Shown here: positions 1 to 64,000 of the stretch, piece after piece | Layout: each line of letters opens with the position of its first letter | How positions within the stretch are numbered: the stretch's first letter is position 1 | IMG/VR virus record: IMGVR_UViG_3300037483_000925 | Location: 1 to 64,000 of that record | Source: a virus | Lineage: Duplodnaviria; Caudoviricetes | Length of the DNA: 64,000 nt | Reading direction: 5' to 3' (one strand) | Position numbers and translations under genes: made by a program | The notes under the pieces: model-generated | Database searches by the model: none | Told to the model about the DNA's origin: nothing | The model's input: the letters and a program-made list of their open reading frames with translations, nothing else

Positions 1-131
1 AGCGTTATGCGCCAAAGTCCGCCCCTGGTCTATCTGCTCCCTGCGCCGGGGCCAAGGGACCGGGCGGTAGGGGCCGGACCATATCTGCCAGCAGTGCCAT
101 AGAAAGGTGGTCATATATCTATCTCCGAGCC

Positions 132-377
132 TTACAAAGCCGTTTCCGGGTTATAAAATAATATGTAACGCGGCCTTCCATTTTCCCAACGAATCAGGAC
201 AGACCAAAATATCCCCTCTTGACTCCGGCCAGCAGAATGAATCAGCGTATGATCTTTACGAAAATCATAGACACCAGACGTGATTTTCAGCCCCGTAATC
301 TGCGCCAAAGCCGCCAGTCCCTCGGCTCCCATTGAAACGATGAAAAGCAGGAGAAAGGAAATGGCGGCTCGGAGCAC
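132..377 (-). CDS. hypothetical protein with N-terminal hydrophobic segment
   Basis: 81-aa ORF, GTG start just after the upstream stop, N-terminal AAISFLLLFIVS. Confidence 0.4.
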   Translation of the reverse strand: MLRAAISFLLLFIVSMGAEGLAALAQITGLKITSGVYDFRKDHTLIHSAGRSQEGIFWSVLIRWENGRPRYILFYNPETAL

Positions 378-380
378 AGT

Positions 381-818
381 TTATTTCCCCTTCGCCAGCC
401 ACGCTTGAAGCGGAGCCACATTGAAGGTCGGCCTCATGGCCTTGGTCTGAAACGCCTTGGCTTGGTCACCGCTCATTAAAGCGATAAGAGCATTGATCTG
501 AGTAACCGTGGCGCAAACTCCCGCCTGGATAGCCGTCATGCCGCCCAAGGCCTCGACTGCCTGGATATAGGCCAGGGAGCCGGGCACGGCAATCGCCACG
601 GCAGCCACGATAAAAGGCTCCGCAGTGTTAACTATCGCCTGGACTTCAGGGGGAGGATTACAGACGAATTTCTGCACGTCCTGGGTAAAGCTCAGGCAGT
701 TGGCGAAGGACTCCGTAGTAGTCCCATCCACACCCACCTTCTTGCAGCACCCACCCGCCAACATCAGGGCCAGGACCAGCACCCCCGCCATCACCATTTT
801 ACAACCTGACTTTTTCAT
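381..818 (-). CDS. putative lipoprotein (lysis accessory/spanin-like)
   Basis: Basic N-terminus, hydrophobic stretch and lipobox-like LAGGC; downstream of lysis genes. Confidence 0.5.
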   Translation of the reverse strand: MKKSGCKMVMAGVLVLALMLAGGCCKKVGVDGTTTESFANCLSFTQDVQKFVCNPPPEVQAIVNTAEPFIVAAVAIAVPGSLAYIQAVEALGGMTAIQAGVCATVTQINALIALMSGDQAKAFQTKAMRPTFNVAPLQAWLAKGK

Positions 819-848
819 AAATGTCCTTTCTGGTTTTTATTTAGTTGC

Positions 849-1145
849 TTATTTTTCAGCTTCATACAAAATCATTTTTTGGGTACTTTCAATTATTAAT
901 CTCAAAGCATCTATAATAACAAACCTAAATTCCGAAGGTCGGCTATTAACAATTCTGTGATCTTCTAAAAATTTATCAATATCCTTTATGAAATCCTCCT
1001 TTAATAATTTAACTGTATTTTCTACGACCATACGCTGTTTATATACAGCATCTCTATATGCTATCTCTTCTTTTACCGGAATAAAAACATAATCTCTTTC
1101 GCCATAATTTCCTCCTGGCGGGCTATCCCAATAATTAGATGCCAT
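849..1145 (-). CDS. hypothetical protein
   Basis: AT-rich 98-aa ORF with GGAGAGGGA RBS. Confidence 0.6.
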   Translation of the reverse strand: MASNYWDSPPGGNYGERDYVFIPVKEEIAYRDAVYKQRMVVENTVKLLKEDFIKDIDKFLEDHRIVNSRPSEFRFVIIDALRLIIESTQKMILYEAEK

Positions 1146-1348
1146 ATCCCTCTCCTTTTGGCCGCTACTATCTTCCCAAAAGGATTAAGGGGCTTGCCTG
1201 TTTATTTTATTACTCCCGGTATTTATAACCCCCGCCCCGGTCAGGCGGGGATTCACGGAATTGCCCGATGCACAGGGCAGGAAGGTTTATAATTTGGATC
1301 GCCAGCCCAGAACTCGTGACAATTACATTTCAACTTAATCACCCCCTT

Positions 1349-1453
1349 TCAAAACCACTCCCCAGGACGGCGATACTTATCCTTGCTGGCGAAGTAGTAG
1401 ATTCCCCAGAAGATGAAGATCACGCCGCTGGCGATGAAGGCCCAGAAGATCAT
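1349..1453 (-). CDS. small membrane protein (34 aa)
   Basis: Read manually: MIFWAFIASGVIFIFWGIYYFASKDKYRRPGEWF, ATGA overlap with upstream ORF. Confidence 0.45.
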   Translation of the reverse strand: MIFWAFIASGVIFIFWGIYYFASKDKYRRPGEWF

Positions 1454-1593
1454 CGCCTCTCCCTGTCTATTTCTTCCTCTAATCTCCTGAGTCGGGTCAA
1501 GATTTTCCTGCCCTTCTCCTTGGGCAAACCAGCAGATAGAAGCATTATGAGGAAGATCAGACCGCCTCGAAAATTGTCTCGCTTCTTACACAT
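1450..1593 (-). CDS. small hypothetical protein (47 aa)
   Basis: Read manually: MCKKRDNFRGGLIFLIMLLSAG...; tightly packed between neighbours. Confidence 0.4.
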   Translation of the reverse strand: MCKKRDNFRGGLIFLIMLLSAGLPKEKGRKILTRLRRLEEEIDRERR

Positions 1594-1595
1594 TT

Positions 1596-1790
1596 TCAAT
1601 CCCACCAATTTCGCCAGGGGGTTTCGATAACTCCAAGCCTGACCATCTCCTCAATCTCCGGGTCGGTATCGGGAACCGAGTCAGAACCCCCTGCTGAGAT
1701 TCTGTAAAGCTCGTTTAATCTCTCCACTTCCCTGGCCGCCAACCTGCGGATGCTGTGCTTGTTCGGGCGGAGCGGGATGACGTTGGTCAT
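1596..1790 (-). CDS. hypothetical protein
   Basis: 64-aa ORF, ATGA overlap, MTNVIPLRP N-terminus typical of small phage proteins. Confidence 0.55.
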   Translation of the reverse strand: MTNVIPLRPNKHSIRRLAAREVERLNELYRISAGGSDSVPDTDPEIEEMVRLGVIETPWRNWWD

Positions 1791-1945
1791 TGCACCTTGT
1801 TTGCATCTGCGGCCTTAATGCCGATGCCGCCGATAGCCAGAAATTCGAGAAACTGAGTCCAGGAAATCGTGCCCATATAAAGCAGAACACCGCCTACGGC
1901 AATAGCCGCAACACCAATTAATGAAGTCTGCCAGCTTGAAAACAT
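1787..1945 (-). CDS. putative holin (52 aa, two hydrophobic helices)
   Basis: Read manually: MFSSWQTSLIGVAAIAVGGVLLYMGTISWTQFLEFLAIGGIGIKAADANKVQ; near the NlpC/P60 hydrolase. Confidence 0.55.
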   Translation of the reverse strand: MFSSWQTSLIGVAAIAVGGVLLYMGTISWTQFLEFLAIGGIGIKAADANKVQ

Positions 1946-1947
1946 GG

Positions 1948-2169
1948 TCAATCTCCTTTCGTTACCCTCTTCATCTGGGCAGCATGGATAATCTCATAAA
2001 ACCGATGGTCAAATTGCTTAAGGCAGGCCCCATGCCAGAAAGCGTCAGCCGCTTTTTTCAAATGGCAGGGAATCTCGCCATAATGATACGCACCATATTG
2101 GATGCAAAAAATATCCTTACCGGGATTATGAATTTCCTCACCACAAAAAACACAGTAGTCTTTAATCAT
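1948..2169 (-). CDS. hypothetical Cys/His-rich protein
   Basis: 73-aa ORF with CVFC and HGAC, possible Zn-binding. Confidence 0.5.
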   Translation of the reverse strand: MIKDYCVFCGEEIHNPGKDIFCIQYGAYHYGEIPCHLKKAADAFWHGACLKQFDHRFYEIIHAAQMKRVTKGD

Positions 2170-2578
2170 AATCCAGCCCCGGCACCAAGGCCCCTGCTGT
2201 CCAGCCCCGGTTCTCTACGGTATCAATGACCACTCCGAACTTTTCGCCTTTCGCCTCGATGGTGCGCCCATCCCCGAGCGAAGTCGCAACATGGTTACCC
2301 CGCTTCCTGCTGATTCGAAAGAGTAGGGCACCAAGGGTGTCAATGGCCTCCTGGACAGGGATGATGGTTTCATGATTACGGCAGTGGTCAAATTGGACCA
2401 CTGACCCGTGAGGGAAGCGGGGCCTCACCCCCAGCCGGTTGGCAGCCCAAGCGACGTACCCGGAGCAATCCCCTTCCTCTGGGTCTGGATCGTCGGGGTC
2501 AGGTTTTGCGCCCCATTCATAACTGTCTCCCTCCTGGGCCAGGAGAAGATCGACGTATTCCTTGGCTGTCGGCATCAC
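2162..2578 (-). CDS. NlpC/P60 family cell-wall peptidase (endolysin candidate)
   Basis: YEWGA...DCSGYV catalytic Cys motif, GALLF and NHVATSLGDGRTIEA His motif. Confidence 0.85.
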   Translation of the reverse strand: MMPTAKEYVDLLLAQEGDSYEWGAKPDPDDPDPEEGDCSGYVAWAANRLGVRPRFPHGSVVQFDHCRNHETIIPVQEAIDTLGALLFRISRKRGNHVATSLGDGRTIEAKGEKFGVVIDTVENRGWTAGALVPGLDYD

Positions 2579-2868
2579 TCATCCCCTCTCATAAGAATTA
2601 CCCTACCATTAGCGTCGTGCATATGCAGGAAGAAATCCTGGTATTCCTTCTTCCTTTGCTCATCCAAGATCATCGCCAGCCGTTCCTTCTCCTTTTCGTT
2701 CCCCTGTCTCCAGACGAGTTCGGCCTTGAGGAAATCCTGAAAATCCTTTCGCAGGCCCTTGAAATTGTACCAGGCTAACCCGACCAGCAGCACAAGCACG
2801 ATCATCAGGAAAACCCAAGTGAAACTTATGATCGGACTGACATAGCCGTAATCCATACCGGCAATCAT
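2575..2868 (-). CDS. membrane protein (holin/antiholin-like)
   Basis: One N-terminal TM helix and charged coiled C-terminus, adjacent to the hydrolase. Confidence 0.5.
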   Translation of the reverse strand: MIAGMDYGYVSPIISFTWVFLMIVLVLLVGLAWYNFKGLRKDFQDFLKAELVWRQGNEKEKERLAMILDEQRKKEYQDFFLHMHDANGRVILMRGDE

Positions 2869-3335
2869 TTATCTCCCCCTTGGACGACATCAAAGCAGGT
2901 CGTCCTAATGGTGTAAATCACCGTGCCGAGCCAGACTGGATAGGATATTGTCCCCCGGAAATGGTACTGCCCAGGAGCGCAGAACTCAGGCAACCTTTCC
3001 ACGGCGGCCCAGCGGTCGATGATACTCGACGGCGAGGCTACGGTCCTGGCAGAATAGAGGACTACTTGCCGTTCATTGGTGCTGCTGACCAATTCCCATT
3101 TTATCTTCCCCACCGCCTCCCGCTGCTTCTGCATGGCGAATCTTGCGTTCACCACTTCCCCGCAATGGTAGGTTTTCTTGTCAACCTCCATGCTCAGGCG
3201 GTTCCCGCCCTTCCAGTCGATAATGGGATAGATGAACTCGGCCATCTGCGGCATGAACTGAGTTGCCAGCAGCAGGAGACAGAGAAAGGTAAGCATCCAC
3301 TCTTTGGTAGTCTTTAATATCATCCCGGCTATCAT
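2865..3335 (-). CDS. hypothetical membrane-anchored protein
   Basis: Likely start MIAGMILK at 3335 (ATGA overlap); TM segment WMLTFLCLLLLA then a beta-rich domain. Confidence 0.6.
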   Translation of the reverse strand: MIAGMILKTTKEWMLTFLCLLLLATQFMPQMAEFIYPIIDWKGGNRLSMEVDKKTYHCGEVVNARFAMQKQREAVGKIKWELVSSTNERQVVLYSARTVASPSSIIDRWAAVERLPEFCAPGQYHFRGTISYPVWLGTVIYTIRTTCFDVVQGGDK

Positions 3336-3520
3336 TTTGAGCGACTCTCCGTTTCCAGCGCCTCCACCCTCCGGAAAAGGGCGTCCTGGGCCTCCTTCAT
3401 TGCCGCTATGGTCGCCACCAAGCCCGGGACCGCATCCAACTGTTTCTTGGCATCCTTTACCCCGAGACAAAGGAAGAACCCGATCACGCCAATCCCAATT
3501 CTGAATATCCATGATCCCAT
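3332..3520 (-). CDS. small TM plus coiled-coil protein (holin-like)
   Basis: MGSWIFRIGIGVIGFFLCLG followed by a heptad-like segment. Confidence 0.5.
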   Translation of the reverse strand: MGSWIFRIGIGVIGFFLCLGVKDAKKQLDAVPGLVATIAAMKEAQDALFRRVEALETESRSK

Positions 3521-3646
3521 CTCACTTTCAGAAAGTCCAGCAGGGGGAGGCATCGGTCTATCCCCTTCGGCGCAGGATGCAGAGAAATTTCTTCATTCAT
3601 TGTGCCTCTCTTACAATGACCCTTGCCACTGTACCAGTATATTTTC

Positions 3647-4120
3647 TCATCCCTTGATGAATTTCTCCAAAGAAACCTTCGGGTCCACAGCATCGAACTG
3701 CTCAAAGTCAATGTGTAGGCTTTCCAAGGGCAAACCATCCACAAGCTGCATCTTCAGCCCGTAGTAGTAGTACAGCACCTGCTTCACCCATCCCCAGGCC
3801 AGCATGATCTCATCCTTGACCTCCTTAGCGATGGCCGGGTCCGAGAAGATGGCCGTCAGCGTGGCTTGGGTTCCTTGGTCATAGTGGGTGTAGATATAGG
3901 CCTGGAGCCTGCGTTGAAGCTTGATAAGCAGCTCCTCCAGGGGCGGGGGCGGGGGCGGGGTAAATTTGGCCCCGTCATAAAGCCAACCCTCTTCCGGCTG
4001 GGGTTGGAGATCCGTAATATCCACCAGGATAATTTCCTTGGCGAACACGGGGGCCTCTTCCGCCTGGAATTTCCAGTGGGCTTTGGCCCCGTCCGCGCTA
4101 AGCTGGATGAATGTTTTCAT
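3647..4120 (-). CDS. tail fibre assembly/chaperone-like protein
   Basis: Follows the tail fibre gene; PQPEEGWLYDGAKFTPPPPP motif typical of fibre-assembly proteins. Confidence 0.6.
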   Translation of the reverse strand: MKTFIQLSADGAKAHWKFQAEEAPVFAKEIILVDITDLQPQPEEGWLYDGAKFTPPPPPPLEELLIKLQRRLQAYIYTHYDQGTQATLTAIFSDPAIAKEVKDEIMLAWGWVKQVLYYYYGLKMQLVDGLPLESLHIDFEQFDAVDPKVSLEKFIKG

Positions 4121-5286
4121 TATACTTTCTCCACGAGTAGGAAGCCAGGACGGCCATTAATGAGGCCGGCGGGAGCGGTGGCATCGCCACCGTGCCCATA
4201 TCCCCAAAGTCCTATGAGATTCACAGGGGGAGTTGCTGCGGCAGAAGCAGCAGCACCGCCGGATAATGAAACTAGAGCCCCTAAAGAGGTGGTTCCGCCA
4301 GCGGTTGGGGCAGACTGGGTTGTCCCCCCGGTTCCAATGGCAACGGCGTAAACAACCCCGGCAGCAGGGGCGTAAATAACCTTGACTACCTGGGAACCTT
4401 TATTGCCATACCATCCTACTTCGTCGGAATCGGCGCCCCCGCCCCCTGCACTGCCAGTGACCCGGGCCTGGGTCCAGGTCAGGGGACAGAACCAGTTATC
4501 GGCAGCGGTGTACAGATAGGCGGTCTTGCCGAAGATCAGGTCCCCGATCTCGGTCAGGTTGCTGGAGGAATTGTTCCAGATATCCCCCAGCCACCTGAAA
4601 TTGGTGGGGGGCAAGGCGATGAACCAATCCCCGGCCGCCACGGACAGGGCATCGCCGGTATAGGTGATCGTACCCCCGGTCGTGGCATCGTTGTTATTTG
4701 CTGTGACCACCCGCATCAGGCCCTTGCTGGCCCCGGTCATGAAATAGAGGATATACCCCGCCAGACTGTCAGTTTCCCAATTCCCTGCACCACCAGTCCC
4801 ATAGCCGATGCCCGTGGCCGGGACAAGGTTAGTGCCAAGGCTGATGGTCTTGGTGGCTTGGGCCTTGACCCGGAGCCAGGGTATGCTCAGTAATGTAAAA
4901 GTGGTATCGGCATCGCCAGCTATGGCAAAAACAGCGGACCATTGAGATGCCTTTTCAATGCCAAGATGATCGGCTGCGTTGTCGAAATCCATGTTAACGG
5001 CCGAGGTCACGGCCCGGTAGCGGCCATCGGAGAGGCCGCCGTCCACCCAGGTCTTGGGATTCATGATGTTCGGGATGCCGCACATCACAAGCCGGGCCGG
5101 GCAGTCCGCCGTGGCCTGAACCTGGACGGCCGTCGCATCCGCGAAGACCAGGCCCGGAGGCCCCTCCAAGTCAAGCGTCTCCTGGATGGCCCCGGGGATG
5201 GCCCCGACTTCGTCGTTGAGGATGATCTCCGGGTCCGGCGACGACAGGTACTTGTCCTCTATGGCCCCAAGATTGGCTAATGTCAT
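4120..5286 (-). CDS. tail fibre protein with Gly-rich C-terminal domain
   Basis: Position after tail-tip gene; GSAGGGGA, AIGTGGT, AGGTTSLG, GRPGFLLVE glycine-rich motifs. Confidence 0.7.
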   Translation of the reverse strand: MTLANLGAIEDKYLSSPDPEIILNDEVGAIPGAIQETLDLEGPPGLVFADATAVQVQATADCPARLVMCGIPNIMNPKTWVDGGLSDGRYRAVTSAVNMDFDNAADHLGIEKASQWSAVFAIAGDADTTFTLLSIPWLRVKAQATKTISLGTNLVPATGIGYGTGGAGNWETDSLAGYILYFMTGASKGLMRVVTANNNDATTGGTITYTGDALSVAAGDWFIALPPTNFRWLGDIWNNSSSNLTEIGDLIFGKTAYLYTAADNWFCPLTWTQARVTGSAGGGGADSDEVGWYGNKGSQVVKVIYAPAAGVVYAVAIGTGGTTQSAPTAGGTTSLGALVSLSGGAAASAAATPPVNLIGLWGYGHGGDATAPAGLINGRPGFLLVEKV

Positions 5287-5289
5287 TGG

Positions 5290-7830
5290 CTACTCCCCCA
5301 GGTACTTGACGAGCCGCATCAGGGTTTCGTACGGCGGCTCCAGGTTGATTATCTTCTGCGTCATGGCAATTATCTCCGCTGCGTCCTGATGGTAGTCATT
5401 ATAGACCTCGACCCCGTCCAGCAACTCCAGCCTGGCCCCCCTGAGCGAGGTCCGAACCGGATCGATGATCATCTGCCCCAGGGAGATGCGCTTCAATTGA
5501 AGGTCGCAAACGGTCTTGACCATGTCCCCGTCATCGGTATAGACCTCGGACTCCACGGTGAAGTCCATGTCCTCGTTGGCGTCCCCGTCCGAGGCATCGC
5601 CGGCCGTGTAGGTCAAGGCCGGGTTGCGGTCGAACCAGCCCCACTTGCCCACAACCCCGGCCTTGGCATCGGTATCGAAATCATAGGCGGGGTCCACCTG
5701 TCTCAGCTCCCCCCTGTCCAGACTGATGGCGGCCGCTGCCGGGGGCGTGCCCGTGTAGGCTATCAGTTTCAGGACCTCGCCCTGGTGATGGAAGCTGTAG
5801 AGGCAGCGCCTGGTAATCTCGGATATGGCCTGGGCGGCGGAGACGTTCTCGAACCTGACCCCTCCCAGATAGGTGGGGGTCGCGGCCTTGCAGGAGGCGA
5901 AGGTGGTGGCGTCGACGACCCCGTCAAGGCCCACAGCAGTCAGGATGTCCTCGATCTGGTCCACCCGGTGGGTCACCGTGTCATGGACCACCCGGAGCAT
6001 AACCTCGCCGTCCACCATCACCGGAGCGGGGGGCGAGGCATCGTCGACTTCCGTAAAGCTGACCACCCCGTATTCCGGATACTTGATAACCGTGGCCTTG
6101 GAATAGACTTGCTTCTTGACATAGATGGTCTTGATCTCGGTAAACGGGTAGCCCGGCACCTGGAAGGCGTTGAGCGGCGCCCAGTCCCAGAACCGGACGC
6201 TGCCCAAATCCACTGTCCAGCTCTCAGCGCTAGCCCCGCCTATCAAGCCAAAAATAATGTCCTTGAACTGTTGGCCGGTAAGATTAATGTCCGTCCAGTC
6301 GAGGACCTGGTCGCCGGATATCCAGAGGGCGACGTTGCCCGGGTTGCCGGTCTTGATCCGTAGAGACACATCCACCTTGATGTTGTCGTGGGTGGCAATG
6401 GACCAGTCGGTGACCTTCTCCGTGCCTCCCTGAGCGCACATCAACTTGCCGTTGTTGTCGGTGTCTGCGGCCCCGGCCACGAAGAACCGGACTATCTCGC
6501 TGCCCGAATTATCCCGGGCCTTGAACACCGTCACATTGTCGTCGACCGGGGCTCCGGGCATGACCGTGAACCGCCACGGGAACTGAAGGATGACCTCAGA
6601 AACGGCAGCGTTCAGGGCTCCGATACCGTAGGCCGATTGACTGGCCCCGGTGATCGCCGCCCGGGCCGAATAGGTGCCGTCCAAGGGAGTCGTGGAATTG
6701 ACCGACAGGACCCCGCCTCCGGAGGCAACCGTACTGCTAAAGGCATCCAGACGCCCCGTCTCGTAATCGATTTTCTTGATGTAATCCCCGATCCCCTTTC
6801 CCGAGACCTCCTTGGCCTCGGCCAGGATCTCGCCCCGGATCAGGGGCTGGGGATTGCCGTCGGAGTCCGGGAGCCCGATCTTGCGCTCCAGGGTCTGGGC
6901 CACAGAGTCCTTGGAGTAAACTTCGACGGAAAGGGCATCGGGGGAACCGTCCGAGGACACCCCGCAGAATAACGGACCCCACTTACGGATCTGGCCCAGG
7001 TAAAGAGTCTGGGTATCCGTGATTGTCCCGTGGCCGGGCCAGACGTACCCAAGTTCGATACGGAGCTGCTTGTTCTTCTGGAATAGGTTAGTCAGGTCCG
7101 TGGCGAATAGGAACGAGGACTTGTCCGGCGAGTACCTGCCGGCCGGAAGCCCGGCGCTACGGTGCCGATTGCCCAGGATCAAGGTATGGTCCCCGGCCAC
7201 CAGGTTGCCGCAGTCGGCCGGGGCCTCGACCGTGAGCTGGCCCCCGCTTTCCACATCCCCCCGGGGCACTGGATACTCCCCGGTCAGGAGCAGGGCTGTT
7301 ATGTAGGTCCGACTATCCCATGGATGGTTCGTAGGGGCGGCGTAGCTCTCCCACTCGTCCCCGCCTGCGGGCGTGGTATAGGCAGTGAGGTCGGTGGAGG
7401 AGCCGTCCGGCGAGGCCCAGGAGCGGTAGCCAGTCCAGGTCACCCGCCACTGGTAATACCGGTAGATTTGGACGGTGTCCCCGCTGCCCACGGCGGTCCA
7501 CGAGGCAGCTGCGATCCCTGCCGAGGTCATGGAACTGCGCCACTCCAGGGCCATGGTGTATCCGGGGCTGTTGTAGTCCCAGGAGATGACCGCCGGAGTG
7601 GGATAACGGCCCAGAGTGATCTCCTTGACCAGGGTGGTGGCCGTAGGATCGACTGCGGCTCCGTCGTCGGCCAAGAACTTGTCCGTGGCCACGTAGGAGG
7701 CATTGTTGAAGGTGGCCCCGGACTCAATGCCGTTAGCAAAATAGTAGGGAAGGAAGACGAACCAGATGACCGGGGTCGCTCCGTGGAGCAGGGCCTCTTG
7801 GGCCAGGAAGGCGGCGGAGGGGGCGGTCAT
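5290..7830 (-). CDS. tail tip/hub (central tail) protein
   Basis: 846 aa, beta-rich, synteny after tape measure and distal tail gene. Confidence 0.65.
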   Translation of the reverse strand: MTAPSAAFLAQEALLHGATPVIWFVFLPYYFANGIESGATFNNASYVATDKFLADDGAAVDPTATTLVKEITLGRYPTPAVISWDYNSPGYTMALEWRSSMTSAGIAAASWTAVGSGDTVQIYRYYQWRVTWTGYRSWASPDGSSTDLTAYTTPAGGDEWESYAAPTNHPWDSRTYITALLLTGEYPVPRGDVESGGQLTVEAPADCGNLVAGDHTLILGNRHRSAGLPAGRYSPDKSSFLFATDLTNLFQKNKQLRIELGYVWPGHGTITDTQTLYLGQIRKWGPLFCGVSSDGSPDALSVEVYSKDSVAQTLERKIGLPDSDGNPQPLIRGEILAEAKEVSGKGIGDYIKKIDYETGRLDAFSSTVASGGGVLSVNSTTPLDGTYSARAAITGASQSAYGIGALNAAVSEVILQFPWRFTVMPGAPVDDNVTVFKARDNSGSEIVRFFVAGAADTDNNGKLMCAQGGTEKVTDWSIATHDNIKVDVSLRIKTGNPGNVALWISGDQVLDWTDINLTGQQFKDIIFGLIGGASAESWTVDLGSVRFWDWAPLNAFQVPGYPFTEIKTIYVKKQVYSKATVIKYPEYGVVSFTEVDDASPPAPVMVDGEVMLRVVHDTVTHRVDQIEDILTAVGLDGVVDATTFASCKAATPTYLGGVRFENVSAAQAISEITRRCLYSFHHQGEVLKLIAYTGTPPAAAAISLDRGELRQVDPAYDFDTDAKAGVVGKWGWFDRNPALTYTAGDASDGDANEDMDFTVESEVYTDDGDMVKTVCDLQLKRISLGQMIIDPVRTSLRGARLELLDGVEVYNDYHQDAAEIIAMTQKIINLEPPYETLMRLVKYLGE

Positions 7831-8909
7831 GATTCCTCAATCTCCAGGGCGATACTCCTCTGGTACTCATCCCCGGTGAAATAGGGAATAGATTTGGAGT
7901 CGGATATGGACCTGATCAGGCCGGTGCACAGCGGCTCCGTATCGTCGGAATCCAAGTAAACGTCCACCTCGTTGCCCGACATCTTGGCTCCCATGAACGA
8001 GGCCCACTGAGAGTAAAGGACATTGGAGAAGGAGAACGAGTGCCTCTGCTTGCTGAATAAGTTATAGCTCTGACCTGAGCCGTCCAGGGTCCGGGCAAAG
8101 TCGGTGCCATCTATCAGGTCCTGCTCATTGCCAAAGTCCGGGTTCTTGGTGAACGGGGCCGTAAGCGGGGCCACGGCATAAGGGGGGCCGTTGACGTAGG
8201 ATGCTGTCCCGGAAGGCAGGTAAGACAGGGTATACAGGGAGGAGGATGAGTCCACCAGGCTGTTCTCAAAGTCCCACATGGCTGTGAACTTGCCCACGGA
8301 CCGGGGCCAGCCCCACCTGACCCTTTCCCATTCCTTGGTGACCCAGGCGGCGGTCATCAGGCTGCCGACATTGTACCGCACGAATCCCAGGTAGCCCTTG
8401 AAGTAGTTCCCGGCATCGGCCCCCCAGTTGCCCATCCACAAGGCGCTGGAGTTGCTCCAGGTGCCGGTGCGGGTGGAGACCGCCGAAGTCTTGGCCAGGG
8501 TCAGGACGCCTGTGGCGAAGCTACCTACCCACAGATTTAGATTCCCGTCCCTATCGACGGTGCCCATAAGCCATTTCCAGGCATCGGCAGTGAAGGCATT
8601 GCTGGAGGTGGCTATGGTCAGTGCAGTGGCATTGCCATCATTATACGAAAATCTGACGGTGCGGTCGCTGGGCTTCACCCCCACCCACCAGCCAGCCAGA
8701 GAACTCAGATCAAGGGCGCCCTTGCCCACGAGGAGCTTGTAAGCGGTGGTATTAGTAATAGTGGAATCCATATAGAAAATGCAGGAGAAGCTGAAGTCCC
8801 CCGTCCCCACATCCAGGGCTGCGGTGTCGGCGAGCTCCAGGTACTTCGTCTCCGGAAGGGAGATGGCCTGGGATAGCAGCGGGGTATAGACGAGCTTACC
8901 ATTAGCCAT
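7827..8909 (-). CDS. distal tail protein with LamG/concanavalin-like domain
   Basis: GTGDFSFSC, WKWLMGTVDR, YFKGYLGFVRY resemble the LamG fold; directly after tape measure. Confidence 0.7.
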   Translation of the reverse strand: MANGKLVYTPLLSQAISLPETKYLELADTAALDVGTGDFSFSCIFYMDSTITNTTAYKLLVGKGALDLSSLAGWWVGVKPSDRTVRFSYNDGNATALTIATSSNAFTADAWKWLMGTVDRDGNLNLWVGSFATGVLTLAKTSAVSTRTGTWSNSSALWMGNWGADAGNYFKGYLGFVRYNVGSLMTAAWVTKEWERVRWGWPRSVGKFTAMWDFENSLVDSSSSLYTLSYLPSGTASYVNGPPYAVAPLTAPFTKNPDFGNEQDLIDGTDFARTLDGSGQSYNLFSKQRHSFSFSNVLYSQWASFMGAKMSGNEVDVYLDSDDTEPLCTGLIRSISDSKSIPYFTGDEYQRSIALEIEES

Positions 8910-11859
8910 TGAGGAACCTCTTCACTTCCTTCTTTAATTCAGGAATAACCTGCCTACGGATGGTGTCCTGGTCCAAGTTCTTGACATTGGGGAAATTAAA
9001 ATACATGTCTCCGAAGGAGTTGCCTCCGCCCCCGCCAGATTCCCAAGTCTTGTTCTGAGACCTGGTCAGGACCCGCTCTCCGGCCTGGGCGATGATGGGC
9101 ACCTCGTCGGACTTGAGCCGGGGCCAGCCACGATGGGCATAGATAAGACCACCCTGATGAAGAAAAGGAATGGAATCCACCACCGCCGCCATCATGAGGG
9201 CAAATGCCGCCGAAGTCAGGGCTCCGGCAGCACCGACCAAGGCCGACGCAGCCATCATCTGGGTAGTAGCGGTCAATGCCTGGTAAATCTGGATGGCCAA
9301 ACCGGCCACCTGCAAAACCATACCGGCATAGACCAGGGCCTGGGAATTCATCATGATCCCGATCCCAGAAAGCAGCAAGCCACCGGCGGCAAGGCCAAAT
9401 TGAACGGTATTCAGATTGAATCCGGCACTTGCCCGCTGCAATCCGTCTGCCGCATGGGACAGGCCCTTGGTTGGGTCATCCCCTCCACGAGAAACTCCTG
9501 GGCGCATCATCTTTGCGGCAGAATCAAAAATCCTCATAATGCTGGCCTTGGTAATTTCCCCTAAGAACCCTTGCCACATAGTCTGACCAATTTTCTTGAG
9601 GGAATTCTTGTCATGGGCCAGAACCCCCTGGAGACCGGAGGAAAAAGCGCTTTGAAATCCGGATTCCAACCCGCCCATCATATCCTTAATGGAACTGCGT
9701 TGGTCCGCCTCCTTACCCCGGCCCCAGGCCCATCCGGAAAGGCCTTTGTTGTTCTCCATCTCCAGATTAAACTTCTTATACTGAGCCTCGACCGCCCGAA
9801 GGGCAGTAATCTGTTCGTAAGTATCTTGTGTGATCTTGCCTTCCCAACGGGCACGATCAAGCACAGCTTGGGCAAGTTTCAATTCAATCTCAAGAGATTG
9901 TCTCTTATTGTCAAGCTGCCCCTCAAGAGTCGGAGAAAGACTGGCCATGGCATCGTAATAACCTTTGAACAAGCTCAACCGTTCTGTTTCCATCTGCTGG
10001 GTAAGATCGTAATGCTTCCGATCGAAGACTTCTTGTACCTTGGCTGTTTTCTCTGCATTGCCCGCCACTTCATCGAATTTCTTGCGCTCGGCCGCGACCA
10101 GGGCCTCATAGGAATTGCCCAGACCGGAGATGTACCAGTCGTTGAAATCGCTGTCCAGCTTATCCTTCTTGGAATAGTAGGCGGCATCAGCAGCGGCTAG
10201 GGCGCCGCTCGTATCAAGGCCAGCCTTCTCCCATTTTTTGATTGACAGGAGTTGCTTGCCGTACCATTCGTTCAGAATAGCCTCTGTATCACCTGCTCCC
10301 TTTGCCACTTCCTGATTCATACTCTGAATAAAGGAGGCCATGGCCGATTCAGCCGCCTCGGTTCCCTTACCCTTGCCCTTGCCCTCCACCTGCTTGGCCA
10401 TAGCTCTGGCCGCCGCCTCATTGGCCTCCTGAATGGCCTTCTGTTGCTCGGCCATGATGTTCCGCATCTGCAACTCCGCCGCAGGGGGGGCCGGAGGACC
10501 AATGAAGGGCGGCGGGGCGGCGGGGCCAGCCAGGATCGATGCGCCGGGAACCGCACCCAAGAGCGGGTTCTCGGTAGATGCAGGACCAGGCTGGGTGAAT
10601 GTCTTATAGGCCCCGAACCCGGCCAATGCCACACTGACCGCCACCACGGCGGGCAGCAGGGTGATCATCATGGCATTGAGGGCGGCCCCAGATACCGTGG
10701 CTGCGGTCATGGCCGTGGCCATACCGTAGGCATTGGCGGAATAGGTGGTAGTCACGGCCTGGGCACCGGCAATGGTGGGGATTAAGCCCATGATAACCCC
10801 ACGGAAGACCGTGCTGGCTGTGCCGGCTGCAACCATTGCCGTATACAGGCCCTGGACCCAGGCAATGGCCTTGCTGATGATGTAGAACTCCGCCAAGGTC
10901 CTCAGCAATTCAAGATTGGAAGCGGCCCACTTGGCGGTCTCGATCCCGGCGCTTATGGTCCTGCCGACAAAGGTGCCAACCTGAAGGCCCAAGGCTCCCA
11001 GGGAGGTATGATTGGCATCGGCCCAGACCTTCAGTTCCTTGAAGGCATTGGTGATGCCCATCACCCCGGCCTCCATCCCGGGCTTGAACAAATCCCAAAG
11101 GGCCTCCTTGGCGGTCTCCGAATACCTGGCCATGGAGGCCAGCTGCTTGCCCACGGTCTCATCGGCAGCTGCTGCGGATCCAGCCAGCGGCACCGAGGCC
11201 CGCATGAACTCATTCAGCATGGCCTGGGACTTATGGGCGGTATTGAGCTGATCCCGGGTCTTGCCTATACTTACGGCATATTCCTTATAGACCTCGTCCA
11301 TTCCCCGGACCGATACACCCATGGTCCGCAGGATTTCCACCTGGCCCGACTCGATGCCATGCATCACCCGCATCAAGGTCTGGGAGGTATTCAGCAGCCT
11401 GCCCTCGGCATCCCTGGCGCCCACGGCTACATCCCGGACCCGGGTAGCAAATTCCTTCATTTGGTTCAGATTGAGCCCGAGAACCATGGCCTTGCTGATG
11501 GCGGACATGGCCTCCGTGGTGGTTACCCCAGTGGACTTGACCTCCTCCGTAAAATATTTCAGGGCTTGGGCGGAGACCCCAACATTCTTACCGATCTGGG
11601 TCATCACCACATTCATGGTCTCAAGCTTCATCCCGATGTTGATCACATCGGAAAGCAGCCTATAGGCGGAATAGGCTGCCATGGCCGCGGCTGCTAGCTT
11701 CATCATCTGGGCAGCGGCAGAGGAAGAGGCAGAGCTGACCTGGCCCATCTGACGCTCAGCAGCGGTCCCGGAACGGGTCAGGCTATCAAGCCCGGCCTGG
11801 GCCTGTGATACCCCATCCTGCTGCACCCGAATGGCCAAAGTGGCCATGTCCACAGCCAT
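8902..11859 (-). CDS. tape measure protein
   Basis: 985 aa, Ala/Gly-rich helical, C-terminal HQGG...DEVPIIAQAGERVL motif, follows tail chaperones. Confidence 0.92.
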   Translation of the reverse strand: MAVDMATLAIRVQQDGVSQAQAGLDSLTRSGTAAERQMGQVSSASSSAAAQMMKLAAAAMAAYSAYRLLSDVINIGMKLETMNVVMTQIGKNVGVSAQALKYFTEEVKSTGVTTTEAMSAISKAMVLGLNLNQMKEFATRVRDVAVGARDAEGRLLNTSQTLMRVMHGIESGQVEILRTMGVSVRGMDEVYKEYAVSIGKTRDQLNTAHKSQAMLNEFMRASVPLAGSAAAADETVGKQLASMARYSETAKEALWDLFKPGMEAGVMGITNAFKELKVWADANHTSLGALGLQVGTFVGRTISAGIETAKWAASNLELLRTLAEFYIISKAIAWVQGLYTAMVAAGTASTVFRGVIMGLIPTIAGAQAVTTTYSANAYGMATAMTAATVSGAALNAMMITLLPAVVAVSVALAGFGAYKTFTQPGPASTENPLLGAVPGASILAGPAAPPPFIGPPAPPAAELQMRNIMAEQQKAIQEANEAAARAMAKQVEGKGKGKGTEAAESAMASFIQSMNQEVAKGAGDTEAILNEWYGKQLLSIKKWEKAGLDTSGALAAADAAYYSKKDKLDSDFNDWYISGLGNSYEALVAAERKKFDEVAGNAEKTAKVQEVFDRKHYDLTQQMETERLSLFKGYYDAMASLSPTLEGQLDNKRQSLEIELKLAQAVLDRARWEGKITQDTYEQITALRAVEAQYKKFNLEMENNKGLSGWAWGRGKEADQRSSIKDMMGGLESGFQSAFSSGLQGVLAHDKNSLKKIGQTMWQGFLGEITKASIMRIFDSAAKMMRPGVSRGGDDPTKGLSHAADGLQRASAGFNLNTVQFGLAAGGLLLSGIGIMMNSQALVYAGMVLQVAGLAIQIYQALTATTQMMAASALVGAAGALTSAAFALMMAAVVDSIPFLHQGGLIYAHRGWPRLKSDEVPIIAQAGERVLTRSQNKTWESGGGGGNSFGDMYFNFPNVKNLDQDTIRRQVIPELKKEVKRFLNG

Positions 11860-12198
11860 CTATTTTTCCCTTACCTTGGCGCCAACCGCCGTCTGGTACG
11901 CCGCATGGAGCTGTCCCATCACCTCTGCCTCCCATGGATCAATTTCCTTGCCAGTCCTCCTGGCCCAAGCATCGAGGGCGAGCCAGAACCCGCCCTCGCC
12001 CATGCCCCCGGCCACGTCCCAGAACCACTGCCAAAGATAGGCAAGCTCAAAGGGCAGGTCCGGGGGATCGAGCCTCCCATCCCATTCTCCAGACTGCTTG
12101 CAGTAGCTCTTGAGATGCTCACGCAGCGTCGTCCCGTCCTTCCGCGGATAGTCCAGGTCTATGGCTGGCTTGACGGCCTGCTTCAGGTCCTGGACCAT
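11860..12198 (-). CDS. tail assembly chaperone, -1 frameshift extension (gpT-like part of G-T fusion)
   Basis: In the -1 frame relative to 12198..12611, just after the slippery heptamer. Confidence 0.8.
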   Translation of the reverse strand: MVQDLKQAVKPAIDLDYPRKDGTTLREHLKSYCKQSGEWDGRLDPPDLPFELAYLWQWFWDVAGGMGEGGFWLALDAWARRTGKEIDPWEAEVMGQLHAAYQTAVGAKVREK

Positions 12199-12611
12199 CA
12201 GGCTAAAAAATTTGCCCGGTCCGCGATGAACTTGTCCACCTGATTCCTGAGCCAGGCGAAGCCCGGGTTGGAGTACAAGGCCTTGGCATTCTCCCTGGTG
12301 AACGGGTAGGGCTTACCGTTCATCACCATCCCCTCCCATCCGAGGGTGCAGGCGGCGAGGAGGTCCGTCGCCTGCTCCTGGTCCTTCTCCACCGGGGGCG
12401 GCACGTAGGCCCTCCCGGGCATCACCTTCTGCCTCAGCTTGTTGGCCTGCTTGTTGACGAACGAGCGGTAGACCTCAGAGTCCTCGCCCGCCAGGGTAAT
12501 CCTAATCCCCAGCCTGGTGTCGTTGGCCGGGTGCAGGACCTCGAGCACCGCCCCCTCCTCGGCCTTCTTGATGGTGCTCAGGTTGCTCAGATCAAATCCT
12601 TTCGTTGACAT
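12198..12611 (-). CDS. tail assembly chaperone (gpG-like)
   Basis: Between tail tube and tape measure; ends RANFLA. Confidence 0.85.
   Translation of the reverse strand: MSTKGFDLSNLSTIKKAEEGAVLEVLHPANDTRLGIRITLAGEDSEVYRSFVNKQANKLRQKVMPGRAYVPPPVEKDQEQATDLLAACTLGWEGMVMNGKPYPFTRENAKALYSNPGFAWLRNQVDKFIADRANFLA
12204..12210 (-). other. programmed -1 ribosomal frameshift site U UUU UUA
   Basis: Minus strand GCA AAT TTT TTA GCC TGA; the -1 frame continues TTT AGC CTG ATG GTC CAG into 11860..12198. Confidence 0.85.
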
Positions 12612-12641
12612 TTCCTATCCTTTCCGTTGGTTATTTGACTC

Positions 12642-13694
12642 CTACGCCGACGGCGAGGCCGACGGCGATACGCTCGGGCTCAGGCTCGGACTCAGACTCG
12701 GGCTGATGGACGGCGATACCGAGGGGCTGATGCTCGGGCTGATGGACGGCGATACCGAGGGGCTGATGCTCGGGCTGACCGACGGGGATGCGGAGCCACC
12801 CGGATGCCTGGTAATCTGAAGGTTGGTGTTAAGGGTATGGTGGAGACCATTGAAGCTCATCTCCACGGGAATGGGCTTCTCGTCATTGACCGGATTGTCA
12901 CCGGTGGTGTACTGGAGGTTGTTGATCAGCCAAGTGATGGCCAGGCCGGTGCTCCCGGTGATGAACCTGAGCGAGCTGGCCGTCTCGTTCAGGAACTTGT
13001 TGAGCATGGTCATGTCGGTGAAGAAGAAAGTGCCCTTGCCCTCGCACTTGGACCGCCCCCAGGAAATCTGCGGGGCGTACTTGCTCCCCACCACGAAATT
13101 GGCCTCCAGGCCATTGTCCAGGGTGAGGGTGATGGCCGAGCACAGGGCGTTGGCCACGCCGCCCTCGTAGATAGAGGCAGAGAAGGTATCCATCGGGGGA
13201 TTGGCCGAGGCCGAGTTGAAGGTCGAGCCCGCCGGCAGGGCCGCGGTCATGTTCGAGCCGATGAAACTGAGCTTGCCGGTGGCCATGCCGCTGGGCTTGA
13301 TGTCCAGGGACAGCTTGCTGGGGCTGCACCCGCTGAAGCACTCGTACTGGGTGATATCCGCGAACTTGCGCAGGATGCTGAAGCTGCGCTGGGTAACCCC
13401 CTGCCGCAGGACATCCCCGCTCCAGGTGCCGCCCATGAGGGCCTCCAGCATGTCGTCGAAGGCACTGTAGCTCAGCTCGAAGCCCACGTCCCCCTCCACC
13501 TTGTAGGTGCCCAGGCGGACGTCGGTGATGGCCCGGTCGGACCGGAGTTCCTTGCTCTCGAACTTGTCCCTCTTCAGACCCAGCGAGCAATCGGTGTGCC
13601 GGAAAGGGGTCCAGGCGGGATTGTCCGGAGTGGTGCCGTAGGTATCCTCTGCCACGTAATAGAGCCCGTGGTAACCGCCGCTTGCAAAAGGCAT
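12642..13694 (-). CDS. major tail tube protein with C-terminal (SPSX)12 tail
   Basis: YYVAEDTYGTTP...SKELRSDR...VEGDVGFELSY tail-tube pattern; synteny. Confidence 0.88.
   Translation of the reverse strand: MPFASGGYHGLYYVAEDTYGTTPDNPAWTPFRHTDCSLGLKRDKFESKELRSDRAITDVRLGTYKVEGDVGFELSYSAFDDMLEALMGGTWSGDVLRQGVTQRSFSILRKFADITQYECFSGCSPSKLSLDIKPSGMATGKLSFIGSNMTAALPAGSTFNSASANPPMDTFSASIYEGGVANALCSAITLTLDNGLEANFVVGSKYAPQISWGRSKCEGKGTFFFTDMTMLNKFLNETASSLRFITGSTGLAITWLINNLQYTTGDNPVNDEKPIPVEMSFNGLHHTLNTNLQITRHPGGSASPSVSPSISPSVSPSISPSISPSVSPSISPSLSPSLSPSVSPSASPSA
12645..12788 (-). repeat. coding repeat, 12 x Ser-Pro-Ser-X
   Basis: SPSV SPSI ... SPSA SPSA-stop; 12-bp periodicity with mixed Ser codons. 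Confidence 0.95.
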
Positions 13695-13697
13695 AAT

Positions 13698-14054
13698 TTA
13701 ATCCTCCCTCAAATATAGTCTCCCGCCGCTGGCGGGGCCAAGTTCCTTCCCGAGGAAGGATATGACTTCGTCCACCCCGAGCCTCTCCGGCTTGCAGGTG
13801 GAAATCAGTATCTCCGTTTCGTTCCTGTCGTAATAGACGTCGGCCACTGCATAGGACTCCACCAATGGCTGGAACAGGGAGAAGCCGTCGCCCCCGGTCC
13901 CGTCCGGCAGGGGGTAGTCATCCACCGGATGGCTGCGGGCGGGGGTCATGCCGACGAGGCGGATGAGGCCCAGGACCACCCTCCTCGTCTCCGCCGGGGG
14001 AAGCCACCCCTGGCAGATGAACAGGAACTTCGCCTTGTTGTCCCCGAGGCTCAT
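13698..14054 (-). CDS. S-adenosylmethionine decarboxylase-like (pyruvoyl-type) protein
   Basis: GGDGFSLFQPLVES and ISTCKP resemble the SpeD G-x-S...ES self-cleavage site and CK motif; 118 aa. Confidence 0.55.
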   Translation of the reverse strand: MSLGDNKAKFLFICQGWLPPAETRRVVLGLIRLVGMTPARSHPVDDYPLPDGTGGDGFSLFQPLVESYAVADVYYDRNETEILISTCKPERLGVDEVISFLGKELGPASGGRLYLRED

Positions 14055-14063
14055 GGCGCCTCC

Positions 14064-14510
14064 CTAAGCATTGGATTCGCACCTGTACCGGACGTTGACC
14101 GGGATATGGTACCAGGAGGTATCCTCCTGCATCCCGGACGACGGCCACACCTTCTCGCATATCACCCGCAGGGTGTTGTAATTGATAACGGTCCCCGCCT
14201 TAAACACGGCCACAACCTCAGCGGCCTTGCCCTTAGGGGTGCCGAACCCGATGTTGATGGGATACAACACACTCACCTGGAATATCCCCTGGAACTGCTG
14301 CCAGGGGGTCTCGCCGATGGTGATGACATCGGTCTCCGCCGGCAGTAGGTGGACTCTCAAGTACGGGGTGCCCAGGACCGGGGCCTTGATAGTGGCATCC
14401 AGTGGATCCAGGTACTCGGCGTTCTCCCAGGCGATGGGCATGGTCGGGAAGGCCAGGGCCAGAGTTGTGTTCAATGCCGACTGAATGTCCTTGTCCGGTA
14501 TCACGGTCAT
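14064..14510 (-). CDS. tail terminator protein
   Basis: PIAWEN...PYLRVHLLPA...GIFQVSVLYP...WYHIPVNVRY; synteny before tail tube. Confidence 0.8.
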   Translation of the reverse strand: MTVIPDKDIQSALNTTLALAFPTMPIAWENAEYLDPLDATIKAPVLGTPYLRVHLLPAETDVITIGETPWQQFQGIFQVSVLYPINIGFGTPKGKAAEVVAVFKAGTVINYNTLRVICEKVWPSSGMQEDTSWYHIPVNVRYRCESNA

Positions 14511-14908
14511 AAGCTTGCCGCCGCCTTATTAATATAACTCTGCCATCTGGTCAGAGTAACCTTGACCATGCCCCTGGGGGCCTGCTGGCTGTGGCCGTCC
14601 TCGAGGCGCTTGATGTAGACCACATTATTATAGATGTAGCCTATCACTGAGGCCCGGGTAACCAGGCCCTGAACCTGCCCCTTACCCTTGGACAAAGCCC
14701 CCATACCGGATTTGTCCAGCTCCCCGATCTCACCGGAGACGAGGGAGCCACCAATCTGCCAGCCGCCCCGCGCTCGGCCCGTGTCAGTGGGCGTGGCCCA
14801 GACAATGTCCGCAAAGATGTCGAATATGACCTTCTTAATCAATAAATCATAATTTATCATGGTCTTTTTGGCGAACTTGCTCAGGTCAAGGGCAAACGAT
14901 CCAGCCAT
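14507..14908 (-). CDS. HK97 gp10-like neck/tail completion protein
   Basis: TPTDTGRARGGW, IYNNVVYIKRLEDGHSQQAPRGMV motifs. Confidence 0.85.
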   Translation of the reverse strand: MAGSFALDLSKFAKKTMINYDLLIKKVIFDIFADIVWATPTDTGRARGGWQIGGSLVSGEIGELDKSGMGALSKGKGQVQGLVTRASVIGYIYNNVVYIKRLEDGHSQQAPRGMVKVTLTRWQSYINKAAASL

Positions 14909-14911
14909 AAC

Positions 14912-15295
14912 CTATTTCCTCAGCAGGAGCTTGAACATAAGGTTCACCGCTCCCGGGTTGATCACCACCTGCGACATGACGTTCCAGACCACGCTGTCGA
15001 TCACCACCTGGTCCCCGGGCCGGGGACTGATAGCGAGGCCAGAGGACCCGATGGCCACCAGCCGGTCATCGGTCTGGACCAAGACGTCGTTAAAGAACCT
15101 CTGCCCGGAGCCCGACGTGGGCTTGCCCAGGGAAAGGATCAGGCCGCTCACCGAATAGTCGGTGACGGTGTCCGTCCCGAAGGTGCCGGCCGCGGCATCA
15201 TAGGTTCCCTTAGCGGTCCGGCGCAGGGTCATGGTGGAGCCGGCCCTGGCCAAGCCATCATTCACCTTCAAGGCTATGGAAGCATAATCAGGCAT
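14912..15295 (-). CDS. head closure/head-tail joining protein
   Basis: Likely start MPDYASIA; GTYDAAAGT, PRPGDQV...WNV motifs; synteny. Confidence 0.75.
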   Translation of the reverse strand: MPDYASIALKVNDGLARAGSTMTLRRTAKGTYDAAAGTFGTDTVTDYSVSGLILSLGKPTSGSGQRFFNDVLVQTDDRLVAIGSSGLAISPRPGDQVVIDSVVWNVMSQVVINPGAVNLMFKLLLRK

Positions 15296-15460
15296 CGATT
15301 CTAGCCTTTCCGCATCTGGAGCAAGAATAGCCGAAGCTATTGTCATACATCCAATGGGTAGATTCCCACTTATGGCCAAATAAAAAACAAATAATTGACC
15401 AAAATTCAAATTCTCCCCTTCGACTAAGCTTGATTATCTTTACAAACTCAGGTTCTTTCA

Positions 15461-16027
15461 TCAGCCCCTCTTGATGTCCATGGTGCTGCTGGACCTCAAC
15501 AAACCCCGAAGCCGGTTCGCCACGGCCTTGAACTCGGTCGTGGGCGAAGCCCCAGAGAAATACTCGAACTCAACCACGTCATACTTCTCCCGCTTCACCT
15601 GGCCCCCACGGTCCAGGTTCGGCTCCATGTCCTTGCCGGTGAGTATCAGCCAGGCACCCTCGCACTGGGCATTGATCACCTCGGCGGGAACCTCGCTAAT
15701 GCCGATCCAGTAGCCGTCCCGGTCCAGGACCCCGACCCAGTAGGTCTCGGGCTGGGTCAGGATGTTGATGTAGTTCCCCTCCCCGGCATCGCTCCCGTAC
15801 CTGGGCCAAGCCATGGGGTTGGACCTGTCGGTCTTGAACCCCCTGTACGGGAGGTCGTCCAGGTAGTCGGCCATCTTGACCAGGGCAGCCTTGATGACCT
15901 CGTCTCCGTAAACAGCGGTGTAGACCCGGCCCCTGTCATCACAATGGGTCTTGAAGTTGGCCAGGCTGACGTAGCTGTTGGCCCCGCTCACCACCGCCCC
16001 GGTCTCCACTGTGATTGTTATGGTCAT
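15461..16027 (-). CDS. head-tail adaptor (DnaT-like family)
   Basis: VETGAVVSGANSYVS, NPMAWPR, VKREKYDVVEFEYF motifs; start at 16027. Confidence 0.8.
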   Translation of the reverse strand: MTITITVETGAVVSGANSYVSLANFKTHCDDRGRVYTAVYGDEVIKAALVKMADYLDDLPYRGFKTDRSNPMAWPRYGSDAGEGNYINILTQPETYWVGVLDRDGYWIGISEVPAEVINAQCEGAWLILTGKDMEPNLDRGGQVKREKYDVVEFEYFSGASPTTEFKAVANRLRGLLRSSSTMDIKRG

Positions 16028-16155
16028 TTCTTCATTTTCCCTGTTCCAGCCATGGCTTCCTTGCTTTCCGGCATCCTGCCCATCTTCTGAATGCACTCGG
16101 TGGCCCCGGCCCCATGGTCAGGGGTTTTCATCGATTCGGCTGGCATCTTAGGCAT
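16024..16155 (-). CDS. small hypothetical protein (43 aa)
   Basis: Read manually, MPKMPAESMK...GKMKK; ATGA overlap with the adaptor gene. Confidence 0.4.
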   Translation of the reverse strand: MPKMPAESMKTPDHGAGATECIQKMGRMPESKEAMAGTGKMKK

Positions 16156-17134
16156 GTCCTTCATGTCTTTCATCATTTTCCATCTCCTTCAATTTTCTCA
16201 AGTCATCCTCGGCCCAACCCTTGACTGGCCAGAACTTCTCCACCAGCCAGGAGATTGGATGGACCCTATGCTCAAAGCCGCCATTCAGGAACTTATCCCA
16301 GGTCCGCCTCTTGGTCTCCAACTGGGCACCCCAGGACTGGGGATAGGGAAAGCTGAAATCCTTCCTGGTACGGAACATGTGGGCGTACCAGGTCCCATGG
16401 TACGCCAGCACCCGGCCGCCGCTGAGCCAGGTGGCACAGGCCACCTCGAGCCCCTGGTTGCCCCAGCTGCCCAGGGACTCGTCGCAGAGGGGCAAGGAGA
16501 AATACTTCTCCCTGGTGGCCATGAAGCAGGAACCCTGAAGGCTCATGGTCTCGGTGAACCCGGTCCTCCTAGCCTCCTTGGTCGAATCCCGGTGCTTGTA
16601 TTGCTCAAAATACTGAAAGTGAGGCTGGACATCAAAGCAATAGGACCAGCTCTGGGGATTCCTCTTGCCAATCCAGACCATCTTCCTTTTGATTCTCTCC
16701 CCGCCGCAGGCCTCACATCTCTCCGGCTTCGGCCCCTGGTAGACCTTCTTCCCGCAGCTATGGCACTTCCAATCGAAGGCCCAGAGATTACGCATGATCG
16801 GGACCATGGTCACATCATCCCCAGCCTGGGAGAATGCCTCCAACATCTTTCTGTCAAATCCCTTGTCGAAGGAGCAATGGGCATCACACTTCATCAAGTA
16901 ACGGCCCCGGGCCAGCTTGGCTGCCAGATTAGTGGCCGCCCTCTGGCCCACGGGCTCGGGGACATAGATCACGTTCACCCGGTCATCCTGCGGTATGCCA
17001 GGGTCGGCCCAGGCTCCGTCCAGGGTAGCGATGACTTCGGTATCCGCCTCGATATTCTCCAGGATGTCCTGAATAGTTCTGGCCAGGAACATCTCCTGCC
17101 GGGCGGGGATGAGTATCGACAAATCAGCCATCAA
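16148..17134 (-). CDS. glycosyltransferase family 2
   Basis: LSILIPARQE...VIATLDG...GQRAATNLAAKLARGRYLMKCDAH (GT-A, DxH). Confidence 0.9.
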   Translation of the reverse strand: MMADLSILIPARQEMFLARTIQDILENIEADTEVIATLDGAWADPGIPQDDRVNVIYVPEPVGQRAATNLAAKLARGRYLMKCDAHCSFDKGFDRKMLEAFSQAGDDVTMVPIMRNLWAFDWKCHSCGKKVYQGPKPERCEACGGERIKRKMVWIGKRNPQSWSYCFDVQPHFQYFEQYKHRDSTKEARRTGFTETMSLQGSCFMATREKYFSLPLCDESLGSWGNQGLEVACATWLSGGRVLAYHGTWYAHMFRTRKDFSFPYPQSWGAQLETKRRTWDKFLNGGFEHRVHPISWLVEKFWPVKGWAEDDLRKLKEMENDERHEGHA

Positions 17135-17795
17135 GATACTTCCTCTTCAAGTCGGCAATATTGCCCCAATGCGGCAATGCCGCCGCCCTGTTCCCGGCTC
17201 CAGACAGCGTCCTGGTCCCGGGCCTCATGCCGTTCCCCGTCTTGAAGCTGACGCAGGGCACTGCACAATCAAAGAGATTGAATGAGATTTTGTAATATTC
17301 CACAATCTTGTCCCTGCCGATGATCGGCCGGACCTCACCGTCGAGCCATTCCGGATACCCGGCCAAGAACTCCTTGAAATATCTGACTATGTATTCCCTC
17401 CTGCACACCTGGGCTCCCTCGGACCAGCGCTTCCTGGAATAGCCGTCCCCGTCCCGAAACACGATCCAGACGTTGCCGCACCTATGGATGTCCCCGCCCT
17501 TGGGTTGGAACCTGAAATACTCCTCCGGATACAGGAAGTCAGCCTCGGCGAATGCCACCCACTCGGTCCCGGCGGCCTCGGCCCCGATCTGGATCTGTCT
17601 CCACTCATTCAGGTATGAGTGGCCCACATCCCCGACGCAGATGTTCCTGCCCAAGTCCGTCGGCCTCTGGGTGACGCTGACCACAGGGAGATCCCCGCAT
17701 GATTCGAGCAGGCGGGCCATGATCCTGGCCTCGAACCCGGGTTCCTCCCTATTGCTGCTGTAATAGAGCACAGTCATATTGTCCCTTAGTCCCAT
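17124..17795 (-). CDS. GT-A-like glycosyltransferase (TVLYY type, paralogue of 18852..19502)
   Basis: TVLYYSSN...PVVSVTQRP...AFAEADFLYP acidic motif. Confidence 0.6.
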   Translation of the reverse strand: MGLRDNMTVLYYSSNREEPGFEARIMARLLESCGDLPVVSVTQRPTDLGRNICVGDVGHSYLNEWRQIQIGAEAAGTEWVAFAEADFLYPEEYFRFQPKGGDIHRCGNVWIVFRDGDGYSRKRWSEGAQVCRREYIVRYFKEFLAGYPEWLDGEVRPIIGRDKIVEYYKISFNLFDCAVPCVSFKTGNGMRPGTRTLSGAGNRAAALPHWGNIADLKRKYLDG

Positions 17796-18265
17796 GACGA
17801 TAGATCCCTACTGTTGCTTACCACCGTCGTCCACGGCCTGCAAAACTTCCAGTGATAGATGTACTTGAAATGGGGGTAGACTTCACTGTAGCTGTAGTGG
17901 TCCGTCTCCGAATCATGAAGTACGATGAAATCGGCCTTGTCCGCCAGTCTCAACGCATCCGTCGCCCGGCGCTCCGTAACATGGTCAATGAAGGCCACAT
18001 CCCAATGCCTGCCAAGGTTCACCTTGGCCCAATCGTCAACCAGGAACACCCTGTGGTTCCTGCTCCGGAACCCGTTGGCGAACCTGAAGAACTCCTCCTG
18101 GTCCTCGTAAGTCTCCAGGCGGCGCCCGGACTCAGCACAGAGCCAGTGGAGTAGAGGCGTGCTGAATACCCCTGACCCCAGCTCCAGGACCGGGCCGCTG
18201 GTTATCTGAACCGCCCTGATGAGCGTGGGCATGTGGGTGGTGTAATCCTTCCTGAGAGTCATCAT
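17786..18265 (-). CDS. class I SAM-dependent methyltransferase-like protein
   Basis: VLELGSGVFST motif I, DVAFID, IVLHDS; start at 18265. Confidence 0.7.
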   Translation of the reverse strand: MMTLRKDYTTHMPTLIRAVQITSGPVLELGSGVFSTPLLHWLCAESGRRLETYEDQEEFFRFANGFRSRNHRVFLVDDWAKVNLGRHWDVAFIDHVTERRATDALRLADKADFIVLHDSETDHYSYSEVYPHFKYIYHWKFCRPWTTVVSNSRDLSSWD

Positions 18266-18855
18266 TTCTTTACCCAGAACCAGCTCGGCTTTTCGTCCCC
18301 GATACCGATGACATACCAGGGGGTTATTCCAAAGGCTCTGACATAGGCGTCCACCACCGGCCCCACCTGGCACCTGGAGGACAGGAAATAGTCGTGGCCG
18401 GAGACCACGCCCCCGGACCGGACCTTCCTGTCCCACCCGCATAGGTCCTGGGAGAAATCCTTGAATCCGTGATTGGCATCTATGTGGACGAAATCCAGAC
18501 TACCCTCCTCGAAATCATCCAAGGCCTCCATGGAGGTCTTCCTGAAAATCTCGCACTCGCACCCGACCAGGTTCGCCACGGCCGACCGATAGATGGCATT
18601 ACGCTTCCTCTGGTACATGGGGTCAACGGCCAAATGTTCAGGGGTGGCAAGCCAGGAATCGATGGCAAATACCATGAGCCCCGCCTCACACAACTTCTTG
18701 GAGAACCCGCCCTTGAATACCCCGATCTCCGCCCCCACGGCATAGCCCATGTCCCTGAAGAGCCGGGGCAGCTCATCCCGGGAGTGCCCGGGCAGCAGCC
18801 GGGGCGACTTCCTCCGGGTCAAGTCCTTGCGAGCCAACTCCTCCATGATGGTCAC
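18262..18855 (-). CDS. class I SAM-dependent methyltransferase (Methyltransf_24-like)
   Basis: GAEIGVFKG, LDFVHIDANH, GGVVSGHDY. Confidence 0.85.
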   Translation of the reverse strand: MTIMEELARKDLTRRKSPRLLPGHSRDELPRLFRDMGYAVGAEIGVFKGGFSKKLCEAGLMVFAIDSWLATPEHLAVDPMYQRKRNAIYRSAVANLVGCECEIFRKTSMEALDDFEEGSLDFVHIDANHGFKDFSQDLCGWDRKVRSGGVVSGHDYFLSSRCQVGPVVDAYVRAFGITPWYVIGIGDEKPSWFWVKK

Positions 18856-19502
18856 AGGTATCTCTCCCTCAATTCCCGACCGTTACCCCAGTAGGGAAGC
18901 TCCGGAATGTCCACCCTCTCCGAGTGGCTGTAGTGCCTCATTCCTCGCCCGGTCTTGATGGATACGCAGGGGTTCTCGGTCATGAACGGTTCATAGCTGT
19001 TGAAAAACTTCATCCTCTTCTCTTTGGGAAAGTTCTTCCTGGTCTCATCCCATTCGGGCTCCCCGTTAAGTAGCAGCCAAAGGCGGTCGATGTAGAACTC
19101 CCGATTAACGACCTGAGCCCAGGTACCACCCTCGGGCTTCCTCCAAAAGCAGTCCCGCTTATATCCCATCAGGTAGGTATTCCCATTCCGGTAGCAGGTA
19201 TCATCCCTCTCCGGCTGGAATAGGAAGTAGTCCGGAGGATAGAGGCAATCGGCCTCGGTCGAGATGATGAACCTGGTGTTGGCCGCCTCGCAGCCGATGA
19301 GTATCTGCCGGATCATATTGAACCCGGAAGTGCCGACTTCACCCACACAGATGTTCCTGCCAAAGCCGGTGGGCCTATGGGACACGCTGACAATAGGCAG
19401 GTCACCGCAATTCCCAAGAATGGTATTCTGGATCCTCCGCTCGAATTCCGGGGATTCCTTGTTGCTGGTGTAGTAGAGCACCGTGGCGTCAACGGATCCC
19501 AT
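18852..19502 (-). CDS. GT-A-like glycosyltransferase (TVLYY type, paralogue of 17124..17795)
   Basis: TVLYYTSN...PIVSVSHRP...ISTEADCLYP; start MGSVDA at 19502. Confidence 0.6.
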   Translation of the reverse strand: MGSVDATVLYYTSNKESPEFERRIQNTILGNCGDLPIVSVSHRPTGFGRNICVGEVGTSGFNMIRQILIGCEAANTRFIISTEADCLYPPDYFLFQPERDDTCYRNGNTYLMGYKRDCFWRKPEGGTWAQVVNREFYIDRLWLLLNGEPEWDETRKNFPKEKRMKFFNSYEPFMTENPCVSIKTGRGMRHYSHSERVDIPELPYWGNGRELRERYL

Positions 19503-20280
19503 GGCTCTCCAATATCCCCGCCAGCCCCTTGGTGACCAGAGGGTGGCCCATCTCGTTCCTGCCATGGACGCAGTAGGACATGTTGTCCTCACCGTTGTAC
19601 AAGGGCCGCCTATCAAACGGATGGAAATGGATCACCCTCAGGGGCTTCTCGGCCATAGCGTAGGCCTCGCCAACCAGGCGGCGCCTCGTGGCCAGGTTGT
19701 AGGTTATGTTCAACTTCCTGACCCGGTCCCTGATATGGCCGTACTTGCCCTTCTTGAGGGTTTCCAGTAACATGATCTCCTCATTGACCTTGTACCGGTA
19801 CATCTCCACCTTCAGTAGTTTGAAGATGTCCAGGGACCCGGACCGGAAGAATATGGTCCCTGTGCTCCATCTTTTGTCCCGGCCCCGGTTCAGGGAGGAC
19901 CGGCCATAGTCGGTGACCCCGATCTCGGAAGGGCCGATCCCCACCTCGGCCTCGTCAATGGAGGCGAGCTGGAAGGCATCAAGGTCATGGAACCAGTACA
20001 ATTCGTTATCCTCTATCAATCCCCGCTCAAATAAAGCAATAATGGCGTTGATCTTGCTGGCGGTGGGGGAATGCTCGCACCAGGCATCGTCCCCGATCTC
20101 CAGGGCTTTCACCCCCCTGTACTCGTAGGGGAAATTGGTTACCAGCCAGATATCATCCCTGACCCATCCCAGTCTGATGCTATTGTCTATCTGGACCCTG
20201 GCCAGGATGTCGGCCTCGTTCCCCCAGTCCAGGCCGGTGAACGCCTTCTTGGGGCTGATGTAGATCATCAGGTTCTTCAT
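19489..20280 (-). CDS. nucleotide-diphospho-sugar transferase-like (MKNLMIY type)
   Basis: YWFHDLDAFQ DxD motif, TGTIFF, NITYN, IHFHP; start at 20280. Confidence 0.6.
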   Translation of the reverse strand: MKNLMIYISPKKAFTGLDWGNEADILARVQIDNSIRLGWVRDDIWLVTNFPYEYRGVKALEIGDDAWCEHSPTASKINAIIALFERGLIEDNELYWFHDLDAFQLASIDEAEVGIGPSEIGVTDYGRSSLNRGRDKRWSTGTIFFRSGSLDIFKLLKVEMYRYKVNEEIMLLETLKKGKYGHIRDRVRKLNITYNLATRRRLVGEAYAMAEKPLRVIHFHPFDRRPLYNGEDNMSYCVHGRNEMGHPLVTKGLAGILESHGIR

Positions 20281-21188
20281 ACCCGTCTCACAAATATGTC
20301 CTGGTGACCCAGGTGAACCCACATGGAGTAGCGGTGGTTCCCATCCAGTATCCGGCCAGCGGCATCGACTATGATCGTCCTCTTGAGACCGTTGTCCTTG
20401 ACATCCTGGTACAGGGCCACCTTCCTCTCCACCCACCGGTTGAGGTAATCCTCGGTCCACTTGGCTCGGTATTTCTTCAATATCCGGTAGTAGCCAGTGT
20501 CCTTGTAATTCATACCGGAGTCGAGCTGCCCGTAGAACCGATCCTGGACATGGTTGCTGGAATCCAGGGAATCGACCGCCGCCCTGGCCACGGACCCGGA
20601 CCTAAAGCACAGGCTCCGCAGCTTGCGGGCATGCGGCCCAGCCTGGGGTAGGGCATCGATGAACCCGACCTCCTCCCAGTCCCGAAAGAAGCCCCTGATA
20701 TCGTCTATGTCGGATGAGGGGTGGCATCGGTTGAGAAATTTCTTCTCATCAGTCACGACGATGCAATAGGCGGTCTTGCGCCGGAGCCCGTCCAGGTAGT
20801 CCAGCCAGTCCTCAATCCTAAAATAATAATGGCTGTTGGCCAGAACGGTGTAGTCGGCCACGGGCAGGGAGTCAAGGGAATCCTCCATCCTGGCCTTGAT
20901 GATCCGGTAATTGCCGCCGTTCCTATCCCGCCATTCGATGCCCCGGGCCACGGCCTCGGAGCTGGAATCCACACCCACGGCGTCGAAGCCCCGGTCCTCG
21001 GCTAGCTTGAGAAACAGGCCGGCATTACAGCCCATATCCACCAGGATCAGACCGGAGGCATCCCCAGACAGAAACGGGGCCACGAAATTATTCCACTTGC
21101 CCTCATTCCAGAACGGGGACCCGAGCTCCTGGAAATCACGCTCAGTTTGAGGCACGTCCAGGCACTGGTATGTGGAGTATGCCTTCAT
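20277..21188 (-). CDS. class I SAM methyltransferase fused to a C-terminal ParB/Srx-like domain
   Basis: LVDMGCNAGLF...AVGVD N-terminally; IIVDAAGRILDGNHRY C-terminally; start MKAYST at 21188. Confidence 0.75.
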   Translation of the reverse strand: MKAYSTYQCLDVPQTERDFQELGSPFWNEGKWNNFVAPFLSGDASGLILVDMGCNAGLFLKLAEDRGFDAVGVDSSSEAVARGIEWRDRNGGNYRIIKARMEDSLDSLPVADYTVLANSHYYFRIEDWLDYLDGLRRKTAYCIVVTDEKKFLNRCHPSSDIDDIRGFFRDWEEVGFIDALPQAGPHARKLRSLCFRSGSVARAAVDSLDSSNHVQDRFYGQLDSGMNYKDTGYYRILKKYRAKWTEDYLNRWVERKVALYQDVKDNGLKRTIIVDAAGRILDGNHRYSMWVHLGHQDIFVRRV

Positions 21189-21799
21189 TCCTCCTCCAGG
21201 AAATCGGTCACGAAATGCCACTCGGCATCGGTCGGGACATTGAACAAATTGGCCAAGCACCGGCCCAAGTCATTGGAGGTGCCGTAGACGTGGCCGTGGA
21301 GCTTTAATAAATCAGCGGATAAGACAAAGGGCATATCAATGTTGTGCGAATACCGGTAGAATCTCCCGGTCCTTTCCATATGGGGCTTCGCCGGATCAAC
21401 CGCTCCCCACCAGCCCGCCTCATCCAGGGCCTGGACCGTGCCGCTGGACCATTTCCAATGCGGGGCGCAGAATCCCCTCTCGAACGGCAGGCCGTCCCTG
21501 CCAAATGCCTCCTCGATGGCCGGCATGATCTTCAGCTTCATGGTACCGTAGTCACAATTCCTGAACTCCGCCCCGTGGTGGTCGAAGCCGTGGGGGATGA
21601 TCTGAATCCAGTCTAGATTCTCCTTCACCCTGGCGAGCAGTTCATCCCTGATGAGGTACAGCCCAAAGTCCGCCCTCCTGTCCATCGGCACGGTAAACAG
21701 GGAGACCTTGAACCCGGGATAGCGGTCCTTGAGCGTCAGCAGCAGGTCCAGCCTGCTATTGACGACGCTGAAGTCGTGCAGGTCCAGACTGACCTTCAT
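21185..21799 (-). CDS. polysaccharide deacetylase-like (NodB/CE4 superfamily) protein
   Basis: LDLHDF, IIPHGFDH, GFCAPHW, KLHGH metal-binding pattern. Confidence 0.75.
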   Translation of the reverse strand: MKVSLDLHDFSVVNSRLDLLLTLKDRYPGFKVSLFTVPMDRRADFGLYLIRDELLARVKENLDWIQIIPHGFDHHGAEFRNCDYGTMKLKIMPAIEEAFGRDGLPFERGFCAPHWKWSSGTVQALDEAGWWGAVDPAKPHMERTGRFYRYSHNIDMPFVLSADLLKLHGHVYGTSNDLGRCLANLFNVPTDAEWHFVTDFLEEE

Positions 21800-22470
21800 A
21801 TCCTCTTCCTCATGGCGAACACCCGATGGCGCTTAGGATCGGTCTTTTCCTCGTTAAACCATTTGGCTAGCTTGGCCCTTATCCTTCCCCTCGGCCCGTG
21901 GATCTCGATGGAAACCTGGCCTATCCTTGACACCAGGCTGTCGTCCAGGTCCTTGACTATCCGGTGCTCGGCGCCCTCGCAATCCAACTTGAGGAGATCG
22001 CAATGGCCCGGGCAGTGGTCCCGGAACACCTCGTGGATGGAGATGGACTTGACAACCTGGAAGCTCCCCGGGTCCAGCCCCTCGATCAGGTCCGGGTATG
22101 CCGACGTGGCTCCGGAATTATGGGGATGGACAAAGAGCCTGGTCTCCCCGGGCTCGCCCACGGCCAAGTTCAGGCAATGAATCCGGTCCTTGAATCCGTT
22201 GACCTCCACATTATAGCACAGGACCTCGTAGTTGTAGGCCTCGGGCTCGAATGCCCAGACCTCGGCCCCGGCCCAGGCCGCCAGGATGGAAAAGGCCCCG
22301 ATATTGGCCCCAATATCAACCACCACCTTGGGGTTCTCCGGCAAACGGTAGTAATCCTCCCCGCCCAAAATCTCCTTGATGATCTTCTCGTCATGGTACC
22401 GGTACCGGGTCCGGAACTGGAACCCGAAGAAGCCCGTATCGTCATTCAGCGACCTGTCTACCCGATACAT
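21796..22470 (-). CDS. FkbM family methyltransferase
   Basis: VVDIGANIGAFS, VWAFEP, DLLKLDCEGAE. Confidence 0.92.
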   Translation of the reverse strand: MYRVDRSLNDDTGFFGFQFRTRYRYHDEKIIKEILGGEDYYRLPENPKVVVDIGANIGAFSILAAWAGAEVWAFEPEAYNYEVLCYNVEVNGFKDRIHCLNLAVGEPGETRLFVHPHNSGATSAYPDLIEGLDPGSFQVVKSISIHEVFRDHCPGHCDLLKLDCEGAEHRIVKDLDDSLVSRIGQVSIEIHGPRGRIRAKLAKWFNEEKTDPKRHRVFAMRKRI

Positions 22471-23168
22471 GATATCCCCGCCTCGGCAAATGCCTGCCTC
22501 AATCCCGGATTCATGGCCGCCGAAAACTTGCTCATGAGATAACCGCCCCGCTTCGTAGGATGAAAATGGAGCACTTTAATGGGTTTTTCCGCCTTCCTGA
22601 GATTAGACTCTACCCGGTGCATATTGATGTTATAGGCCACATCCAGGACCTTGTACCGACCGGGGGCGAGTCCTCCTTCCATCATCATCTCCAGGGCCGT
22701 CTCCTCCAGTACCTTCTTCTCATAGATGATTTCCCTCATGGACCCGAAGATGTCAGCGGCGCCTATCCCAAAAAACATGCTGCCGGTATTCAGCTTCCTG
22801 GACCAGCCAAGATCGGTCACCCCCAGGTCGCACATACCCAAGCCCAGGACATCCTTCGTGATGGGGCCGACCTGGAAGGCGTCAAAATCATGGTACCAAT
22901 AGATTCTGCCATCCTCCACCAATCCTCTCCTGAACAGGTCCACGATAACATTGATCTTGCTCATCCTACGGTCGAAAGTGCAGAAATTATCGTCATCCGC
23001 CCTCATGGCCCTAACCCTGCTGTACTCGTAGGGGAAATTGGTCACCAGCATGATATCCCCAGGCTCCCAGCCGAGGGTTAGGCTATTGTCTATCTGGACC
23101 CTGACAAGTTGGCTGTACTCACCCTCGAAGGCCCATCTGGGATTGATGTAGATCATCAGGTTCTTCAT
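22458..23168 (-). CDS. nucleotide-diphospho-sugar transferase-like (MKNLMIY type, paralogue of 19489..20280)
   Basis: YWYHDFDAFQ DxD motif, LNTGSMFF, EETAL, LHFHP. Confidence 0.6.
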   Translation of the reverse strand: MKNLMIYINPRWAFEGEYSQLVRVQIDNSLTLGWEPGDIMLVTNFPYEYSRVRAMRADDDNFCTFDRRMSKINVIVDLFRRGLVEDGRIYWYHDFDAFQVGPITKDVLGLGMCDLGVTDLGWSRKLNTGSMFFGIGAADIFGSMREIIYEKKVLEETALEMMMEGGLAPGRYKVLDVAYNINMHRVESNLRKAEKPIKVLHFHPTKRGGYLMSKFSAAMNPGLRQAFAEAGISCIG

Positions 23169-23782
23169 GTCCTATGCCTCACCACAATCAGGCAATCGTT
23201 CCTACGGCTCGGGGCGGTGAAGTTGATCCTCTCGCAGTCATAGTCCCCGTCCAGGCGTTCCAAAATGTACTCTGGAGTCCTCACATCCTCGATGATGTAG
23301 GTGACCGATTTCCAAAGCAGAGGCATCAGGGTCCGGCAGGCAAATACCTGGTTCCTCTTGAGGTGGCTGGCGTCATCCACCAGGAGGTCGATGTCCGGGC
23401 CGGTCTGGCCAATGAGCATCTCCAAGTCCTCGGCCTTCCTCTCATCCACGACGAATGTCCTGATCCGCTCGGCCTCCAGCATGGACGCTGGCTGAATGTC
23501 GGCCCCGTAGACCAGGGCATTGGAGAAGAAATCCCGCCACATCAGGAGGCTGGCCCCTTTCTGGTAGTATCTCTTCAAGTGTTTGTCATAGATGATTGAT
23601 ACGTGGTCCATGGTCTCGTCATAGCCGATGCCCAGCTCCAGGATCTTCCTAATGGACTCCCGCCGGCTGCTGAACATTTTATAATAGAACGGGGTGTAGC
23701 TATGCACCAGTTGGGGGCACTTGTCGGTCCCGTACTTGTAGGCGATGTCGCAGAGCTCGGTGGTCTGGATGTCGGCCTGCAT
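23165..23782 (-). CDS. sugar O-methyltransferase-like class I SAM enzyme
   Basis: YGTDK...HSYTPFY...ILELGIG...GASLLMWRDFF...VYGADI...IDLLVDDASH; start MQADIQ at 23782. Confidence 0.8.
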   Translation of the reverse strand: MQADIQTTELCDIAYKYGTDKCPQLVHSYTPFYYKMFSSRRESIRKILELGIGYDETMDHVSIIYDKHLKRYYQKGASLLMWRDFFSNALVYGADIQPASMLEAERIRTFVVDERKAEDLEMLIGQTGPDIDLLVDDASHLKRNQVFACRTLMPLLWKSVTYIIEDVRTPEYILERLDGDYDCERINFTAPSRRNDCLIVVRHRT

Positions 23783-24639
23783 CAGCAGTTCCCCCAAGTG
23801 GGCACGGGCGAGAACCTCTCTACCAGCCAGGACAGGGGATGGAGCATGCCCGGATCCCCGCCGTTGGTCCAGTGCCTCGCCGCCCACTCGTTCCCGGCCA
23901 GGGCCTGGGCATCCCCTTTGTGACGCCTGGAGAAGCCCCCTCCCAGGTAGTGGTGCCTGCGTTTGGACAGGTGGGCGTACCAAGTGTTCTTATTGACCTT
24001 GATCTCGCCGCCGCCCAGCCAGTACCTGAGCCCGATCTCCAGCTGGTCCCCGGAGAAGGGGCCGTAGGTCTCCGGCCTGTCGTCCAGGAGGCCCACCTGC
24101 TCAAGGAAATATCTTCGGTGGGCCAGCCAGAACGAACCCTGGAAGGCCATGGTCTCGTCCACGGCGATCCCCCGCCTGGCCCGGTCCCGGCTCTTCCATT
24201 CTCCCACGAACATGCCATATCCGGACTCGGATTCGACCGGGGCCGAGAAATAATGGTAGTCCCGGAAATACCTGGTGATCCTGGCCGGCTCCCAGGAATC
24301 CTCGTCCAGGGAATAGCGCCTGGGGATGATCAGGTGGCTGGGGGCCATGTCCCTGGTCAGGATGAAGTCGAACCCGGGGGCGAAGGCCACATGGGCATCG
24401 ACCTTGGCCACGAACTCCCCCTTGGCCGCCTCCAGGCCAGCATTGATGGCTCCCCTCATACCCCGGTTCCTTTTGAGGACGACGGGTTGGACCCTGGAGT
24501 CCTTGGGTAGGGGGCCGGGGTCATAGCCGTCGATCACCGGGATGACCTCGACCTCGCCAGCGGCGTTGGCCAGCAGGGAGTCAATGGTCCGGTTCAGGTA
24601 GGGCTCCTCGAAGGCCGGTATGATGATGCTGAGCTTCAT
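23782..24639 (-). CDS. glycosyltransferase family 2
   Basis: KLSIIIPAFEE...PVIDG...GMRGAINAG...AKVDAH. Confidence 0.9.
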   Translation of the reverse strand: MKLSIIIPAFEEPYLNRTIDSLLANAAGEVEVIPVIDGYDPGPLPKDSRVQPVVLKRNRGMRGAINAGLEAAKGEFVAKVDAHVAFAPGFDFILTRDMAPSHLIIPRRYSLDEDSWEPARITRYFRDYHYFSAPVESESGYGMFVGEWKSRDRARRGIAVDETMAFQGSFWLAHRRYFLEQVGLLDDRPETYGPFSGDQLEIGLRYWLGGGEIKVNKNTWYAHLSKRRHHYLGGGFSRRHKGDAQALAGNEWAARHWTNGGDPGMLHPLSWLVERFSPVPTWGNC

Positions 24640-24866
24640 TTGGGCCACTCCGTACAGACCAGTTCAATATCCCTGATCTCAGAAATCAAAGGAAAGGCCA
24701 TTAGGATTTTTCCATCTTTAGAATCGTATTTGATTATCTGACCGAAGGAGTCATCAGCGGCAATAATATGCTCATTGATAATCTCTCGTCCCGTAACCCT
24801 GTCAAATACCGTCCATGCCCAAGGATTAGGAATTCTGCCGCTTTCATCTCTCATATCTACTCTCAT
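24636..24866 (-). CDS. hypothetical protein (AT-rich insert in the GT cluster)
   Basis: 76 aa from MRVDMRD, ATGA overlaps on both sides. Confidence 0.5.
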   Translation of the reverse strand: MRVDMRDESGRIPNPWAWTVFDRVTGREIINEHIIAADDSFGQIIKYDSKDGKILMAFPLISEIRDIELVCTEWPK

Positions 24867-25669
24867 AATCCCCACCTTGGCCTGATCACGGCCTCGTAAT
24901 AGTCCCGCCACACTTTCAAACAATATGCCCCGCTGTCCACGGTATTGGCCGGGTTCTCCTTGGTTCCATTGTTATGGGTCCGGGAGAAGGAACGATGCTT
25001 ATGGGCAAACCAAGTATTCTTGTTAAGCACCAGCTTGCCCCCGGCCTGCCAGGTCTTGAAAACCATCTCGTGTGAGTCCTGGGTCAGGGGTCCGTAGCCC
25101 TCGGTCTGGAGCTCCCCGATCACGTCCAGCCACCACTGCCAGGGCATGACCCAACAGGACCCCTGCATGGCCATGGTTTGGTCTATCATCTTATGGGCAT
25201 TGGCCTTGTCTCGGGCAGGCCACCTGACTCCGGAGAACTTCTGAGGTCCGCCCTCGGGACCCTGGATGGCCAGCCTCTCGTAATCGACGTGGGGGTGATC
25301 CTGCATCACCTCCCACCTGACCGGATCCAGGAAGAATCTCCGGGCGGTCATGATCCAATTATGACGGCAGGACTCGACCATGATGCGGTCGAAACCCTGG
25401 GCAAACATGCAGTGCTCATCAGTTCGACAAATAAACTCGCCACGGGCCACGGAAACCCCGGCATTGATAGCAGCCCTCATGCCCCGGTTCCGGCCCAGGT
25501 GGACGTACCGGACCCGGGGGTCCTGCACTAAATCAAACTCTGGCCAGTAGCCATCGAGCACAGCAATGACCTCAAGTCGATCCCCGAGCTCGGAGGTGGC
25601 CAAGATAGAATCAATGGTCCTGGCCAGCAATGGGTCCTTATAACTCGGGATGATGACTGACAGTTTCAT
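24863..25669 (-). CDS. glycosyltransferase family 2
   Basis: KLSVIIPSYKD...AVLDG...GMRAAINAG...CRTDEH; start at 25669. Confidence 0.9.
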   Translation of the reverse strand: MKLSVIIPSYKDPLLARTIDSILATSELGDRLEVIAVLDGYWPEFDLVQDPRVRYVHLGRNRGMRAAINAGVSVARGEFICRTDEHCMFAQGFDRIMVESCRHNWIMTARRFFLDPVRWEVMQDHPHVDYERLAIQGPEGGPQKFSGVRWPARDKANAHKMIDQTMAMQGSCWVMPWQWWLDVIGELQTEGYGPLTQDSHEMVFKTWQAGGKLVLNKNTWFAHKHRSFSRTHNNGTKENPANTVDSGAYCLKVWRDYYEAVIRPRWGL

Positions 25670-25758
25670 ATAATTTTCCTTCCTTCCTTCCGGCTCTCCT
25701 TGCTGGAGATCAGGTAGGAGGCGCGGCCGTCCCGGGTCTGGGGGTGCTGACGGCTCAT

Positions 25759-27021
25759 TTAGTATCTCGCACTCACAGCCTGGCCGTCGATGGCGGAGCA
25801 GGACTGGCCGTCGATGATGATGCCGGTTATCCCCATAAAACCACAAATAGAGGCATTTCCAATCCTAACTGTTGGGGTTCCTGCCGGGGTGCATTGCACA
25901 GCCAAAAGCGATCCGGCAGCGACAGATACGTTCTCGACATGATTCCCGGACACATCAGACGCCCCAGAGATAGCCACAGATTCGGCGGTAGACACCCCAT
26001 CGTCATATAATGCAAAGGTGTAGCTCTTCCCCGCCCCTGGTGCACCACTCAGGACAGCATAGATGCTCTTGGCAGTGAAGGCATTTGCGGCCACTTGGTA
26101 AGCATTGGCCACCGTAGCCCATGATACTCCTGGGTCGCCAGTTGTTACCGGGGAATATTTCACATTGGCCGTATCCAGATTGCGGCCACTGGACATCGGA
26201 ATGATGAAATCTCCGTCAACATCAGCGACAAACGTCAAGCCTATCCGGGAAGCGCTAGCTGCCGGGGCATTGGCAAGCGTGCTCATTATGGTTATTTTTT
26301 CCCCAGCAGCGGCGTGATAGCTATTTGTTAAGTCGTTCCCGCTGGTGGCGGTCTCTGAAATGGTTACGGAGACATTTCCAGGGGCACCAACCGATCCGGC
26401 GTTCGACCTTAATGTAAATGTCCTGGTTTTCCCACTCGCCGCAGCACCAGGGGCGATACTAAGATAGACATACAAATTCTTAAATGTCCCGGCACAGGGG
26501 ACGGTGAATTGGCAATCCGTCTCTGTTGTACTTGCATATGCAGCACCGGTCAATGACGCATATTGGGTATCTGTGGTGGACAAGTTGACAAGAGCGTTTC
26601 CAAACAGCATGCTCTCTGCTGCTGTCGTGGAATCAAATTGAAACCCCCAATAGACAACGGCTGCGCCAGGGGTATTCGCAGCATCGACCTTCAAGCCAAT
26701 TGTCTGAGTGGCAGAAACAGCGGCGGTATGAACCAGATCGGAGTTTTCTACCTGGGCGGCTCCTGAAATTGACGTGGTTATTGCAGTCGGGGTTCCGTTC
26801 ACGACTAGCGTGAACGTCCAACTTTTTACGGGGTCACCTGCCCCCGGAGCGGCGGACACGATTACCCAAAGTCTGCTAAGAGTTCCCCCGGTAGAGGCCC
26901 GCTGCTGCCTTAATGATTCAACTCCACTGCTAGCCGCTGAACCTATAGGAAGGAAATAGACAGTCCCTGTAGTCGGCAGGGCATTAGCACCGCTTGACCC
27001 GAAATAGAGAGAGGATGACAT
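25759..27021 (-). CDS. virion structural protein with three tandem beta-sandwich-like repeats
   Basis: Three ~130-aa units each with S-x-APGA(G/A)...K(S/T)(W/R/Y)TF(T/A)L. Confidence 0.65.
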   Translation of the reverse strand: MSSSLYFGSSGANALPTTGTVYFLPIGSAASSGVESLRQQRASTGGTLSRLWVIVSAAPGAGDPVKSWTFTLVVNGTPTAITTSISGAAQVENSDLVHTAAVSATQTIGLKVDAANTPGAAVVYWGFQFDSTTAAESMLFGNALVNLSTTDTQYASLTGAAYASTTETDCQFTVPCAGTFKNLYVYLSIAPGAAASGKTRTFTLRSNAGSVGAPGNVSVTISETATSGNDLTNSYHAAAGEKITIMSTLANAPAASASRIGLTFVADVDGDFIIPMSSGRNLDTANVKYSPVTTGDPGVSWATVANAYQVAANAFTAKSIYAVLSGAPGAGKSYTFALYDDGVSTAESVAISGASDVSGNHVENVSVAAGSLLAVQCTPAGTPTVRIGNASICGFMGITGIIIDGQSCSAIDGQAVSARY

Positions 27022-27033
27022 GATGTGTATCTC

Positions 27034-29169
27034 CTATTGAGCCGTCCATACACCATCGTGCTCGGCAGAACTGGATTCATCATAGTATGCAGTTTGTGTA
27101 CAATCGTACTTTGCCCCATTGCCGTTATCGCACTGGTATTCATCGACATCGCCAAACTGAATGCCGTGGGTGTTAACCCCTGGGGCATCGTTATCTCCCT
27201 CGGGTGCCCTGACAATCCGCTGTCCTGTGAAGGTTAGGTAGCTGGTGGCGGCGTAATGGAACCCCCAATGAGTAGAATGGATCACGTTAGCAGCCTTGCT
27301 AACAATCACGCTTGTGTGGTTCAGGGTTCCGCCAGAGGCAATAGTTACTCTCATATACTGCCCCGAATCTATGGTCATGTTAGCCAAGGTTAAAGTAGAT
27401 GCTAATGTAGTAGCCTGGGTCCGCCACTCAAAATGATAGCCCCCTGCCTTATCACATTGGCTATCCGTGCCGTCGATAGAAATAATGGGGAGTCCCATAA
27501 CCGGGGAGGCAGCAAGACCCAAGAAATACTTGAGCCGGTTAGTTACAGTCCCTCCAGTTATAGACAAAGTATTGTTATTGGTGTTAAGTTCTTGGAAATC
27601 CGAATAAATAGCACAGGTATAATCCGTACTGGCCGCAAGGCTGTCAACTGTGGTAAATGTACAAGTTGCAAAAGTTAGCGTCTTATTACTTATGGCATCG
27701 CCAGAAGGGTGATTCCATCTAACGTTTACACAGCCACGGGGGGTCGTTCCATCAGCATTAGGAGTCACTTTTACAGTGACATTAGTGAAAGTCACATCGG
27801 ACGGCATCACCACCAAATTGCCAGCATCCTTGCTCAACAAAGTAGAATCATCAACGGTGACAACTGCATTTTTGACAACAAAGTCCCATCCGCCATAACC
27901 AGTGCGTTCAACTTGAGTTAGGCCGTCAATATTAATTACACTTCCATCTGCGTCATCTTCATCAGTAACGCCCCAAGCTAAGTCGAATTGCGCCTCAACT
28001 GTGGTGCTTGCGATTGTCCAGTCGCAACGGCGGGAGTTATTATATCCTTCCTGTCCAGTGGAAAATTCAGCTTGTAAAGATGCGACATCAACAATTTGGG
28101 TTCTATCTCTAGGGGATTCGATTACACTACTGCTCACATCAACCACCGAGTATCCACCGCCACTGGTCAGACCGCCACGATAACAATTCTGAGTCAGGAT
28201 ATTATTCGCCCGAACATCTACGTTTTGGAGAATAGTAGCCCCATCAGAAAGGGTATCTTTCAAGGTTACATTGTCAAGGATGAATAACAATCTCCCGGCA
28301 TTTTCCTTAGTTGCTCCCCGGTTAGCCATTAAACAAAATGTGTAACATTGTTCCCTGGCTACATTACCCCAATTTACTTGATTAGGGCCATTGCCATCAA
28401 TGGTGATGTTTTCCAAAACAAAACCAGGAGAAGCATCGGTTAAATGGGTCCAATAATAGGTAGAAGTAACCTGGGCAGTATTAGCAGTAAAGAAGTGAAA
28501 TGCGTCGTCGTATTGAAGGATTTTAATACTGGCTGTCTTCGTATACCCATCACTTGCATCGCCGCAGATGGTTACTTGCTGATTGCATGGCATCTTGACG
28601 GTGGCGTATCCGTTAGGCAGGATAGCCACAGTCCTTCCAGCCGGAACCTTAACTACGCCGTTGTTAAAATTATCCTTAACATAATCGAGAATAGCCTGAA
28701 AATTTACCCTATCATTGGTTACTCCATCAACAGCGCACGCAGAGAGGCCATAACCTGGGTTGGTCACGTCTATCAGGGCTTCCCGAGCATCGTCGACGAT
28801 GTTAACTTTTAGGGTGGATTTGACAAAACCAATTCCATCCTCGTTAGACAGAGTAATAGTTACCAGTTTGTCCTGGCCCACATATGTCCGATTAACCACT
28901 GTCAATGTAACCGGCGTTGCTGGAGTCTTAGCTCCATCAAGGATCACGCAAGAGGTAGCAGAAAGTGTGTAATCCTGCCCCACCCCCTTGGTGGAGGTAT
29001 GCGGAGCCGGAGAAGCGGACAGCGTAACAGTCGTCCCCCCTGCCGGAGCGTTCTCGGTCAGAGAGATGGGGAGTTGGAACACCTGGGCCTCGGTCTTATT
29101 CGCCGAGACAGACCAGATGCCAGCGCCAGCCAGGGGGTTGCTACCGCCTCTATACGCCAAAATAGTCAT
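27034..29169 (-). CDS. beta-helix (pectate lyase-like) depolymerase/adhesin with Calx-beta-like N-terminus
   Basis: DGVTNDRVNFQAILD...VKVPAG motif, repeated ENITIDG/DNVTL beta-helix rungs; Calx-like N-terminal domain. Confidence 0.7.
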   Translation of the reverse strand: MTILAYRGGSNPLAGAGIWSVSANKTEAQVFQLPISLTENAPAGGTTVTLSASPAPHTSTKGVGQDYTLSATSCVILDGAKTPATPVTLTVVNRTYVGQDKLVTITLSNEDGIGFVKSTLKVNIVDDAREALIDVTNPGYGLSACAVDGVTNDRVNFQAILDYVKDNFNNGVVKVPAGRTVAILPNGYATVKMPCNQQVTICGDASDGYTKTASIKILQYDDAFHFFTANTAQVTSTYYWTHLTDASPGFVLENITIDGNGPNQVNWGNVAREQCYTFCLMANRGATKENAGRLLFILDNVTLKDTLSDGATILQNVDVRANNILTQNCYRGGLTSGGGYSVVDVSSSVIESPRDRTQIVDVASLQAEFSTGQEGYNNSRRCDWTIASTTVEAQFDLAWGVTDEDDADGSVINIDGLTQVERTGYGGWDFVVKNAVVTVDDSTLLSKDAGNLVVMPSDVTFTNVTVKVTPNADGTTPRGCVNVRWNHPSGDAISNKTLTFATCTFTTVDSLAASTDYTCAIYSDFQELNTNNNTLSITGGTVTNRLKYFLGLAASPVMGLPIISIDGTDSQCDKAGGYHFEWRTQATTLASTLTLANMTIDSGQYMRVTIASGGTLNHTSVIVSKAANVIHSTHWGFHYAATSYLTFTGQRIVRAPEGDNDAPGVNTHGIQFGDVDEYQCDNGNGAKYDCTQTAYYDESSSAEHDGVWTAQ

Positions 29170-29170
29170 T

Positions 29171-30220
29171 TTAGGCCACTATCCCAATGGACCTTTCGGG
29201 CCGGAAAAAGATGGTGTCTGCGGTGATAACATCCGCCACATTTTGAATAACCTGAGTAGATACTGCCGGAACCGTCTGCTGCATAGCACCAGCGGTAGTT
29301 ACACTCAGCCAGAGTTGGGTTAACAGACCGGACCCGGCTACGCCCCAATTCCACCCAGCTACGTTCGTAACATGGCCGGAGTAGATGAAATCTCCAGAGG
29401 CATCAGCCAGAATCCCGCCAGCGTTTACGCACATAACGATGGCTGGGCAGGTAGTCGTGGCTCCAGCATCCCCGATAGCCTTCTTAAATTTTCTCACCCC
29501 ACCGCTGAACCAAGCGTAACAAATTTCGCCAAAAGCCAGGTTCTCCCCAGCCACTCCAGTAAAGGGAGGGTCGCTAGTAGTCTGGTCAGCAGGAGCAATG
29601 TCAATGGCGATGTCTAACTTTGCGTCAAGCTGGGTCTGGATGGCAGAAGTAACGCCATTGCTATAGCCTATCTCTGTGGCATCAGGCGCACTTGCCCCAC
29701 CCAACCGTCCCTCAAGGCTGGGATTAATCAACACCCAGGCGGTGCCGTTGTATTCCAGGTAGCAGAGATAATTAGCAGCGGGAATATCCCCGGCCACTAG
29801 AGCGGTGCTGGCATACTTGACAATGGCCTTGGTAGTCAGACCGTTAGGGGTGAAGGTCACAGCCCCGGTATTGGCCCCTGCCGCCACCAGAGTTACCCGG
29901 GTGCCGTTGGTAAGGGTGACTGCCGGGGAATAAGTCGCGGTGATCGCATCGACCGTGCCGCCCGCCGCCGCGGTAGGAAGGCCGGGGGCGTAGTCGGTCC
30001 AGGGAGTTGCCGCAGTACCATTTCCTGCCCCATCACCCTTAAGTATGGCCGAGGTAGAAGAAATAGTGGCCCCGCCAAGGACTGTTAGAAGATTGGTCAA
30101 GGTAACTATCTTGGGTTCGTAATCTGACTCCGAGTCCCATACAAGAAACAGATCATTGCCAATGGGTGTCACCTTGGCCGTATATTTGGAATAACTCTTC
30201 GGCAGTGGCTTGGGATACAT
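29171..30220 (-). CDS. fibre protein, probable head fibre
   Basis: TEIGYSNGVTSAIQTQLDAK trimeric fibre motif; C-terminal GENLAFGEICY...KAIGDA domain resembling capsid-cement folds. Confidence 0.6.
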   Translation of the reverse strand: MYPKPLPKSYSKYTAKVTPIGNDLFLVWDSESDYEPKIVTLTNLLTVLGGATISSTSAILKGDGAGNGTAATPWTDYAPGLPTAAAGGTVDAITATYSPAVTLTNGTRVTLVAAGANTGAVTFTPNGLTTKAIVKYASTALVAGDIPAANYLCYLEYNGTAWVLINPSLEGRLGGASAPDATEIGYSNGVTSAIQTQLDAKLDIAIDIAPADQTTSDPPFTGVAGENLAFGEICYAWFSGGVRKFKKAIGDAGATTTCPAIVMCVNAGGILADASGDFIYSGHVTNVAGWNWGVAGSGLLTQLWLSVTTAGAMQQTVPAVSTQVIQNVADVITADTIFFRPERSIGIVA

Positions 30221-30231
30221 GATCTTCCTCC

Positions 30232-30723
30232 TTACCAGGGACTGAAGCCGAACATGAACTTCAGATCGGAGACCCCGGCATAGGTCGGCGTGCCTGTGGT
30301 CTTAACCAAGGCATACACAGTGCTCTTGTCATCGGCCTTGACTACCTTATCGATGCCGGTCAAAGTAGCCACTGCGCTGTCGGCGGAATCCACGTAGTCC
30401 CCGGCATCGACCTCGATCACGCCCAGGCAATCGAGCATGTCCGTGTCATGGATGTCCAATGCCGAGTTGTCGGTATAGGTCCCAGCATCGGGATCGGCCT
30501 TAAAGAAGAATATCTTGAGAGCGGCCTTCTGGGCAGCAAGGTCCTGGACGGTAATAGACAACAACTTGCCCATGCCTTCCCTGATGGATGCCAGGGCCAA
30601 GGCCAGGGTCAATTTGCCGCCGATGCAGTCATTGGCGGAATAGGCTCCAGCGGTGATTGCCGGGGTGACTTCAATGAGGGTGGGTCTTAATTCGAGAAGT
30701 TGATTGATTCTTTGCAGGCTCAT
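30232..30723 (-). CDS. probable virion structural protein
   Basis: AGAYSANDCIGG...TPTYA; beta-rich, in head module. Confidence 0.55.
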   Translation of the reverse strand: MSLQRINQLLELRPTLIEVTPAITAGAYSANDCIGGKLTLALALASIREGMGKLLSITVQDLAAQKAALKIFFFKADPDAGTYTDNSALDIHDTDMLDCLGVIEVDAGDYVDSADSAVATLTGIDKVVKADDKSTVYALVKTTGTPTYAGVSDLKFMFGFSPW

Positions 30724-30798
30724 TTCGTAGACCTCCATTCAGACCCCAAGAGGGGTCAGTGGTTGAAGTCCTTGGGTGTCTGAATATAGGCCACGGCT

Positions 30799-31062
30799 TT
30801 AAGCTCCGGCCTTGGGCACCGCCTGGGGGACCCGGGGCGGGGCAGAAATCGGGGGAGGCGGCGGCCCGGGGGCCGGGGGAACCTCCTCGTCATAGTCCAT
30901 CTCCCTCAGTAACTCAATGGCCTCGGGGTCGTCGGTCTCGCACTCCAGGAAGCCGGATGGCCCCCGGGCGAACTCGAACAGTGCTCGCTCGTCCTTCCAG
31001 ATGACTGCCGGCAGCATGTGCTTTGGATGGGTCCTGTTGGTGGCCTTATAGAATTTGGCCAT
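30799..31062 (-). CDS. hypothetical protein with Pro-rich C-terminus
   Basis: 87 aa with AGGAAGG RBS. Confidence 0.6.
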   Translation of the reverse strand: MAKFYKATNRTHPKHMLPAVIWKDERALFEFARGPSGFLECETDDPEAIELLREMDYDEEVPPAPGPPPPPISAPPRVPQAVPKAGA

Positions 31063-31120
31063 GATAACCTTCCTTTCTTGGTGCTGCGGCGGGGCCGGGT
31101 TTCCCAGGCCCCGGAAAAGG

Positions 31121-31951
31121 TTAGGCCGAAGGGCTCGCGCTCGGGCTGACCGAAGGGCTCAGGCTCGGGCTTTCGCTCGGGCTTATACTTGGTGAAATTG
31201 AGGGGCTCAGGCTTGGGCTCAAACTCGGGCTGGGCGAGGGACTCAAGCTCGGGCTTGGACTTGGGCTTTCGCTTGGGCTTATACTCGGCGATATCGAGGG
31301 ACTCAATGACGGACTAGCCGAGGGCGATGTACTCGGACTTGCGCTTGGACTGAAGCTCGGACTCAGGCTTGGGCTGGGCGATGGGCTCAGGCTTGGCGAG
31401 GCCGAAGGCGATGCACTCGGGCTTATGCTCGGAGAGATCGACGGGCTCAAGCTGGGGCTGGGTGACGGGCTCAGGCTCTGACTCACGCTCTGCGCACTCG
31501 TGGCCGCAGTGGTGATGCTGATGACGCAGGTCTTCTGCGACGCCGTATAGCCCAGGATGGTGGCCTGGGCGATGGTCAGGGTCACAGCCTCGCCATTAAG
31601 CCAGGATGCTGCGTCACCGGATACCACCACTGAGGCCACACCCTCGACAAAGGTCAATGTCGTGGACGGGATGGTTGCGGTCCCGGCAGTGCTGGTATCC
31701 GCCACGGAGACGCCAGTGGCGATGGCCTTGTTGAACCAGGTATGGACCTTCCCGGCAGCGGTCTGGAGCTCTATGAAGACGGTCTTGGTCCAAGCTGCCT
31801 CGGTGGCCACGTGATTGTACAAAGCCGGGGACACCACGAACAGCAGATCCCCCGACAGCGCCTTGGCAAACAGGGCCAGCTGATCCCGACTGGCAGGCTT
31901 CAGGCCCAGGTCCAGGCTGGGAGCGGGGGGCTTTTGCGTTCCTCTTGCCAT
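31121..31951 (-). CDS. capsid decoration-like protein with (SPSX)29 tail
   Basis: Paralogue of 31964..32530 (MARGTQ...VHTWFNKAIA), downstream of the major capsid gene. Confidence 0.75.
   Translation of the reverse strand: MARGTQKPPAPSLDLGLKPASRDQLALFAKALSGDLLFVVSPALYNHVATEAAWTKTVFIELQTAAGKVHTWFNKAIATGVSVADTSTAGTATIPSTTLTFVEGVASVVVSGDAASWLNGEAVTLTIAQATILGYTASQKTCVISITTAATSAQSVSQSLSPSPSPSLSPSISPSISPSASPSASPSLSPSPSPSLSPSFSPSASPSTSPSASPSLSPSISPSISPSESPSPSPSLSPSPSPSLSPSLSPSISPSISPSESPSLSPSVSPSASPSA
31124..31471 (-). repeat. coding repeat, 29 x Ser-Pro-Ser-X
   Basis: Counted from the translation; ends SPSV SPSA SPSA-stop. Confidence 0.95.
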
Positions 31952-31963
31952 GATCCCCCTCCT

Positions 31964-32530
31964 TTAGGCCGACGGGCTGGCGCTCGGGCTGGCCGAGGGG
32001 CTTTCCGACGGACTCTTGCTCGGACTGGCGCTCGGGCTCAGGCTGGGACTGGCACTCGGGCTCTTGGACGGACTCAGGCTATGGGTGACGACGGTGATCA
32101 CGCCGGTGGAGGCCGCGGTCACGGTATAGCCCAGGATGGTGGCCGAGGCCACGGTTACGGTGACCTTCTCACCGACGAGCCAGGCTGCGGCGTCGCCGGA
32201 TACCACCACAGCAGCAACGCCGTTGACAAAGGTCAGGGTGGTCGAATCCAGGGAAGCCGTACCCGCATCACTGGTATCGCCTATGGACACCCCGGAGGCA
32301 ATGGCCTTGTTGAACCAGGTATGGACCTCGCCTTCGGCGGTCTGCAATTCAACGTAGAATGTCTCGGTCCAGGCGGCGGCCGTGGCCACCAGCACGTCGG
32401 TGGCCGGGTAGATCACCAGGGACATGTCACCGGCCATGGCCTTGGAGTACAGGGTGAGCTGATCCCTCAGCGCGGGCTTGAGCCCAAGATCAATGTCCGG
32501 GCTCGGGGGGGTCTGGGTTCCTCTTGCCAT
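31964..32530 (-). CDS. capsid decoration-like protein with (SPSX)9 tail
   Basis: Immediately after the major capsid gene; paralogue of 31121..31951. Confidence 0.75.
   Translation of the reverse strand: MARGTQTPPSPDIDLGLKPALRDQLTLYSKAMAGDMSLVIYPATDVLVATAAAWTETFYVELQTAEGEVHTWFNKAIASGVSIGDTSDAGTASLDSTTLTFVNGVAAVVVSGDAAAWLVGEKVTVTVASATILGYTVTAASTGVITVVTHSLSPSKSPSASPSLSPSASPSKSPSESPSASPSASPSA
31967..32074 (-). repeat. coding repeat, 9 x Ser-Pro-Ser-X
   Basis: SPSK SPSA SPSL SPSA SPSK SPSE SPSA SPSA SPSA-stop. Confidence 0.95.
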
Positions 32531-32597
32531 GATACCTACCTCCTCAGGCTGCGGGCGGGGCCTGGGCTACCAGGCCCCCACCAAGCAGTAAGATATT

Positions 32598-33557
32598 TTA
32601 ACTGGTGGTCAGGCCGGTGATGGTCCCGTGGTACTCCTCGGGGCCGTGGTCAAGGCCGATCTGGCCGTAGATCATCTCGGTGTCGGCGGCGCCGGTCTTG
32701 GACAGGACGTCCCGGAACAGGACCCCCTTGTTGGGCACCGGGCAGAACACCGGCTTGCAGACGCTCAGCTCGGCCACTAGCATCGTGTCGGTGGGCATGA
32801 ACGGAGCCCAGACGATGCCCAGCATACCGAAGTCCATCTCGATCTGCTTGATGTTCACCCCGCCCACGTTCCGATCGTCCGGGGCGTAGCCGTAGATGTT
32901 GGTCAGTTTCTGCTTCTGGAAGGCGTTGACGAAAATGACCGCGTTCTGGAACAGGGAACCGTTGCCCGCCATGGTCCGGAATAGCTGGTCGCACAGGTCC
33001 TTGGTCAGGGGGGCGGTGCCTGCGGCCACGGTGTTCGTGGTGCAGGCGGAGACCATGCCCCGGCTCTTGGCCGCTACTGCGGCGGAGGTGGCCTGCTGGT
33101 AGGTGCCCTGGAGGAAGGTATACTCGATATCTACGGCCACCTGCTGGAGCGTGGCCGCGGCCTGCCAGTCCATCTCGTTTCCCACGGGCTGGGGTCCCAG
33201 CATCACGTTCCCGGCCCCGGACACGTACACGGTCCCGGTCACGGACTGTTTGGCGTAGGACGCGCTGATGGTCTTCTCGAAGATTTGGACGGTGTTGACG
33301 TCCTGGCCCCTCACGTAGGACTTGAGGTAGGTGGAGGCCGTCAGAGACGCGGTCTCGGTGATGGCCGGCTGGGCCGCCGTCTCCAAGGACCAGGGCTGGG
33401 CCACGGGGAACTCGAATGCCTGGACGGTGGCGATGGCCCCACCCTGGAGCCCGCCGATCATGTTTAGGAACGGGGTCTTGATGGCCCCGATCAAATACAA
33501 TTCCCCGACAAAGTTGGGGACATTCCATACGGTCGCGGCAGCGCTTACATTTGCCAT
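32598..33557 (-). CDS. major capsid protein (HK97 fold, SU10/DUF5309-like)
   Basis: TPFLNMIGG, NTVQIFEKTIS, DIEYTFLQG, EMIYGQIGLDHG; follows scaffold. Confidence 0.88.
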   Translation of the reverse strand: MANVSAAATVWNVPNFVGELYLIGAIKTPFLNMIGGLQGGAIATVQAFEFPVAQPWSLETAAQPAITETASLTASTYLKSYVRGQDVNTVQIFEKTISASYAKQSVTGTVYVSGAGNVMLGPQPVGNEMDWQAAATLQQVAVDIEYTFLQGTYQQATSAAVAAKSRGMVSACTTNTVAAGTAPLTKDLCDQLFRTMAGNGSLFQNAVIFVNAFQKQKLTNIYGYAPDDRNVGGVNIKQIEMDFGMLGIVWAPFMPTDTMLVAELSVCKPVFCPVPNKGVLFRDVLSKTGAADTEMIYGQIGLDHGPEEYHGTITGLTTS

Positions 33558-33600
33558 AATTTATTTTCTCCTTTTATCTGCCCGACCATTGGAGCGGTCA

Positions 33601-34470
33601 TCAACCGGTGAAGGTCGGGTCCTCCTTGAAGATCGCGTTCTTGAGGGCGACCATGGCCACCGTATTACCCCTGGTCTTGGCCTCGGTATACTGGTCCTTC
33701 ATGGTCTGGAGGGCGTTCCTCGGCCCCGAGGCGGCTCCGCCTCCGGCACCGCTGCCCGAGGCCTGGGAGCCTTTAAGCATCAGCTTGCTATTCGGGTGCG
33801 AGCGGATCAGCACCTCGATGGCCTCCTCTGGGGAGGCAAGCACCCTGGGATTGGAGGGGGAGTAGATCTCCTCGCCGTTGACCTTGGCCACCACCACGGG
33901 GTCGCCGCCGTTCTCGGCAGGCACGACCTCGAAGGCGTTCCCGAACATGGTATAGAGCACCTCCGGGAAATAGTTCTCGGCCACGGACTCCTTGATGAAC
34001 TGGGAGGCTTCGAAGGCGCCCCGGACCATCAGGTTGCGGATGACCCGGTCCTGGTTCCCGGTCCGGGCCTCGAAGTCCACCAGCTTAGTCTTGTAGTCGG
34101 CGTCCAGGTTCCCGTACTTGGTCTCCCAGGCCTTGTTGACCTCGTCAATGGCCTTCTGCTTGAGCTGCTCCACCTTGCCCGCCTCCACGAATTGCTTGTC
34201 CTCGTAGTTGGCGACGGTGGCCAGCGCCTCCTTGGCCTTCTCGGCATCCAGCCCCTCGAACGGGGTGGCGGCCTCCTCCAATTCCTTGATCCGGATGCGG
34301 TACTTCCCGGCCTCGTTGTTGGCCTCGGTGATCTGCGCACGCAGCCTCACCACGTCCTGGCCGGTCTCCATCCCCTTGTCGTCGACCCATACGGGGTTCC
34401 CCGCCTGGTCCAGGACCGCCAAGCTGACCTTGGCCCCCTCGATCTCGATCTCCTGTAGTTTCCAAGGCAT
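33601..34470 (-). CDS. capsid scaffolding protein
   Basis: GNPVWVDDKG N-terminus, coiled coil, ASPEEAIEVLI...GSGAGGG C-terminus. Confidence 0.8.
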   Translation of the reverse strand: MPWKLQEIEIEGAKVSLAVLDQAGNPVWVDDKGMETGQDVVRLRAQITEANNEAGKYRIRIKELEEAATPFEGLDAEKAKEALATVANYEDKQFVEAGKVEQLKQKAIDEVNKAWETKYGNLDADYKTKLVDFEARTGNQDRVIRNLMVRGAFEASQFIKESVAENYFPEVLYTMFGNAFEVVPAENGGDPVVVAKVNGEEIYSPSNPRVLASPEEAIEVLIRSHPNSKLMLKGSQASGSGAGGGAASGPRNALQTMKDQYTEAKTRGNTVAMVALKNAIFKEDPTFTG

Positions 34471-34533
34471 CTTCGTTCTCCTCCGGGGTCATCCCCGGTT
34501 GTCTCATCCGGCCTCCAGGGCCGGGGCCACAAT

Positions 34534-34581
34534 AAAAAAGCCCCGGGGAGCCAGGAAATGTCCACTGGCTCACCCGGGGCT
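34534..34581 (-). terminator. intrinsic terminator
   Basis: Stem GCCCCGGG-GAGCCAG / CTGGCTC-A-CCCGGGGC with a T6 tract on the minus strand. Confidence 0.75.
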
Positions 34582-34621
34582 GAATCAGAATCTTTAGTTT
34601 AAAGGCTGATCAAGAATCCCG

Positions 34622-34780
34622 TCAGACAACCTGTCTTTGGATGGTCACTTGTGCATCCCTGATCCCTCCCTGATGAAGTTTAACGGAAACAGCAATTTCC
34701 CCATTGGTTTTGGCCTCACGGCCAGCCTCCAGGGCCTTCTGAAACTGCTCAATGATTTTTGCCTGTTTCTCATTCGGCAT
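34622..34780 (-). CDS. small hypothetical protein (52 aa)
   Basis: Read manually, MPNEKQAKIIEQF...GEIAVSVKLHQGGIRDAQVTIQRQVV. Confidence 0.6.
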   Translation of the reverse strand: MPNEKQAKIIEQFQKALEAGREAKTNGEIAVSVKLHQGGIRDAQVTIQRQVV

Positions 34781-34788
34781 TTCCCTTA

Positions 34789-34817
34789 TAATAAATTACT
34801 TTTTAGAAAATACCTAA
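34789..34817 (-). promoter_or_regulatory. putative promoter TTAGGT-N17-TATTAT
   Basis: Shares TACCTAAGATAA with the site at 44436-44447. Confidence 0.45.
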
Positions 34818-34828
34818 GATAATTTTTA

Positions 34829-35014
34829 TTAATGGTAAAAAAATAATTTATTTTTTTCAGTCCAGACATATTTTCCCGTTTGGCCCTCGAGTGCTTTATC
34901 ATGCAAAAATTGACCAGAGGTAAAAGGGACAGGAATCCCCTCGGGGAAGGCCCTACACTTTGGAATCAAGTCCTCTCCGAATTGAAAATATTTACAATTT
35001 ATGCATCCTTTCAT
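34829..35014 (-). CDS. small Cys-rich protein, candidate immunity protein of the MuF toxin
   Basis: CINC...CRAFPEGIP...H; ATGA-coupled to the toxin domain; same AT-rich composition. Confidence 0.6.
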   Translation of the reverse strand: MKGCINCKYFQFGEDLIPKCRAFPEGIPVPFTSGQFLHDKALEGQTGKYVWTEKNKLFFYH

Positions 35015-36810
35015 TTCTTTATCACCACTACTTTCTTAGGATTAAAAACAATGATTTGGTTACCACCAACAACTGCCGTTAAGGAACGCTCTTTAATTAT
35101 TATAGAATCATATCCCATTTCCTTAATCGCTTGAGTCATTGCAGCGATCCTTGTATCCCAAGTAAATCCATTTTCTTCTTTAAATTTTCTTTGATTAATC
35201 ATCCAATTTTCACTTCCTTGAGGAAACTTTTCATTTACTTGTTCAAGTAAATTTAAATTTTTATCTATCATTTTTCTTTCTATTGGGTCGGCGACATCTC
35301 TAATTTTTAATCTAAATTCTCTTGCGATTTCATCTTGTCCGCCAGTAAGTATTAAAGGATTATCTAATTTAAGTTTTAATGTCATTGTTGTTTGTTTAAA
35401 ATCTTCTAAGTTACGATAAAGAGCTACTGTCTCTTTATCAATAGCAACATAAACTCCATCTCCCCAGACCCTGCCAAATGCTTTTATCGAAAGATCAAAA
35501 CCTTCCTTTTCAATAGCCTTAGCAGAATCTAAACTGGTCACATGATATACATCTTTAGTATATTGACTGCCTTCAATAAATTTCTCTGCTTCTATTCTAG
35601 TCATAGCTGATTTCCATTCTATCTTTCCAGCTCCAAGCCCGGGCAATTCCCCCATCCCCAGCCCCCCGACCCCCTCCGGGCCGCCGTACCCCCGGAGCCC
35701 GGTCCAGGCCCCGGGCTTGCCCTCCAGGAGCCGGAGCCTGCCCGTGGCCGGGTCCACCAGACCGGAGAAGGAGACCTTGCCCTCGTCGATGAGGCCAAGG
35801 CGCCCCGGACCCACTATGGCCAGTCGGTCCTCATGGAGCAGCTTGGGGAACAGGTCCGAGAACGAGCCCTGGTGGAATCCTTGCATCTCGGGCGGTCTAT
35901 AGGCCCGGCCGATGTCGATGACATCCTCGGATTTGGTCCAGGGTCTGTACGCCTTGTCCATCTCGTCGATGTCCAGGCCTAGCTCCCGCCAGGTTGCCGT
36001 CACGGGCAACAAAACACATCGTCAGCGATGATGCAAGGGACAAGCCGGAGGTTTTTCTGGATAAATATACTCATTCCCGTCCAAGGCGGCGCATTGTAGA
36101 CAGGTGCCCCGACCCCTTTTGCCCCCAACTTCCAGCGTGGCGCACCATCTTTCACCCTTGACGATATCCCGATTAGCGGCATAAACAGATTGCATGGCCC
36201 CGACATTGGCGCTCTGCACGTAGGTCCTGGCCAGGGTCACGGCCTCGGTCCGGGTCATGTCCCAGCCCTGCATGATCCTATCCACCAGGTCCGGGTAGCC
36301 CTCGCCCTTGAGCATCCCGGCCATGATCTCGTTCTTGATGCCCGAGACCATGTTCCGGTCGAAGGTCCGGCCCACCCAGTCCTGGAGCAGCCTGCCCCCG
36401 ACCGGGGTCTCGATGGCGAGGGACCGGACCTGGGCGGCGGTCAGGGCCAGGGCCTGAAAGGGGACCCTGCCATCCCAGGACAGGATATCCCCGTGCATAG
36501 CCAGGGAGGCGGAGCCGGCGTGCCCCGCCATGTCCGCAATATGGCCGGTGAGATAGTTCTCGATGCCCTGGGTCATAGAGCCGAGCTCGTCCAGCAGGGC
36601 CATGGACCTCTCCTCGTCCCAGGTAGATGGAACAAAAAGAGCACCCTTGGCCCTGGCCTCCAGCTCGGCCATGATCTCGTTCTGGGCCTGGCCCACGGCC
36701 TTGAGCAGGGGTTTGAGCGAGGCCTCAGTGAAGCCGTCGAGCTGGTCCTGCCAGGCCGCCATCCTGGCAAGGCGGATCAATTCCTCAGTTTTTTTGGTAG
36801 AGATGGGCAC
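35011..36810 (-). CDS. MuF head-morphogenesis protein with ADP-ribosyltransferase-like C-terminal domain, 599 aa if in-frame UGA at 36022-36024 is decoded
   Basis: ORFs 36022..36810 and 35011..36012 are in one frame: TCLQCAALDG...PLHHR*RCVLLP; ART motifs YHVT...GF...GDGVY...GYDSII. Confidence 0.85.
35993..36010 (-). promoter_or_regulatory. putative bacterial SECIS-like hairpin
   Basis: GUUGCC-CGUGAC-GGCAAC starts 11 nt after the UGA; G-U at loop positions 2-3. Confidence 0.5.
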
Positions 36811-37106
36811 TAATTATTTCCCATGCAACTCAAGGCCCATTCTTTTGCCTTGATAAAGGAAATGACCCCTTTTAACTCCTTATAACCGGATGGCCCCTCT
36901 AAGGTCCACCTTCTCAATCTTGCAGCTGGCCACCAAGTCAGCTTATGTCCCAGAATCTCCCAAGAGACGGAAATCAACAGGACTGGCTCATTGCAATCGC
37001 AATTAAAGACACCGATCTCAAAACTCATATTGCCCCTGGACAAATGGTATTGCGTTATAAGTCCCTTGGGGAAATCATTCATGGTAATTTCGGGAACTTC
37101 GGCCAT
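36810..37106 (-). CDS. hypothetical protein
   Basis: 98-aa AT-rich ORF with RBS, stop overlaps the MuF start. Confidence 0.55.
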   Translation of the reverse strand: MAEVPEITMNDFPKGLITQYHLSRGNMSFEIGVFNCDCNEPVLLISVSWEILGHKLTWWPAARLRRWTLEGPSGYKELKGVISFIKAKEWALSCMGNN

Positions 37107-37130
37107 TTTATATCTCCATTATCGCAAATC

Positions 37131-37436
37131 TCATTTCCCCTCCAGCCTCCGGACCCGGTCCCTCTGCTCATCAACCGTGGTCCTTAATTCCTTCATATGC
37201 TGGCGCACGGTGGGGTCGGTGGCATAACTGGCATCGACCCCATACCTGTCCTCCAGCTTCCAAAGGCGGTCCTGGGAGGTCGACAGCTTGTCCGACTCGA
37301 TCTTGTAGTCCAGGCGCCGCTCGATGGCCTTGACATCCTGGCACTTGGCGTAGTTGGCATCCAGGAAAAAGTAGATGCCGAAGGCCATGCCGACGATCGT
37401 CAGGACCGTCACAATGGCACCGATCTTGTCTTTCAT
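37131..37436 (-). CDS. TM plus coiled-coil protein (holin/spanin-like)
   Basis: N-terminal TM AIVTVLTIVGMAFGIYFFL followed by coiled coil. Confidence 0.55.
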   Translation of the reverse strand: MKDKIGAIVTVLTIVGMAFGIYFFLDANYAKCQDVKAIERRLDYKIESDKLSTSQDRLWKLEDRYGVDASYATDPTVRQHMKELRTTVDEQRDRVRRLEGK

Positions 37437-37879
37437 TGTTCCCCCTCCCTAACCACCCTGACCATAGCCTTCCTGATCCCGAACGCCAGGGCCTTTCCGT
37501 GGCTTGGGATCCAAATGTCGACGCGATACCCTCTCCATTGAGTAGGCATTAAATCGGCGAAAACAAACCTCCCTACTCCGGTGACCTCGATGGTGCAGCC
37601 AAACCGGTAGTCGTACTGTCCTGGACCCCTGTAGAGGCCCAGGTCCTTCGCCAGCTTCCGGGAAAGGGCAATGGGCGGCCTGCCATGCTGCTCTTGGATT
37701 TCGGCCGTTCTTGGCCCTGATGTCGTTCTTCCCTTCAGGCAATAGGCTGTGATCGTGGCTTGGCGAGCAGATGATGATTGTGTCATTGTCTGCTCCATTG
37801 CCTGAATAGGTAATGGTTGGCACTGTTCCGGAAGTGGATTTGGGATTAGAAGAAGGATAGCAGTTAACCATAATCTCAC
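37433..37879 (-). CDS. 3D-domain/RlpA-like peptidoglycan lytic transglycosylase with signal peptide
   Basis: TITAYC...TTSG...IALSR...FGCTIEV...ADL...RVDIWIPS...ALAFG. Confidence 0.8.
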   Translation of the reverse strand: MRLWLTAILLLIPNPLPEQCQPLPIQAMEQTMTQSSSARQATITAYCLKGRTTSGPRTAEIQEQHGRPPIALSRKLAKDLGLYRGPGQYDYRFGCTIEVTGVGRFVFADLMPTQWRGYRVDIWIPSHGKALAFGIRKAMVRVVREGEQ

Positions 37880-38038
37880 TCGTGCTGGCGATTGGGTGCC
37901 AACCCGTTATGTCCATGATCCATGATGACTACCTCCCGTGTCATTCGCCCCATATCATCGTACAGATGACGGAGCAATAGCTATTCCATAGAAACATAAG
38001 AAAAATCAGGACAATGATAGCGGCCTTGGCCGGAACAG

Positions 38039-38233
38039 TCATTTCTCCAGGCCCGGGGGCTGGTCCCACTCCCCTTCATCCGTGGGCTCATAGCCGGAGC
38101 CTATCCTGACTCCCAAGCCCCGGTACTCGGGATCGGGGCCGGGATCATCCGCCCCTGCCTCGTCCCAGAGCCTGACCTTAGCCTTCCCGTCCGTCTTACC
38201 ACAGCATCTTCCCAAGCCCAGGAACTTCCTCAT
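38039..38233 (-). CDS. hypothetical protein
   Basis: Start MRKFLG with GGAGG RBS. Confidence 0.45.
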   Translation of the reverse strand: MRKFLGLGRCCGKTDGKAKVRLWDEAGADDPGPDPEYRGLGVRIGSGYEPTDEGEWDQPPGLEK

Positions 38234-38301
38234 GGCTCCTCCAGGAAAATCCCCGGGACCTGGCCTCACCCCCCGGTGTTGGCCGGACCCGGGGCCTGCT
38301 A

Positions 38302-38619
38302 CTAATCATTCGGTCCGACTCTTTCTCCTGCAATGAATTCGGCTATCTTGTCCTCCAATTCCTTGATCCTGACGGCCTTGGAGTCCAGGTTGCAGAGCAG
38401 CAATTTGATTGTTGCGTCCTTGTCCTCGATGACCTTCTCCATGCCCTGGACGAAGGCCTTGACCTGGAGTCTGTTCCTGTTGAACTGCTGCTCCATCTCC
38501 TGAAGCCTTTTGTTGGCCTCCTGGGCAGCGTAGTACATCTTGACCTCGGGATAGGTCCAGGTGGGGAGCTCGGGGAGTTGGTTCTTTTGAAGACTGGATT
38601 CATCAAGTTTGCCCATCAT
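38302..38619 (-). CDS. hypothetical coiled-coil protein
   Basis: 105-aa ORF with heptad pattern, TGATG overlap. Confidence 0.6.
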   Translation of the reverse strand: MMGKLDESSLQKNQLPELPTWTYPEVKMYYAAQEANKRLQEMEQQFNRNRLQVKAFVQGMEKVIEDKDATIKLLLCNLDSKAVRIKELEDKIAEFIAGERVGPND

Positions 38620-38786
38620 CCCTTCCCTTTCTTTTTCTTGGCATGCTCCCGGTTCTTGATCCCTGCGCTGATCTCGGCGTCCCTTCTGGTATCGGATTCG
38701 CCCTCGACCTTGCCCGTAGGCCCCACGATCTTCCAGGGCTTGCCACCCTCACCCTTCCTCCTGGCCCTGACATGGACCGGCATCAT
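38616..38786 (-). CDS. small basic protein (56 aa)
   Basis: Read manually, MMPVHVRARRKG...KKKKGKG, GGAGG RBS. Confidence 0.55.
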   Translation of the reverse strand: MMPVHVRARRKGEGGKPWKIVGPTGKVEGESDTRRDAEISAGIKNREHAKKKKGKG

Positions 38787-38899
38787 TGGCCTCCTATCCT
38801 AATATTTTTCCCAGCCACTTGGACCATTCCACGAGGCCGGTCCACCAGACCCAGCACATCCAACCCAAGAACAGGTAGCTCATTAGATTGCCCATGGTC

Positions 38900-39133
38900 T
38901 CAGCCTCCGACAGTGGGATTGTATTCGATGACGACCCTGCCCTGCCTGGCCTTTCTGATCTTGAGGCAATAGACAGGATGAAAGAATGGGAAGACCGGGG
39001 CCTCATCCCTGATCGTATTCGAGAGGTAATCATATTCCCAGGGGGCCACGTACCCAGTCTCGTTATACCTCATGGAGGCTACACTGGCCTGCGTAGGGCC
39101 GGGGCTGTCGATGATCCTCTCCACTTCAGCCAT
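38900..39133 (-). CDS. hypothetical protein
   Basis: Strong RBS and upstream GCTATAATA motif. Confidence 0.6.
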   Translation of the reverse strand: MAEVERIIDSPGPTQASVASMRYNETGYVAPWEYDYLSNTIRDEAPVFPFFHPVYCLKIRKARQGRVVIEYNPTVGG

Positions 39134-39178
39134 TGGTTTTTCTCCCTCCTTCCCATATTATAGCCGATTCCGGGAAAA

Positions 39179-40732
39179 TCATTGGACGGTAGCTCCCGGA
39201 ACAGGGGCGGCCGTGCCAGGGGCGGCGGGCGGTCTCAGGAACGAGCCGGCCAGGCCCCCGACCGCGGACGACTGCAACGCCTGGTTCTGGAGGGCGGCCT
39301 CCACCTCGACCGGGTCGATGTCCTCGTTGAGCCAGCCCTTGTCCTGGAGCACGGTGATGGCTGTCTTGGTATCCAGCAGGATCTTCTGGGGGCAGCCTGC
39401 GGCCTTGAGCACCTGGTCGATGTCCTGGAGGGACAGGGTGATGCCCCTCAAATCCACCTTCACGGACCCGCCGGCGTCCTTGCCCTTGCCCAGCCACCTG
39501 GCGGTGTAGGCCAGTGCTGTCTCCAGGCAGTCCCGGAGGCGAAGGGCGGCCACCTGGAGCTGGCTGGTGGTCTTGGCCTCGTTGATGGCCTCGCCCGTGG
39601 CCGTGGGTGCCTGCCCGGTCCGGGGCATGAGCATCCTGAGCCCATACTTGGCCATGTCCTCCTTCAGGTCCTGGAGGTCAGTCCTGGCGGAAGTTATGGC
39701 TGCCCCGGAATGCTCGGCGTAATAGAATTTGGCATTCTCACTGGTCGACTTGCAGACAGTCAAGGGACCGAGCGTGATCTCAGTCTCGTCGGTGATTATG
39801 CCCGTGGCACAGAAGATGGGGAAGCAGGCCACAGTCATGACGTTGTCATAGTCCGACTGCTTCTGGAAATGCCGGATGCTCTGGTAGGCCAGGTCCAGGA
39901 GCGGGGGTATGGCAGTCATGAAGCCGTTGTCCTCGTCGGCGTAGAATGTCACCAGGGGAATGTAATTCAGGGGCTTGCCATCGTACCCGACTATGGGGCC
40001 GCCGCCGTTGCCCGAGGGGTCGCCCTCCTTGATTTCCTTCCACTGGCCGTCCTCGTCCTTGCGGAAGATGCGGAACCTGCCCGGCTCCAGGACTCGGATC
40101 TGTTCCTCGGCGGTGGTCCCGAATTCCCCGTCCTCCTCCTCGACCGCCTCCCTGATCCGGACCTGGGAGAGGACCGGCCTGCCGCCCTCCATCTTGTACC
40201 TCCAGGCGAAGACCTGGGAGGCCCGGTACATCACCCAGTAGGGGCGATGCCCAGCGGCCTTTTTCTCGGCCTCAGTCCCGATCCCGGGCGGGATGGGGGT
40301 GGAGTCCACCAGGAGATGGACCAGGCCGGACCTGAGCCCCTGCTTGAACAGGTTCTGGGCGAATACCTGGAAGTGGTTGCCCTCCCGGTCGATGTCCTCC
40401 ATCAGTCCGGGCTCTGCGTCTGTGCCCAGGATTTCCACGGGCACGTCCTCGTCCAGGGCCGGGGGTTTGGAGAAGACCTTGCCGGTGAGCATGCCCACGG
40501 TATCCTCAAAGGCGTCGTAGAGGGTGGCCTGCATCCAGCGCCGCTTGTAGTTCTCTGGCTTCTCGTCGGCGAACTTGGGCAGGTAGGCGTCGTGCTCCTC
40601 CCGGAGCCGGGCGGTACCCTGACGGAGGTCGTCCACCAGCTTGAGCCAGGGCTCCATTATCAGATATTGGTCGTGCTTCTGATCGACGCCCTTGGCGGGA
40701 TTGGCGAGCAGCTCGACGGTATTGGCCATCAC
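39179..40732 (-). CDS. portal protein (DUF4055-like)
   Basis: YLPKFADE...YKRR...LYDAF, PPLLDLAY; follows terminase. Confidence 0.9.
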   Translation of the reverse strand: MMANTVELLANPAKGVDQKHDQYLIMEPWLKLVDDLRQGTARLREEHDAYLPKFADEKPENYKRRWMQATLYDAFEDTVGMLTGKVFSKPPALDEDVPVEILGTDAEPGLMEDIDREGNHFQVFAQNLFKQGLRSGLVHLLVDSTPIPPGIGTEAEKKAAGHRPYWVMYRASQVFAWRYKMEGGRPVLSQVRIREAVEEEDGEFGTTAEEQIRVLEPGRFRIFRKDEDGQWKEIKEGDPSGNGGGPIVGYDGKPLNYIPLVTFYADEDNGFMTAIPPLLDLAYQSIRHFQKQSDYDNVMTVACFPIFCATGIITDETEITLGPLTVCKSTSENAKFYYAEHSGAAITSARTDLQDLKEDMAKYGLRMLMPRTGQAPTATGEAINEAKTTSQLQVAALRLRDCLETALAYTARWLGKGKDAGGSVKVDLRGITLSLQDIDQVLKAAGCPQKILLDTKTAITVLQDKGWLNEDIDPVEVEAALQNQALQSSAVGGLAGSFLRPPAAPGTAAPVPGATVQ

Positions 40733-40995
40733 TTGACCCCCTTCTTGGATTTGGTCGGTTTCCTAACTACCGGCTTAGCCTGGGACATGTCGGGAGCCTT
40801 GGCCGCCACCTTGGCCATGGCCTTGGCCTCCTTAGCCTGCTTATCCGCCATGACCTGGGCTTCCTTTGCGGCCGCGGCCAGCCTCTTGGGATCCTTCATG
40901 ATTACCTGGGACTCTGCCAAAGTCCGGGCATCGGACTCCGCTTGCCACTTCCTGTCCTGAGCCGTCATCTTGGGCTGCGATGCTGTAATTGCCAT
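40729..40995 (-). CDS. small basic Lys/Ala-rich protein
   Basis: WQAESDARTLAESQVIMKDPKR; RBS. Confidence 0.65.
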   Translation of the reverse strand: MAITASQPKMTAQDRKWQAESDARTLAESQVIMKDPKRLAAAAKEAQVMADKQAKEAKAMAKVAAKAPDMSQAKPVVRKPTKSKKGVK

Positions 40996-40998
40996 AGA

Positions 40999-41635
40999 TT
41001 ATTCCTCCTTGATCTCTCCCCTGAAATCCAGGTTGTTGTCGACGAATACCTGGTAAAGGCCCTGGGCCATAGCCTCGGTCACCGTCTCCTTATCCTCCAG
41101 GCCGGGACAGAAGCAGAGATGGATGGCATGGTTGATCTCATGCAGCAGAATGGCCCACTTCTTGGACTCGCAGATGGCCACCCCGCCGGCGTCGACGCCG
41201 GCAACATGGATTTCGTTCACATGATTGTGGCAACGACCATAGAGATCTTCCCGATCGTTGAACAGGTAAGGGAACCTGACATTCATGTCATGGCCCCCGA
41301 CCCTGATCCTTTTCGGGAACCGGTCTCCGATCAGAAAAGCGGGATTGTCCAACAAAACCTGGGTCCAACCGCGGCCCAAACCCGGAGCGACATTTTCCGG
41401 GACCTCATCGATGTCGTAGTAGACATGAAGAACATAACAAAGAATCTCGGCAATGAGATAACCCTTGATCCTGGAATCCGCATACCTGACCCCCGGACTG
41501 ATTGAACCCGGAAATCCTGATTTGGCAAGCGGCCGTATCCCCCTGGCTACAATAGCCACCCCCTTCCCTGAACTGGTAGGGAAACAGCACCTCCACCCTG
41601 TGGCCGCCGATCTTCAGCTCCTTGGGGAAGACCAT
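40999..41635 (-). pseudogene. two-domain HExxH metallopeptidase-like gene split by a +1 frameshift at a G5 run (41490-41494)
   Basis: Frame 1 MVFPKELKIGGH...QIRISGFNQS and frame 2 VRYADSRIKGYLIAEI join into an exact-length paralogue of the second domain FPKRIRVGGH...EIHVAGVDAGGVAICESKKWAILLHEINH. Confidence 0.65.
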
Positions 41636-41758
41636 CAGCAGCTCCCCTGGACCAAGAATCCGGTAATCAGGTAGGCATGGACCTCGTTGTCTAGCATGTA
41701 CTCGACATTGGCCCCGCTGAGGCGGCCCACGATGAAGAGCCAACCGGACCAATGCCAT

Positions 41759-41950
41759 TTATCGCTCATCATCGCCATCATTGTCCTCCGACATGACCCT
41801 GATCAGGGGGATCATGGCCTCGAACTCCCCGGCCCTGGCCAGGCAGCCGTCCAGGTACTCGTCGGAGATGGGACCAATGTCCGGCTTCATGGTAAATTGC
41901 CACAGGCCAAACTCACAGCAGGGACCGGACATGGGATTCTCCTTTACCAT
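41759..41950 (-). CDS. hypothetical protein
   Basis: 63-aa ORF. Confidence 0.35.
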   Translation of the reverse strand: MVKENPMSGPCCEFGLWQFTMKPDIGPISDEYLDGCLARAGEFEAMIPLIRVMSEDNDGDDER

Positions 41951-42324
41951 GGCGAGATGTCGGACTTGAACAGCCCGTGCTCGTCCAGGTTCTCGAGGGG
42001 CTTGGCCCCTCCTTTTATTATAGCGAATTTCCCGAATTCCCTAACAACGGCATGGGGCTTCTCCCCGGCACAGGGTCTGCCCCCATCCCTGATCCTCTTG
42101 ACTTCGGCCCACCCGGGCCAAGCATCGATGAAATCGCCCAGGGCCATGACCAGCCAGGCCGAGAAATCATCCTCCATGTCCTTGGGCAGGAGCCCGGGCT
42201 GAGTCTCCAGCTGGATCTCGCCGGCGTCCTCGGCCACCCTGATATGGGCCTTGAAGATGCGGCCGCACCTGGCCCTGCCGAAGTTCCACCACTCGCACTT
42301 GAGGCACCGCTCGGGCGTGGTCAT
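41944..42324 (-). CDS. hypothetical protein with N-terminal Cys cluster
   Basis: CLKCEWW...C; RBS. Confidence 0.55.
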   Translation of the reverse strand: MTTPERCLKCEWWNFGRARCGRIFKAHIRVAEDAGEIQLETQPGLLPKDMEDDFSAWLVMALGDFIDAWPGWAEVKRIRDGGRPCAGEKPHAVVREFGKFAIIKGGAKPLENLDEHGLFKSDISPW

Positions 42325-42343
42325 GGATTGTCCCCCTCTGTTA

Positions 42344-43810
42344 TCAATAGCTCGCCTGCTGGACCGTGGTCACCTGAACTGGGGTCATGATCTCGTATCT
42401 GGAATCGTCGTAAACATGGTCCTCGGCATTGGTATCGACGTCATCCAGCTTCTTGGGGTCCCTGGGTAGGACCGGCACTGTCCTGATGAAATGGCGGCAG
42501 GTGTCGAACGTGAAGAGCCCCGGCTCCTCCATGGGAACCTTGGTGGCCGCCCTGAGCATCATCCTGAACCTCTCCAAACCCGTCTGCCTGGACCCGGGGC
42601 GCTTGTCGGCGGCGACCCAGCGGACCCCCACCCGGGCCATGTCCGCGGCTATGGTGCTGTCAGAATCGAAGATGGAGGCGTCGGCCGGGCCTGGCCTGAT
42701 CTGGGTCCTGTAGGGCAAAAACTTCTCGATCTCCATAATCCCCCGGGCAATCTCCGGGGCCAGCATCTTGCAGCCCACGTCCGGGTCCTTGCCATTCCAC
42801 CCGTACCATTCCGCCAGCCTGATCCGGGAGCCGGAGTAGAAGGTCCTGACCTTGTCCCCCGCCTGGACCTGGGAGCCGTCGGCGATCCCCCACCAGCCCA
42901 CGGAGAAGGGCTTGCTGCTGCCCCAGTCGAAGGACCTGGACACCCTCCAGGTATGCGGGATCTTGAATGGAGGCAGGATGTGCACGGCCGGGTCCCAGAC
43001 GTCGTCTATGGCCCCGCCGGCCACGATGTCCCAGATGCCCCACCTGAGGGCCTTGACCATGGACGCCGACCCTGCCCCGGACAGCCTGTCCTCGTAGGTG
43101 GGGTCGTTCCGGAGCTGGGTAGGGTTGTCCTCCAGCAAGGACAGGATATACTGCCGCCTCATGCCCCCGTCCTCGGGCGGCATCTGGGTTATCCTACCCA
43201 TGGGGGCAATGTCCACGAAATCGGCCTTGACCCAGTTGTGGCCGATGCCCCCGGGGTTGGCGCTGGTCAGGATGCGGGGGAACAGGCCCCTGAATTGCCC
43301 GGAGAGCTCGAGGCCGCCGAGCCTGACCTGGGCACGCAGGAACTTGTAGACGTCCTTGCTCCACTGCTCCAGCTGGTCGATCATGAGGACGTGGATCTCG
43401 GCCCCCTGGTAGTTGTTCATGTCCGTATCGTGCTGGCAGTGGCAGAGGTGGATCTTGCTCCCGTTCCAGAACTGGAACGAGTTCTTGCCCGTGAACTTGA
43501 CATCGCCCCACACCATCAAGGGGCGAAGCAGGGAGAACAGTGAGCTGGGGCCGTCCATGTGGTTCCGCCAAAGATCGGGGAAGATGCGACGGAAGAGGTA
43601 GACCTGAAGGCCGGGGATTGCGTAGCACCAGCTTATGGCGGCGGCCCTCATCAGGTGGCTCTTGCCCCCGCCCTTGGCCCCGCCGAACATGATCTCGGTG
43701 GCCTCGGACTGGAAGGCAAAGGCCTGCTTGGGATGGAGGCCGAGGTTGACATCGCCCTCGACGGGGGTGAAGGATTCCGCCGAATGGTATTGGAGGTCGG
43801 CGTTAATCAA
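42344..43810 (-). CDS. terL: terminase large subunit
   Basis: Walker A GGAKGGGKS, LMIDQLE Walker B, SANPGG, RSFDWG, EDHVYDDSRY nuclease motif. Confidence 0.95.
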   Translation of the reverse strand: MINADLQYHSAESFTPVEGDVNLGLHPKQAFAFQSEATEIMFGGAKGGGKSHLMRAAAISWCYAIPGLQVYLFRRIFPDLWRNHMDGPSSLFSLLRPLMVWGDVKFTGKNSFQFWNGSKIHLCHCQHDTDMNNYQGAEIHVLMIDQLEQWSKDVYKFLRAQVRLGGLELSGQFRGLFPRILTSANPGGIGHNWVKADFVDIAPMGRITQMPPEDGGMRRQYILSLLEDNPTQLRNDPTYEDRLSGAGSASMVKALRWGIWDIVAGGAIDDVWDPAVHILPPFKIPHTWRVSRSFDWGSSKPFSVGWWGIADGSQVQAGDKVRTFYSGSRIRLAEWYGWNGKDPDVGCKMLAPEIARGIMEIEKFLPYRTQIRPGPADASIFDSDSTIAADMARVGVRWVAADKRPGSRQTGLERFRMMLRAATKVPMEEPGLFTFDTCRHFIRTVPVLPRDPKKLDDVDTNAEDHVYDDSRYEIMTPVQVTTVQQASY

Positions 43811-44376
43811 TCCCCCTCCCCATACCCATTGGCCTCCACAGGCAGTTGCCCCTGGGCCAGGACCTTAACATCCCCCTGCTCCAGGTACAGGTTGATCTGG
43901 GGCCTCTGGTCACCGCCCCTCTGCCTGTTGTCCTGCTCGTACAGGCCCAGGTGCTTGGACAGCCTCTCCAGGGCGGCGCCCTTGGGCCAGAGGGTGAACT
44001 TGGTACGGCGCCTGACCACCTGGAGGTCACTGTCCTCGCTCAGACTCTTGATCACATCCTCTTCTATCTGGAAGGATTGTATGGCGTAGGCTATCTCGTC
44101 AGGGATGTCGGCAGGGCACCCGGGTATGAGCCTGATATCGCTGAAGGCCAGGTGCATCTCCTCCTGGAGGATGTTCTCCACCAAGGTCTTTGCCCTAAGC
44201 TCAAGTAGCTGCCTGCATTCCTTGGAGACAGCATCTCCCACCTTTGCCTTCCTACCTTTAGTGCCTGGTGGCCTGCCCCCGTTCGGGTTCCTTGTGCCCG
44301 GAGGTCTCCCCCTTGGACGTTTGCCGTTTCCATTGCCTGGGGTGGGGTAGGCTACTCTCTTGATGCCATCGTCCAA
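43807..44376 (-). CDS. terS: terminase small subunit
   Basis: LAFSDIR...KFTLWPKGAALERLSKHLGLY; ATGA-coupled to terL. Confidence 0.85.
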   Translation of the reverse strand: MDDGIKRVAYPTPGNGNGKRPRGRPPGTRNPNGGRPPGTKGRKAKVGDAVSKECRQLLELRAKTLVENILQEEMHLAFSDIRLIPGCPADIPDEIAYAIQSFQIEEDVIKSLSEDSDLQVVRRRTKFTLWPKGAALERLSKHLGLYEQDNRQRGGDQRPQINLYLEQGDVKVLAQGQLPVEANGYGEGD

Positions 44377-44412
44377 AATTAATTAATTCCCCTAAAATTA
44401 AATTTTAAATCT

Positions 44413-44442
44413 ATTATAAATAAAAAAATTAATTTTACCTAA
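44413..44442 (-). promoter_or_regulatory. putative late promoter TTAGGT-N18-TATAAT
   Basis: In the AT-rich divergent intergenic region upstream of terS. Confidence 0.55.
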
Positions 44443-44518
44443 GATAAAAATTAAATTAATTAATTCTCTTTATCTTTTTCCCAAAATATTATATAATCCA
44501 AAATAAGGGAGAAAGCTT

Positions 44519-45154
44519 ATGAATGAATATTACGTCTACATTCTAAGGCGTCCAGACCGAACCGACCAATTCGATCAGGATAAGGGCGAACCATTCTGGG
44601 TGGGCAAGGGGCAGGGTGACAGAATAGATCGGCACCGCCAAGAGGCCGAAAAAACTTATAAAAGACCCGGAGTTAAATCTATCAAAGATAGGATAATCCA
44701 TAAATTATGGGATGCCGGTCTTGACTATACAGAGGATTATTTCATTATCAATTGCTCGGAAGAGGATGCCTTTTTATATGAGGGACAGGTCATAGAAGCA
44801 TATGGCCGAATTGATTTAGGGACTGGCTGCTTAGCCAATAGGACCAACGGCAGCGAGATAATAATCCCTGGTGACGAGCCGTTATCCATCCAAGAACTCC
44901 TCAAACCTCTTCCCCGTATAAACAAAGCATCTCAAGGAACCCCCCATCCACTAAAGGCTTTCTTTAGGAGTCACGGAATCGGCCAAGTACACCTCTGTAA
45001 TTTGTTAAAAATATACGGGCTTCACCAATCATCCCTGTCAAAATGGCTATCCGGAGTAGCGCCTATGCCTCCAGAAATCGAAGAAAGGCTCCAAGCCGTT
45101 GCCGACGCCATCACTATCGAGGAATCAAAAAAAATTAAACACAGGGCAAAATAA
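44519..45154 (+). CDS. GIY-YIG-like endonuclease domain fused to a C-terminal HTH
   Basis: YYVYIL...FWVGKGQGDRI...EEDAFLYE...LANRT; HTH-like QSSLSKWLSG. Confidence 0.75.
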   Translation: MNEYYVYILRRPDRTDQFDQDKGEPFWVGKGQGDRIDRHRQEAEKTYKRPGVKSIKDRIIHKLWDAGLDYTEDYFIINCSEEDAFLYEGQVIEAYGRIDLGTGCLANRTNGSEIIIPGDEPLSIQELLKPLPRINKASQGTPHPLKAFFRSHGIGQVHLCNLLKIYGLHQSSLSKWLSGVAPMPPEIEERLQAVADAITIEESKKIKHRAK

Positions 45155-45157
45155 TTC

Positions 45158-45185
45158 TTGACTTTTCTAATAATTAATATATTAT
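45158..45185 (+). promoter_or_regulatory. sigma70-type early promoter
   Basis: TTGACT-N16-TATTAT, with TATAAT at 45185-45190. Confidence 0.6.
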
Positions 45186-45333
45186 ATAATCAAGATTAAG
45201 GATTAAGGCCCTTTGACAATCGAATAAAGGCTGGCCGGGTGCAACAGAGAGATTAGGGCTCCAGGCACCAAAGGTAAACGGGCAGCAGGCAGCCGGGACA
45301 AGCGCCGCCGGACAAAGACCAAAGGAGAGGAAA

Positions 45334-45615
45334 ATGACACCCCAAGAATTCAACAAGATGGTAGGCAAAGAGGTCACTGACAAAGAGCACAACATCATCC
45401 AGACGGTCTATACCTTCCATCCCGCCATTAACGATGTAGACGGCAAAGGGCAAATCGCCAAGCTGTACCTGGAATTCGGCATGACCATCATCGAGGACAT
45501 GCTGCCCAGGGCAGAAAAGATGATGCTCCTGGAGCGGGAGTTGTTCAAGGCCCAAACGGAGCTGGACCGGATCAAGAACGAGATAGTCAAAAATTCACAG
45601 TGCAAATATTCTTAA
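45334..45615 (+). CDS. hypothetical protein
   Basis: 93 aa, strong RBS. Confidence 0.7.
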   Translation: MTPQEFNKMVGKEVTDKEHNIIQTVYTFHPAINDVDGKGQIAKLYLEFGMTIIEDMLPRAEKMMLLERELFKAQTELDRIKNEIVKNSQCKYS

Positions 45616-45747
45616 TCAACTTTGACCCACACCAAGGCCGGGAGCCCAGGTTGCCGGTCTTGGATGTTGGCCAAAATTACCTTAATGAAGAAGCCACCAA
45701 ATAAAGAACTTCTAACCCCCAACCCAAATTTTAGAGGAGACCAAGCC

Positions 45748-46029
45748 ATGAGCGAGATCGACAACCGGAGCTTCATTCACGTCAGGATGAACCTGTTGAT
45801 CCCCAAGGGGGAGCGGCGGCACTACTCCCTGACCCCCGTCAAGGGCGGCACAATGATCCACAACGGGGCAGACAGCACGGGCAAGCGCCCTCCCCACAGT
45901 CTGCGGAGCCTGTATGAGAAGCTGTCCCAGGACGGGGACACCATCGAGCGGTACACCCTGGCCTGGGATGCCGAGGCCAACGAGATCCGCCTGGGGTTCA
46001 GGCCCCTGGGTCAGGAAGTGTTGAGATGA
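45748..46029 (+). CDS. hypothetical protein
   Basis: Start MSEIDNR with GAGGAG RBS. Confidence 0.6.
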   Translation: MSEIDNRSFIHVRMNLLIPKGERRHYSLTPVKGGTMIHNGADSTGKRPPHSLRSLYEKLSQDGDTIERYTLAWDAEANEIRLGFRPLGQEVLR

Positions 46030-46081
46030 GAACCATCATAACGGACAAGCCACCAGTCAAGCCAGGGCCGAGGGCCGGGAA

Positions 46082-46276
46082 ATGACCCTCTGGAAGGGCA
46101 AGTTCAACTGGTTCGGGGAGGTCCTGGTCCTCCATACCCATGCCCCCACCCGGGCCAGGGCCTTCCTCAACTTCTGCACCCAGGTGGGAAAGAGAGTAGG
46201 ATATTCGGCCTACAGAATCAAGAACCATTTCCGGGACTCGGTCCGTTACGAGCTGGCTGAGATTAAGGAGGATTGA
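46082..46276 (+). CDS. hypothetical protein
   Basis: 64-aa ORF. Confidence 0.5.
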   Translation: MTLWKGKFNWFGEVLVLHTHAPTRARAFLNFCTQVGKRVGYSAYRIKNHFRDSVRYELAEIKED

Positions 46277-46277
46277 G

Positions 46278-46442
46278 ATGAAATACAATGAATTTCTGGT
46301 TGATATGGGGTTAGAAACCATATGCCATCACTGTAACGGGAATGAAAACGGGTGCGGAGAATGTAATGGCCATGGATGGGTTCCAACAGAATTAGGCAAG
46401 GCAATTATCCTACTAATCAAAAGGTGGATAAATATAAAATGA
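46278..46442 (+). CDS. small Zn-finger protein (54 aa)
   Basis: Read manually, CHHCNG...CGECNGHG, AGGAGG RBS. Confidence 0.6.
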   Translation: MKYNEFLVDMGLETICHHCNGNENGCGECNGHGWVPTELGKAIILLIKRWINIK

Positions 46443-46582
46443 GATCCTTCCTCTACAGACTGGCCCGGCTCCTGGGGGATATCAATGCCGTCTCCCGGGG
46501 ATCGGCGGCCATCGGCAGGCGCATCGGGCGCAGGATCGCCGGCAAGGTCACCGGCAGGTTCCTATGGAGGATATTCAGATGA
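46439..46582 (+). CDS. small Arg-rich protein (47 aa)
   Basis: MRSFLYRLARLLGDINAV...; ATGA overlaps. Confidence 0.55.
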   Translation: MRSFLYRLARLLGDINAVSRGSAAIGRRIGRRIAGKVTGRFLWRIFR

Positions 46583-46881
46583 CCAACGCCGAGAGGGGCC
46601 GGGTGATCCAGGAGGCCCAGGCCAAGTTCTACGCCTGGGAGCCGGGGGGGATCGACAATCCGTTCCAGCAGTTCAAGTGCTGGCACATCGAGCCCTATCC
46701 CCGGATGTCGAATGACCGCTGCCGGGCCAGGGCCAAGAAACCGGAGCTCTACGAAGGGGCTGGCTGCTCCCTGGCCTGCCCCCGATGGAAGCACTACCGG
46801 AAATTGTTCAAGAAGGAAGCCAAGGACGATGGAATCATAAGGAGGGCATATCCTCCGGACAGGAGCCAACCCAATGTCTGA
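46579..46881 (+). CDS. hypothetical Cys-containing protein
   Basis: Start MTNAERG with GGAGG RBS. Confidence 0.55.
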   Translation: MTNAERGRVIQEAQAKFYAWEPGGIDNPFQQFKCWHIEPYPRMSNDRCRARAKKPELYEGAGCSLACPRWKHYRKLFKKEAKDDGIIRRAYPPDRSQPNV

Positions 46882-47380
46882 CCACTTCCTGCAATACCAG
46901 AACCTGATCCGGCAGAAGGCCTGGGCCAGGGTCCGGAGCAACCCGGCCCTGGACTTCCAGGAACTCTGTTCCGAGGGGAACTTGGCCTACTGCGAGGCCC
47001 TCCAAACCCATGACCCGGCCAGGGGCCAGTTCTCCACGCACCTGACCTGGAGGCTGAAGCACCGCTTGGGTAGGGCCAATTCCAGGGCCATCGACCAAGA
47101 CAACCATACCACGGCCCTGGATGAGGCCTTCCAGGTCCCGGACCCCTCCTGCTCTCTGGAGGCCGGGAGCTTCCGGGCCGGGGTTGAGGGGCTCGGGGCC
47201 GAGGCCCGGGAGGTGGTGGACCTGATCCTGGGCAGTGCCGGGGAACTGGCCGACTTCACCGCCTCAAGTGTAAAAGCCACCAGGGGCCACATCCGGGACT
47301 ACCTCAAGTCCCTGAAGTGGCCGGGTAGGAAGATTGACGAGGTCATCGGCGAGATCAAGAATATGCTCAGGAATCTGTAG
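46874..47380 (+). CDS. phage sigma-70-like factor (region 2-like)
   Basis: YQNLIRQKAW...DFQELCSEGNLAYCEALQTHDPARGQFSTHL. Confidence 0.75.
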   Translation: MSDHFLQYQNLIRQKAWARVRSNPALDFQELCSEGNLAYCEALQTHDPARGQFSTHLTWRLKHRLGRANSRAIDQDNHTTALDEAFQVPDPSCSLEAGSFRAGVEGLGAEAREVVDLILGSAGELADFTASSVKATRGHIRDYLKSLKWPGRKIDEVIGEIKNMLRNL

Positions 47381-47384
47381 ACTG

Positions 47385-47398
47385 GCTATAATATAGGT
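47385..47398 (+). promoter_or_regulatory. GCTATAATATAGG promoter -10 motif
   Basis: Identical 13-mer at 56788-56800; related copies elsewhere. Confidence 0.6.
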
Positions 47399-47410
47399 AA
47401 AGGAAAACCA

Positions 47411-48838
47411 ATGATCATCACCATCTCCAATAATATCCACCTCCCCATGACTGGAATTCGGCCAGGGGTAGCGCACGAAATCAAGCGGCGGCTCACCTTC
47501 AAAAACCCAGCCTATGGCGAGGCCCTGGGCAGACTCAGGGCCATGGGCAGGGACGGCAGGCCCTACAACATCCCCGAGGAGATCAGGGGCTGGCGAGAAT
47601 CCAATGGCCACCTGATCCTTCCTCGGGGATGTGCCGCCGACATCCAGAACTTGCTGACGGCCATGGATATCGAATACGAAATCCAGAACCGGACCAGGAA
47701 ATTGCCCGAGGTTAATTTCTTATTCTTGAGCTATCTCAGGGCCGCCCAAGAACCAGCCGTAAGCGCTATCCTTTCCCGGAGATTCGGTACCATCTGCTCC
47801 CCCACGGGCTCCGGCAAGACGGTCATGGGCCTGTACTGCATCGCCCAGAGGCGGCAACCGGCCTTGGTAGTGGTCCATACCACCGCCCTGTTAAAACAAT
47901 GGATAGATCGGGCGGTCCAGTTCCTGGGACTGGACCCGGGCAAAATCGGCATCATCGGCCAGGGATCCAGGACCGTGGGCAAGCGGCTGACCGTGGCCCT
48001 GGTCCAAACCCTGAGGAAATGTGCCGCCGACATTGCCCCCAGGATCGGGCACCTGATTGTGGATGAATGCCACCACCAGGCAGCATCCACCTATACCGAA
48101 GCAGTGGCCCCATTTGATGCCGCCTACGCCCTGGGCCTGAGCGCCACCCATAAGCGCAGGGATGGCCTGACCCTGCTCATCTACTGGTACGTGGGGCCTC
48201 TGGTGTATGAGGTGGCCCGGAGCACCCTGGTCAGGGACGGCGACATCATCCAGGTGGAGCCAGTGATCAGGGAGACGGAATTTTCGCCCAGCCCGGAGAT
48301 CGACCCCACCTGGCAGAGGGCAGCGTTGATGAAGGAGCTATGTGAGGATGATAATAGAACAGCTAGAATAGCCAACGACGTTATCATGGAAGTTGTCTCT
48401 GGAGGCTCCTGCATAGTTCTCAGTGACAGAAAATCTCACTGTTATAGAATAGCCGAAATGATAAGCTGGTTTCCGTCTAACAATATTCAGGCTGAAGTCT
48501 GTACAGGGGATACTCCTAAACCGGAGCAGGAGGCCATGATCCAGGCCATGAATGACGGCAGGCTCCAGGTCCTGGTAGCCACGGGCCAGCTCCTGGGCGA
48601 GGGCTTCGACTGCAAGGGGCTGACGGCCCTGTTCCTGGCTACGCCCATCAAGTGGGAAGGCAGGTTAGTCCAGTTTTTGGGAAGAGTGGCAAGAAGTGCA
48701 GAGGGAAAGACAACGGCCAAGGTTTACGACTACGTGGATTCAAAAGTCCCCGTATTAATGAAGGCATACCGCTCCAGGGCCAGGACCTACAAGAAACTGG
48801 CCAAACTGGCCCAGGGGCCGACGCCAAAGGAGAAATGA
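47411..48838 (+). CDS. superfamily 2 (DEAD/DEAH-box) helicase
   Basis: SPTGSGKT, IVDECHH, LSATHKR, LGEGFD, QFLGRVAR. Confidence 0.93.
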   Translation: MIITISNNIHLPMTGIRPGVAHEIKRRLTFKNPAYGEALGRLRAMGRDGRPYNIPEEIRGWRESNGHLILPRGCAADIQNLLTAMDIEYEIQNRTRKLPEVNFLFLSYLRAAQEPAVSAILSRRFGTICSPTGSGKTVMGLYCIAQRRQPALVVVHTTALLKQWIDRAVQFLGLDPGKIGIIGQGSRTVGKRLTVALVQTLRKCAADIAPRIGHLIVDECHHQAASTYTEAVAPFDAAYALGLSATHKRRDGLTLLIYWYVGPLVYEVARSTLVRDGDIIQVEPVIRETEFSPSPEIDPTWQRAALMKELCEDDNRTARIANDVIMEVVSGGSCIVLSDRKSHCYRIAEMISWFPSNNIQAEVCTGDTPKPEQEAMIQAMNDGRLQVLVATGQLLGEGFDCKGLTALFLATPIKWEGRLVQFLGRVARSAEGKTTAKVYDYVDSKVPVLMKAYRSRARTYKKLAKLAQGPTPKEK

Positions 48839-48839
48839 A

Positions 48840-48971
48840 ATGAAGAACTCATGGTCGGATATCCGCAAGGCCCGCCGTGGTCCAGAACATTGGACTGCTG
48901 CCTGGTATATCTGGCTTGGATGGATCACAATCGGAGCCATAATTGGATATGGCTTGGGAAGGGCTTTCTGA
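48840..48971 (+). CDS. small membrane protein (43 aa)
   Basis: Read manually, WYIWLGWITIGAIIGYGLG TM segment. Confidence 0.45.
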   Translation: MKNSWSDIRKARRGPEHWTAAWYIWLGWITIGAIIGYGLGRAF

Positions 48972-49285
48972 TGGTCTTCTATCGGTATGACCAGATCGAA
49001 TTTGAAGACGGTCCACGATTAAGCGAAACGACTTTCGGGCTTATTAAGGAAACCCCCTATGGCTGGTGGATCGGACATAGCCCAGACGAATGTGTCCCTG
49101 TGGGGCCAGGCAAGTGGTGGGTTAGTAAGACAGCCCGTAAACGGTTCGCATACCCCACCAAAAAAGAGGCCTTGGAAAACTTCATGGCCCGTAAGCGCAG
49201 ACAAATCGCAATCCTCAACTACAAACTAGAACGTGCCGCCGAGGCCTGGGATTTGGCCGAAGCAAAACTAAAGGAGCTATCCTGA
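48971..49285 (+). CDS. hypothetical protein
   Basis: Start MVFYRYD, TGATG overlap. Confidence 0.6.
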   Translation: MVFYRYDQIEFEDGPRLSETTFGLIKETPYGWWIGHSPDECVPVGPGKWWVSKTARKRFAYPTKKEALENFMARKRRQIAILNYKLERAAEAWDLAEAKLKELS

Positions 49286-49533
49286 TGGCCACCAAGGAGC
49301 AGGTCCACCTGGCCCTGGCCATCGTCGAGGGCCGGCAGGAGCCGAAGCCTGGACAGGGAGCGATCATGACCATAGTCTGCGGCTGTGATGTATGCAATAG
49401 CCCCAGGGCCATAGTCGACGGCAAGACCAAATCCGGCCTCTGGGCCAACATGTGCACAGCCTGCTTCTCGGAATACGGCGTGGGCATCGGCACGGGCCTG
49501 GGACAGGTACTGATCTGGAAACCGGATGTTTAA
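49285..49533 (+). CDS. small Zn-finger protein
   Basis: CDVC...DGKT...WANMCTACF. Confidence 0.7.
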   Translation: MATKEQVHLALAIVEGRQEPKPGQGAIMTIVCGCDVCNSPRAIVDGKTKSGLWANMCTACFSEYGVGIGTGLGQVLIWKPDV

Positions 49534-50425
49534 TGCTCCCACCTACTTCCGGGACCACAGGATCGGCTTCACGGACCACGGAGCCAAGTCCTCCGTCGGC
49601 TGGATCAACCTCCATTGCCCGTTCTGCCGGTCCCACAAAGAGCATCTCGGATTCAATCTTGAGGAGGGGCATTTCCATTGCTGGAAGTGCGGGTTCCACC
49701 CGGTCGAGGACGTGGTCATGGCCCTGGAAAGGTGCGAGTACCACGAGGCCTGCCGGATCGTTCAGGAGTACGAGGCCGACTTCGAGTACCGACCCCCTCC
49801 AGGTACCCATACCCAGGCCCAGGGCACGCAGGGCCCCCTGGAATGGCCCCCGGGCACCGTCCCCCTCCAGGAAGTCCACAAGAACTACCTGGCCTCCCGG
49901 GGCTTCGACCCGGACTACCTGGAAGCCAAGTACGGGCTCATGGGCACGGTCAATGCCGGACCCTATGCCGCCCGGGTCATGGTCCCCATCATCTGGCAGG
50001 GGCAGATGGTCTCCTACCAGGGGCGGCTCATGGTCAGGGGCGAGCCCAAGTACAAGGCGTGCGTAAAGGACAAGGAACTGATCCACCACAAGCACGTCCT
50101 CTACAACCTGGACAATGCCGGGAACTCGGGGGTGGTGGTGGAGGGCGTGTTCGATGCCTGGCGCCTGGGGGATGGGGCCGTGGCCACGTTCGGGACAAGT
50201 ATGGACCGGTCCTCCCCACAGATCCTGCACCTGGCCGGGAAGTTCAGGAGGGTCTTCGTCATGTTCGACGCCGAGGCCCCGGCCCAGAGGCGGGCCAGGT
50301 GGCTCCGGGACCAACTTTCGGCCCTGGGGGTCGAGGCCGTGAACGTAGCCCTGGACAAGGGCGACCCCGGGGACATGGGGAAGGAGGAGGCCCAGGAAAT
50401 GAAAAGGAGATTATTAAATGCTTGA
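49526..50425 (+). CDS. DNA primase (Zn-finger plus TOPRIM)
   Basis: CPFC...H...CWKCG; VVEGVFDA; VMFDAE; DPGD. Confidence 0.92.
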   Translation: MFNAPTYFRDHRIGFTDHGAKSSVGWINLHCPFCRSHKEHLGFNLEEGHFHCWKCGFHPVEDVVMALERCEYHEACRIVQEYEADFEYRPPPGTHTQAQGTQGPLEWPPGTVPLQEVHKNYLASRGFDPDYLEAKYGLMGTVNAGPYAARVMVPIIWQGQMVSYQGRLMVRGEPKYKACVKDKELIHHKHVLYNLDNAGNSGVVVEGVFDAWRLGDGAVATFGTSMDRSSPQILHLAGKFRRVFVMFDAEAPAQRRARWLRDQLSALGVEAVNVALDKGDPGDMGKEEAQEMKRRLLNA

Positions 50426-50756
50426 CCAGTTGCTGATGGACATGCTCCAGAACAAGGAAAAGGTCCTGGCCCAGATACTGGCTGATGCCGATCAGACCCA
50501 AACCATAATCCAGGGCCTGGGAAAGGTGGTAGATCGCATTGAGGACTCGAGTGAGGCCGATTTGCGTAAACAATTCCAGACCCTGCTCAAGATCACTGCC
50601 CGCCAAAACCAAACGCTGCGGCGCCTCCTGGTAGTGGCCTTCGTCTATATCCAAAGTAATGACTTTGATGGAAGTCTAGGCCAAGCACTCAGTAAGATGG
50701 GACGAGGGAAAGAAGCTCTACAAGCCATGTTTAAAAATAAAATGGGAGGAAAATGA
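50418..50756 (+). CDS. hypothetical helical protein
   Basis: 112-aa ORF. Confidence 0.6.
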   Translation: MLDQLLMDMLQNKEKVLAQILADADQTQTIIQGLGKVVDRIEDSSEADLRKQFQTLLKITARQNQTLRRLLVVAFVYIQSNDFDGSLGQALSKMGRGKEALQAMFKNKMGGK

Positions 50757-51043
50757 TTATGAAGCAACTTATCGGAATCGCATTGCTGCTGTTCTGGCTC
50801 CCAAGCTGCGTGCCGGTGGCCATCATGTACGGGGCTCATAAGCTGAGCGAGGCCAAGACCGAATCGGCCCAGAAGGCCCAGCGCTCAGCCGACCTACGGA
50901 CCTACTCGGAATACCGACTCGGAATGGAGAAGGTGAATCTTGATCGGGAGAAGGCCAAGCTAAAAGTTACCCCAATCATGTCCCAGGAAGAATGGATTTC
51001 TGCCCAGACCGCAGGCCGGCCGGCTATCGCCCCTGCCAAATGA
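50753..51043 (+). CDS. putative lipoprotein
   Basis: Signal peptide and lipobox-like LPSC. Confidence 0.6.
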   Translation: MIMKQLIGIALLLFWLPSCVPVAIMYGAHKLSEAKTESAQKAQRSADLRTYSEYRLGMEKVNLDREKAKLKVTPIMSQEEWISAQTAGRPAIAPAK

Positions 51044-51225
51044 GGCCCAAAAAGTCCAGGCCCCACACCCCGCAGGGGGCCAGGACCGGGGAACGCCGGC
51101 CAACTTACGACAGCTTTGGCCGGATCATAGACCCGGGCTGCCCCCTGTGGGAGATCTGCCTTGAGGACGCAGCCCGGGATAACCGGCCCTGCGTCCCATG
51201 CCGGGTGTGTGATAAGAAAATATAA
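51040..51225 (+). CDS. small Cys-rich protein
   Basis: CPLWEIC...PCVPCRVC; ATGA overlap. Confidence 0.45.
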   Translation: MRPKKSRPHTPQGARTGERRPTYDSFGRIIDPGCPLWEICLEDAARDNRPCVPCRVCDKKI

Positions 51226-51267
51226 TAGTAAAAAATTTATTCATTAGAAAAATTAATAAAAAATATA

Positions 51268-51297
51268 TTAGGTAATTCTTAGGTTTTGGCCTATAAT
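51268..51297 (+). promoter_or_regulatory. putative promoter TTAGGT-N18-TATAAT
   Basis: AT-rich intergenic region; same architecture as 44413-44442. Confidence 0.5.
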
Positions 51298-51411
51298 AAA
51301 ATTACCTTTTTCGGCTAAAGTAATTTCAGTTTTTCCCATCAGCCTGGGGTCCCTGATCAGGCCCCAGGCTCCTACCCCCGAAAGAGGCAAGAAGTCGGAA
51401 AAGGAAACAGA

Positions 51412-52017
51412 ATGTCAAATGTAAGATCATTTCCTATAAAATATTTTCCCATCACTAAAGAAGCAAAAGAACTTGCAGAAGAATACTATGGCGATAGTTA
51501 TCTCGAGCCCTTATCTGCTATAATCCTTTCCTTTATTCAGCTATACAACCTTCCCTGGACAATAACCCAGCTAATCTCCTTAACATTAAAAAACAAAAAA
51601 CTAATAGTTCTTTATATAGAAGATGAAGAGCCAGCGGTTTTGAACTGGTATAGTTTTTCTACCGACCTAAAAGAAATGGCGGCAAGCCATGCGCTTAGCA
51701 GTTTTTTGCTCGAAGAAGATTTTCCCCATTTTGACAGGGAGTTATTTATAAGATATTACAAATATTTGATGGAGATCGAAGAAACAGACTGGTGGGATCT
51801 TATGGAATATGTGCAATTTGCATATCAAGTAAACTTCATGGAATCTGGTATCTTCGAATTAATAAAATCAATGGCCGAGGACGGCCTCCTAACCGACATT
51901 CTGGGGGTAGATCAATGGCTCAAAAAAACATCGATCAAACTGCGACAACAATGGAAGAAACCTCCACTGAAAACACCAAGACCACCAATTATCCAACATG
52001 GTGGCCAAGAAACCTAA
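51412..52017 (+). CDS. hypothetical protein
   Basis: 201-aa AT-rich ORF with RBS. Confidence 0.65.
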   Translation: MSNVRSFPIKYFPITKEAKELAEEYYGDSYLEPLSAIILSFIQLYNLPWTITQLISLTLKNKKLIVLYIEDEEPAVLNWYSFSTDLKEMAASHALSSFLLEEDFPHFDRELFIRYYKYLMEIEETDWWDLMEYVQFAYQVNFMESGIFELIKSMAEDGLLTDILGVDQWLKKTSIKLRQQWKKPPLKTPRPPIIQHGGQET

Positions 52018-53762
52018 AAAACTATCTGGAAAAAGTCAAGCCTCCTCCCTGGGACGACAATACCTTTATCTCCCTCCCCAACGAGATATTGGAAATCAAT
52101 TTAGGGTTACCAGAAAAGATCACCATCGGTGATACCTGGGTATTGATGTTCCTTGCAAGAAAGGCAGCCCAAGACCCAGAATGCAATTGCCGACTATCCA
52201 TCAAGGAAATAAGCGCTGCCATGGGGCCGTCGACCGGCAATGATAATAAACCCCAAGCTCGGGTAATCAGAAGATTAAGGAAATTTGAGCGATGTAAACT
52301 AATAGGGATAGAGCGGGTTCATGGGCAGGGGAGAAAAAATATCATCCAAGTATCCTCTGATCTTATAGAAATAGCTCTCCGGGCTGACAGAAGAGAAACC
52401 AAATCCATTCTAATAGGCCCGGAGATTTTTCTCTTAAATCTCCCCCTCTCAACCAAAACCGCCCTGGGAATCAAAAAGGCCTTGCCAAGAGTGAAGGCCA
52501 CCACCCTAGCAAAGAAACTGAGGATCACATTCCAACAGGCCCAAAACCATCTCAATTTCATCGGACAAACAGACTTCTCTATCCATTCTAAAAACCCCCC
52601 CAAAACTTTAATGAAACCCCCCCAAAACTTTAATGAAACCCCCCCAAAACTTGAAAAAGGTATAGATCAGGGTATAGACCTTGGGTTTAGCTTCAATATC
52701 CTAGGGGATATTGAAGGGGGCTTCGCCCCCCAAGCAATCGAAAACCTTCCCCATATGAAGGAGAGTAATTACATGCAAACTGTCCAGGCTGACCATAGGT
52801 ACCCAACACCAAAAGTAAGACCAAAAGACCTTTATAATAAAGCCTATCCGAAACCCCCCCCCACAGTGAGAATGACACGGGAGATCAAAGACGAATTGGA
52901 GCATGAAATTTTCCAGCACGATTTCATCACCCGGAACAAAAAACCGGATGCCCTGAGAAAATCAGCAAAAGTGGTTCAGGCCCTGAGCAGTCCCGGGGGG
53001 CTGTCGAATATCCTGGACAAAACAGAAATCGACCATATTGTACATACCATGTCTGGGAACAAGATCAAGCCCCTGTCCCCAGACCAAATCATGGGAATCA
53101 TCCAAAAGCAGTTTACAGACACAGAAAGGGTAAGGCTATATGAACTGCTTTCCCTGAATAATTCCCCGGCCTATGGGGGAAGAGGAAGGCAATCTCTATC
53201 AAAAATGGCCTATGACAACAGGGCTAATCCGGGGTGGAGCGATATTGTCTGGGTATGGCTCAGGCCGCCCCAGTTCCAGGGCAAACCCACCATCAAGTGT
53301 CCCCCTGATCTCGAGAGGCCCCTGGCCATCGTCCAGGAGTTCATGCCCCAGGCCAACCGGAACGTCGCCATCAACCTCCTGAAGGAGGCCAAGGTCCACT
53401 ACGACAAGGACATCCTGCCCCTGGAGGAGAGACTCCGGGCCTCGACCGGATTCATTGCCTTCCTGAGGAATTTTTTAAAGTGGGGCTATAATAAGGCAAC
53501 GGAAAGATGGCCCCTGAACCCGGCCTGGCTCAAGACCAATAACGGGTTCTTCCTGGAGTGGGAGGCCGAATACAGGGAGGAGCTCCAGAAGGACGCCGAC
53601 ATCAGGGCGGCCGGTGCCAGGAAGCGGGCCGACGGGGAAAGGCAGGACCTGATGAAGAGGATCATCGATGACCTGGACAACTACGACGAGGAGCACTGCC
53701 GGGAGAGGTACCCGGCCAAGATGGTGGACGAGGCGGTGAGATACATGGAAAGCATGGTGTGA
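51915..53762 (+). CDS. replication initiator-like protein with winged HTH
   Basis: FISLPNEIL...LSIKEISAAMG...LRKFERCKLI HTH; internal iterons; start uncertain (51915 or 51952). Confidence 0.65.
   Translation: MAQKNIDQTATTMEETSTENTKTTNYPTWWPRNLKNYLEKVKPPPWDDNTFISLPNEILEINLGLPEKITIGDTWVLMFLARKAAQDPECNCRLSIKEISAAMGPSTGNDNKPQARVIRRLRKFERCKLIGIERVHGQGRKNIIQVSSDLIEIALRADRRETKSILIGPEIFLLNLPLSTKTALGIKKALPRVKATTLAKKLRITFQQAQNHLNFIGQTDFSIHSKNPPKTLMKPPQNFNETPPKLEKGIDQGIDLGFSFNILGDIEGGFAPQAIENLPHMKESNYMQTVQADHRYPTPKVRPKDLYNKAYPKPPPTVRMTREIKDELEHEIFQHDFITRNKKPDALRKSAKVVQALSSPGGLSNILDKTEIDHIVHTMSGNKIKPLSPDQIMGIIQKQFTDTERVRLYELLSLNNSPAYGGRGRQSLSKMAYDNRANPGWSDIVWVWLRPPQFQGKPTIKCPPDLERPLAIVQEFMPQANRNVAINLLKEAKVHYDKDILPLEERLRASTGFIAFLRNFLKWGYNKATERWPLNPAWLKTNNGFFLEWEAEYREELQKDADIRAAGARKRADGERQDLMKRIIDDLDNYDEEHCRERYPAKMVDEAVRYMESMV
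52592..52652 (+). repeat. 22-bp direct repeats (2.8 copies), probable origin iterons
   Basis: AAACCCCCCCAAAACTTTAATG at 52592 and 52614, partial at 52636. Confidence 0.8.
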
Positions 53763-54559
53763 TGATGATTACCTGCCATATCAAAGTACGGACCCTGGAG
53801 CAGGCATGGCTCCAAGTCATAGCCGAGATCATGGACCGGGGCCGGGAGTACCGTAAGGACGGCGGGTCCCGAGCAGGGATGCTGCGCAAGGCCCTGGATC
53901 TGATGGTCGTAGAAATCAGCCATCCGGAGGAGCGGCCCCTGGTGCCCCTGGCAAGGCCCGGTCTCATCGGGACCATTACCGAGGACGACGCCGAAGGCTA
54001 TCTCCGGGAATACCTGTACAACACCGAGGATCCGGCCGAGCACGAGTCATACACCTACGCCCAATACCTGACCCCTGCCATCCACGCCACGGCCAGGCAC
54101 TACGCCCAGGCCGGATTCTACGTCCAGCAGGCGATCATGCCCGTGGGTATGCCGGACGACGTCGTGCGCTACGTCGAGCCCCATGACCGGGATACGATCT
54201 CCATCCCCTGCCTGAGGATGATCGACACCAGGATAATCAAGGCACCTTGTGAAAAGTGTTTCGGTGGCGGCACTGTTCCTGTTGGCAGACCTATCGAAAT
54301 TAAGGATTGTGAGATATGTCAAGGAACAGGTCAAGGAGAAGATTATCTTTATTACTACGTCTATTTCCGGGCATGGAACCACTTCGGGGCCTTCCCCCTG
54401 AACATGGCCGGCATCCAACTTCTTAAGGAGATCCACTGCGCCGTCATTGGACACGAATCCGGGAAGCAGGTATTCCCCGGCCCCACCGTGGCCATGAGCA
54501 AGGACAGCCACATCAATGACATCGAGTGGGACGCCGCCAACGCCTGGCTGGGAAGATGA
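53759..54559 (+). CDS. thymidylate synthase-like protein with Zn-ribbon insertion
   Basis: IPCLRMID catalytic Cys, YFRAWNHFGAFPLN, SKDSHIN; insert CEKC...CEIC. Confidence 0.8.
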   Translation: MMMITCHIKVRTLEQAWLQVIAEIMDRGREYRKDGGSRAGMLRKALDLMVVEISHPEERPLVPLARPGLIGTITEDDAEGYLREYLYNTEDPAEHESYTYAQYLTPAIHATARHYAQAGFYVQQAIMPVGMPDDVVRYVEPHDRDTISIPCLRMIDTRIIKAPCEKCFGGGTVPVGRPIEIKDCEICQGTGQGEDYLYYYVYFRAWNHFGAFPLNMAGIQLLKEIHCAVIGHESGKQVFPGPTVAMSKDSHINDIEWDAANAWLGR

Positions 54560-55269
54560 TCTACCATCATTCCTCGACATCGATGCCGGAGCTGGCCGAT
54601 GGCTCGGTCCATTGCATCATAACCTCCCCGCCCTATCCCATGATCGAGAAATGGGATGGCTTGTTTGCCGGATTCAACTGCAAGGATTGGTCTGACCAGG
54701 TAGGCATGATCTGGCGGGTGTTCAGGGAGGGGATTAGGGCGCTGGCCCCGGGCGGGATCATCTGCCTGAACATTGGAGATGCCACAAGGTCGCTGAACGG
54801 TAACTTCACCTGCTATCCGAATTATGCCTACCTGGCCACCCTGCTGGCCCTGCAAAGGGATATCTGGCCCCTGATCCCCATCCTTTGGAAGAAGATCAGC
54901 AACCGACCCAATGCCTTCCTCGGCTCGGGATTCCTGCCGGTCAATGCCTATGTCTCCCAGGACCACGAGTATATCGGCATCTTCCGCAAGGGGAAGCTGC
55001 GGCAATTCCATGGAGAAGAGAAGGAAAGAAGGGAACGATCCTCGTTCACCAAGGACGAGCGGGATCTGTGGTTCAGGCAGGTTTGGGAGATCAAGGGTAA
55101 GCCCGGGGCTGGAAAAGATTCCGGCTGGCCCGAGGAGGTCCCCTACCGCCTGATGCGGATGTTCTCCATAATCGGGGACACCATCCTTGATCCGTTCTGC
55201 GGCAAGGGCGAAGGGGGGCTGTATGCAGGCTGGGGGCGCAGGTTTGTGGGCTATGAGATAAATCCATAA
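54556..55269 (+). CDS. DNA amino-methyltransferase (beta class, probably N4-cytosine)
   Basis: ITSPPY motif IV N-terminal, ILDPFCGKG motif I C-terminal. Confidence 0.9.
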   Translation: MIYHHSSTSMPELADGSVHCIITSPPYPMIEKWDGLFAGFNCKDWSDQVGMIWRVFREGIRALAPGGIICLNIGDATRSLNGNFTCYPNYAYLATLLALQRDIWPLIPILWKKISNRPNAFLGSGFLPVNAYVSQDHEYIGIFRKGKLRQFHGEEKERRERSSFTKDERDLWFRQVWEIKGKPGAGKDSGWPEEVPYRLMRMFSIIGDTILDPFCGKGEGGLYAGWGRRFVGYEINP

Positions 55270-56783
55270 TGTCCATCCCCGCCTTCACCCTTCAGCAGAG
55301 CTCGGCCTTCGTGGAGCGGACCATAGCCACGGCCATGATCGTCAGTGACCGGGCGCTCAGGGCCATCGGCCTCCAGCTCAAGCCCAGGTACTTCACTGCC
55401 GCCTTCGCAGCCCGGGTCTCTGAGTGGTGCCTGGGTTACCAGGACAAGTACGGCAAGGCCCCGGGAGCGGACATCCAGGTGCTGTTCGAAAGCCACAGGC
55501 GCAACGGCATGCCCCAGGACGAGGCCCAGATCATCGGCCAGTTCCTGTCGTCCATCAGCCATGAGTTCGAGAAGACAGAAAAATTTAATGAACAGCTTGC
55601 CATTGACGAGGCCCTGAAATACTTCCATGAGCGGGCCTTGACCCTGCTCAGGGACGACCTGGACTATCACCTGTCCGGGGGCAACGTCGTCCAGGCCCAC
55701 GCCGCCGTGTCCCAGTTTGTGGCCCCGGCCGAGAGGATCGCCTTGGGGTTCGAGCCCCTCGATGACATGGAGGGGATGAGGGCCGCCTTCGAGGATAAGT
55801 CCCAACTATTCGACCTGCCCGGGGACCTGGGCAAGATGATCAGCAGTCTGGAGAGGGACAACAGCGTGGCCGTGGTGGGCAAATTCAAGGCCACCAAGAG
55901 TTTCACATCACAGTACCTGGGCTTCCATGCCCTGTACTCGGGCCTGGATGTGGCCTGGTTCGACTTTGAGATGGGGGGCAGGAGGATCAGGCGCCGGATA
56001 GCCCAGGCGATTTGCGCCATGCCCCTGAGACCCCCGGACGGGGACCGGCTCCTGATCCCGGTCTGGGACTGCAAGAAGAACCAGTCCGGGGAATGCTCCC
56101 GGCCGGGGAGGACCGGCTCCGTGTCCCTATTGAAGGATAACCAGAGACCCAAGTGGACGGAGGCAGCCCCGGGCTACCGGCCCTGCGACGTCTGTTTGGA
56201 ACGGGAGCTGGACACCTGGTTCATGGAGCTGGGCTTCTCCGTCCTGGACTGGCGCGGGGCCTGGCAAAAGGCCCAGCAGGTGGCTGGGTCGGTGATGGGG
56301 GCCAAACTCAAGGTCCAGAGCTGGCCCAAGTTCAGCGCCGGGCTCCAGGACGTGAGAGCCACCTTGGACGTATGGCGGCATTTGGAGGGTTTCAATCCGG
56401 ACATCATCATCGTGGACCAGCCCAGTGGCATGAGATTGGAGGGCCGGGGCCGGGATGACCGCAGGAAGATCGACGACCTTTGGAAGGGGCTCTGCGCCCT
56501 GCCCCAGGAACTCCACTGCCTGGGCATCTACCCCTCCCAGGCCGGGGGCAAGGACGCCCAGGAACGGAAGAGGCTCCGGGACAGCGACGTGGCCGAGCAC
56601 GTGGGGATACTCGGGCATGTGGACTGCACCATCAAGATAGACCAGGACGACGTGGACAAGGCCGCGGGCCGGGCCTGGTTCAGCGTGGGGGTAGAGAGGG
56701 ACAGCGCTTCGCCCGAGCAGTATTGCTGCGTGCTCCAGTGCCTGGACTTGGGCCAGCCCGTGCTTGACAGTCGTTTTCGGTAA
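55269..56783 (+). CDS. DnaB-like replicative helicase
   Basis: AWFDFEM, IIIVDQ, PSQAG, DVAEHVGILGH...IDQ; atypical Walker A GKFKATKS. Confidence 0.8.
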   Translation: MSIPAFTLQQSSAFVERTIATAMIVSDRALRAIGLQLKPRYFTAAFAARVSEWCLGYQDKYGKAPGADIQVLFESHRRNGMPQDEAQIIGQFLSSISHEFEKTEKFNEQLAIDEALKYFHERALTLLRDDLDYHLSGGNVVQAHAAVSQFVAPAERIALGFEPLDDMEGMRAAFEDKSQLFDLPGDLGKMISSLERDNSVAVVGKFKATKSFTSQYLGFHALYSGLDVAWFDFEMGGRRIRRRIAQAICAMPLRPPDGDRLLIPVWDCKKNQSGECSRPGRTGSVSLLKDNQRPKWTEAAPGYRPCDVCLERELDTWFMELGFSVLDWRGAWQKAQQVAGSVMGAKLKVQSWPKFSAGLQDVRATLDVWRHLEGFNPDIIIVDQPSGMRLEGRGRDDRRKIDDLWKGLCALPQELHCLGIYPSQAGGKDAQERKRLRDSDVAEHVGILGHVDCTIKIDQDDVDKAAGRAWFSVGVERDSASPEQYCCVLQCLDLGQPVLDSRFR

Positions 56784-56813
56784 AATTGCTATAATATAGG
56801 CAAGGAGAGACCA

Positions 56814-57191
56814 ATGCCACTGACCATCGTCAAGAGATTCGAATTCGGAGCCGCCCACCGGCTCCCCAACTACAAAGGCCCTTGTCAGAACCTCCACGGC
56901 CATAATTGGACCTTGGAGGTGGGGGTTACTGGTCCTGTGGATCGGATTACCGGAATGATCGCCGACTTCAAGCAACTCAAGGATCTGGTCAACGACCATA
57001 TCATTTCCCTTGTGGACCACCAATGCCTTAACGAGGCAGGTATCCCGGGGGTATCCCCCAATCCCACGGCCGAGAACATGGTCCAGTGGATGGTCCAGGT
57101 CCTGACCCATTACCTGAAGAAGACCGGATGCGAATTGGCCCTGATCCGACTCTGGGAAACCAGTACCAGCTATGCGGAGTGGAGACCATGA
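56814..57191 (+). CDS. queD: 6-carboxy-5,6,7,8-tetrahydropterin synthase
   Basis: FGAAHRL...CQNLHGHNW...DFKQLK...DHQCLN...PTAEN...ET. Confidence 0.95.
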   Translation: MPLTIVKRFEFGAAHRLPNYKGPCQNLHGHNWTLEVGVTGPVDRITGMIADFKQLKDLVNDHIISLVDHQCLNEAGIPGVSPNPTAENMVQWMVQVLTHYLKKTGCELALIRLWETSTSYAEWRP

Positions 57192-57835
57192 GAATCCATT
57201 CCCATTTTTTAAGCATCGACGGCGAGGTCAACTTCATGGGCCAAGGGATTCCCAGCATCTTCCTCCGGCTCCAGGGTTGTAATATAAGACCATTTTGCTC
57301 CTATTGCGACGTACCCGAGGCCCAGGACCCGAAGGGCGGTCAGGAGATGTCTGTTCAGGAGGTCTTCGACATTATCCGCGGTTATGAATGCCCCAAGATT
57401 ACTATAACCGGTGGTGAGCCCCTGCTCCAGGACAAAGAAATCCACAAGCTCCTGAACAGACTCTTTCCATACAAATATAAGATCAGTATCGAAACCAACG
57501 GCACCATATCCACGGCCCGGTTCCGGGAATGTAGGAAACCAGACCCGGACGTGGCCCTGGTGGTGGATTACAAATTTTCTGGTCATAATCCCGAAGCATT
57601 CAAGTATCTCCGGGAATGGGACTGGGTCAAGGTGGTGGTCGCGGGCAGGGATGATTTTGAAGCAGCCAGGGATGTCCTTAAATGGTCCCGGGCCTGCGGC
57701 TCCAAGGCTCGCTTTGCCCTGAGCCCGGTCCACGGGGTGCTCCCGGGCAAGGTCCTGGCCGAGTGGATCCTCGATGCCAAGATGTGGGATGTGACCTTGA
57801 ACTGCCAGATTCACAAATTTTTATCCTTGCCGTAA
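57188..57835 (+). CDS. queE: 7-carboxy-7-deazaguanine synthase (radical SAM)
   Basis: SIDGE...FLRLQGCN...CSYCD, ITGGEP, IETNG; start MRIHSH at 57188. Confidence 0.93.
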   Translation: MRIHSHFLSIDGEVNFMGQGIPSIFLRLQGCNIRPFCSYCDVPEAQDPKGGQEMSVQEVFDIIRGYECPKITITGGEPLLQDKEIHKLLNRLFPYKYKISIETNGTISTARFRECRKPDPDVALVVDYKFSGHNPEAFKYLREWDWVKVVVAGRDDFEAARDVLKWSRACGSKARFALSPVHGVLPGKVLAEWILDAKMWDVTLNCQIHKFLSLP

Positions 57836-57923
57836 GAAAAATCCAAAAAATTGACCAGAACTCGCTATAATATAAATGACAGATAAAAATGAATTTCCAA
57901 TAACCAAACCAAAGGAGCAGAGC

Positions 57924-58787
57924 ATGGACACCGGCAGTTTCACCACCAACAAGGACGGCGGCGACGGCTACAAGGCCTGCCGCAAGGCCCTCCAGGAGGC
58001 ATTCAAGGACATCAACGAGGTATTGCAGCCCAAGCCCAAGCTGAACATCATGATGGGCACGGACAAGATGGCCGAGGTCGTCGTTGCCCAGATCGCCGCC
58101 TGCATCGGCCAGGATGCCGTAGGCAACCCCACCTGGACCAATCCCGCGGCCGTGAACCTGAGCCCGGACACCATCAAGCTGTACGAATGGTGCGTGGGTC
58201 AGCGGACTCAGGAATCAATCCAAGACCCGAATTCAGTGGCTCAGACCGTAGGTAAAGAGCAAATGGCCTTTACCAATGCAGAAGGAGAGGAGATAGTTGT
58301 CACTACGGCCCAGGACGCCGCCCAGGCCGCCGAGGACATCTACCTGGCCGACGGCGAGGAGTGCCCGGGCTGGGTCAAGAAAGCCGGACCCACCAACCCC
58401 AAATACGAGGCCATCTGCTTGGTCTGTTCCCGGCTGGCGGCTTGCGCCGATCGGGCTGGGGCGGCCAAGCCCAAGGCCGGGGCCAAGAAGACCGCCGGGG
58501 AGAAGGCAGTGGAGAAGGTCCAAAAAGACGCCGACAAGGCTGCGGCCAAGGAGGCCAAGAAAGCGGAGCGGGCAGCGGCCAAGGCCGCGGGTAAACTTGC
58601 GACTCGGGTCCGGACCGATGGCCCCTCTAATAAACAAAAGGTTTTCGTCTCCTGGAAAGCCAATCAGACCAAAACGGCCGACATTCTCGGTTCCGAAGTG
58701 GATGGTGCCATTAAGACCCAGACCATTAAATCCTGGATCGGTTCTTGGAAACATGGCAAAAATCTGCCAGCTGGGTCTACGGTCTAA
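57924..58787 (+). CDS. Lys/Ala-rich protein with Cys cluster (possible DNA-binding/nucleoid protein)
   Basis: ECPG...CLVC...C, KAAAKEAKK repeats; AAGGAG RBS before 57924. Confidence 0.6.
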   Translation: MDTGSFTTNKDGGDGYKACRKALQEAFKDINEVLQPKPKLNIMMGTDKMAEVVVAQIAACIGQDAVGNPTWTNPAAVNLSPDTIKLYEWCVGQRTQESIQDPNSVAQTVGKEQMAFTNAEGEEIVVTTAQDAAQAAEDIYLADGEECPGWVKKAGPTNPKYEAICLVCSRLAACADRAGAAKPKAGAKKTAGEKAVEKVQKDADKAAAKEAKKAERAAAKAAGKLATRVRTDGPSNKQKVFVSWKANQTKTADILGSEVDGAIKTQTIKSWIGSWKHGKNLPAGSTV

Positions 58788-58791
58788 TCTC

Positions 58792-59247
58792 ATGATCTCC
58801 ACCAATTCCCCTGGGGGAGATTATCCCCCAGGGGCCATTGCTTTTATCGGTTGTAGTAAATCCAAGAGGAATCACTCTTGTTCTGCTAAAGATATGTATT
58901 TGGGAGAGTTATTTAAAAAAGCTTTCAAATATTGTCTCGTCAATAATTTTACTATTTATGTTCTCTCTGCCAAATATGGATTATTATCGCCAAATCAGAT
59001 TATTGATCCTTATGACCAAACTTTAAATACTATGTCACAAGCCGAAAGGAGAATTTGGTACGATCTAGTAAGAACTCAACTCTACCATTTGCAAGTTCCC
59101 GACTTTCTTTTTTATTTCTTTTGTGGAGAGAAATACCATCTACCCTTTCAGGGAAATAAACCCCTACAAGGATTATCCATTGGTCGGCAACTTCAATGGT
59201 TTAATCAAAGAACCACTATAATAAAATCAAAAGGATTCGATTTATGA
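58792..59247 (+). CDS. DUF6884-like protein in the deazaguanine cluster
   Basis: IGCSKSK...AKDMYLGELF...VLSAKYGL...PYDQTLN; start uncertain. Confidence 0.65.
   Translation: MISTNSPGGDYPPGAIAFIGCSKSKRNHSCSAKDMYLGELFKKAFKYCLVNNFTIYVLSAKYGLLSPNQIIDPYDQTLNTMSQAERRIWYDLVRTQLYHLQVPDFLFYFFCGEKYHLPFQGNKPLQGLSIGRQLQWFNQRTTIIKSKGFDL
58808..58834. other. 11-bp GC-rich hairpin
   Basis: CCCCTGGGGGA-GATTA-TCCCCCAGGGG, followed loosely by TTGCTTTT; possible terminator after 57924..58787. Confidence 0.5.
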
Positions 59248-59927
59248 GTTCAAAATGTATTGTCCTTCTCTCTGGTGGTATGGACTCGGCCACTCTTTTA
59301 GGACTTGCCGTTCAACAATACAAACAAGTCATGGCCCTGTCCGTGGATTACGCCCAGCGCCACAAGGTGGAATTGCAATCGGCCAAGGCCGTGGCCGAGC
59401 ATTTCGGTATCGAACACGAAATTCTGGACATTACCAATATCAATCACCTGCTGGCCGGGTCATCCCTGACTTCGGATATGGCCGTACCCCATGGTCATTA
59501 CGAAGACGAATCCATGAAGCAGACTGTGGTTCCAGCCCGCAATACCATCTTACTGAGCCTTGCCGCTGGCTGGGCCATCAGTCGAGAATTCGATACCGTG
59601 GCCTACGCCGCCCATGCCGGAGATCACGCCATTTACCCAGATTGCAGAGCCGAGTTCGTTCTGGCCATGCAAAAGGTCTTTGATGTTTTCGATTACAATC
59701 CCCTTGATCTCTGGGTTCCGTTTTTGGGCCTGGACAAGGCGGGGATCCTCAAAATAGGCATGCCTCTGGGAGTGCCTTACGAAAAGACATGGACCTGTTA
59801 TGATCCACAGAGGGAATTTAAACGAGACCTTTATAAAGCTTGCGGCAAATGTGGGTCTTGCCAAGAACGTCTTGAGGCCTTTGTCCAGCTCGGTATCAAA
59901 GACCCGATTCAATATGTGGAGAAATAA
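59244..59927 (+). CDS. queC: 7-cyano-7-deazaguanine synthase
   Basis: LSGGMDS, DYAQRH, VPARN, YPDCR, TWTCY, CGKCGSC. Confidence 0.97.
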   Translation: MSSKCIVLLSGGMDSATLLGLAVQQYKQVMALSVDYAQRHKVELQSAKAVAEHFGIEHEILDITNINHLLAGSSLTSDMAVPHGHYEDESMKQTVVPARNTILLSLAAGWAISREFDTVAYAAHAGDHAIYPDCRAEFVLAMQKVFDVFDYNPLDLWVPFLGLDKAGILKIGMPLGVPYEKTWTCYDPQREFKRDLYKACGKCGSCQERLEAFVQLGIKDPIQYVEK

Positions 59928-60847
59928 TGATTTATTACAGGATTCAAGAATTTAAAACCGATTGTCAAAAGCTGGCCGACAAAATCAAAGCCAGTGGAAA
60001 AGAATTCAAAGCCATTCGTGGCATTCCCCAAGGCGGTACAGCCGTGGCCCTGGAGCTTGGTTATCTTCTGAGGCTGCCGGTAATTGAAGAAAATGAACTT
60101 GTCATATGGAAGGCAGAATCGGTTCTGATTGTCGATGACTTGGTCGACTCCGGAGCCACCCTGCTTCGATACAAAGGCCATGATTCGGCCACCATCCACG
60201 TCAAAACTCATACCCCAAAAGAAAACTATCCCACCTTTTGGTGTTCCAAGGTCTCTGACTGGATTACTTACTGGTGGGAGGCATCAGAAGAAAAATCTAT
60301 CCGGGATAATGTCATTCGTATCCTGCAATTCATTGGCGAGGACCCGACCCGGGAAGGTTTACTTAAAACTCCGGACCGAGTAGTCAAGTCCTGGGGGGAG
60401 ATCTTCGGGGGCTATAAACAAGACCCTGCCTCGGTTTTTACTACTTTTGAACCTGATGGCTATACCCAGTTAGTCTTGCTCAAGGGAATTGAATTTTACA
60501 GTACATGTGAACATCACATGCTTTCGTTCTCCGGCAAGGCCCATATCGGTTATATTGCCCAAGATCGGATCATAGGCATTTCCAAGCTAGCTCGTCTCCT
60601 GGATGTCTATGCCCGTCGCCTCCAAGTACAAGAACGCATTGGTCAGCAAGTGACCCAGGCCATTATGAAATACCTTCAACCGGCTGGGGCTGCCTGTATC
60701 ATCGAGGCTGAACACCTCTGTATGCGTTGCCGGGGAGTAGAGAAACAGAACTCGATCATGGTTACCAGTTCTTTGACTGGTCGTTTTTTGGAAGATTCTG
60801 ATGCTGGAAGGGCGGCCAGGGCGGAGTTTATGGGGCTAATAAAATGA
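59927..60847 (+). CDS. folE: phosphoribosyltransferase-GTP cyclohydrolase I fusion
   Basis: N-terminal PRPP motif LIVDDLVDSGATL; FolE TCEHH, SKLARL, QVQER, HLCMRCRG. Confidence 0.92.
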   Translation: MIYYRIQEFKTDCQKLADKIKASGKEFKAIRGIPQGGTAVALELGYLLRLPVIEENELVIWKAESVLIVDDLVDSGATLLRYKGHDSATIHVKTHTPKENYPTFWCSKVSDWITYWWEASEEKSIRDNVIRILQFIGEDPTREGLLKTPDRVVKSWGEIFGGYKQDPASVFTTFEPDGYTQLVLLKGIEFYSTCEHHMLSFSGKAHIGYIAQDRIIGISKLARLLDVYARRLQVQERIGQQVTQAIMKYLQPAGAACIIEAEHLCMRCRGVEKQNSIMVTSSLTGRFLEDSDAGRAARAEFMGLIK

Positions 60848-61731
60848 ACAAAATCAATCTCTTTCTGGACTCCGGCGCCTTCTCCGCTTTCACCAAAAAT
60901 ATAACCATTGATATCCAGGAGTACATCGCCTTCATCAAAGAAAACCAAGATGTAATCGAAGTCTACGCCAATCTGGACGTTATTGGCGATCCTGCCGGGA
61001 CCCTGGAAAACCAGAACATTATGGAAGCTGCCGCACTTAATCCCTTGCCTTGTTTCCATTATGGCGAGGATATTCAATATCTGAAATATTATCTTTCCAA
61101 ATATGACTACTTGGCTCTGGGTGGCATGGTCCCCATCTCCACCGCCGATCTGATCCCCTGGCTCGATACTCTTTTCTCGGAACATATCTGTGGTGCGGAT
61201 GGTTTACCCAAAGTCAAAATCCATGGCTTTGGTCTAACTTCTCTAAAGCTCATGCTCCGCTATCCCTGGTACAGTGTTGATTCCACTTCTTGGGTCATGA
61301 CCGGGCGCATGGGCTCGGTCCTGGTCCCCAAACGAGGTGATTATCTGACCGATCCCTGGAAGGTGGCCGTGTCTGACCGCTCCCCATCCAAGGGCGAGGC
61401 CGGGAAACATTTCAAGACTTTCTCGCCCATGGAACAGGAAATCATTATCCAATACCTGGATTCCAAGGGCTATAAGATAGGCTCATCCGAATTCCGGTTC
61501 GAGAACAAGAACTACAAGCCCATAGCCGGGGAACGTTGGCACGGCCCGGCCCGGGGCGATGGTTCCCGGGAAGTGGAATTGGTCACTGAACCGGGCTTGA
61601 GCAATGACTATATGCAAAGGGATGAGTTGAATATTATCTATTTTCTTGATCTTGAGGCTGCGCTGCCGGCTTGGCCTTGGGCCTTCAAACTCAAGACCAA
61701 TCATGCGGTCAAGGGCGGGTTTGATCTGTGA
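60844..61731 (+). CDS. dpdA: DpdA-like DNA guanine transglycosylase (TGT fold), N-terminally short
   Basis: LFLDSGAFS, NLDVIG, PCFHYGE, LALGGMV, IHGFGLT, SVDSTSW; adjacent to que genes. Confidence 0.8.
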   Translation: MNKINLFLDSGAFSAFTKNITIDIQEYIAFIKENQDVIEVYANLDVIGDPAGTLENQNIMEAAALNPLPCFHYGEDIQYLKYYLSKYDYLALGGMVPISTADLIPWLDTLFSEHICGADGLPKVKIHGFGLTSLKLMLRYPWYSVDSTSWVMTGRMGSVLVPKRGDYLTDPWKVAVSDRSPSKGEAGKHFKTFSPMEQEIIIQYLDSKGYKIGSSEFRFENKNYKPIAGERWHGPARGDGSREVELVTEPGLSNDYMQRDELNIIYFLDLEAALPAWPWAFKLKTNHAVKGGFDL

Positions 61732-61916
61732 GAATTTATCTGGCCAGTAATAATCCCGGACCGAGAGAGAGAGAGTTAGAAAAATATAATCGACTCTATG
61801 TTCCTAACCGACTCATTTCCTATTGGCAAATAGTCAACAAAGAAATGGATTGTGAAAATCTTTTTGAATGGTGTAAAGGGGCAAATCTTGCAAGTATTTC
61901 TCGCCACTTGGACTGA
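61728..61916 (+). CDS. MKIYLA-family mini-ORF 1
   Basis: MRIYLASN...NRLISYW; GTGA overlap with dpdA. Confidence 0.7.
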   Translation: MRIYLASNNPGPRERELEKYNRLYVPNRLISYWQIVNKEMDCENLFEWCKGANLASISRHLD

Positions 61917-62075
61917 ACTGAGCCAGAAAATTTCCCTGGATAAACTCAGGCAAAAAACCGCTTATTGTCCTATTTCTTCATAAAAAACGAATCACAGGAG
62001 TGGTTAAAAAACTATGCTAATTCAACGTCAAACACTGGTCAATGCCCTGGGCCTTCTCAAACCCGGCTTGAGTAA
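61888..62075 (+). pseudogene. MKIYLA-family mini-ORF 2, frameshifted at A6 (61952-61957)
   Basis: TTG start with GGGG RBS, MQVFLATW...KLRQK; -1 frame continues NRLLSYFFIKN. Confidence 0.55.
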
Positions 62076-63006
62076 CAAAGATATCATCGAGCAGGGCCTA
62101 TGCTTTAACTTCAACAAGGACACCATCACCACCTTCAATGACCTCATCTCCGTCTCCATTCCCCTGGAGACCGGGATTGAGGGCGCGGTCAGGGCTGAGG
62201 AACTGCACAAGCTCTTGGACCGGATCACCGCCGATGAAATTGAACTGACTCAAACCGAATCCGAGCTCCGGATCAAGGCCGGAAAAATCAAGGCCGGACT
62301 CTCACTCAAAGCTGAACTGCTCCCGCCTCTGGCTGTGGAAAATGAATGGCAAGAATTGCCCAAACAATTCAAGGAGGCCATTGGCTTTTGCCAATTCTCC
62401 ACCTCCAAGGACATGACCAGGCCCCACCTGACCTGCATCCATTTCGAAGGAGTCAAGGTTTCCAGCTCTGATCGCTGGCGCATCACCCAGTTCGCCATGA
62501 CCGAGGCCATTCCGGTGAATTTCCTGCTCCCGGCCTCGGCCGCCAACATTCTCCTGAAATACAACATTACTCACATGGCCTTGGACAATGCCTGGGTTCA
62601 TTTTGCAGACGCAGAATCGGGCCTGGTATTCAGCACTCGGCTTATCCTGGCCGATTTGATGCAGCCGGATCAGTACTTCGATGTCCAGGGTCAGGTGGTT
62701 AGGCTGCCAGATTTGGACAAAACCCTGGAGCGGGCTAAAATAATGGTAGAGGGGGACTCTGATCTGGACCTGACCATCAAATTGATCCTGGAGCCGGGCA
62801 AGTTGATTTGCCGGGGCCAGAAAGAAATCGGTTGGGTGGAGGAGGTCGTGGACCTGGATTACAATGGTTCTCCCATTACCATGATGGTCAATCCCCTATT
62901 CTTGGCCGATATCCTGTCCAGGACCAAGGAAATGATCGTGTCGGAGAACATGTGCCTGTTCTGGGGTGAGAATTTCCGACACGTGATGATGTTGGTAAAG
63001 GAGTAG
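62014..63006 (+). CDS. dnaN: DNA polymerase III beta sliding clamp
   Basis: 330 aa; FSTSKDMTRPHLTCIHF, SSDRWRI, NPLFLADIL, three-domain length. Confidence 0.85.
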   Translation: MLIQRQTLVNALGLLKPGLSNKDIIEQGLCFNFNKDTITTFNDLISVSIPLETGIEGAVRAEELHKLLDRITADEIELTQTESELRIKAGKIKAGLSLKAELLPPLAVENEWQELPKQFKEAIGFCQFSTSKDMTRPHLTCIHFEGVKVSSSDRWRITQFAMTEAIPVNFLLPASAANILLKYNITHMALDNAWVHFADAESGLVFSTRLILADLMQPDQYFDVQGQVVRLPDLDKTLERAKIMVEGDSDLDLTIKLILEPGKLICRGQKEIGWVEEVVDLDYNGSPITMMVNPLFLADILSRTKEMIVSENMCLFWGENFRHVMMLVKE

Positions 63007-63008
63007 TC

Positions 63009-63170
63009 GTGAAGATTTATTTGGCCGGAATGCCTGGGGGGGGATTAAAAGGAAGAAAAAATATGACCAAAATTCCTTTTCTAAAAATCCTGATAAGCTA
63101 TTTTCAATTTATAGATGGACTATGGGATCACAAACAAGATACTTTGTTTCTACTTGAAAAATCAAAATGA
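63009..63170 (+). CDS. MKIYLA-family mini-ORF 3
   Basis: Read manually: MKIYLAGMPGGGLKG...KILISYF; G8 tract. Confidence 0.7.
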   Translation: MKIYLAGMPGGGLKGRKNMTKIPFLKILISYFQFIDGLWDHKQDTLFLLEKSK

Positions 63171-63370
63171 AAATATATCTTGCTGGTCACGGGGGGGGCT
63201 TGGAAAAGGAAGAAATCAAATTGATAGCAGTTGGAATCAAGAATCGGCTCCTTTCCTTCTTTTCTATCTCATGCCCGGAATTTTATTCCGAAAAAGGAAT
63301 ATTCAAATTATATGAAAATCTACTTGGCCCACAACGCCCCTTGGAGAGCAAGAGAAATGTTTTTAATTGA
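63167..63370 (+). CDS. MKIYLA-family mini-ORF 4
   Basis: MKIYLAGHGGG...NRLLSFF; G8 tract. Confidence 0.75.
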   Translation: MKIYLAGHGGGLEKEEIKLIAVGIKNRLLSFFSISCPEFYSEKGIFKLYENLLGPQRPLESKRNVFN

Positions 63371-63494
63371 GCGGGGGGGGATTAAATCAAGATTAATTTC
63401 TTATTTTTATGCAATTCGAGAAGGAGCAGCATCATTTCAATATCTCAAGGAAATCAATGAAAATCTACTTGGCCGGGACTCCGGGAATAATTAG
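63312..63494 (+). CDS. MKIYLA-family mini-ORF 5
   Basis: MKIYLAHNAPW...SRLISYF; G8 tract. Confidence 0.75.
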   Translation: MKIYLAHNAPWRAREMFLIERGGIKSRLISYFYAIREGAASFQYLKEINENLLGRDSGNN

Positions 63495-63633
63495 CAGGGA
63501 GGGGGGGTGGATAAAGTTATATGTTCATCGTCTGCTCTCGTTCTGGGATATTCAACAAGATCAATTTCAGGTACCTCAAGCCTTTAATTTGATCAAGGAA
63601 AGAAATGAATTTCGTACACCTCCACCTGCATGA
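63457..63633 (+). CDS. MKIYLA-family mini-ORF 6
   Basis: MKIYLAGTPG...HRLLSFW; G7 tract. Confidence 0.75.
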   Translation: MKIYLAGTPGIISREGGWIKLYVHRLLSFWDIQQDQFQVPQAFNLIKERNEFRTPPPA

Positions 63634-64000
63634 TCAGTTCTCCCTTCTGGATGGGCTCGGGACCGCTGACCAATATGCCGCCAGGGCCAAGGAATTGGAT
63701 CAGGGCATCCTGACCCTCACGAATCACGGCAACATCGACGGCCTGATCAAGTTCCAACGCGCCTGCACCAAGGCCGGGATTAAGCCCGTCCTTGGCTGCG
63801 AGCTATACATGGTCCCTGACCTCAGGAAGAAGGAAGCCAAGGAAAAGCGGCACCACATGACTGTCCTGATCCGGGACGAGGCCGGGTTCCGGAACCTGCT
63901 CCAGATGCTGTCCATCGCCAACCTGGAGGGGCACCATTACCGGCCCCGGGTGGACCCGGCCACGGTCCTGGGGCACCGGGAGGGGCTCGTTTTCATGTCC
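63605..64000 (+). CDS. dnaE: DNA polymerase III alpha subunit, N-terminal PHP domain (runs off the window)
   Basis: Read manually: MNFVHLHLHDQFSLLDG...TNHGNIDG...IKPVLGCELY...HMTVL...RPRVD. Confidence 0.93.
   Translation, partial: MNFVHLHLHDQFSLLDGLGTADQYAARAKELDQGILTLTNHGNIDGLIKFQRACTKAGIKPVLGCELYMVPDLRKKEAKEKRHHMTVLIRDEAGFRNLLQMLSIANLEGHHYRPRVDPATVLGHREGLVFMS

What the first reader, a model, noticed from the sequence alone, without database searches (positions are those of the whole stretch)
16148..25669. Candidate phage-encoded virion glycan factory inside the morphogenesis operon
Seen: 13 tightly coupled enzyme-like genes (3 GT2, 4 other GT-A-like, 5 SAM methyltransferase-like including FkbM and sugar-O-MTase types, 1 CE4 deacetylase-like) plus one small ORF, between head fibres and the head-tail adaptor. 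They are co-oriented with three structural genes bearing SPSX tails. Established: virion protein glycosylation by a few phage GTs is described in actinophages. Inference: this larger pathway builds a multi-sugar, O-methylated, possibly deacetylated coat on capsid and tail, a phage capsule. No sugar-nucleotide synthesis genes are visible, so host donors would be used.
Basis: partly seen in the sequence, partly recalled or inferred. Interest (0 to 1): 0.9.

Follow-up and report, generated by a model that had tools for sequence, protein, structure and literature searches.

The report
Mucin-type glycosylation cassette in phage
An uncultured tailed phage carries, inside its virion-assembly operon, 13 soluble sugar-adding and sugar-methylating enzymes, three of them look-alikes of the animal enzymes that start mucin glycosylation. 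Its tail tube and two head-module proteins end in Ser-Pro-Ser-X repeat tails found only in relatives that have these enzymes, so the virion is probably sugar-coated, though no glycan has been observed.

Summary
Window 16148-25669 (minus strand) holds 14 overlapping genes. They encode 3 Pfam GT2, 2+2 further GT-A-fold glycosyltransferases, 5 SAM methyltransferases, one weakly deacetylase-like protein and one small ORF. They lie between the head genes and the head-tail adaptor of a siphovirus-type IMG/VR contig of 84 kb.

Profiles of two of the three GT2 enzymes hit polypeptide GalNAc-transferases (GT27) best or among the best in the PDB. All three carry the DxH motif and a degenerate Gal/GalNAc-T motif. 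All 14 proteins look soluble.

(SPSX)n tails sit on the tail tube and on two proteins next to the capsid gene. Tails and cassette go together. 31 of 37 viral loci with these enzymes have SPSX ORFs, against 1 of 82 without (80 of them same-capsid-lineage controls). Homologous tube and head-module proteins lack the tail wherever the cassette is absent.

The cassette is not a phage invention. It also lies in Patescibacteria (CPR) chromosomes beside giant SPSX surface proteins.

DNA modification is covered by a separate 7-deazaguanine module.

Verdict: probable virion O-glycosylation, confidence about 0.7, resting on comparative evidence only. It is a new variant of actinophage virion glycosylation. 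I found no paper on it. This scan has noted the same kind of system on other DNA.

The parts
24863..25669 (-). GT2c: first gene of the cassette; ppGalNAc-T-like GT-A glycosyltransferase (268 aa) with a DxH motif (TDEHC)
   Evidence: Pfam GT2 E 5.5e-15. Profile A6 hits GalNAc-T4, T9, T12 and T1 over nearly full length (E 5e-8 to 1e-4), though two generic GT2 chains score higher. It is 57-75% identical across 28 loci.
24636..24923 (-). Small ORF (95 aa from TTG; 76 aa from the ATG that appears to overlap the GT2c stop as ATGA); function unknown
   Evidence: ORF list. No Pfam, PHROG or NCBIfam match. No homologue in related loci.
23782..24648 (-). GT2b: ppGalNAc-T-like GT-A glycosyltransferase (288 aa), DxH motif (VDAHV)
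   Evidence: Pfam GT2 E 3e-15. Orthologues in 13 loci. Motifs read from the translation.
23165..23782 (-). Sugar O-methyltransferase of the TylE/MycE family (205 aa)
   Evidence: phrog_21658 methyltransferase. Profile A4 against PDB: 3ssm E 8.7e-27 and demethylmacrocin O-MTase 8ia9 E 9e-23.
22458..23168 (-). GT8/Nucleotid_trans-like GT-A glycosyltransferase, paralogue 2 (236 aa), H-D-x-D motif
   Evidence: ESM Atlas fold and feature matches. 46% identical to 19489-20280. 365 metagenomic homologues. Conserved H93, D94, D96.
21796..22470 (-). FkbM-family SAM methyltransferase (224 aa)
   Evidence: Pfam Methyltransf_21 E 5e-15, weak RfbT match; phrog_8156.
21185..21799 (-). Possible deacetylase of the (beta/alpha)-barrel CE4/DUF2334/NDST kind (204 aa); assignment weak
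   Evidence: DUF2334 E 0.008. Invariant D6, H8, D9, H70, H74 in 5 sequences. AF2 pLDDT 64. Foldseek NDST1 E 6e-3, CE4 TM 0.45. VIA best Z 6.3.
20277..21188 (-). Class I SAM methyltransferase (303 aa) with a C-terminal extension
   Evidence: Pfam Methyltransf_23 E 4e-7; Methyltransf_25 and Methyltransf_11 also match.
19489..20280 (-). GT8/Nucleotid_trans-like GT-A glycosyltransferase, paralogue 1 (263 aa)
   Evidence: BLASTP 46% identity to 22458-23168, E 3e-59. Member of alignment A1.
18852..19502 (-). GT2-like GT-A glycosyltransferase, paralogue 2 (about 216 aa), E-A-D motif
   Evidence: 45% identical to 17124-17795, E 1e-53. Family present in most related loci.
18262..18855 (-). Methyltransf_24-family SAM methyltransferase (197 aa)
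   Evidence: Pfam E 3e-12. Present in most related cassettes.
17786..18265 (-). Small class I SAM methyltransferase-fold protein (about 159 aa); core cassette gene with no Pfam family
   Evidence: Alignment A2 with E-x-G-x-G motif. AF2 pLDDT 95.7. Foldseek TrmR, O-MTases, COMT and WbdD at TM 0.64-0.72.
17124..17795 (-). GT2-like GT-A glycosyltransferase, paralogue 1 (223 aa)
   Evidence: ESM Atlas: nearest clusters are named glycosyltransferase and are mostly viral; TM 0.88 to viral GT2 proteins.
16148..17134 (-). GT2a: last gene of the cassette; ppGalNAc-T-like GT-A glycosyltransferase (328 aa) with DxH (CDAHC), a Gal/GalNAc-T-like motif and a 4-Cys zinc-ribbon insert
   Evidence: Pfam GT2 E 1.8e-13 plus weak Zn-ribbon matches. 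Profile A5: the top six PDB hits are polypeptide GalNAc-transferases (1xhb E 8e-9), aligned over the C-terminal motif region. 51-72% identical in 26 loci, with C124, C127 and C140 invariant and C143 nearly so. In at least 13 loci a giant SPSX ORF follows it directly.
12642..13694 (-). Tail tube protein (350 aa) with a C-terminal (SPSX)12 tail encoded at 12645-12788: proposed acceptor
   Evidence: Pfam Phage_tube_2 E 3.5e-42, phrog_290. Tail seen. 12 of the 21 closest homologues (P0392-P0412) carry such tails and none of the 50 more distant ones do.
31964..32530 (-). Small protein next to the capsid gene (188 aa) with an (SPSX)9 tail encoded at 31967-32074: proposed acceptor, putative head decoration
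   Evidence: Translation. Its domain homologues in cassette-less relatives end without a tail. No family or PDB match.
31121..31951 (-). Paralogue of the above (276 aa) with an (SPSX)29 tail encoded at 31124-31471: proposed acceptor
   Evidence: Translation. 66% identical to its paralogue in the globular domain. Tail counted.
32598..33557 (-). Major capsid protein (SU10_MCP family); context and anchor for the control set
   Evidence: phrog_1328 E 8e-48. PF17236 on homologues, 2133 relatives.
15461..16096 (-). Head-tail adaptor Ad1 (DnaT_2); the downstream boundary of the cassette
   Evidence: phrog_477 E 7e-37, PF20557 E 2e-34.

Best explanation
The 14-gene block is a cytoplasmic, mucin-type protein O-glycosylation cassette expressed with the late virion genes.

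Inferred pathway:
- The three DxH GT2 enzymes (GT2c, GT2b, GT2a), which resemble polypeptide GalNAc-transferases, put a first sugar from a host nucleotide sugar, probably a UDP-HexNAc, onto serines of the (Ser-Pro-Ser-X)n tails.
- The two GT2-like and two GT8-like enzymes extend the chain.
- Up to five SAM methyltransferases, among them a TylE/MycE-type and an FkbM-type, O-methylate sugars.
- The barrel protein may N-deacetylate a HexNAc.

The acceptors are the tails of the tail tube and of the two proteins encoded next to the capsid gene. The finished virion would carry a dense methylated glycan brush along its tail and probably on its head.

The cassette and its acceptor repeat are shared with Patescibacteria (CPR) chromosomes, where the same enzymes lie beside giant SPSX surface proteins. 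The phage therefore carries a cellular surface-glycoprotein system grafted onto virion proteins.

Shown here: gene content, enzyme folds and motifs, solubility, operon position, and co-variation of tails with cassette.

Inferred: that the tails are the acceptors, the order of the steps, the sugars used, and the benefit (shielding, adhesion or mimicry of the host surface).
For: Enzymes:
- Profile A5 (GT2a) has polypeptide GalNAc-transferases as its six best PDB hits, aligned over the Gal/GalNAc-T motif region. Profile A6 (GT2c) aligns nearly full length to GalNAc-T4, T9, T12 and T1.
- All three GT2 enzymes have DxH and a downstream conserved His.
- The MTp family matches sugar O-methyltransferases MycE/TylE at E 9e-27.
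- FkbM and three further SAM-MTase folds are present.
- Four more GT-A enzymes are present.

Cellular location:
- No hydrophobic stretch exceeds a 19-residue Kyte-Doolittle mean of 1.69.
- Genes overlap by 1-14 nt inside the late operon, between the head genes and Ad1.

Acceptors:
- A bona fide tail tube (Phage_tube_2, E 3.5e-42) ends in (SPSX)12, and two head-module proteins end in 9 and 29 units.
- Serine codons are scrambled.

Co-variation:
- 31 of 37 cassette-bearing viral loci hold SPSX ORFs, against 1 of 82 without, 80 of them from the same capsid lineage.
- In at least 13 loci GT2a is directly followed by a giant SPSX ORF.
- Head-module domain homologues are tail-less in L049, L166, L177, L198 and L209, which show no cassette. 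They are tailed in L001/L002, which have one.
- Tailed tube homologues with known context (the P0396 contig, L212 and the L023 contig) have a GT cassette between head genes and Ad1, as the window does. Tail-less ones (L214, L215, L216) have none.

Related cassettes add DegT aminotransferase, acetyltransferases and a dehydratase/epimerase, which are typical nucleotide-sugar tailoring enzymes.

Cellular counterpart: 115 relatives of GT2a lie in genome contigs, nearly all Patescibacteria. They carry the same families, with SPSX ORFs in 35 of 80 loci. In the closed Woesebacteria chromosome (L078) the flanks are cellular sugar-nucleotide and housekeeping genes.
Against: - No glycan, glycopeptide or enzyme activity has been observed for this system anywhere. 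All support is comparative.
- The similarity to GT27 is remote (E about 1e-8 with profiles). For GT2c, generic GT2 enzymes score slightly better over the N-terminal half.
- The Gal/GalNAc-T motif is degenerate in GT2b and GT2c.
- The two head-module carriers have no recognisable family, so their place in the capsid rests on gene order only.
- L049, a close relative, has a 96-aa SPSX-tailed ORF but no cassette in the 16.9-kb contig. Tails may therefore exist without a nearby cassette, or the cassette lies elsewhere in that genome.
- The co-occurrence statistic pools two differently selected, phylogenetically non-independent sets, and loci reach only 10 kb either side of the anchor gene.
- The host is unknown. 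The phage has 55% G+C, against a median of 41% for the Patescibacteria loci.
Confidence: 0.7

Rival explanations
1. The cassette acts on the host's own SPSX surface glycoproteins rather than on the virion. During infection it would remodel the cell-surface glycan, for example to mask the receptor and so block superinfection or stop progeny being trapped on debris. The virion tails would be unrelated linkers or would bind the host glycan layer.
For: The same enzyme families lie in Patescibacteria chromosomes next to SPSX surface proteins and to cohesin, dockerin and Ig-like surface genes. A host with such acceptors is therefore plausible. Phage glycosyltransferases that convert host surface antigens are well known (GtrABC-type; a weak phrog_841 match for GT2b).
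Against: - The genes lie in the late structural operon, translationally coupled. They are not in a lysogeny or early module.
- The acceptor repeat appears on the phage's own tube and head-module proteins exactly when the cassette is present.
- The host of this 55% G+C phage is not known to be a CPR bacterium.
- The two targets are not mutually exclusive.
Confidence: 0.12
2. The SPSX tails are unglycosylated, extended polyproline-like spacers or adhesive bristles. The enzyme block makes a different product, such as a free or lipid-linked methylated oligosaccharide or a small-molecule glycoside. Under this reading, tails and cassette co-occur only because they travel on the same mobile module.
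For: No direct evidence links enzyme to acceptor. L049 has an SPSX ORF without a visible cassette. TylE/MycE-type methyltransferases act on sugars of small molecules.
Against: - The cassette holds no membrane-embedded transferase, flippase or polymerase, and no carrier-lipid enzyme.
- The core enzymes resemble protein-directed GT27 enzymes.
- GT2a stays next to SPSX ORFs across loci only 51-72% identical, and in cellular as well as viral genomes. That is hard to explain by hitch-hiking alone.
Confidence: 0.1
3. The glycosyltransferases and methyltransferases hypermodify phage DNA by glycosylating modified bases, to evade restriction.
For: Phage-encoded glycosyltransferases that decorate DNA with varied glycans are established (cited in PMC12619734). 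One PHROG match labels the Methyltransf_24 protein 'DNA methyltransferase' (phrog_2675).
Against: - The 84-kb record holds no thymidylate-synthase-like hydroxymethylase.
- DNA modification is already covered by a separate plus-strand module: QueC, FolE, a radical-SAM QueE-like enzyme and an N6/N4 DNA methylase.
- The cassette lies among virion genes, not replication genes.
- The same cassette occurs in cellular chromosomes beside surface proteins.
- The record is only about 75% complete, so absence is not proof.
Confidence: 0.04

Closest known systems
Virion glycosylation of mycobacteriophages (Che8, Corndog, Myrna; Freeman et al. 2023, Cell Host Microbe 31:1216). I know it here only from citing papers PMC12619734 and PMC11600133.
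   Same: Phage-encoded glycosyltransferases, plus an O-methyltransferase in cluster O phages. Glycans sit at the C-termini of capsid and tail-tube subunits. Here too the tail tube carries a C-terminal acceptor-like tail.
   Different: The enzymes appear unrelated: GT2a has no tblastn match in 50,697 GenBank phage records. The cassette is far larger, with 7 glycosyltransferases and 5 methyltransferases against 2-4 genes. The acceptor is a strict (Ser-Pro-Ser-X)n repeat. The cassette lies inside the structural operon and is shared with Patescibacteria chromosomes. Glycosylation is demonstrated there and only inferred here.
Eukaryotic mucin-type O-glycosylation started by polypeptide GalNAc-transferases (CAZy GT27; e.g. 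PDB 1xhb, 5nqa, 6e4r)
   Same: A GT-A catalytic domain with a DxH metal motif, a Gal/GalNAc-T-like motif (W-G-x-x-x-x-E ... W-x-x-G-G ... H-x-F-R) and a third His. These are the best PDB matches for GT2a. The presumed acceptors are Ser- and Pro-rich tandem repeats, as in mucins.
   Different: There is no ricin-type lectin domain and no membrane anchor or secretory pathway. GT2a has a zinc-ribbon insert. Sequence similarity is remote. The sugar and the anomeric outcome are unknown. The enzymes would act in the cytoplasm of an infected bacterium.
Serine-rich repeat glycoproteins of Gram-positive bacteria (Fap1, GspB, PsrP), which are glycosylated in the cytoplasm. This rests partly on my own knowledge. 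PDB 5hea (GalT1) was a hit.
   Same: Soluble enzymes glycosylate long Ser-rich repeats in the cytoplasm before export or assembly. Stepwise elongation uses several GT-A enzymes. A GT2 domain of GalT1 is among the PDB hits.
   Different: The initiating GtfA/GtfB pair (GT-B fold) and the SecA2/Y2 export genes are absent from the block. The repeat differs (SPSX, not SASESASTSASV-like). The carriers are virion proteins.
The same cassette beside SPSX fibre proteins in Patescibacteria (CPR) genomes and their presumed phages. Known to me only from this scan's own notes; I found no paper.
   Same: The same enzyme families (ppGalNAc-T-like GT2, GT2-like, GT8-like, Methyltransf_24, a small MTase, TylE-like). 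The same acceptor repeat. GT2a lies directly upstream of the SPSX gene.
   Different: Here the repeat is not on a giant fibre. It is grafted as short C-terminal tails onto an identifiable tail tube and two small head-module proteins. The cassette is among the largest seen here at 13 enzymes. The phage belongs to an abundant SU10-type capsid lineage whose other sampled members lack both features.

Membership tests
CAZy GT27-like polypeptide GalNAc-transferase catalytic domain (GT2a, GT2b, GT2c) | DxH metal-binding motif in place of DxD | tested here: met
   CDAHC (GT2a), VDAHV (GT2b) and TDEHC (GT2c) in the translations. D84 and H86 are invariant in A5 and A6. They align to FLDAHCE of GalNAc-T1.
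CAZy GT27-like polypeptide GalNAc-transferase catalytic domain (GT2a, GT2b, GT2c) | Gal/GalNAc-T motif and third metal-ligand His in the C-terminal half | tested here: met
   For GT2a, WGNQGLEV..W.SGG....WYAHMFR aligns to WGGENLEISFRIWQCGG....VGHVFR of 1xhb. In GT2b and GT2c the motif is degenerate, but E, W, GG and AH are kept.
CAZy GT27-like polypeptide GalNAc-transferase catalytic domain (GT2a, GT2b, GT2c) | GT27 enzymes are the closest characterised relatives | tested here: inconclusive
   For A5 the top six PDB hits are ppGalNAc-Ts (E 8e-9 to 3e-7). For A6 two generic GT2 chains score higher over the N-terminal half, and GalNAc-T4 is third with the longest alignment. No CAZy or dbCAN classifier was available.
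CAZy GT27-like polypeptide GalNAc-transferase catalytic domain (GT2a, GT2b, GT2c) | C-terminal ricin-type lectin domain and type II membrane anchor | tested here: not met
   The proteins are 268-328 aa with no further Pfam domain and no hydrophobic segment. They are therefore not filed as GT27 members, only as GT27-like.
CAZy GT27-like polypeptide GalNAc-transferase catalytic domain (GT2a, GT2b, GT2c) | Transfers GalNAc from UDP-GalNAc to Ser/Thr of a polypeptide | not testable with these tools
   Needs an enzyme assay.
Actinophage-type virion glycosylation (Freeman et al. 2023) | Acceptor segments at the C-termini of capsid and tail-tube subunits | tested here: inconclusive
   The tail tube has a C-terminal (SPSX)12 tail. 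The major capsid protein itself has none. Tails sit on two adjacent small proteins whose capsid location is unproven.
Actinophage-type virion glycosylation (Freeman et al. 2023) | Homology of the glycosyltransferases to those of Che8, Corndog or Myrna | tested here: not met
   tblastn of GT2a against 50,697 GenBank phage records found no match at E 1e-5. The other six glycosyltransferases were not searched there.
Actinophage-type virion glycosylation (Freeman et al. 2023) | Glycans demonstrated on virion proteins | not testable with these tools
   Needs virions. The phage is an uncultured IMG/VR contig.
Serine-rich-repeat glycoprotein systems (GtfA/GtfB plus accessory Sec) | GtfA/GtfB GT-B initiating pair and SecA2/SecY2 export genes | tested here: not met
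   None of the 14 genes matches these families in Pfam, NCBIfam or PHROGs. All the glycosyltransferases here have the GT-A fold.
CE4 / DUF2334 / NDST-type metal-dependent deacetylase (21185-21799) | (beta/alpha)-barrel fold with an Asp plus His-His metal site | tested here: inconclusive
   DUF2334 E 0.008, below the cut-off. D6, H8, D9, H70 and H74 are invariant, but in only 5 sequences. Model pLDDT is 64. NDST1 scores Z 6.3 and CE4 enzymes Z 5-5.8, values common by chance.
TylE/MycE sugar O-methyltransferases (23165-23782) | Sequence membership of the family's catalytic domain | tested here: met
   Profile A4 against 3ssm E 8.7e-27 and 8ia9 E 9e-23, covering profile positions 5-157. The substrate was not tested.

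The most novel reading that the evidence does not exclude
The phage has captured a complete cellular mucin-type O-glycosylation system, one that ultra-small Patescibacteria use for their giant Ser-Pro-Ser-X surface fibres. It has also grafted that system's acceptor repeat onto its own tail tube and head proteins. The virion would then wear the same methylated glycan coat as a cell surface. This self-made glycan mimicry could hide it from receptors, proteases or defences, or stick it to the cell layer it must cross. It would also mean that GT27-like, protein-directed mucin glycosylation, thought of as a eukaryotic speciality, is widespread in bacteria and their viruses.
Probability: 0.4. Interest if true: 0.88.

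Novelty: new variant of a known kind. Interest (0 to 1): 0.78.

Why it matters
Virion glycosylation has been demonstrated only in a few actinophages, where it blunts antibody recognition. Here an unrelated and much larger enzyme set is paired with a simple, recognisable acceptor code, (Ser-Pro-Ser-X)n. That code can be read straight from sequence, and its gain or loss tracks the enzymes.

This makes several questions directly testable:
- Which proteins a phage glycosylates.
- How a mucin-like brush affects adsorption, stability and escape from defences.
- Whether bacterial and viral relatives of the animal mucin-initiating enzymes really act on proteins.

The pairing of soluble enzymes with a short peptide tag could also serve as a portable system for glyco-engineering proteins or phage particles in bacteria.

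The link to Patescibacteria gives a handle on the surface biology of a large, uncultured part of the bacterial tree.

Tried and rejected
- A viral-contig scan with the single tail-tube protein found no relative.
I dropped it.
- Querying viral contigs with the SPSX tail itself matched more than 594 stretches, but the low-complexity filter kept only 3 loci (L046-L048). One of them has the cassette. This is too small for a reverse test.
- Single-sequence PDB searches for three unknown genes gave nothing. Profiles of the GT8-like family, the CE4-like family and the head-module domain also found no solved relative.
- The CE4-like fold stayed ambiguous after Foldseek and VIA-align.
- PHROGs and Pfam gave nothing for 25759-30220, so 'head fibres' could not be checked.
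- L049 and L213 come from one sample but are only 80% identical where they overlap. They are not one genome, so they give no counter-example.
- Freeman et al. 2023 is not held, and the Jabs preprint text is not held.
- Four literature searches for SPSX tails, mucin-like phage proteins or bacterial and phage GT27 found no description.
- No tRNA was found and no rRNA, so host clues are lacking. G+C argues neither way firmly.
- I considered a complex prediction of enzyme with tail and skipped it as uninformative for enzyme-substrate pairs.

Full report
**What the window is.** The window is the first 64 kb of an 84,046-base IMG/VR virus record, about 75% complete by CheckV. Its minus strand from about 44.4 kb down to 0.4 kb is a siphovirus-type morphogenesis module. 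In order it holds:
- large terminase, 42344-43810;
- portal, 39179-40732;
- MuF;
- scaffold, 33601-34470;
- SU10-type major capsid, 32598-33557;
- two small paralogues, 31964-32530 and 31121-31951;
- four unassigned genes, 25759-30738;
- the enzyme block;
- Ad1 adaptor, 15461-16096, then Hc1, Neck1 and tail terminator;
- a 118-aa gene;
- tail tube, 12642-13694;
- tape measure, 8902-11859.

**The observation.** The block at 16148-25669 holds 14 co-oriented genes whose ends overlap by 1-14 nt, mostly as ATGA (two starts read from the sequence). Pfam names three GT2 enzymes and three methyltransferases: Methyltransf_24, Methyltransf_23 and FkbM.

The four genes without a family are two paralogue pairs of 45-46% identity. 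By ESM Atlas features and predicted structure, one pair is GT2-like. The other is Nucleotid_trans/GT8-like with a conserved H-D-x-D motif. Both families are mostly viral.

A profile of 23165-23782 matches the sugar O-methyltransferases MycE and TylE at E 9e-27. The gene 17786-18265 folds confidently (pLDDT 96) as a small class I SAM methyltransferase.

The 'CE4-like' gene 21185-21799 stays uncertain. Its DUF2334 match is sub-threshold, its model is poor, and its best fold matches reach Z 5-6.3 to the NDST1 deacetylase and CE4 enzymes, with five invariant Asp/His residues.

The three (Ser-Pro-Ser-X)n tails are real: 12, 9 and 29 units. Their serine codons are mixed. Only 'head fibres' and the capsid location of two carriers could not be verified.

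**What the core enzymes resemble.** GT2a (16148-17134) and GT2c (24863-25669) are the most conserved genes of the block, 51-75% identical across 26-28 other loci.
- A profile of GT2a has polypeptide GalNAc-transferases (CAZy GT27) as its six best hits in the PDB. The alignment covers the acceptor-side C-terminal half, including the Gal/GalNAc-T motif and the third metal-binding His.
- GT2c aligns nearly full length to GalNAc-T4, T9, T12 and T1, although two generic GT2 chains score a little higher.
- All three enzymes have DxH in place of DxD.
- They lack the lectin domain and the membrane anchor, and GT2a has an invariant four-Cys zinc-ribbon insert. I therefore call them GT27-like, not members.
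- None of the 14 proteins has a transmembrane-grade hydrophobic stretch, which fits work in the cytoplasm on proteins that assemble there.

**Do tails and enzymes go together?** I tested this in four ways.

(a) Loci chosen by the enzymes. I fetched 41 IMG/VR loci through the GT8-like family, whose members are only 32-58% identical to the window's protein. Almost all carry the same families: GT2a, GT2c, GT2-like, Methyltransf_24 and the small MTase. After two near-duplicates were removed, 31 of the 37 loci with ppGalNAc-T-like genes hold ORFs with three or more SPSX units on the same strand. The six without are fragments of 5.5-12 kb. In at least 13 loci GT2a is directly followed by a giant ORF of 800-1500 aa made largely of SPSX.

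(b) Controls. I fetched 80 IMG/VR loci through a capsid protein 55-82% identical to the window's, about 0.87 Mb in all. None has a ppGalNAc-T-like gene, and only one (L049) has an SPSX ORF. Pooled with set (a), Fisher's p is 2e-21. The sets are differently chosen, their members are related, and each locus reaches only 10 kb either side.

(c) The head-module domain. Its homologues end without a tail in L049 (two copies), L166, L177, L198 and L209, none of which shows a cassette. Two of three copies carry SPSA tails in L001/L002, where a GT/MT cassette follows, extended by DegT, acetyltransferases and a hexapeptide transferase.

(d) Tail-tube homologues. Twelve of the 21 closest end in SPSX-type tails, and none of the 50 more distant do. 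Where upstream context exists, tailed tubes (the P0396 contig, L212, the L023 contig and the window) have a GT cassette between head genes and Ad1. Tail-less ones (L214, L215, L216) go from head genes to Ad1 with no cassette.

**Where the cassette comes from.** GT2a has no match in 50,697 GenBank phage records. It does have 115 relatives of 53-69% identity in species-representative genomes. Almost all are Patescibacteria (Woesebacteria, Levybacteria, Daviesbacteria, WWE3, Saccharibacteria, Parcubacteria), and some lie in closed chromosomes of about 0.9 Mb. Rows titled 'uncultured Gammaproteobacteria' are, I suspect, placeholder labels; I did not check this.

The same families sit together there, and 35 of 80 loci hold SPSX ORFs, with up to 370 units in one ORF. 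In the Woesebacteria chromosome the flanks are cellular: a CapD/FnlA-type dehydratase, UDP-GlcNAc 2-epimerase, a carbamoyltransferase and a ComM-like ATPase. In a Parcubacteria contig the SPSX gene is followed by surface Ig-like, dockerin and cohesin proteins.

On a FastTree of 108 GT2a sequences the window falls in a supported group of mostly viral rows. Viral and genomic labels need at least 8-10 switches. This means either repeated exchange or mis-binned phage contigs.

The family has 212 representatives at E 1e-30 or better among 1.8 billion cluster representatives.

The cassette's G+C (0.574) equals that of the flanking virion genes (0.572), so it is not a recent arrival. The genome's 55% G+C sits at the top of the Patescibacteria range, whose median is 41%, so the host remains open.

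**Rival readings.**
- DNA glycosylation is unlikely. There is no hydroxymethylase-type gene. A separate plus-strand module of QueC, FolE, a radical-SAM enzyme and a DNA methylase points to 7-deazaguanine and methyl modification instead.
- A lipid-linked polysaccharide is unlikely without any membrane protein.
- Remodelling of host SPSX surface proteins remains possible and is not exclusive of the main reading.
- The tails could be bare spacers, and L049's lone SPSX ORF is the one observation that leans that way.

**Comparison with what is known.** Mycobacteriophages glycosylate the C-termini of capsid and tail-tube subunits with their own glycosyltransferases, and cluster O phages add an O-methyltransferase. 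I know this from citing papers, because the primary paper is not held.

The present system works like that one but differs in four ways. Its enzymes are apparently unrelated. It is several times larger. It uses a strict repeat as the presumed acceptor. It is shared with cellular genomes.

Four literature searches found no description of SPSX tails, or of GT27-like enzymes in bacteria or phages.

This scan's own earlier notes, which I read after reaching the GT27 and Patescibacteria reading, describe the same kind of cassette-plus-repeat pairing in other CPR genomes and phage contigs. They agree with this report but are not independent evidence.

**Verdict.** The best explanation is cytoplasmic mucin-type O-glycosylation and O-methylation of SPSX tails on the tail tube, and probably on head proteins, using host nucleotide sugars. 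No Epimerase or NTP_transferase family gene is in the record. Confidence is about 0.7, because nothing is shown biochemically.

Noticed in passing
window 54526-60847 (+ strand): A separate DNA-modification module: N6/N4 DNA methylase (54526-55269), a radical-SAM QueE-like enzyme (57086-57835), QueC (59244-59927) and GTP cyclohydrolase I (59927-60847). It suggests 7-deazaguanine-modified DNA.
   Followed up: partly
window 16148-17134, residues about 120-145: The GT2a family carries a four-Cys zinc-ribbon insert inside the GT-A domain. C124, C127 and C140 are invariant and C143 nearly so across 27 sequences. The solved GalNAc-transferases show no counterpart in the printed alignments. It could be an acceptor-binding element.
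   Followed up: partly
window 29171-30220; L073, L083, L090, L101, L123: The C-terminal 130 or so residues of the unassigned 349-aa protein resemble ORFs of about 200 aa near the cassette in five Patescibacteria loci (E 3e-12 to 8e-6). This is a further shared component of unknown role.
   Followed up: partly
L049:12878-13168: A close relative (capsid 82% identical) has tail-less head-module paralogues and no cassette before Ad1. It does have a 96-aa ORF with 15 SPSX units directly upstream of Ad1. The contig is only 16.9 kb, so a cassette elsewhere cannot be excluded.
   Followed up: partly
contig of P0396 and L212:1-7315: Relatives with SPSX-tailed tubes carry much smaller cassettes at the same position. 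One is GT2, Methyltransf_24, a 242-aa protein and GT2 just before Ad1. This hints at a minimal four-gene core.
   Followed up: no
window 35011-36810: The MuF-like gene (36022-36810) and the next ORF (35011-36012) were flagged by first-stage notes as one frame broken by a single TGA. I did not examine this.
   Followed up: no
window 13698-14054: A 118-aa gene lies between the tail terminator and the tube. It has no NCBIfam match. One relative (the P0396 contig) has a 115-aa gene in the same place; I did not compare the two sequences. The first-stage suggestion of a SpeD-like decarboxylase was not tested further.
   Followed up: partly
L001:7448-8392 and window 44519-45154: A GIY-YIG-type homing-endonuclease gene (Pfam LEM-3_GIY-YIG) lies between the tailed head-module genes and the cassette in L001. 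The ORF next to the window's terminase region looks similar by eye only and was not tested.
   Followed up: no

Follow-up and report, generated by a model that had tools for sequence, protein, structure and literature searches.

SPSX repeat arrays on head-module and tail-tube proteins of a tailed phage co-occur with a soluble glycosyltransferase resembling polypeptide GalNAc-transferases

The window, i.e., the 64,000-nucleotide stretch of a Caudoviricetes record that was analyzed here, contains minus-strand head genes in the order scaffolding gene, SU10-type major capsid gene, and two tandem paralogues, B and A (Table 1). The start codon of A lies 12 nt past the stop codon of B, and an AGGAGG site precedes A; a scan for terminators and promoters near the two genes gave no useful result. 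The N-terminal domains of A and B are 66% identical across 149 residues (E 1e-71), and both proteins end in arrays of a four-residue unit, SPSX. A regex scan detected 29 unbroken units in A (residues 161-276) and 9 units in B (residues 153-188), in exact agreement with the initial annotation, which had described two tandem genes after the major capsid gene with tails of 116 and 36 residues, invariant S-P-S and variable X. The major capsid protein itself has no SPSX tail. The tail tube protein carries a third array of 12 units (12645-12788), and the terminus SPSASPSA-stop is common to A, B and the tube, as had also been noted from the sequence; the tail tube proteins of cultured-phage relatives stop at residue 298. 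A search of all reading frames of the complete record (84,046 bp) revealed no additional stretch in which [ST]P[ST]x occurs at least twice in succession, and the record contains no stand-alone SPSX mini-protein.

Table 1. Coordinates of the head, tail and enzyme-island features in the window
Feature	Position	Strand	Evidence
Tail tube protein, C-terminal (SPSX)12 after GG linker	12642..13694	-	PF18906 E 3.5e-42, residues 11-281
Head-tail adaptor (DnaT_2-like), island end marker	15461..16096	-	PF20557 E 1.9e-34
GT2c, third DxH GT-A enzyme	16148..17134	-	PF00535; DAH84 and W..GGR motif
Methyltransf_24 methyltransferase	18262..18855	-	PF13578
SAM methyltransferase	20277-21260	-	island gene
FkbM methyltransferase	21796-22470	-	island gene
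u236	22458-23168	-	island gene
Methyltransferase-like gene	23165-23983	-	island gene
GT2b, GT2a paralogue with DAH motif	23782..24648	-	PF00535, DxH
GT2a, soluble GT-A glycosyltransferase resembling ppGalNAc-T catalytic domain	24863..25678	-	PF00535, DEH motif
Paralogue A, Ig-like head-surface protein (putative), 276 aa	31121..31951	-	ORF; C-terminal (SPSX)29
Tail of A, (SPSX)29, with 58 Ser in 116 aa and terminal SPSASPSA	31124..31471	-	regex scan
Paralogue B, Ig-like head-surface protein (putative), 188 aa	31964..32530	-	ORF; C-terminal (SPSX)9
Tail of B, (SPSX)9, 36 aa with terminal SPSASPSA	31967..32074	-	regex scan
Major capsid protein, SU10 type	32598..33557	-	PF17236 E 6.4e-61, phrog_1328
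Head scaffolding protein	33601..34470	-	phrog_206/phrog_784, DUF6651

The S-P-S core is constant across all 50 units of A, B and the tube, while the fourth residue varies: the long tail of A has L, I, A, P, F, T, E or V there, and the short tail of B has A, K, L or E. The underlying codons are variable: S, P or S codons differ in 68% of unit pairs, and all differences are synonymous. In the array of A, five Ser codons are used at the first position of the unit and four at the third, together with four Pro codons. Serine in the arrays is encoded by both AGY and TCN codons, a scrambling indicative of selection that preserves the peptide; scrambled codons together with invariant S-P-S rule out chance or a DNA-repeat artefact. 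The SPSASPSA terminus is written with TCG in the tube and with AGC in the head genes; thus, no DNA cassette is shared. The suggestion that the identical terminus is a recognition tag was not upheld, given that the arrays of relatives end in SPSE, SPST, SPSL, SPSV or SPS and that long arrays are also internal to proteins; these differing ends and the codon use likewise rule out a tag copied between genes.

The model of B residues 1-152 consists of an N-terminal arm, a helix (19-32) and a beta-sandwich (34-152); its structural matches include GH2 Ig-like and intimin/invasin domains, at Z of 8-11. The minus-strand frames are regarded as real genes because they have 246 homologues and encode an Ig-like fold modelled at pLDDT 92. 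Two plus-strand open reading frames, 31557-31814 and 31742-32620, were considered as genes and rejected as shadow frames of the repeats. The Ig-like domain gave no sequence match in Pfam (including Big_2 and other Ig families), PHROGs or PDB sequences, and no relatives of the gene were found in host or prophage DNA among 185,579 species genomes. The Ig-like beta-sandwich gene adjoins the capsid gene in the window and in relatives; in at least 50 loci it stands directly after an SU10-type capsid gene, frequently as two to three tandem paralogues. Gene position, the Ig-like fold and the tandem paralogues in relatives make it plausible that A and B are decoration proteins on the capsid exterior. 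Alternatively, they might have another place in the head module, for example at a fibre base or in assembly, or not be virion proteins at all, with the tails displayed elsewhere. The lack of database matches and the generic character of the fold, best matched by glycosidase and intimin domains, are consistent with this alternative. However, it sits poorly with the recurrent position after the capsid gene, and with the size of the protein (~140 aa with an N-terminal arm), which resembles that of accessory Ig-like head proteins. Moreover, a cement-like/virion-structural protein (phrog_1731) bears the same kind of tail in an unrelated phage that encodes the enzyme GT2a described below. We consider another role for A and B to be unlikely, albeit the most probable of the alternatives.

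Between the head genes and the adaptor gene, in the same operon, lies an enzyme island of ~10 kb and ~13 genes (16.1-25.8 kb). When 20 island proteins were compared with Pfam, NCBIfam and PHROG families, GT2 and methyltransferase families were the only ones detected, with no 2OG-Fe(II) oxygenase family among them, and no transmembrane segments were found in any island protein. GT2a is located 6 kb downstream of the A and B genes; GT2b is 36% identical to the GT2a orthologue of a relative, L081. The island gene u236 encodes a protein without a match among PDB sequences. A 204-aa open reading frame is also present among the island genes within 20277..23983 on the minus strand.

The predicted structure of GT2a (pLDDT 93) is closest to eukaryotic-type polypeptide GalNAc-transferases (ppGalNAc-Ts). 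All of the top 50 Foldseek matches in the PDB are ppGalNAc-Ts (E 4e-15, TMq 0.63-0.73). In VIA-align comparisons, the best Z was 24.6 (253/271 residues aligned, rmsd 2.9); the values for GalNAc-T1 and TgGalNAc-T3 were 24.6 and 23.8, whereas other GT-A enzymes reached at most 20.6. The family profile matches human GalNAc-T4 with an E of 2.3e-7. In this comparison, the invariant D87-E88-H89 of GT2a is aligned to DCH of GalNAc-T4, a downstream His of the family ('fah'/'vgh') is aligned as well, and E-M-x-F-K-T-W-x-x-GGKL aligns to E-L-S-F-R-V-W-Q-C-GGKL; the position of WGGEN in GalNAc-T4 is occupied by QDSHE. DxH is the Mn-binding motif in ppGalNAc-Ts (PMC4202792). A search for GT2a orthologues produced 2,550 hits; members of the family have 259-293 aa and PF00535 alone, with no lectin domain, and the maximum 19-residue hydropathy of GT2a, 0.83, is indicative of no membrane anchor. 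Judged by profile and predicted fold, GT2a is a remote homologue of the mucin-type polypeptide GalNAc-transferases. A tblastn search of 50,697 GenBank phage records with GT2a (E 1e-3) yielded two partial GT-A matches and no mycobacteriophage.

To compare enzyme and arrays in the reverse direction, we used 59 viral loci from IMG/VR that were collected by GT2a homology alone. Open reading frames with (SPSX)>=3 were present in 47 of these, all on the strand of the GT gene and with up to 121 units; in a control set of Ig-like loci, an array was found in 1 of 80 (Fisher P 1.6e-24). None of the 59 loci contains homologues of the MCP, Ig-like, tube or scaffold genes of this phage, and clustering of the array-carrying domains gave at least 45 groups unrelated to one another. 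Two further island genes recur in these loci, namely the Methyltransf_24 gene (37/59) and u236 (19/59). GT2a loci from species genomes, mostly Patescibacteria MAGs, have (SPSX)>=3 within 10 kb in 9 of 47 cases, and any Ser-rich array in about 15-18 of 47. A scan of viral contigs for DNA patterns of SPS codons produced mostly off-frame or simple (SP)n matches; true arrays were recovered only in L103, L105 and L108, and the array of L108 shares its strand with a GT2a/b-like gene. Public gene callers often choose the wrong strand for such arrays, and therefore array proteins are under-represented in protein databases.

The forward test, which starts from the capsid lineage, points in the same direction. 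Of 49 viral records in which the Ig-like homologue lacks a tail, none gave a GT2 match above the Pfam cut-off, whereas a GT2a orthologue is present in all SPSX-bearing relatives whose sequence extends far enough downstream (L081, L209, L249/250, L251/252 and the P0014 contig). The GT2a orthologues beside SPSX genes are 70-77% identical. Between these phages, GT2a (73-75%) is more conserved than the capsid protein (58-67%). It should be noted that the SPSX trait represents one change on a single branch of the lineage (SH-aLRT 84), and hence the forward test amounts essentially to one evolutionary event. The genomic coupling of arrays with GT2a, a linkage that the initial annotation had proposed to test, is an observed result, as are the arrays themselves, their selection at the peptide level, and the modelled fold and the motifs of GT2a. 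The comparison also strongly favors, at the level of sequences and models, its view of the arrays as probable substrates of a modifying enzyme and not plain linkers, and its term 'mucin-like' appears apt, the partner enzyme being a remote ppGalNAc-T homologue.

We propose the following explanation: (i) A and B would sit outside the capsid, and the SPSX arrays of A, B and the tube would be acceptor modules for cytoplasmic, mucin-type-like O-glycosylation by phage enzymes; (ii) GT2a, with its DxH metal site, would add the first sugar to array serines, with GT2b and GT2c assisting it or acting after it; (iii) further elongation and methylation of the glycan, before the particle is assembled or while it is, would fall to neighbouring transferases and four to five methyltransferases. 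The resulting virion would have head bristles of 116 aa and 36 aa, plus a 48-aa bristle per tube subunit, and the glycopeptide coat might serve in shielding, colloidal stability or adhesion. SPSX tails on head and tube proteins, combined with soluble enzymes shaped like mucin initiators, suggest that the particle is probably sugar-coated. The explanation as a whole, with Ig-like paralogues and tube carrying acceptor arrays for phage O-glycosylation, we regard as likely.

A competing explanation is that the arrays are unmodified flexible spacers or entropic bristles, and that the island has a different target, for instance glycans of the host envelope, the DNA of the phage or virion proteins without arrays. 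Phage glycosyltransferases may also target DNA or host envelope glycans. A linker-like arrangement does occur: in one clade member, globular N- and C-terminal domains are joined by arrays with 110 and 114 units, and many GT2a loci show the same arrangement. Arrays between globular domains comprise 110-120 units, and arrays of more than 100 units are found inside fibre-like proteins. Further, the two nearest relatives, L205 and L001/L207, whose MCPs are 82-84% identical, have retained an SPSX mini-protein and show no GT at the island site, in contigs of only 12-17 kb, and most MAG loci of GT2a have no array within 10 kb. A spacer, however, leaves unexplained why arrays co-occur with GT2a on unrelated backbones, why the partner is a GT-A enzyme closest to peptide-acting GalNAc-transferases, and why both Ser and Pro are invariant despite scrambled codons. 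The absence of membrane segments from the island proteins is contrary to work on lipid-linked envelope glycans, and the island is located within a morphogenesis operon. We consider unmodified spacers improbable.

Least probable of the alternatives is a self-assembling rod, sheet or stalk with a structural register and glycosylation absent or secondary. In its favor, the period-4 pattern has one face made of Ser only and another of Pro and aliphatic residues, the register is kept across hundreds of residues, X is V, L, I or A in 77% of 2,593 units of the GT2a loci, and degenerate SSSX arrays there retain the aliphatic fourth position. Against it, X in the window is also K, E, P or T, short tails of 9 units have a free end, regular sheets are disfavored by a Pro in every fourth position, and the reading offers no account of the association with GT2a.

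Returning to O-glycosylation of the arrays, we lean slightly toward a broader reading, in which SPSX and GT2a constitute a widespread phage system of mucin-type O-glycosylation: a lectin-less relative of the eukaryotic GT27 enzymes would act in the bacterial cytoplasm on codon-scrambled acceptor modules that dozens of unrelated virion proteins would each have gained by a separate fusion. The carriers would range from decoration proteins and tail tubes to fibres and free mini-proteins, and sugar would coat the capsids, tails and stalks of many uncultured phages, possibly including phages of Patescibacteria. We found no published description of an SPSX/GT2a system. If the reading is correct, the virions of many environmental phages are glycosylated by an enzyme family other than that of mycobacteriophages (see below), acting on a repeat dedicated to this purpose. 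This would alter the picture of the phage surface where adsorption, aggregation, grazing, or recognition by lectins or immune systems is concerned. A tag of 36 aa and a soluble enzyme of 270 aa would then suffice as a compact means of producing mucin-like glycopeptides in the bacterial cytoplasm, and a prokaryotic-virus relative would be at hand for studying the origin of GT27 enzymes.

To our knowledge, virion glycosylation by phage enzymes has been demonstrated for mycobacteriophages only; Freeman and colleagues are said to have seen little evidence of it in other phages. According to two articles (PMC12619734, PMC11600133) that cite Freeman 2023 (Cell Host Microbe 31:1216), mycobacteriophages such as Che8, Corndog and Myrna carry glycans, added by phage enzymes, on the C-termini of capsid and tail-tube subunits, and an O-methyltransferase occurs in cluster O. 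The window shares with them phage glycosyltransferases and methyltransferase in or near the structural module, and putatively exposed C-terminal sites that include the tail tube. In contrast, Che8 gp6 and gp11 end in short, non-repetitive ...KTGS and ...YSDGS, whereas the arrays here span 36-116 aa; the capsid protein here is tailless and the Ig-like paralogues carry the array; and the enzymes are unrelated, in a far larger island of ~13 genes.

The Ser-rich repeats of the Gram-positive proteins GspB, Fap1 and SraP are glycosylated in the cytoplasm before export, as described in PMC6973325 and PMC7948813. Long arrays with Ser at alternating positions are a common feature, as cytoplasmic glycosylation before assembly and a fibrillar glycoprotein surface would be, whereas the GT4 (GT-B) pair GtfA/GtfB, accessory Sec and cell-wall anchoring are absent here, where only GT2/GT-A families were detected. 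Plant and algal hydroxyproline-rich glycoproteins differ in the prolyl 4-hydroxylase that makes their Hyp acceptor sites, which was not found among the island proteins. Like the Ig-like accessory domains of phages (T4 Hoc-type, BIG2-type), A and B are encoded by small Ig-like beta-sandwich genes beside the capsid gene, and the tube array resembles Ig-like tail tube C-termini in being an external C-terminal addition, although it is a repeat array with no Ig domain. Compared to GT27 ppGalNAc-Ts, GT2a has neither a ricin-type lectin domain nor a type II membrane anchor, is only 264-271 aa long, does not conserve the WGGEN core, and would act in the bacterial cytoplasm; compared to mucin-type repeats, the unit here is a strict four residues without Thr. 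Conversely, the GT-A fold, DxH and the E..F..W..GGKL stretch of GT2a, and Pro-containing, Ser-rich tandem repeats as (here putative) acceptors that would make a dense brush, are common to both.

The source record (IMG/VR, 84,046 bp, linear, estimated completeness 75%), whose first 64 kb form the window (GC 58%), carries three uninterrupted arrays of Ser-Pro-Ser-X (SPSX) units, and a scan of all frames of the 84-kb record found no further runs. Two arrays form the tails of tandem Ig-like paralogues, A and B, behind the major capsid protein (MCP) gene, and the third that of the tail tube protein; the initial annotation had correctly described both the 29 and 9 units of the paralogues and the SPSASPSA-stop ending common to all three. 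The N-terminal domains of A and B are 66% identical, and 12 nt separate the B stop from the A start, which is preceded by an AGGAGG site. The three ORFs upstream of the enzyme island lack SPSX arrays and gave no match in Pfam or PHROG; by position, they are candidates for head or neck fibres, and a homologue of the 168-aa product is present in the comparison locus L249. The small Pro/Ala-rich ORF is conserved in L001 (10463-10858, C-terminus AAAPAAAPAAPPPKRRR), L205, L206 and L209.

Features of the window and of related loci
Feature	Source	Positions	Strand	Order
Scaffolding protein	window	33601-34470	-	first in minus-strand order
SU10-type MCP	window	32598-33557	-	after scaffolding gene
Paralogue B, 188 aa, 9 SPSX units	window	31964-32530	-	after MCP
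Paralogue A, 276 aa, 29 SPSX units	window	31121-31951	-	after B
Small ORF, Pro/Ala-rich C-terminus (PPAPGPPPPP...)	window	30799-31062	-	directly after Ig-like genes
Three ORFs, 168, 349 and 711 aa	window	27034-30738	-	between Ig-like genes and enzyme island
~13 enzyme genes	window	27.0-16.1 kb	-	after the three ORFs
Head-tail adaptor	window	15461-16096	-	after enzyme genes; then tail terminator
Tail tube, 12 SPSX units	window	12642-13694	-	after tail terminator
Tail chaperone, then long ORF (presumed tape measure)	window		-	after tail tube
Stand-alone mini-protein	L001; L205; L081; L209; L251	11395-11670; ~10940-11320; 12386-12610; ~1000-1250; ~8510-8986		
Wrong-strand frames or gene calls over arrays	window	31557-31814; 31742-32620	+	
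Wrong-strand frames or gene calls over arrays	L249; L251; L255	10660-11136; 8584-8853; 14500-19300		

Across the 29 units of paralogue A, five codons, drawn from both codon families, encode the first Ser, and four codons each encode Pro and the second Ser; the S-P-S codons differ in 68% of unit pairs, all differences being synonymous. By this codon usage, it is the peptide, not the DNA, that is preserved by selection. The terminal SPSASPSA is written with TCG in the tube gene and with AGC in the head genes, so that a copied DNA cassette is ruled out as the source of the common ending.

The Ig-like domain has no sequence match in Pfam, PHROG or PDB. A model built from 46 homologues (pLDDT 92) has a helix at residues 19-32 and an Ig-like beta-sandwich at 34-152, together with a flexible arm; it resembles generic Ig-like modules, with structural matches to GH2 accessory domains (Z up to 11), BIG2-type viral proteins and intimin/invasin (Z 8-8.6). 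At least 246 proteins belong to the family, most of ~140 aa and tailless. In dozens of viral contigs, the gene lies immediately behind that of an SU10-type capsid protein, often as a tandem of two or three paralogues. Position and model fit A and B as candidate accessory head-surface (decoration) proteins.

Among the 120 best homologues, ~15 have SPSX tails of variable length. The contigs of these tailed genes (including L081, L209, L249/L250, L251/L252 and the JGI contig of P0014) mix untailed and tailed paralogues, and each one with enough downstream DNA has a GT2 gene 70-77% identical to GT2a, the glycosyltransferase gene at 24863-25678 (-) of the window. Between these phages, GT2a is 73-75% conserved, compared to 58-67% for the capsid protein. 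No GT2 above the Pfam cut-off was found in 49 viral records with untailed homologues, 7 of them at least 90% complete, and none of these records has an array except L001. The SPSX-bearing phages group together on the capsid-protein tree (one change, SH-aLRT 84); therefore, the SPSX/GT2a link within this lineage counts as a single gain. A partial loss is seen once: the nearest relatives of the window, L205 and L001/L207, whose contigs are only 12-17 kb, keep a mini-protein, but their paralogues are tailless and the site lacks a GT. The mini-protein is a stand-alone product, frequent in the tailed-gene contigs and absent from the window's own record; it is a ~25-aa helix (SHARMIELLEEMCSRL-like) with nothing after it but a long SPSX array, and is encoded just before GT2a or the adaptor gene. 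Possible roles are those of a carrier, a decoy or a small bristle bound to the capsid.

A test of the association that does not depend on descent used 59 viral loci fetched by GT2a homology only (54-74% identity), an array being at least three consecutive SPSX units in an ORF. Homologues of the capsid, Ig-like, tube and scaffold proteins of the window phage occurred in none of the 59. Arrays of up to 121 units, always on the GT strand, were present in 47, and degenerate SSSX arrays in two more; among 80 control Ig-like loci of similar size there was one array (Fisher P 1.6e-24). Clustering of the globular domains that carry the arrays gave at least 45 unrelated groups, one of them a cement-like or virion-structural protein (phrog_1731), and a Methyltransf_24 gene like that at 18262-18855 accompanies GT2a in 37 of the 59 loci. 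In species genomes, mostly Patescibacteria MAGs, GT2a and arrays are less tightly coupled: of 47 GT2a loci, 9 have an SPSX array no more than 10 kb away and ~15-18 have any Ser-rich array, still above control (P 5e-4). These GTDB orthologues (L315-L361, 45-70% identity) come mostly from Patescibacteria/CPR bins (three of them near-complete chromosomes, 0.74-0.94 Mb), and also from two DPANN archaea bins and ~15 low-GC bins auto-labelled 'uncultured Gammaproteobacteria'. This distribution hints that many phages with the GT2a/SPSX system may infect ultra-small bacteria.

GT2a is a soluble protein of ~268 aa with an invariant D-E-H. The best PDB sequence match of the family profile is human GalNAc-T4 (E 2.3e-7), with DxH aligned to DCH, E-M-x-F-K-T-W-x-x-GGKL to E-L-S-F-R-V-W-Q-C-GGKL, and a downstream His aligned as well. 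The first 50 Foldseek matches of the GT2a model (pLDDT 93) are all polypeptide GalNAc-transferases (ppGalNAc-T), and a representative-wide structural scan placed GalNAc-T1 (Z 24.6, 253/271 residues aligned) and TgGalNAc-T3 (Z 23.8) 3-4 units over bacterial GT2 enzymes. The island glycosyltransferases GT2b (23782-24648) and GT2c (16148-17134) share DxH in place of the usual DxD. No island protein (16148-25846) has a transmembrane segment, and the whole pathway is thus predicted to be cytoplasmic.

On the best reading, the arrays act as acceptor modules of a proposed phage-encoded O-glycosylation, in which GT2a-type enzymes would start O-glycosylation on the arrays and the methyltransferase-rich island would elaborate the glycan. 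The GT2a-array co-occurrence and the ppGalNAc-T-like fold support the earlier proposals of a modifying enzyme and of a mucin analogy. Conversely, the suggestion that the identical terminus is a recognition tag found no support: relatives end otherwise, and some arrays, of 110-120 units, are flanked by globular domains on both sides. The repeat itself appears to be the functional unit, doubling as a long stalk. V, L, I or A occupies the X position in 77% of 2,593 units, so that the array presents one face of Ser only and another of Pro and aliphatic residues. A structural role is conceivable and might go along with glycosylation. In L255 (JGI 3300037810 contig, same capsid clade), two adjacent giant proteins (14091-16862 and 16866-20258), encoded between fibre genes and the adaptor, carry 110 and 114 SPSX units between their globular ends; both probably form long, glycosylated stalks or fibres. 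The L255 glycosylation island (~12 kb) adds a DegT aminotransferase and acetyltransferases.

It should be noted that the reverse complement of an SPSX array is an open Gly/Leu/Asp/Ala-rich frame, so that public gene calls put short wrong-strand genes over arrays and miss the real proteins, as with two L255 ORFs of 924 and 1131 aa; array-bearing proteins are therefore under-represented in protein databases. A tblastn search (E 1e-3) of 50,697 GenBank phage records gave no GT2a homologues beyond two partial GT-A matches, and full-text searching found no literature that connects GT27-like enzymes or Ser-Pro-Ser arrays to phages. Compared to the ppGalNAc-T family GT27, GT2a has no lectin domain, membrane anchor or WGGEN core; thus, it is predicted to act like a GT27 catalytic domain and is not a regular GT27 member. 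In mycobacteriophages, phage enzymes are described as glycosylating both capsid and tube subunits C-terminally (Freeman 2023, as cited in PMC12619734 and PMC11600133). The capsid and tube proteins of mycobacteriophage Che8 have short, non-repetitive C-termini, whereas in the window phage the tube and the Ig-like paralogues end in repeat arrays.

Follow-up and report, generated by a model that had tools for sequence, protein, structure and literature searches.

An in-frame UGA at an invariant cysteine of phage MuF proteins is a probable selenocysteine codon

The MuF head morphogenesis gene of an uncultivated phage is interrupted by a single in-frame UGA, located exactly where its homologues encode an invariant cysteine. 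We consider it very likely that this UGA is a selenocysteine (Sec) codon, decoded by SelB- and SECIS-dependent insertion with the machinery of the host. Sec insertion, suggested by the original prediction, is well supported by the recurrence of TGA at one Cys column in twelve MuF lineages, by hairpins of bacterial SECIS (bSECIS) type specific to the TGA genes and by conserved sequence downstream of the codon. It is also likely that MuF constitutes a bacteriophage selenoprotein family, in which Sec occupies an invariant, probably metal-binding site and has arisen from Cys many times independently, favoured by a G-U already present at the place of the future loop (P-V-T or T-V-S codons).

The MuF gene and its genomic context

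The window analysed here, 64,000 nucleotides long, covers the first 64 kb of an IMG/VR virus record of 84,046 nt. The head module is encoded on its minus strand:

42344-43864, minus strand: large terminase (TerL) gene, ends in TGA
39179-40762, minus strand: portal protein gene, an upstream member of the head module (PHROG 145, E = 2.9e-106), ends in TGA
36025-36810, minus strand: MuF/gp7 head morphogenesis gene, part preceding the UGA, 262 codons from the GTG at 36810
36024-36022, minus strand: in-frame UGA, residue 263, first Cys of H-x-x-C-R-C, proposed Sec codon
35650-36021, minus strand: conserved C-terminal half of the MuF core, RCVLLPVTATWRELG ... LVDPATGRLRLLEGK, followed by a Gly-rich linker; aligns with 32 homologues
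33601-34470, minus strand: head scaffolding protein gene (PHROG 784 and 206), ends in TGA
32598-33557, minus strand: major head protein gene (PHROG 1328, E = 7.8e-48)

The order TerL, portal, MuF, scaffold, major head is the one expected for MuF within a head module. From MuF onward the related contig L139 is arranged alike (small ORFs, DUF6651, SU10_MCP). The GTG start is backed by the alignment to the homologue P0036, the N-terminus of which is MPKST.

The part preceding the UGA codes for the helical N-terminal half, the CxxC motif (C237, C240) and H260. The frame runs through TCLQCAALDG to CPLHHR, meets the TGA and continues with RCVLLPVTATWRELG, RCVLLP standing right after the stop. It then remains open to the TAA at 35013-35011, giving 262 + 1 + 336 = 599 residues with one internal stop. 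The original reading of this locus as a UGA at the first Cys of H-x-x-C-R-C with both flanks open in one 599-aa frame is thereby confirmed, as is the length of the termination product (262 aa).

Truncated at the UGA, the protein scores 28.0 bits against the Pfam Phage_Mu_F profile (PF04233). Reading through raises the score to 35.9 bits, above the gathering cut-off of 29.6, and the match then spans profile positions 3-111 of 112. Phage Mu F (gp30) and gp7 of Bacillus phage SPP1 share with this protein the Pfam domain, the location between portal and scaffold/major head genes and the CxxC ... HxxCRC motif; in this phage, however, UGA replaces the first Cys of HxxCRC, and identity to the MuF proteins of cultured phages does not exceed 26%. 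The database entry for the MuF of this phage (P0001) contains the truncated product only, of 246 aa.

Two other loci of the window deserve mention. At 25759-29178 (minus strand) two long open stretches (715 and 425 codons) share one frame and are split only by a TAG at 27034-27036; these may be adjacent genes. A gene for a DnaT_2-like ssDNA-binding protein (PF20557, E = 2e-34; 15464-16117, minus strand) adjoins a family 2 glycosyltransferase gene (GT2, 16151-17146), and the long plus-strand frames over both of them are shadows.

UGA occupies an invariant cysteine position

Thirty-two homologues, 360-390 aa long, have the first Cys of their H-x-x-C-R-C motif at the stop column, and homology extends for about 125 residues beyond it. 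In an alignment of 75 sequences the positions of C237, C240, H260 and C263 are invariant, while C265 is nearly so. All 80 related viral loci have Cys at the stop column, some with an intein inserted just before it. The alignment of UGA with Cys in homologues is one of the features by which selenoprotein genes are recognised.

At least seven viral loci have an in-frame insertion of about 320-350 aa, bearing the hallmarks of an intein, directly before this Cys (HPN/C...SN/CRC). Inteins tend to target critical sites. In the IMG/VR MuF genes (L072, L079/L080, L084/L087, L102, L104, L108) the intein-like insertions start with C and end with SN or GN before CRC; many of the representatives of about 690 aa among the best 150 matches of the protein search described below may carry such inteins as well.

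The two cysteines of the CRC motif are not equivalent. In the HPNCRG clade (L082, L085, L086, L092, L097) the second one is replaced by Gly and the first is retained, so the second CRC Cys is dispensable, unlike the first. A MuF gene of another kind is found at L141:678-1439: it ends on TAA nine residues past CxxC, has an unrelated gene behind it and contains no H-x-x-C half.

Together, the four invariant residues resemble a C2HC metal site. AlphaFold2 (AF2) models of MuF proteins are confident (pLDDT 85 and 90, the former for the MuF of this phage). When these folds were compared with the PDB (Foldseek and VIA-align), the N-terminal half matched generic helical bundles only, and no match of the Cys-bearing half exceeded Z 2.4; a PDB sequence search with MuF gave no match. 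Since no solved structure resembles the Cys-bearing half, it is the conservation of the tetrad that points to a role in metal binding.

TGA recurs at the same column in twelve lineages

TGA was found at this column in twelve MuF lineages: this phage, L001, L002/L003, L023, L127, L128/129, L130/131, L132, L133/134, L135, L136 and L137/138. In all of them it is followed by R-C and conserved MuF sequence. TAA or TAG occupies the column in none of the twelve, nor does TGA replace any of the other three conserved Cys codons in these lineages.

These lineages were collected in several ways. A database homologue of 264 aa ends exactly at the stop column, and on its contig the TGA is followed by CGT TGC and further MuF sequence. 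A DNA pattern for P-x-H-x-x-TGA-R-C...W, which matches no more than roughly a third of the TGA lineages, added L002/L003 (from IMG/VR) and L023 (from a metagenome). The 262-aa N-terminal part then served as the query of an exhaustive phmmer search through 1.84 billion representatives, and the best 150 proteins were taken. Among these, eight further proteins end at H-x-x; on their contigs, which come from eight different samples, the column is occupied by TGA, and R-C and a further 100-440 open codons with homology to MuF follow. Altogether, ten of the best 150 representatives are truncated. Nine of the ten stop at this column, all on TGA, while the tenth stops elsewhere on TAA, with an unrelated gene and no MuF continuation behind it. 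A first search of viral contigs with a single MuF protein as the query gave no relatives, and a protein database search with the piece following the UGA found no split C-terminal fragments.

In a tree of 153 N-terminal halves the twelve TGA rows stand apart from each other. Their distribution requires 11 changes between Cys and TGA, at least eight of which are forced by well-supported branches. The nearest relatives of this phage (67-72% identity) have Cys at the column. The alignment of one of them, P0036, with the full MuF shows 71% identity over 416 residues and passes through and beyond the UGA. The coding sequence after the UGA is thus conserved, as it is in selenoprotein genes.

In two contigs with TGA-containing MuF genes, L127:161-2475 and L132:1-2208, MuF is immediately preceded by WbqC, PIG-L deacetylase, hexapeptide-transferase and ATP-grasp genes, a set that recalls the glycosyltransferase-rich region of the window around the GT2 gene.

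A SECIS-like hairpin accompanies the UGA

Immediately downstream of the UGA lies the following element:

36010-35993, minus strand: SECIS-like hairpin GUUGCC-CGUGAC-GGCAAC, starting 11 nt after the UGA

It consists of GUUGCC (36010-36005), the loop CGUGAC (36004-35999) and GGCAAC (35998-35993), exactly as predicted originally. The stem is of 6 bp and the loop of 6 nt; 17 nt separate the UGA from the loop, which has G-U at its positions 2-3. The single-branch minimum free energy (MFE) of the hairpin with its flanks is -10.9 kcal/mol. Taken alone, the hairpin is unremarkable (RNAfold gives z = -1.0 for a stretch of 71 nt, whose MFE structure does not include it), so its significance comes from the comparison with other TGA genes and with Cys genes.

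For this comparison we looked, within 60 nt from the codon, for perfect stems (4 bp or more) with an apical loop starting 18-30 nt from the first base of the codon. The loop-position window was first chosen after four examples had been seen, then widened to 18-30 nt and applied to the eight lineages found later. A perfect stem of -5 kcal/mol or below was present in ten of the twelve TGA genes and in one of 59 distinct Cys genes (Mann-Whitney p = 2.9e-6). In these ten genes the loop lies 16-23 nt after the UGA. When G was additionally required in the first two loop positions, the counts became 9/12 and 0/59. Overall hairpin stability, with no constraint on position, separated TGA from Cys genes poorly.

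Nine different stems occur across the lineages: GUUGCC, GAGACUA, ACUCCUU, UGUGAGAC, CUGUAAC, CCGGCU, UGGCUUC, GGGACGUG and GGUGCC. The loop G-U is located at nucleotides 22-23 in five lineages, 24-25 in one and 28-29 in four. In E. coli fdhF, G23 and U24 are the essential loop bases. When the 19 codons following the UGA were recoded synonymously, the observed stability was reached in 0-9% of trials per lineage, except for L023 (21%).

Close Cys relatives with readable DNA were available in two cases, L139 and L071. L139 has TGT at the column and 71% protein identity to this phage; its sequence GTT GCA CTT CCC GTT ACC AAG ACC does not fold, while GTT TTG TTG CCC GTG ACG GCA ACC, which stands opposite to it in this phage, does. 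In the second close pair of Sec and Cys forms, L001 (TGA) and L071 (Cys), a hairpin is likewise present in L001 only. It is these two pairs that tie the hairpin to the TGA most clearly.

By published bSECIS criteria the apical loop has 3-9 nt with a G within its first two positions, the stem has 4-16 bp, the distance from the UGA is 16-37 nt and the MFE is -7.5 kcal/mol or below (PMC13188914). Eight of the twelve lineages, this phage among them, comply with all of these. Of the other four, L135 falls short of the MFE limit by 0.1 kcal/mol and L132 has the loop G only at position 3; the hairpin of L023 is weak, and the 46 nt available up to the contig end of L136 contain none. Rfam had no relevant family at the hairpin region, and no Rfam model is expected for hairpins of this kind.

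The loop G-U is always contributed by a Val codon (of P-V-T or T-V-S). Since these Val codons are common in Cys genes too, the G-U is not independent of the coding sequence. A loop that is partly in place beforehand may explain why the site is converted so readily.

Genetic code and selenocysteine machinery

All three stop codons are in use in this phage. Since the portal, terminase and scaffold genes end in TGA, its genetic code is the standard one. In L132 and L137 the MuF reading frame that contains the TGA itself ends on a second TGA. When the whole record was scanned for further TGA codons flanked by long open frames, only antisense shadows of real genes came up, and no tRNA genes were found in the 84-kb record. 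Stop-reassigned phages have TGA as a sense codon in many genes, together with a suppressor tRNA; neither was seen here.

No genes for tRNA-Sec, SelA, SelB or SelD were found in the three phage records searched (G000, G001, G002). Sec decoding must therefore be supplied by the host. The search for this host or its prophages used two approaches: a TGA-specific DNA pattern gave 19 matches in 185,579 species genomes, all of them off-frame and due to chance, and a MuF profile applied to about 400 genomes from each of two phyla found only distant MuF genes with no stops and no close prophage.

The C-terminal module

Beyond the conserved core, the long form of MuF in this phage ends in a module which is followed by a small overlapping gene:

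35011-35649, minus strand: AT-rich C-terminal module of about 210 aa, ending at the TAA 35013-35011; probably an ART-PolyVal-like ADP-ribosyltransferase domain in the polymorphic-toxin position
34829-35014, minus strand: Cys-rich ORF of 61 aa overlapping the MuF gene end; putative partner or immunity protein

The GC content falls from about 0.59 in the 1-kb window 36001-37000 to 0.455 in 35001-36000, and the AT-rich part starts near 35650. The profile of ART-PolyVal (PF18760) matches the module with E = 2.7e-4 and 22.2 bits, under its cut-off of 31.2; an Atlas feature score of 0.93 to ART-PolyVal clusters is a lead only. Relatives with cores of 67-72% identity carry ADPrib_exo_Tox (P0036), ATLF (P0038) or other C-termini. 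This combination of a conserved MuF core with a variable C-terminal domain is the polymorphic-toxin architecture already described for MuF proteins (PMC5576092, PMC3482391, PMC5512222).

The 61-aa ORF has no Pfam or PHROG family, and is homologous (E = 9e-7; 41% identity over 41 aa) to an ORF behind the MuF-ADPrib_exo_Tox gene of P0036 in L139. It is possible that it codes for a partner or immunity protein. A 52-aa ORF located behind the MuF gene (34622-34780, minus strand) is 79% identical to L139:4975-5133.

The original prediction also considered a readthrough switch gating the toxin-bearing long form. An extra C-terminal domain is present on the long forms of this phage, L128 and L135. The TGA-containing genes with complete 3' ends in L130, L132, L137 and L002, however, stop about 105-125 codons past the UGA with no extra domain, and a stop at the UGA would cost the protein not only any toxin but also the conserved C-terminal half of its MuF core. 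The UGA is thus a property of the MuF core, and toxin gating is not supported as the reason for its presence. The ART-like domain of this phage does depend on recoding, as a consequence rather than by demonstrable design.

Decoding of the UGA

We suggest the following course of events. The late head operon would be translated in a Sec-competent host, where SelB with Sec-tRNA(Sec) would bind the hairpin at 36010-35993 and deliver Sec at the UGA in competition with release factor 2. Translation would then proceed to the 599-aa MuF, with Sec as the fourth member of a C-x-x-C ... H-x-x-(C/U) tetrad and the ART-like domain behind it. Termination at the UGA would give the 262-aa fragment, a probable by-product in which half of the MuF core is missing. 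In this scheme the phage would provide the codon and the hairpin only, with tRNA-Sec, SelA, SelB and SelD coming from the host. As Sec decoding competes with termination, a low yield of full-length MuF is to be expected. MuF/gp7 is a minor component of the virion, so such a yield may be tolerable. Sec may offer some benefit over Cys at this site. Several points count against Sec: a convincing hairpin is missing in two of the twelve lineages (L023 and L136), part of the loop G-U stems from Val codons common in Cys genes too, so many independent switches from Cys are unusual for selenoprotein families, and there are few precedents for Sec in an apparent metal-binding tetrad rather than in a redox site.

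Could the same pattern result from programmed readthrough with no involvement of selenium? The hairpin would then slow termination, and a near-cognate or suppressor tRNA (for Trp or Cys) would read the UGA, setting a fixed ratio of short to long MuF. UGA followed by C is a weak stop context, and C follows the UGA in nine of the twelve genes; the presence of hairpins and the additional domains on the long forms of this phage, L128 and L135 would also agree with such a mechanism. It gives no reason, however, why UGA should always appear at one invariant Cys when there are about 260 upstream codons and four conserved Cys codons to choose from. Trp at this position would probably inactivate the protein, the short product would be devoid of the conserved half of the core, and four of the TGA genes have no extension to regulate. 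Moreover, the loop position and its G-U match the SelB-type model. We therefore regard plain readthrough as unlikely.

For some anaerobes it has been proposed that a tRNA-Sec-like tRNA carrying Cys acts with a SelB-like factor to insert Cys at UGA in a SECIS-dependent manner. Such insertion would leave the same signature (UGA at a Cys column plus a hairpin) and is inseparable from Sec insertion by sequence. Still, no such tRNA was found in the three phage records searched, and the mechanism is rare while ordinary Sec decoding is widespread, which makes it a very improbable explanation.

A gene broken by a recent TGC/TGT-to-TGA mutation or by a sequencing or assembly error, next to a chance hairpin, is less credible still. 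A single base change would suffice, and other frameshifts were noted in the window originally, but the recurrence of TGA, and always TGA, at this column in twelve independent lineages from different samples and assemblers effectively excludes this possibility, which is also at odds with the conservation of the downstream frame at the protein level and with the restriction of hairpins to TGA genes. Although stop codon recoding is known in phages, reassignment of TGA to a sense codon in the phage or its host (code 4 or code 25) can practically be dismissed, as the portal, terminase and scaffold genes end in TGA, no suppressor tRNA is present, the single TGA within the MuF gene is accompanied elsewhere only by off-strand shadows, and L132/L137 end the same ORF on TGA.

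Relation to known selenoproteins and implications

Sec-type MuF genes resemble bacterial selenoprotein genes with a SECIS inside the ORF (E. coli fdhF; model according to PMC13188914) in having UGA at a Cys position and an in-gene stem-loop immediately downstream. Further common features are a small apical loop 16-23 nt from the UGA with G and then U at its start, and the intermixing of Sec and Cys forms within a family. The differences are that the gene belongs to a phage, codes for a virion-associated morphogenesis protein rather than a cellular oxidoreductase and would rely on Sec machinery borrowed from the host, and that the Sec forms of MuF, each of which has a hairpin sequence of its own, are dispersed as tips among the Cys forms.

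A review of viral recoding published in 2021 lists the poxvirus glutathione peroxidases (molluscum contagiosum, fowlpox) as the only viral selenoproteins (PMC8310308). They are similar in that a UGA of a virus gene is read as Sec by host machinery, and the fowlpox SECIS is also located in the coding region (PMC8310308). The poxvirus enzymes, however, are products of captured cellular genes in eukaryotic viruses and depend on eukaryotic SECIS elements, whereas MuF is a native phage structural family with hairpins of bacterial type. The words phage and virus are absent from the 2026 review of prokaryotic selenoproteomes (PMC13188914), and full-text literature searches for phage selenoproteins gave nothing relevant. 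The MuF of this phage is most likely a selenium-containing virion protein, and none of the literature searched describes one in phages.

The other relevant group are the MuF polymorphic toxins of temperate phages, in which a conserved N-terminal MuF part is joined to a variable C-terminal effector (Jamet et al., 2017, PMC5576092; Zhang et al., 2012, PMC3482391). In this phage, too, the core is joined to an ART-PolyVal-like module, foreign in base composition, with a small ORF behind it. Here, in contrast to these toxins, the effector would be reached only via UGA recoding; the small ORF is only a candidate immunity gene, and the phage only possibly a temperate one. The description of this toxin group in PMC5576092 makes no mention of cysteine, zinc, a stop codon or TGA.

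Several practical consequences follow. Gene callers cut MuF genes of this kind in two. The presence of a Sec-type MuF predicts a Sec-competent host. The small natural cassettes of UGA plus hairpin, with their matched Cys controls, should be useful for studies of SECIS evolution.

If our interpretation is true, phages can use the SelB system of their hosts for a structural gene, Sec can stand for Cys in a C2HC tetrad which does not look like a redox site, and bacterial SECIS elements can evolve repeatedly from ordinary coding sequence. The production of intact MuF and, in this phage, the delivery of the ART-like effector would then depend on the selenium status and the Sec machinery of the host.
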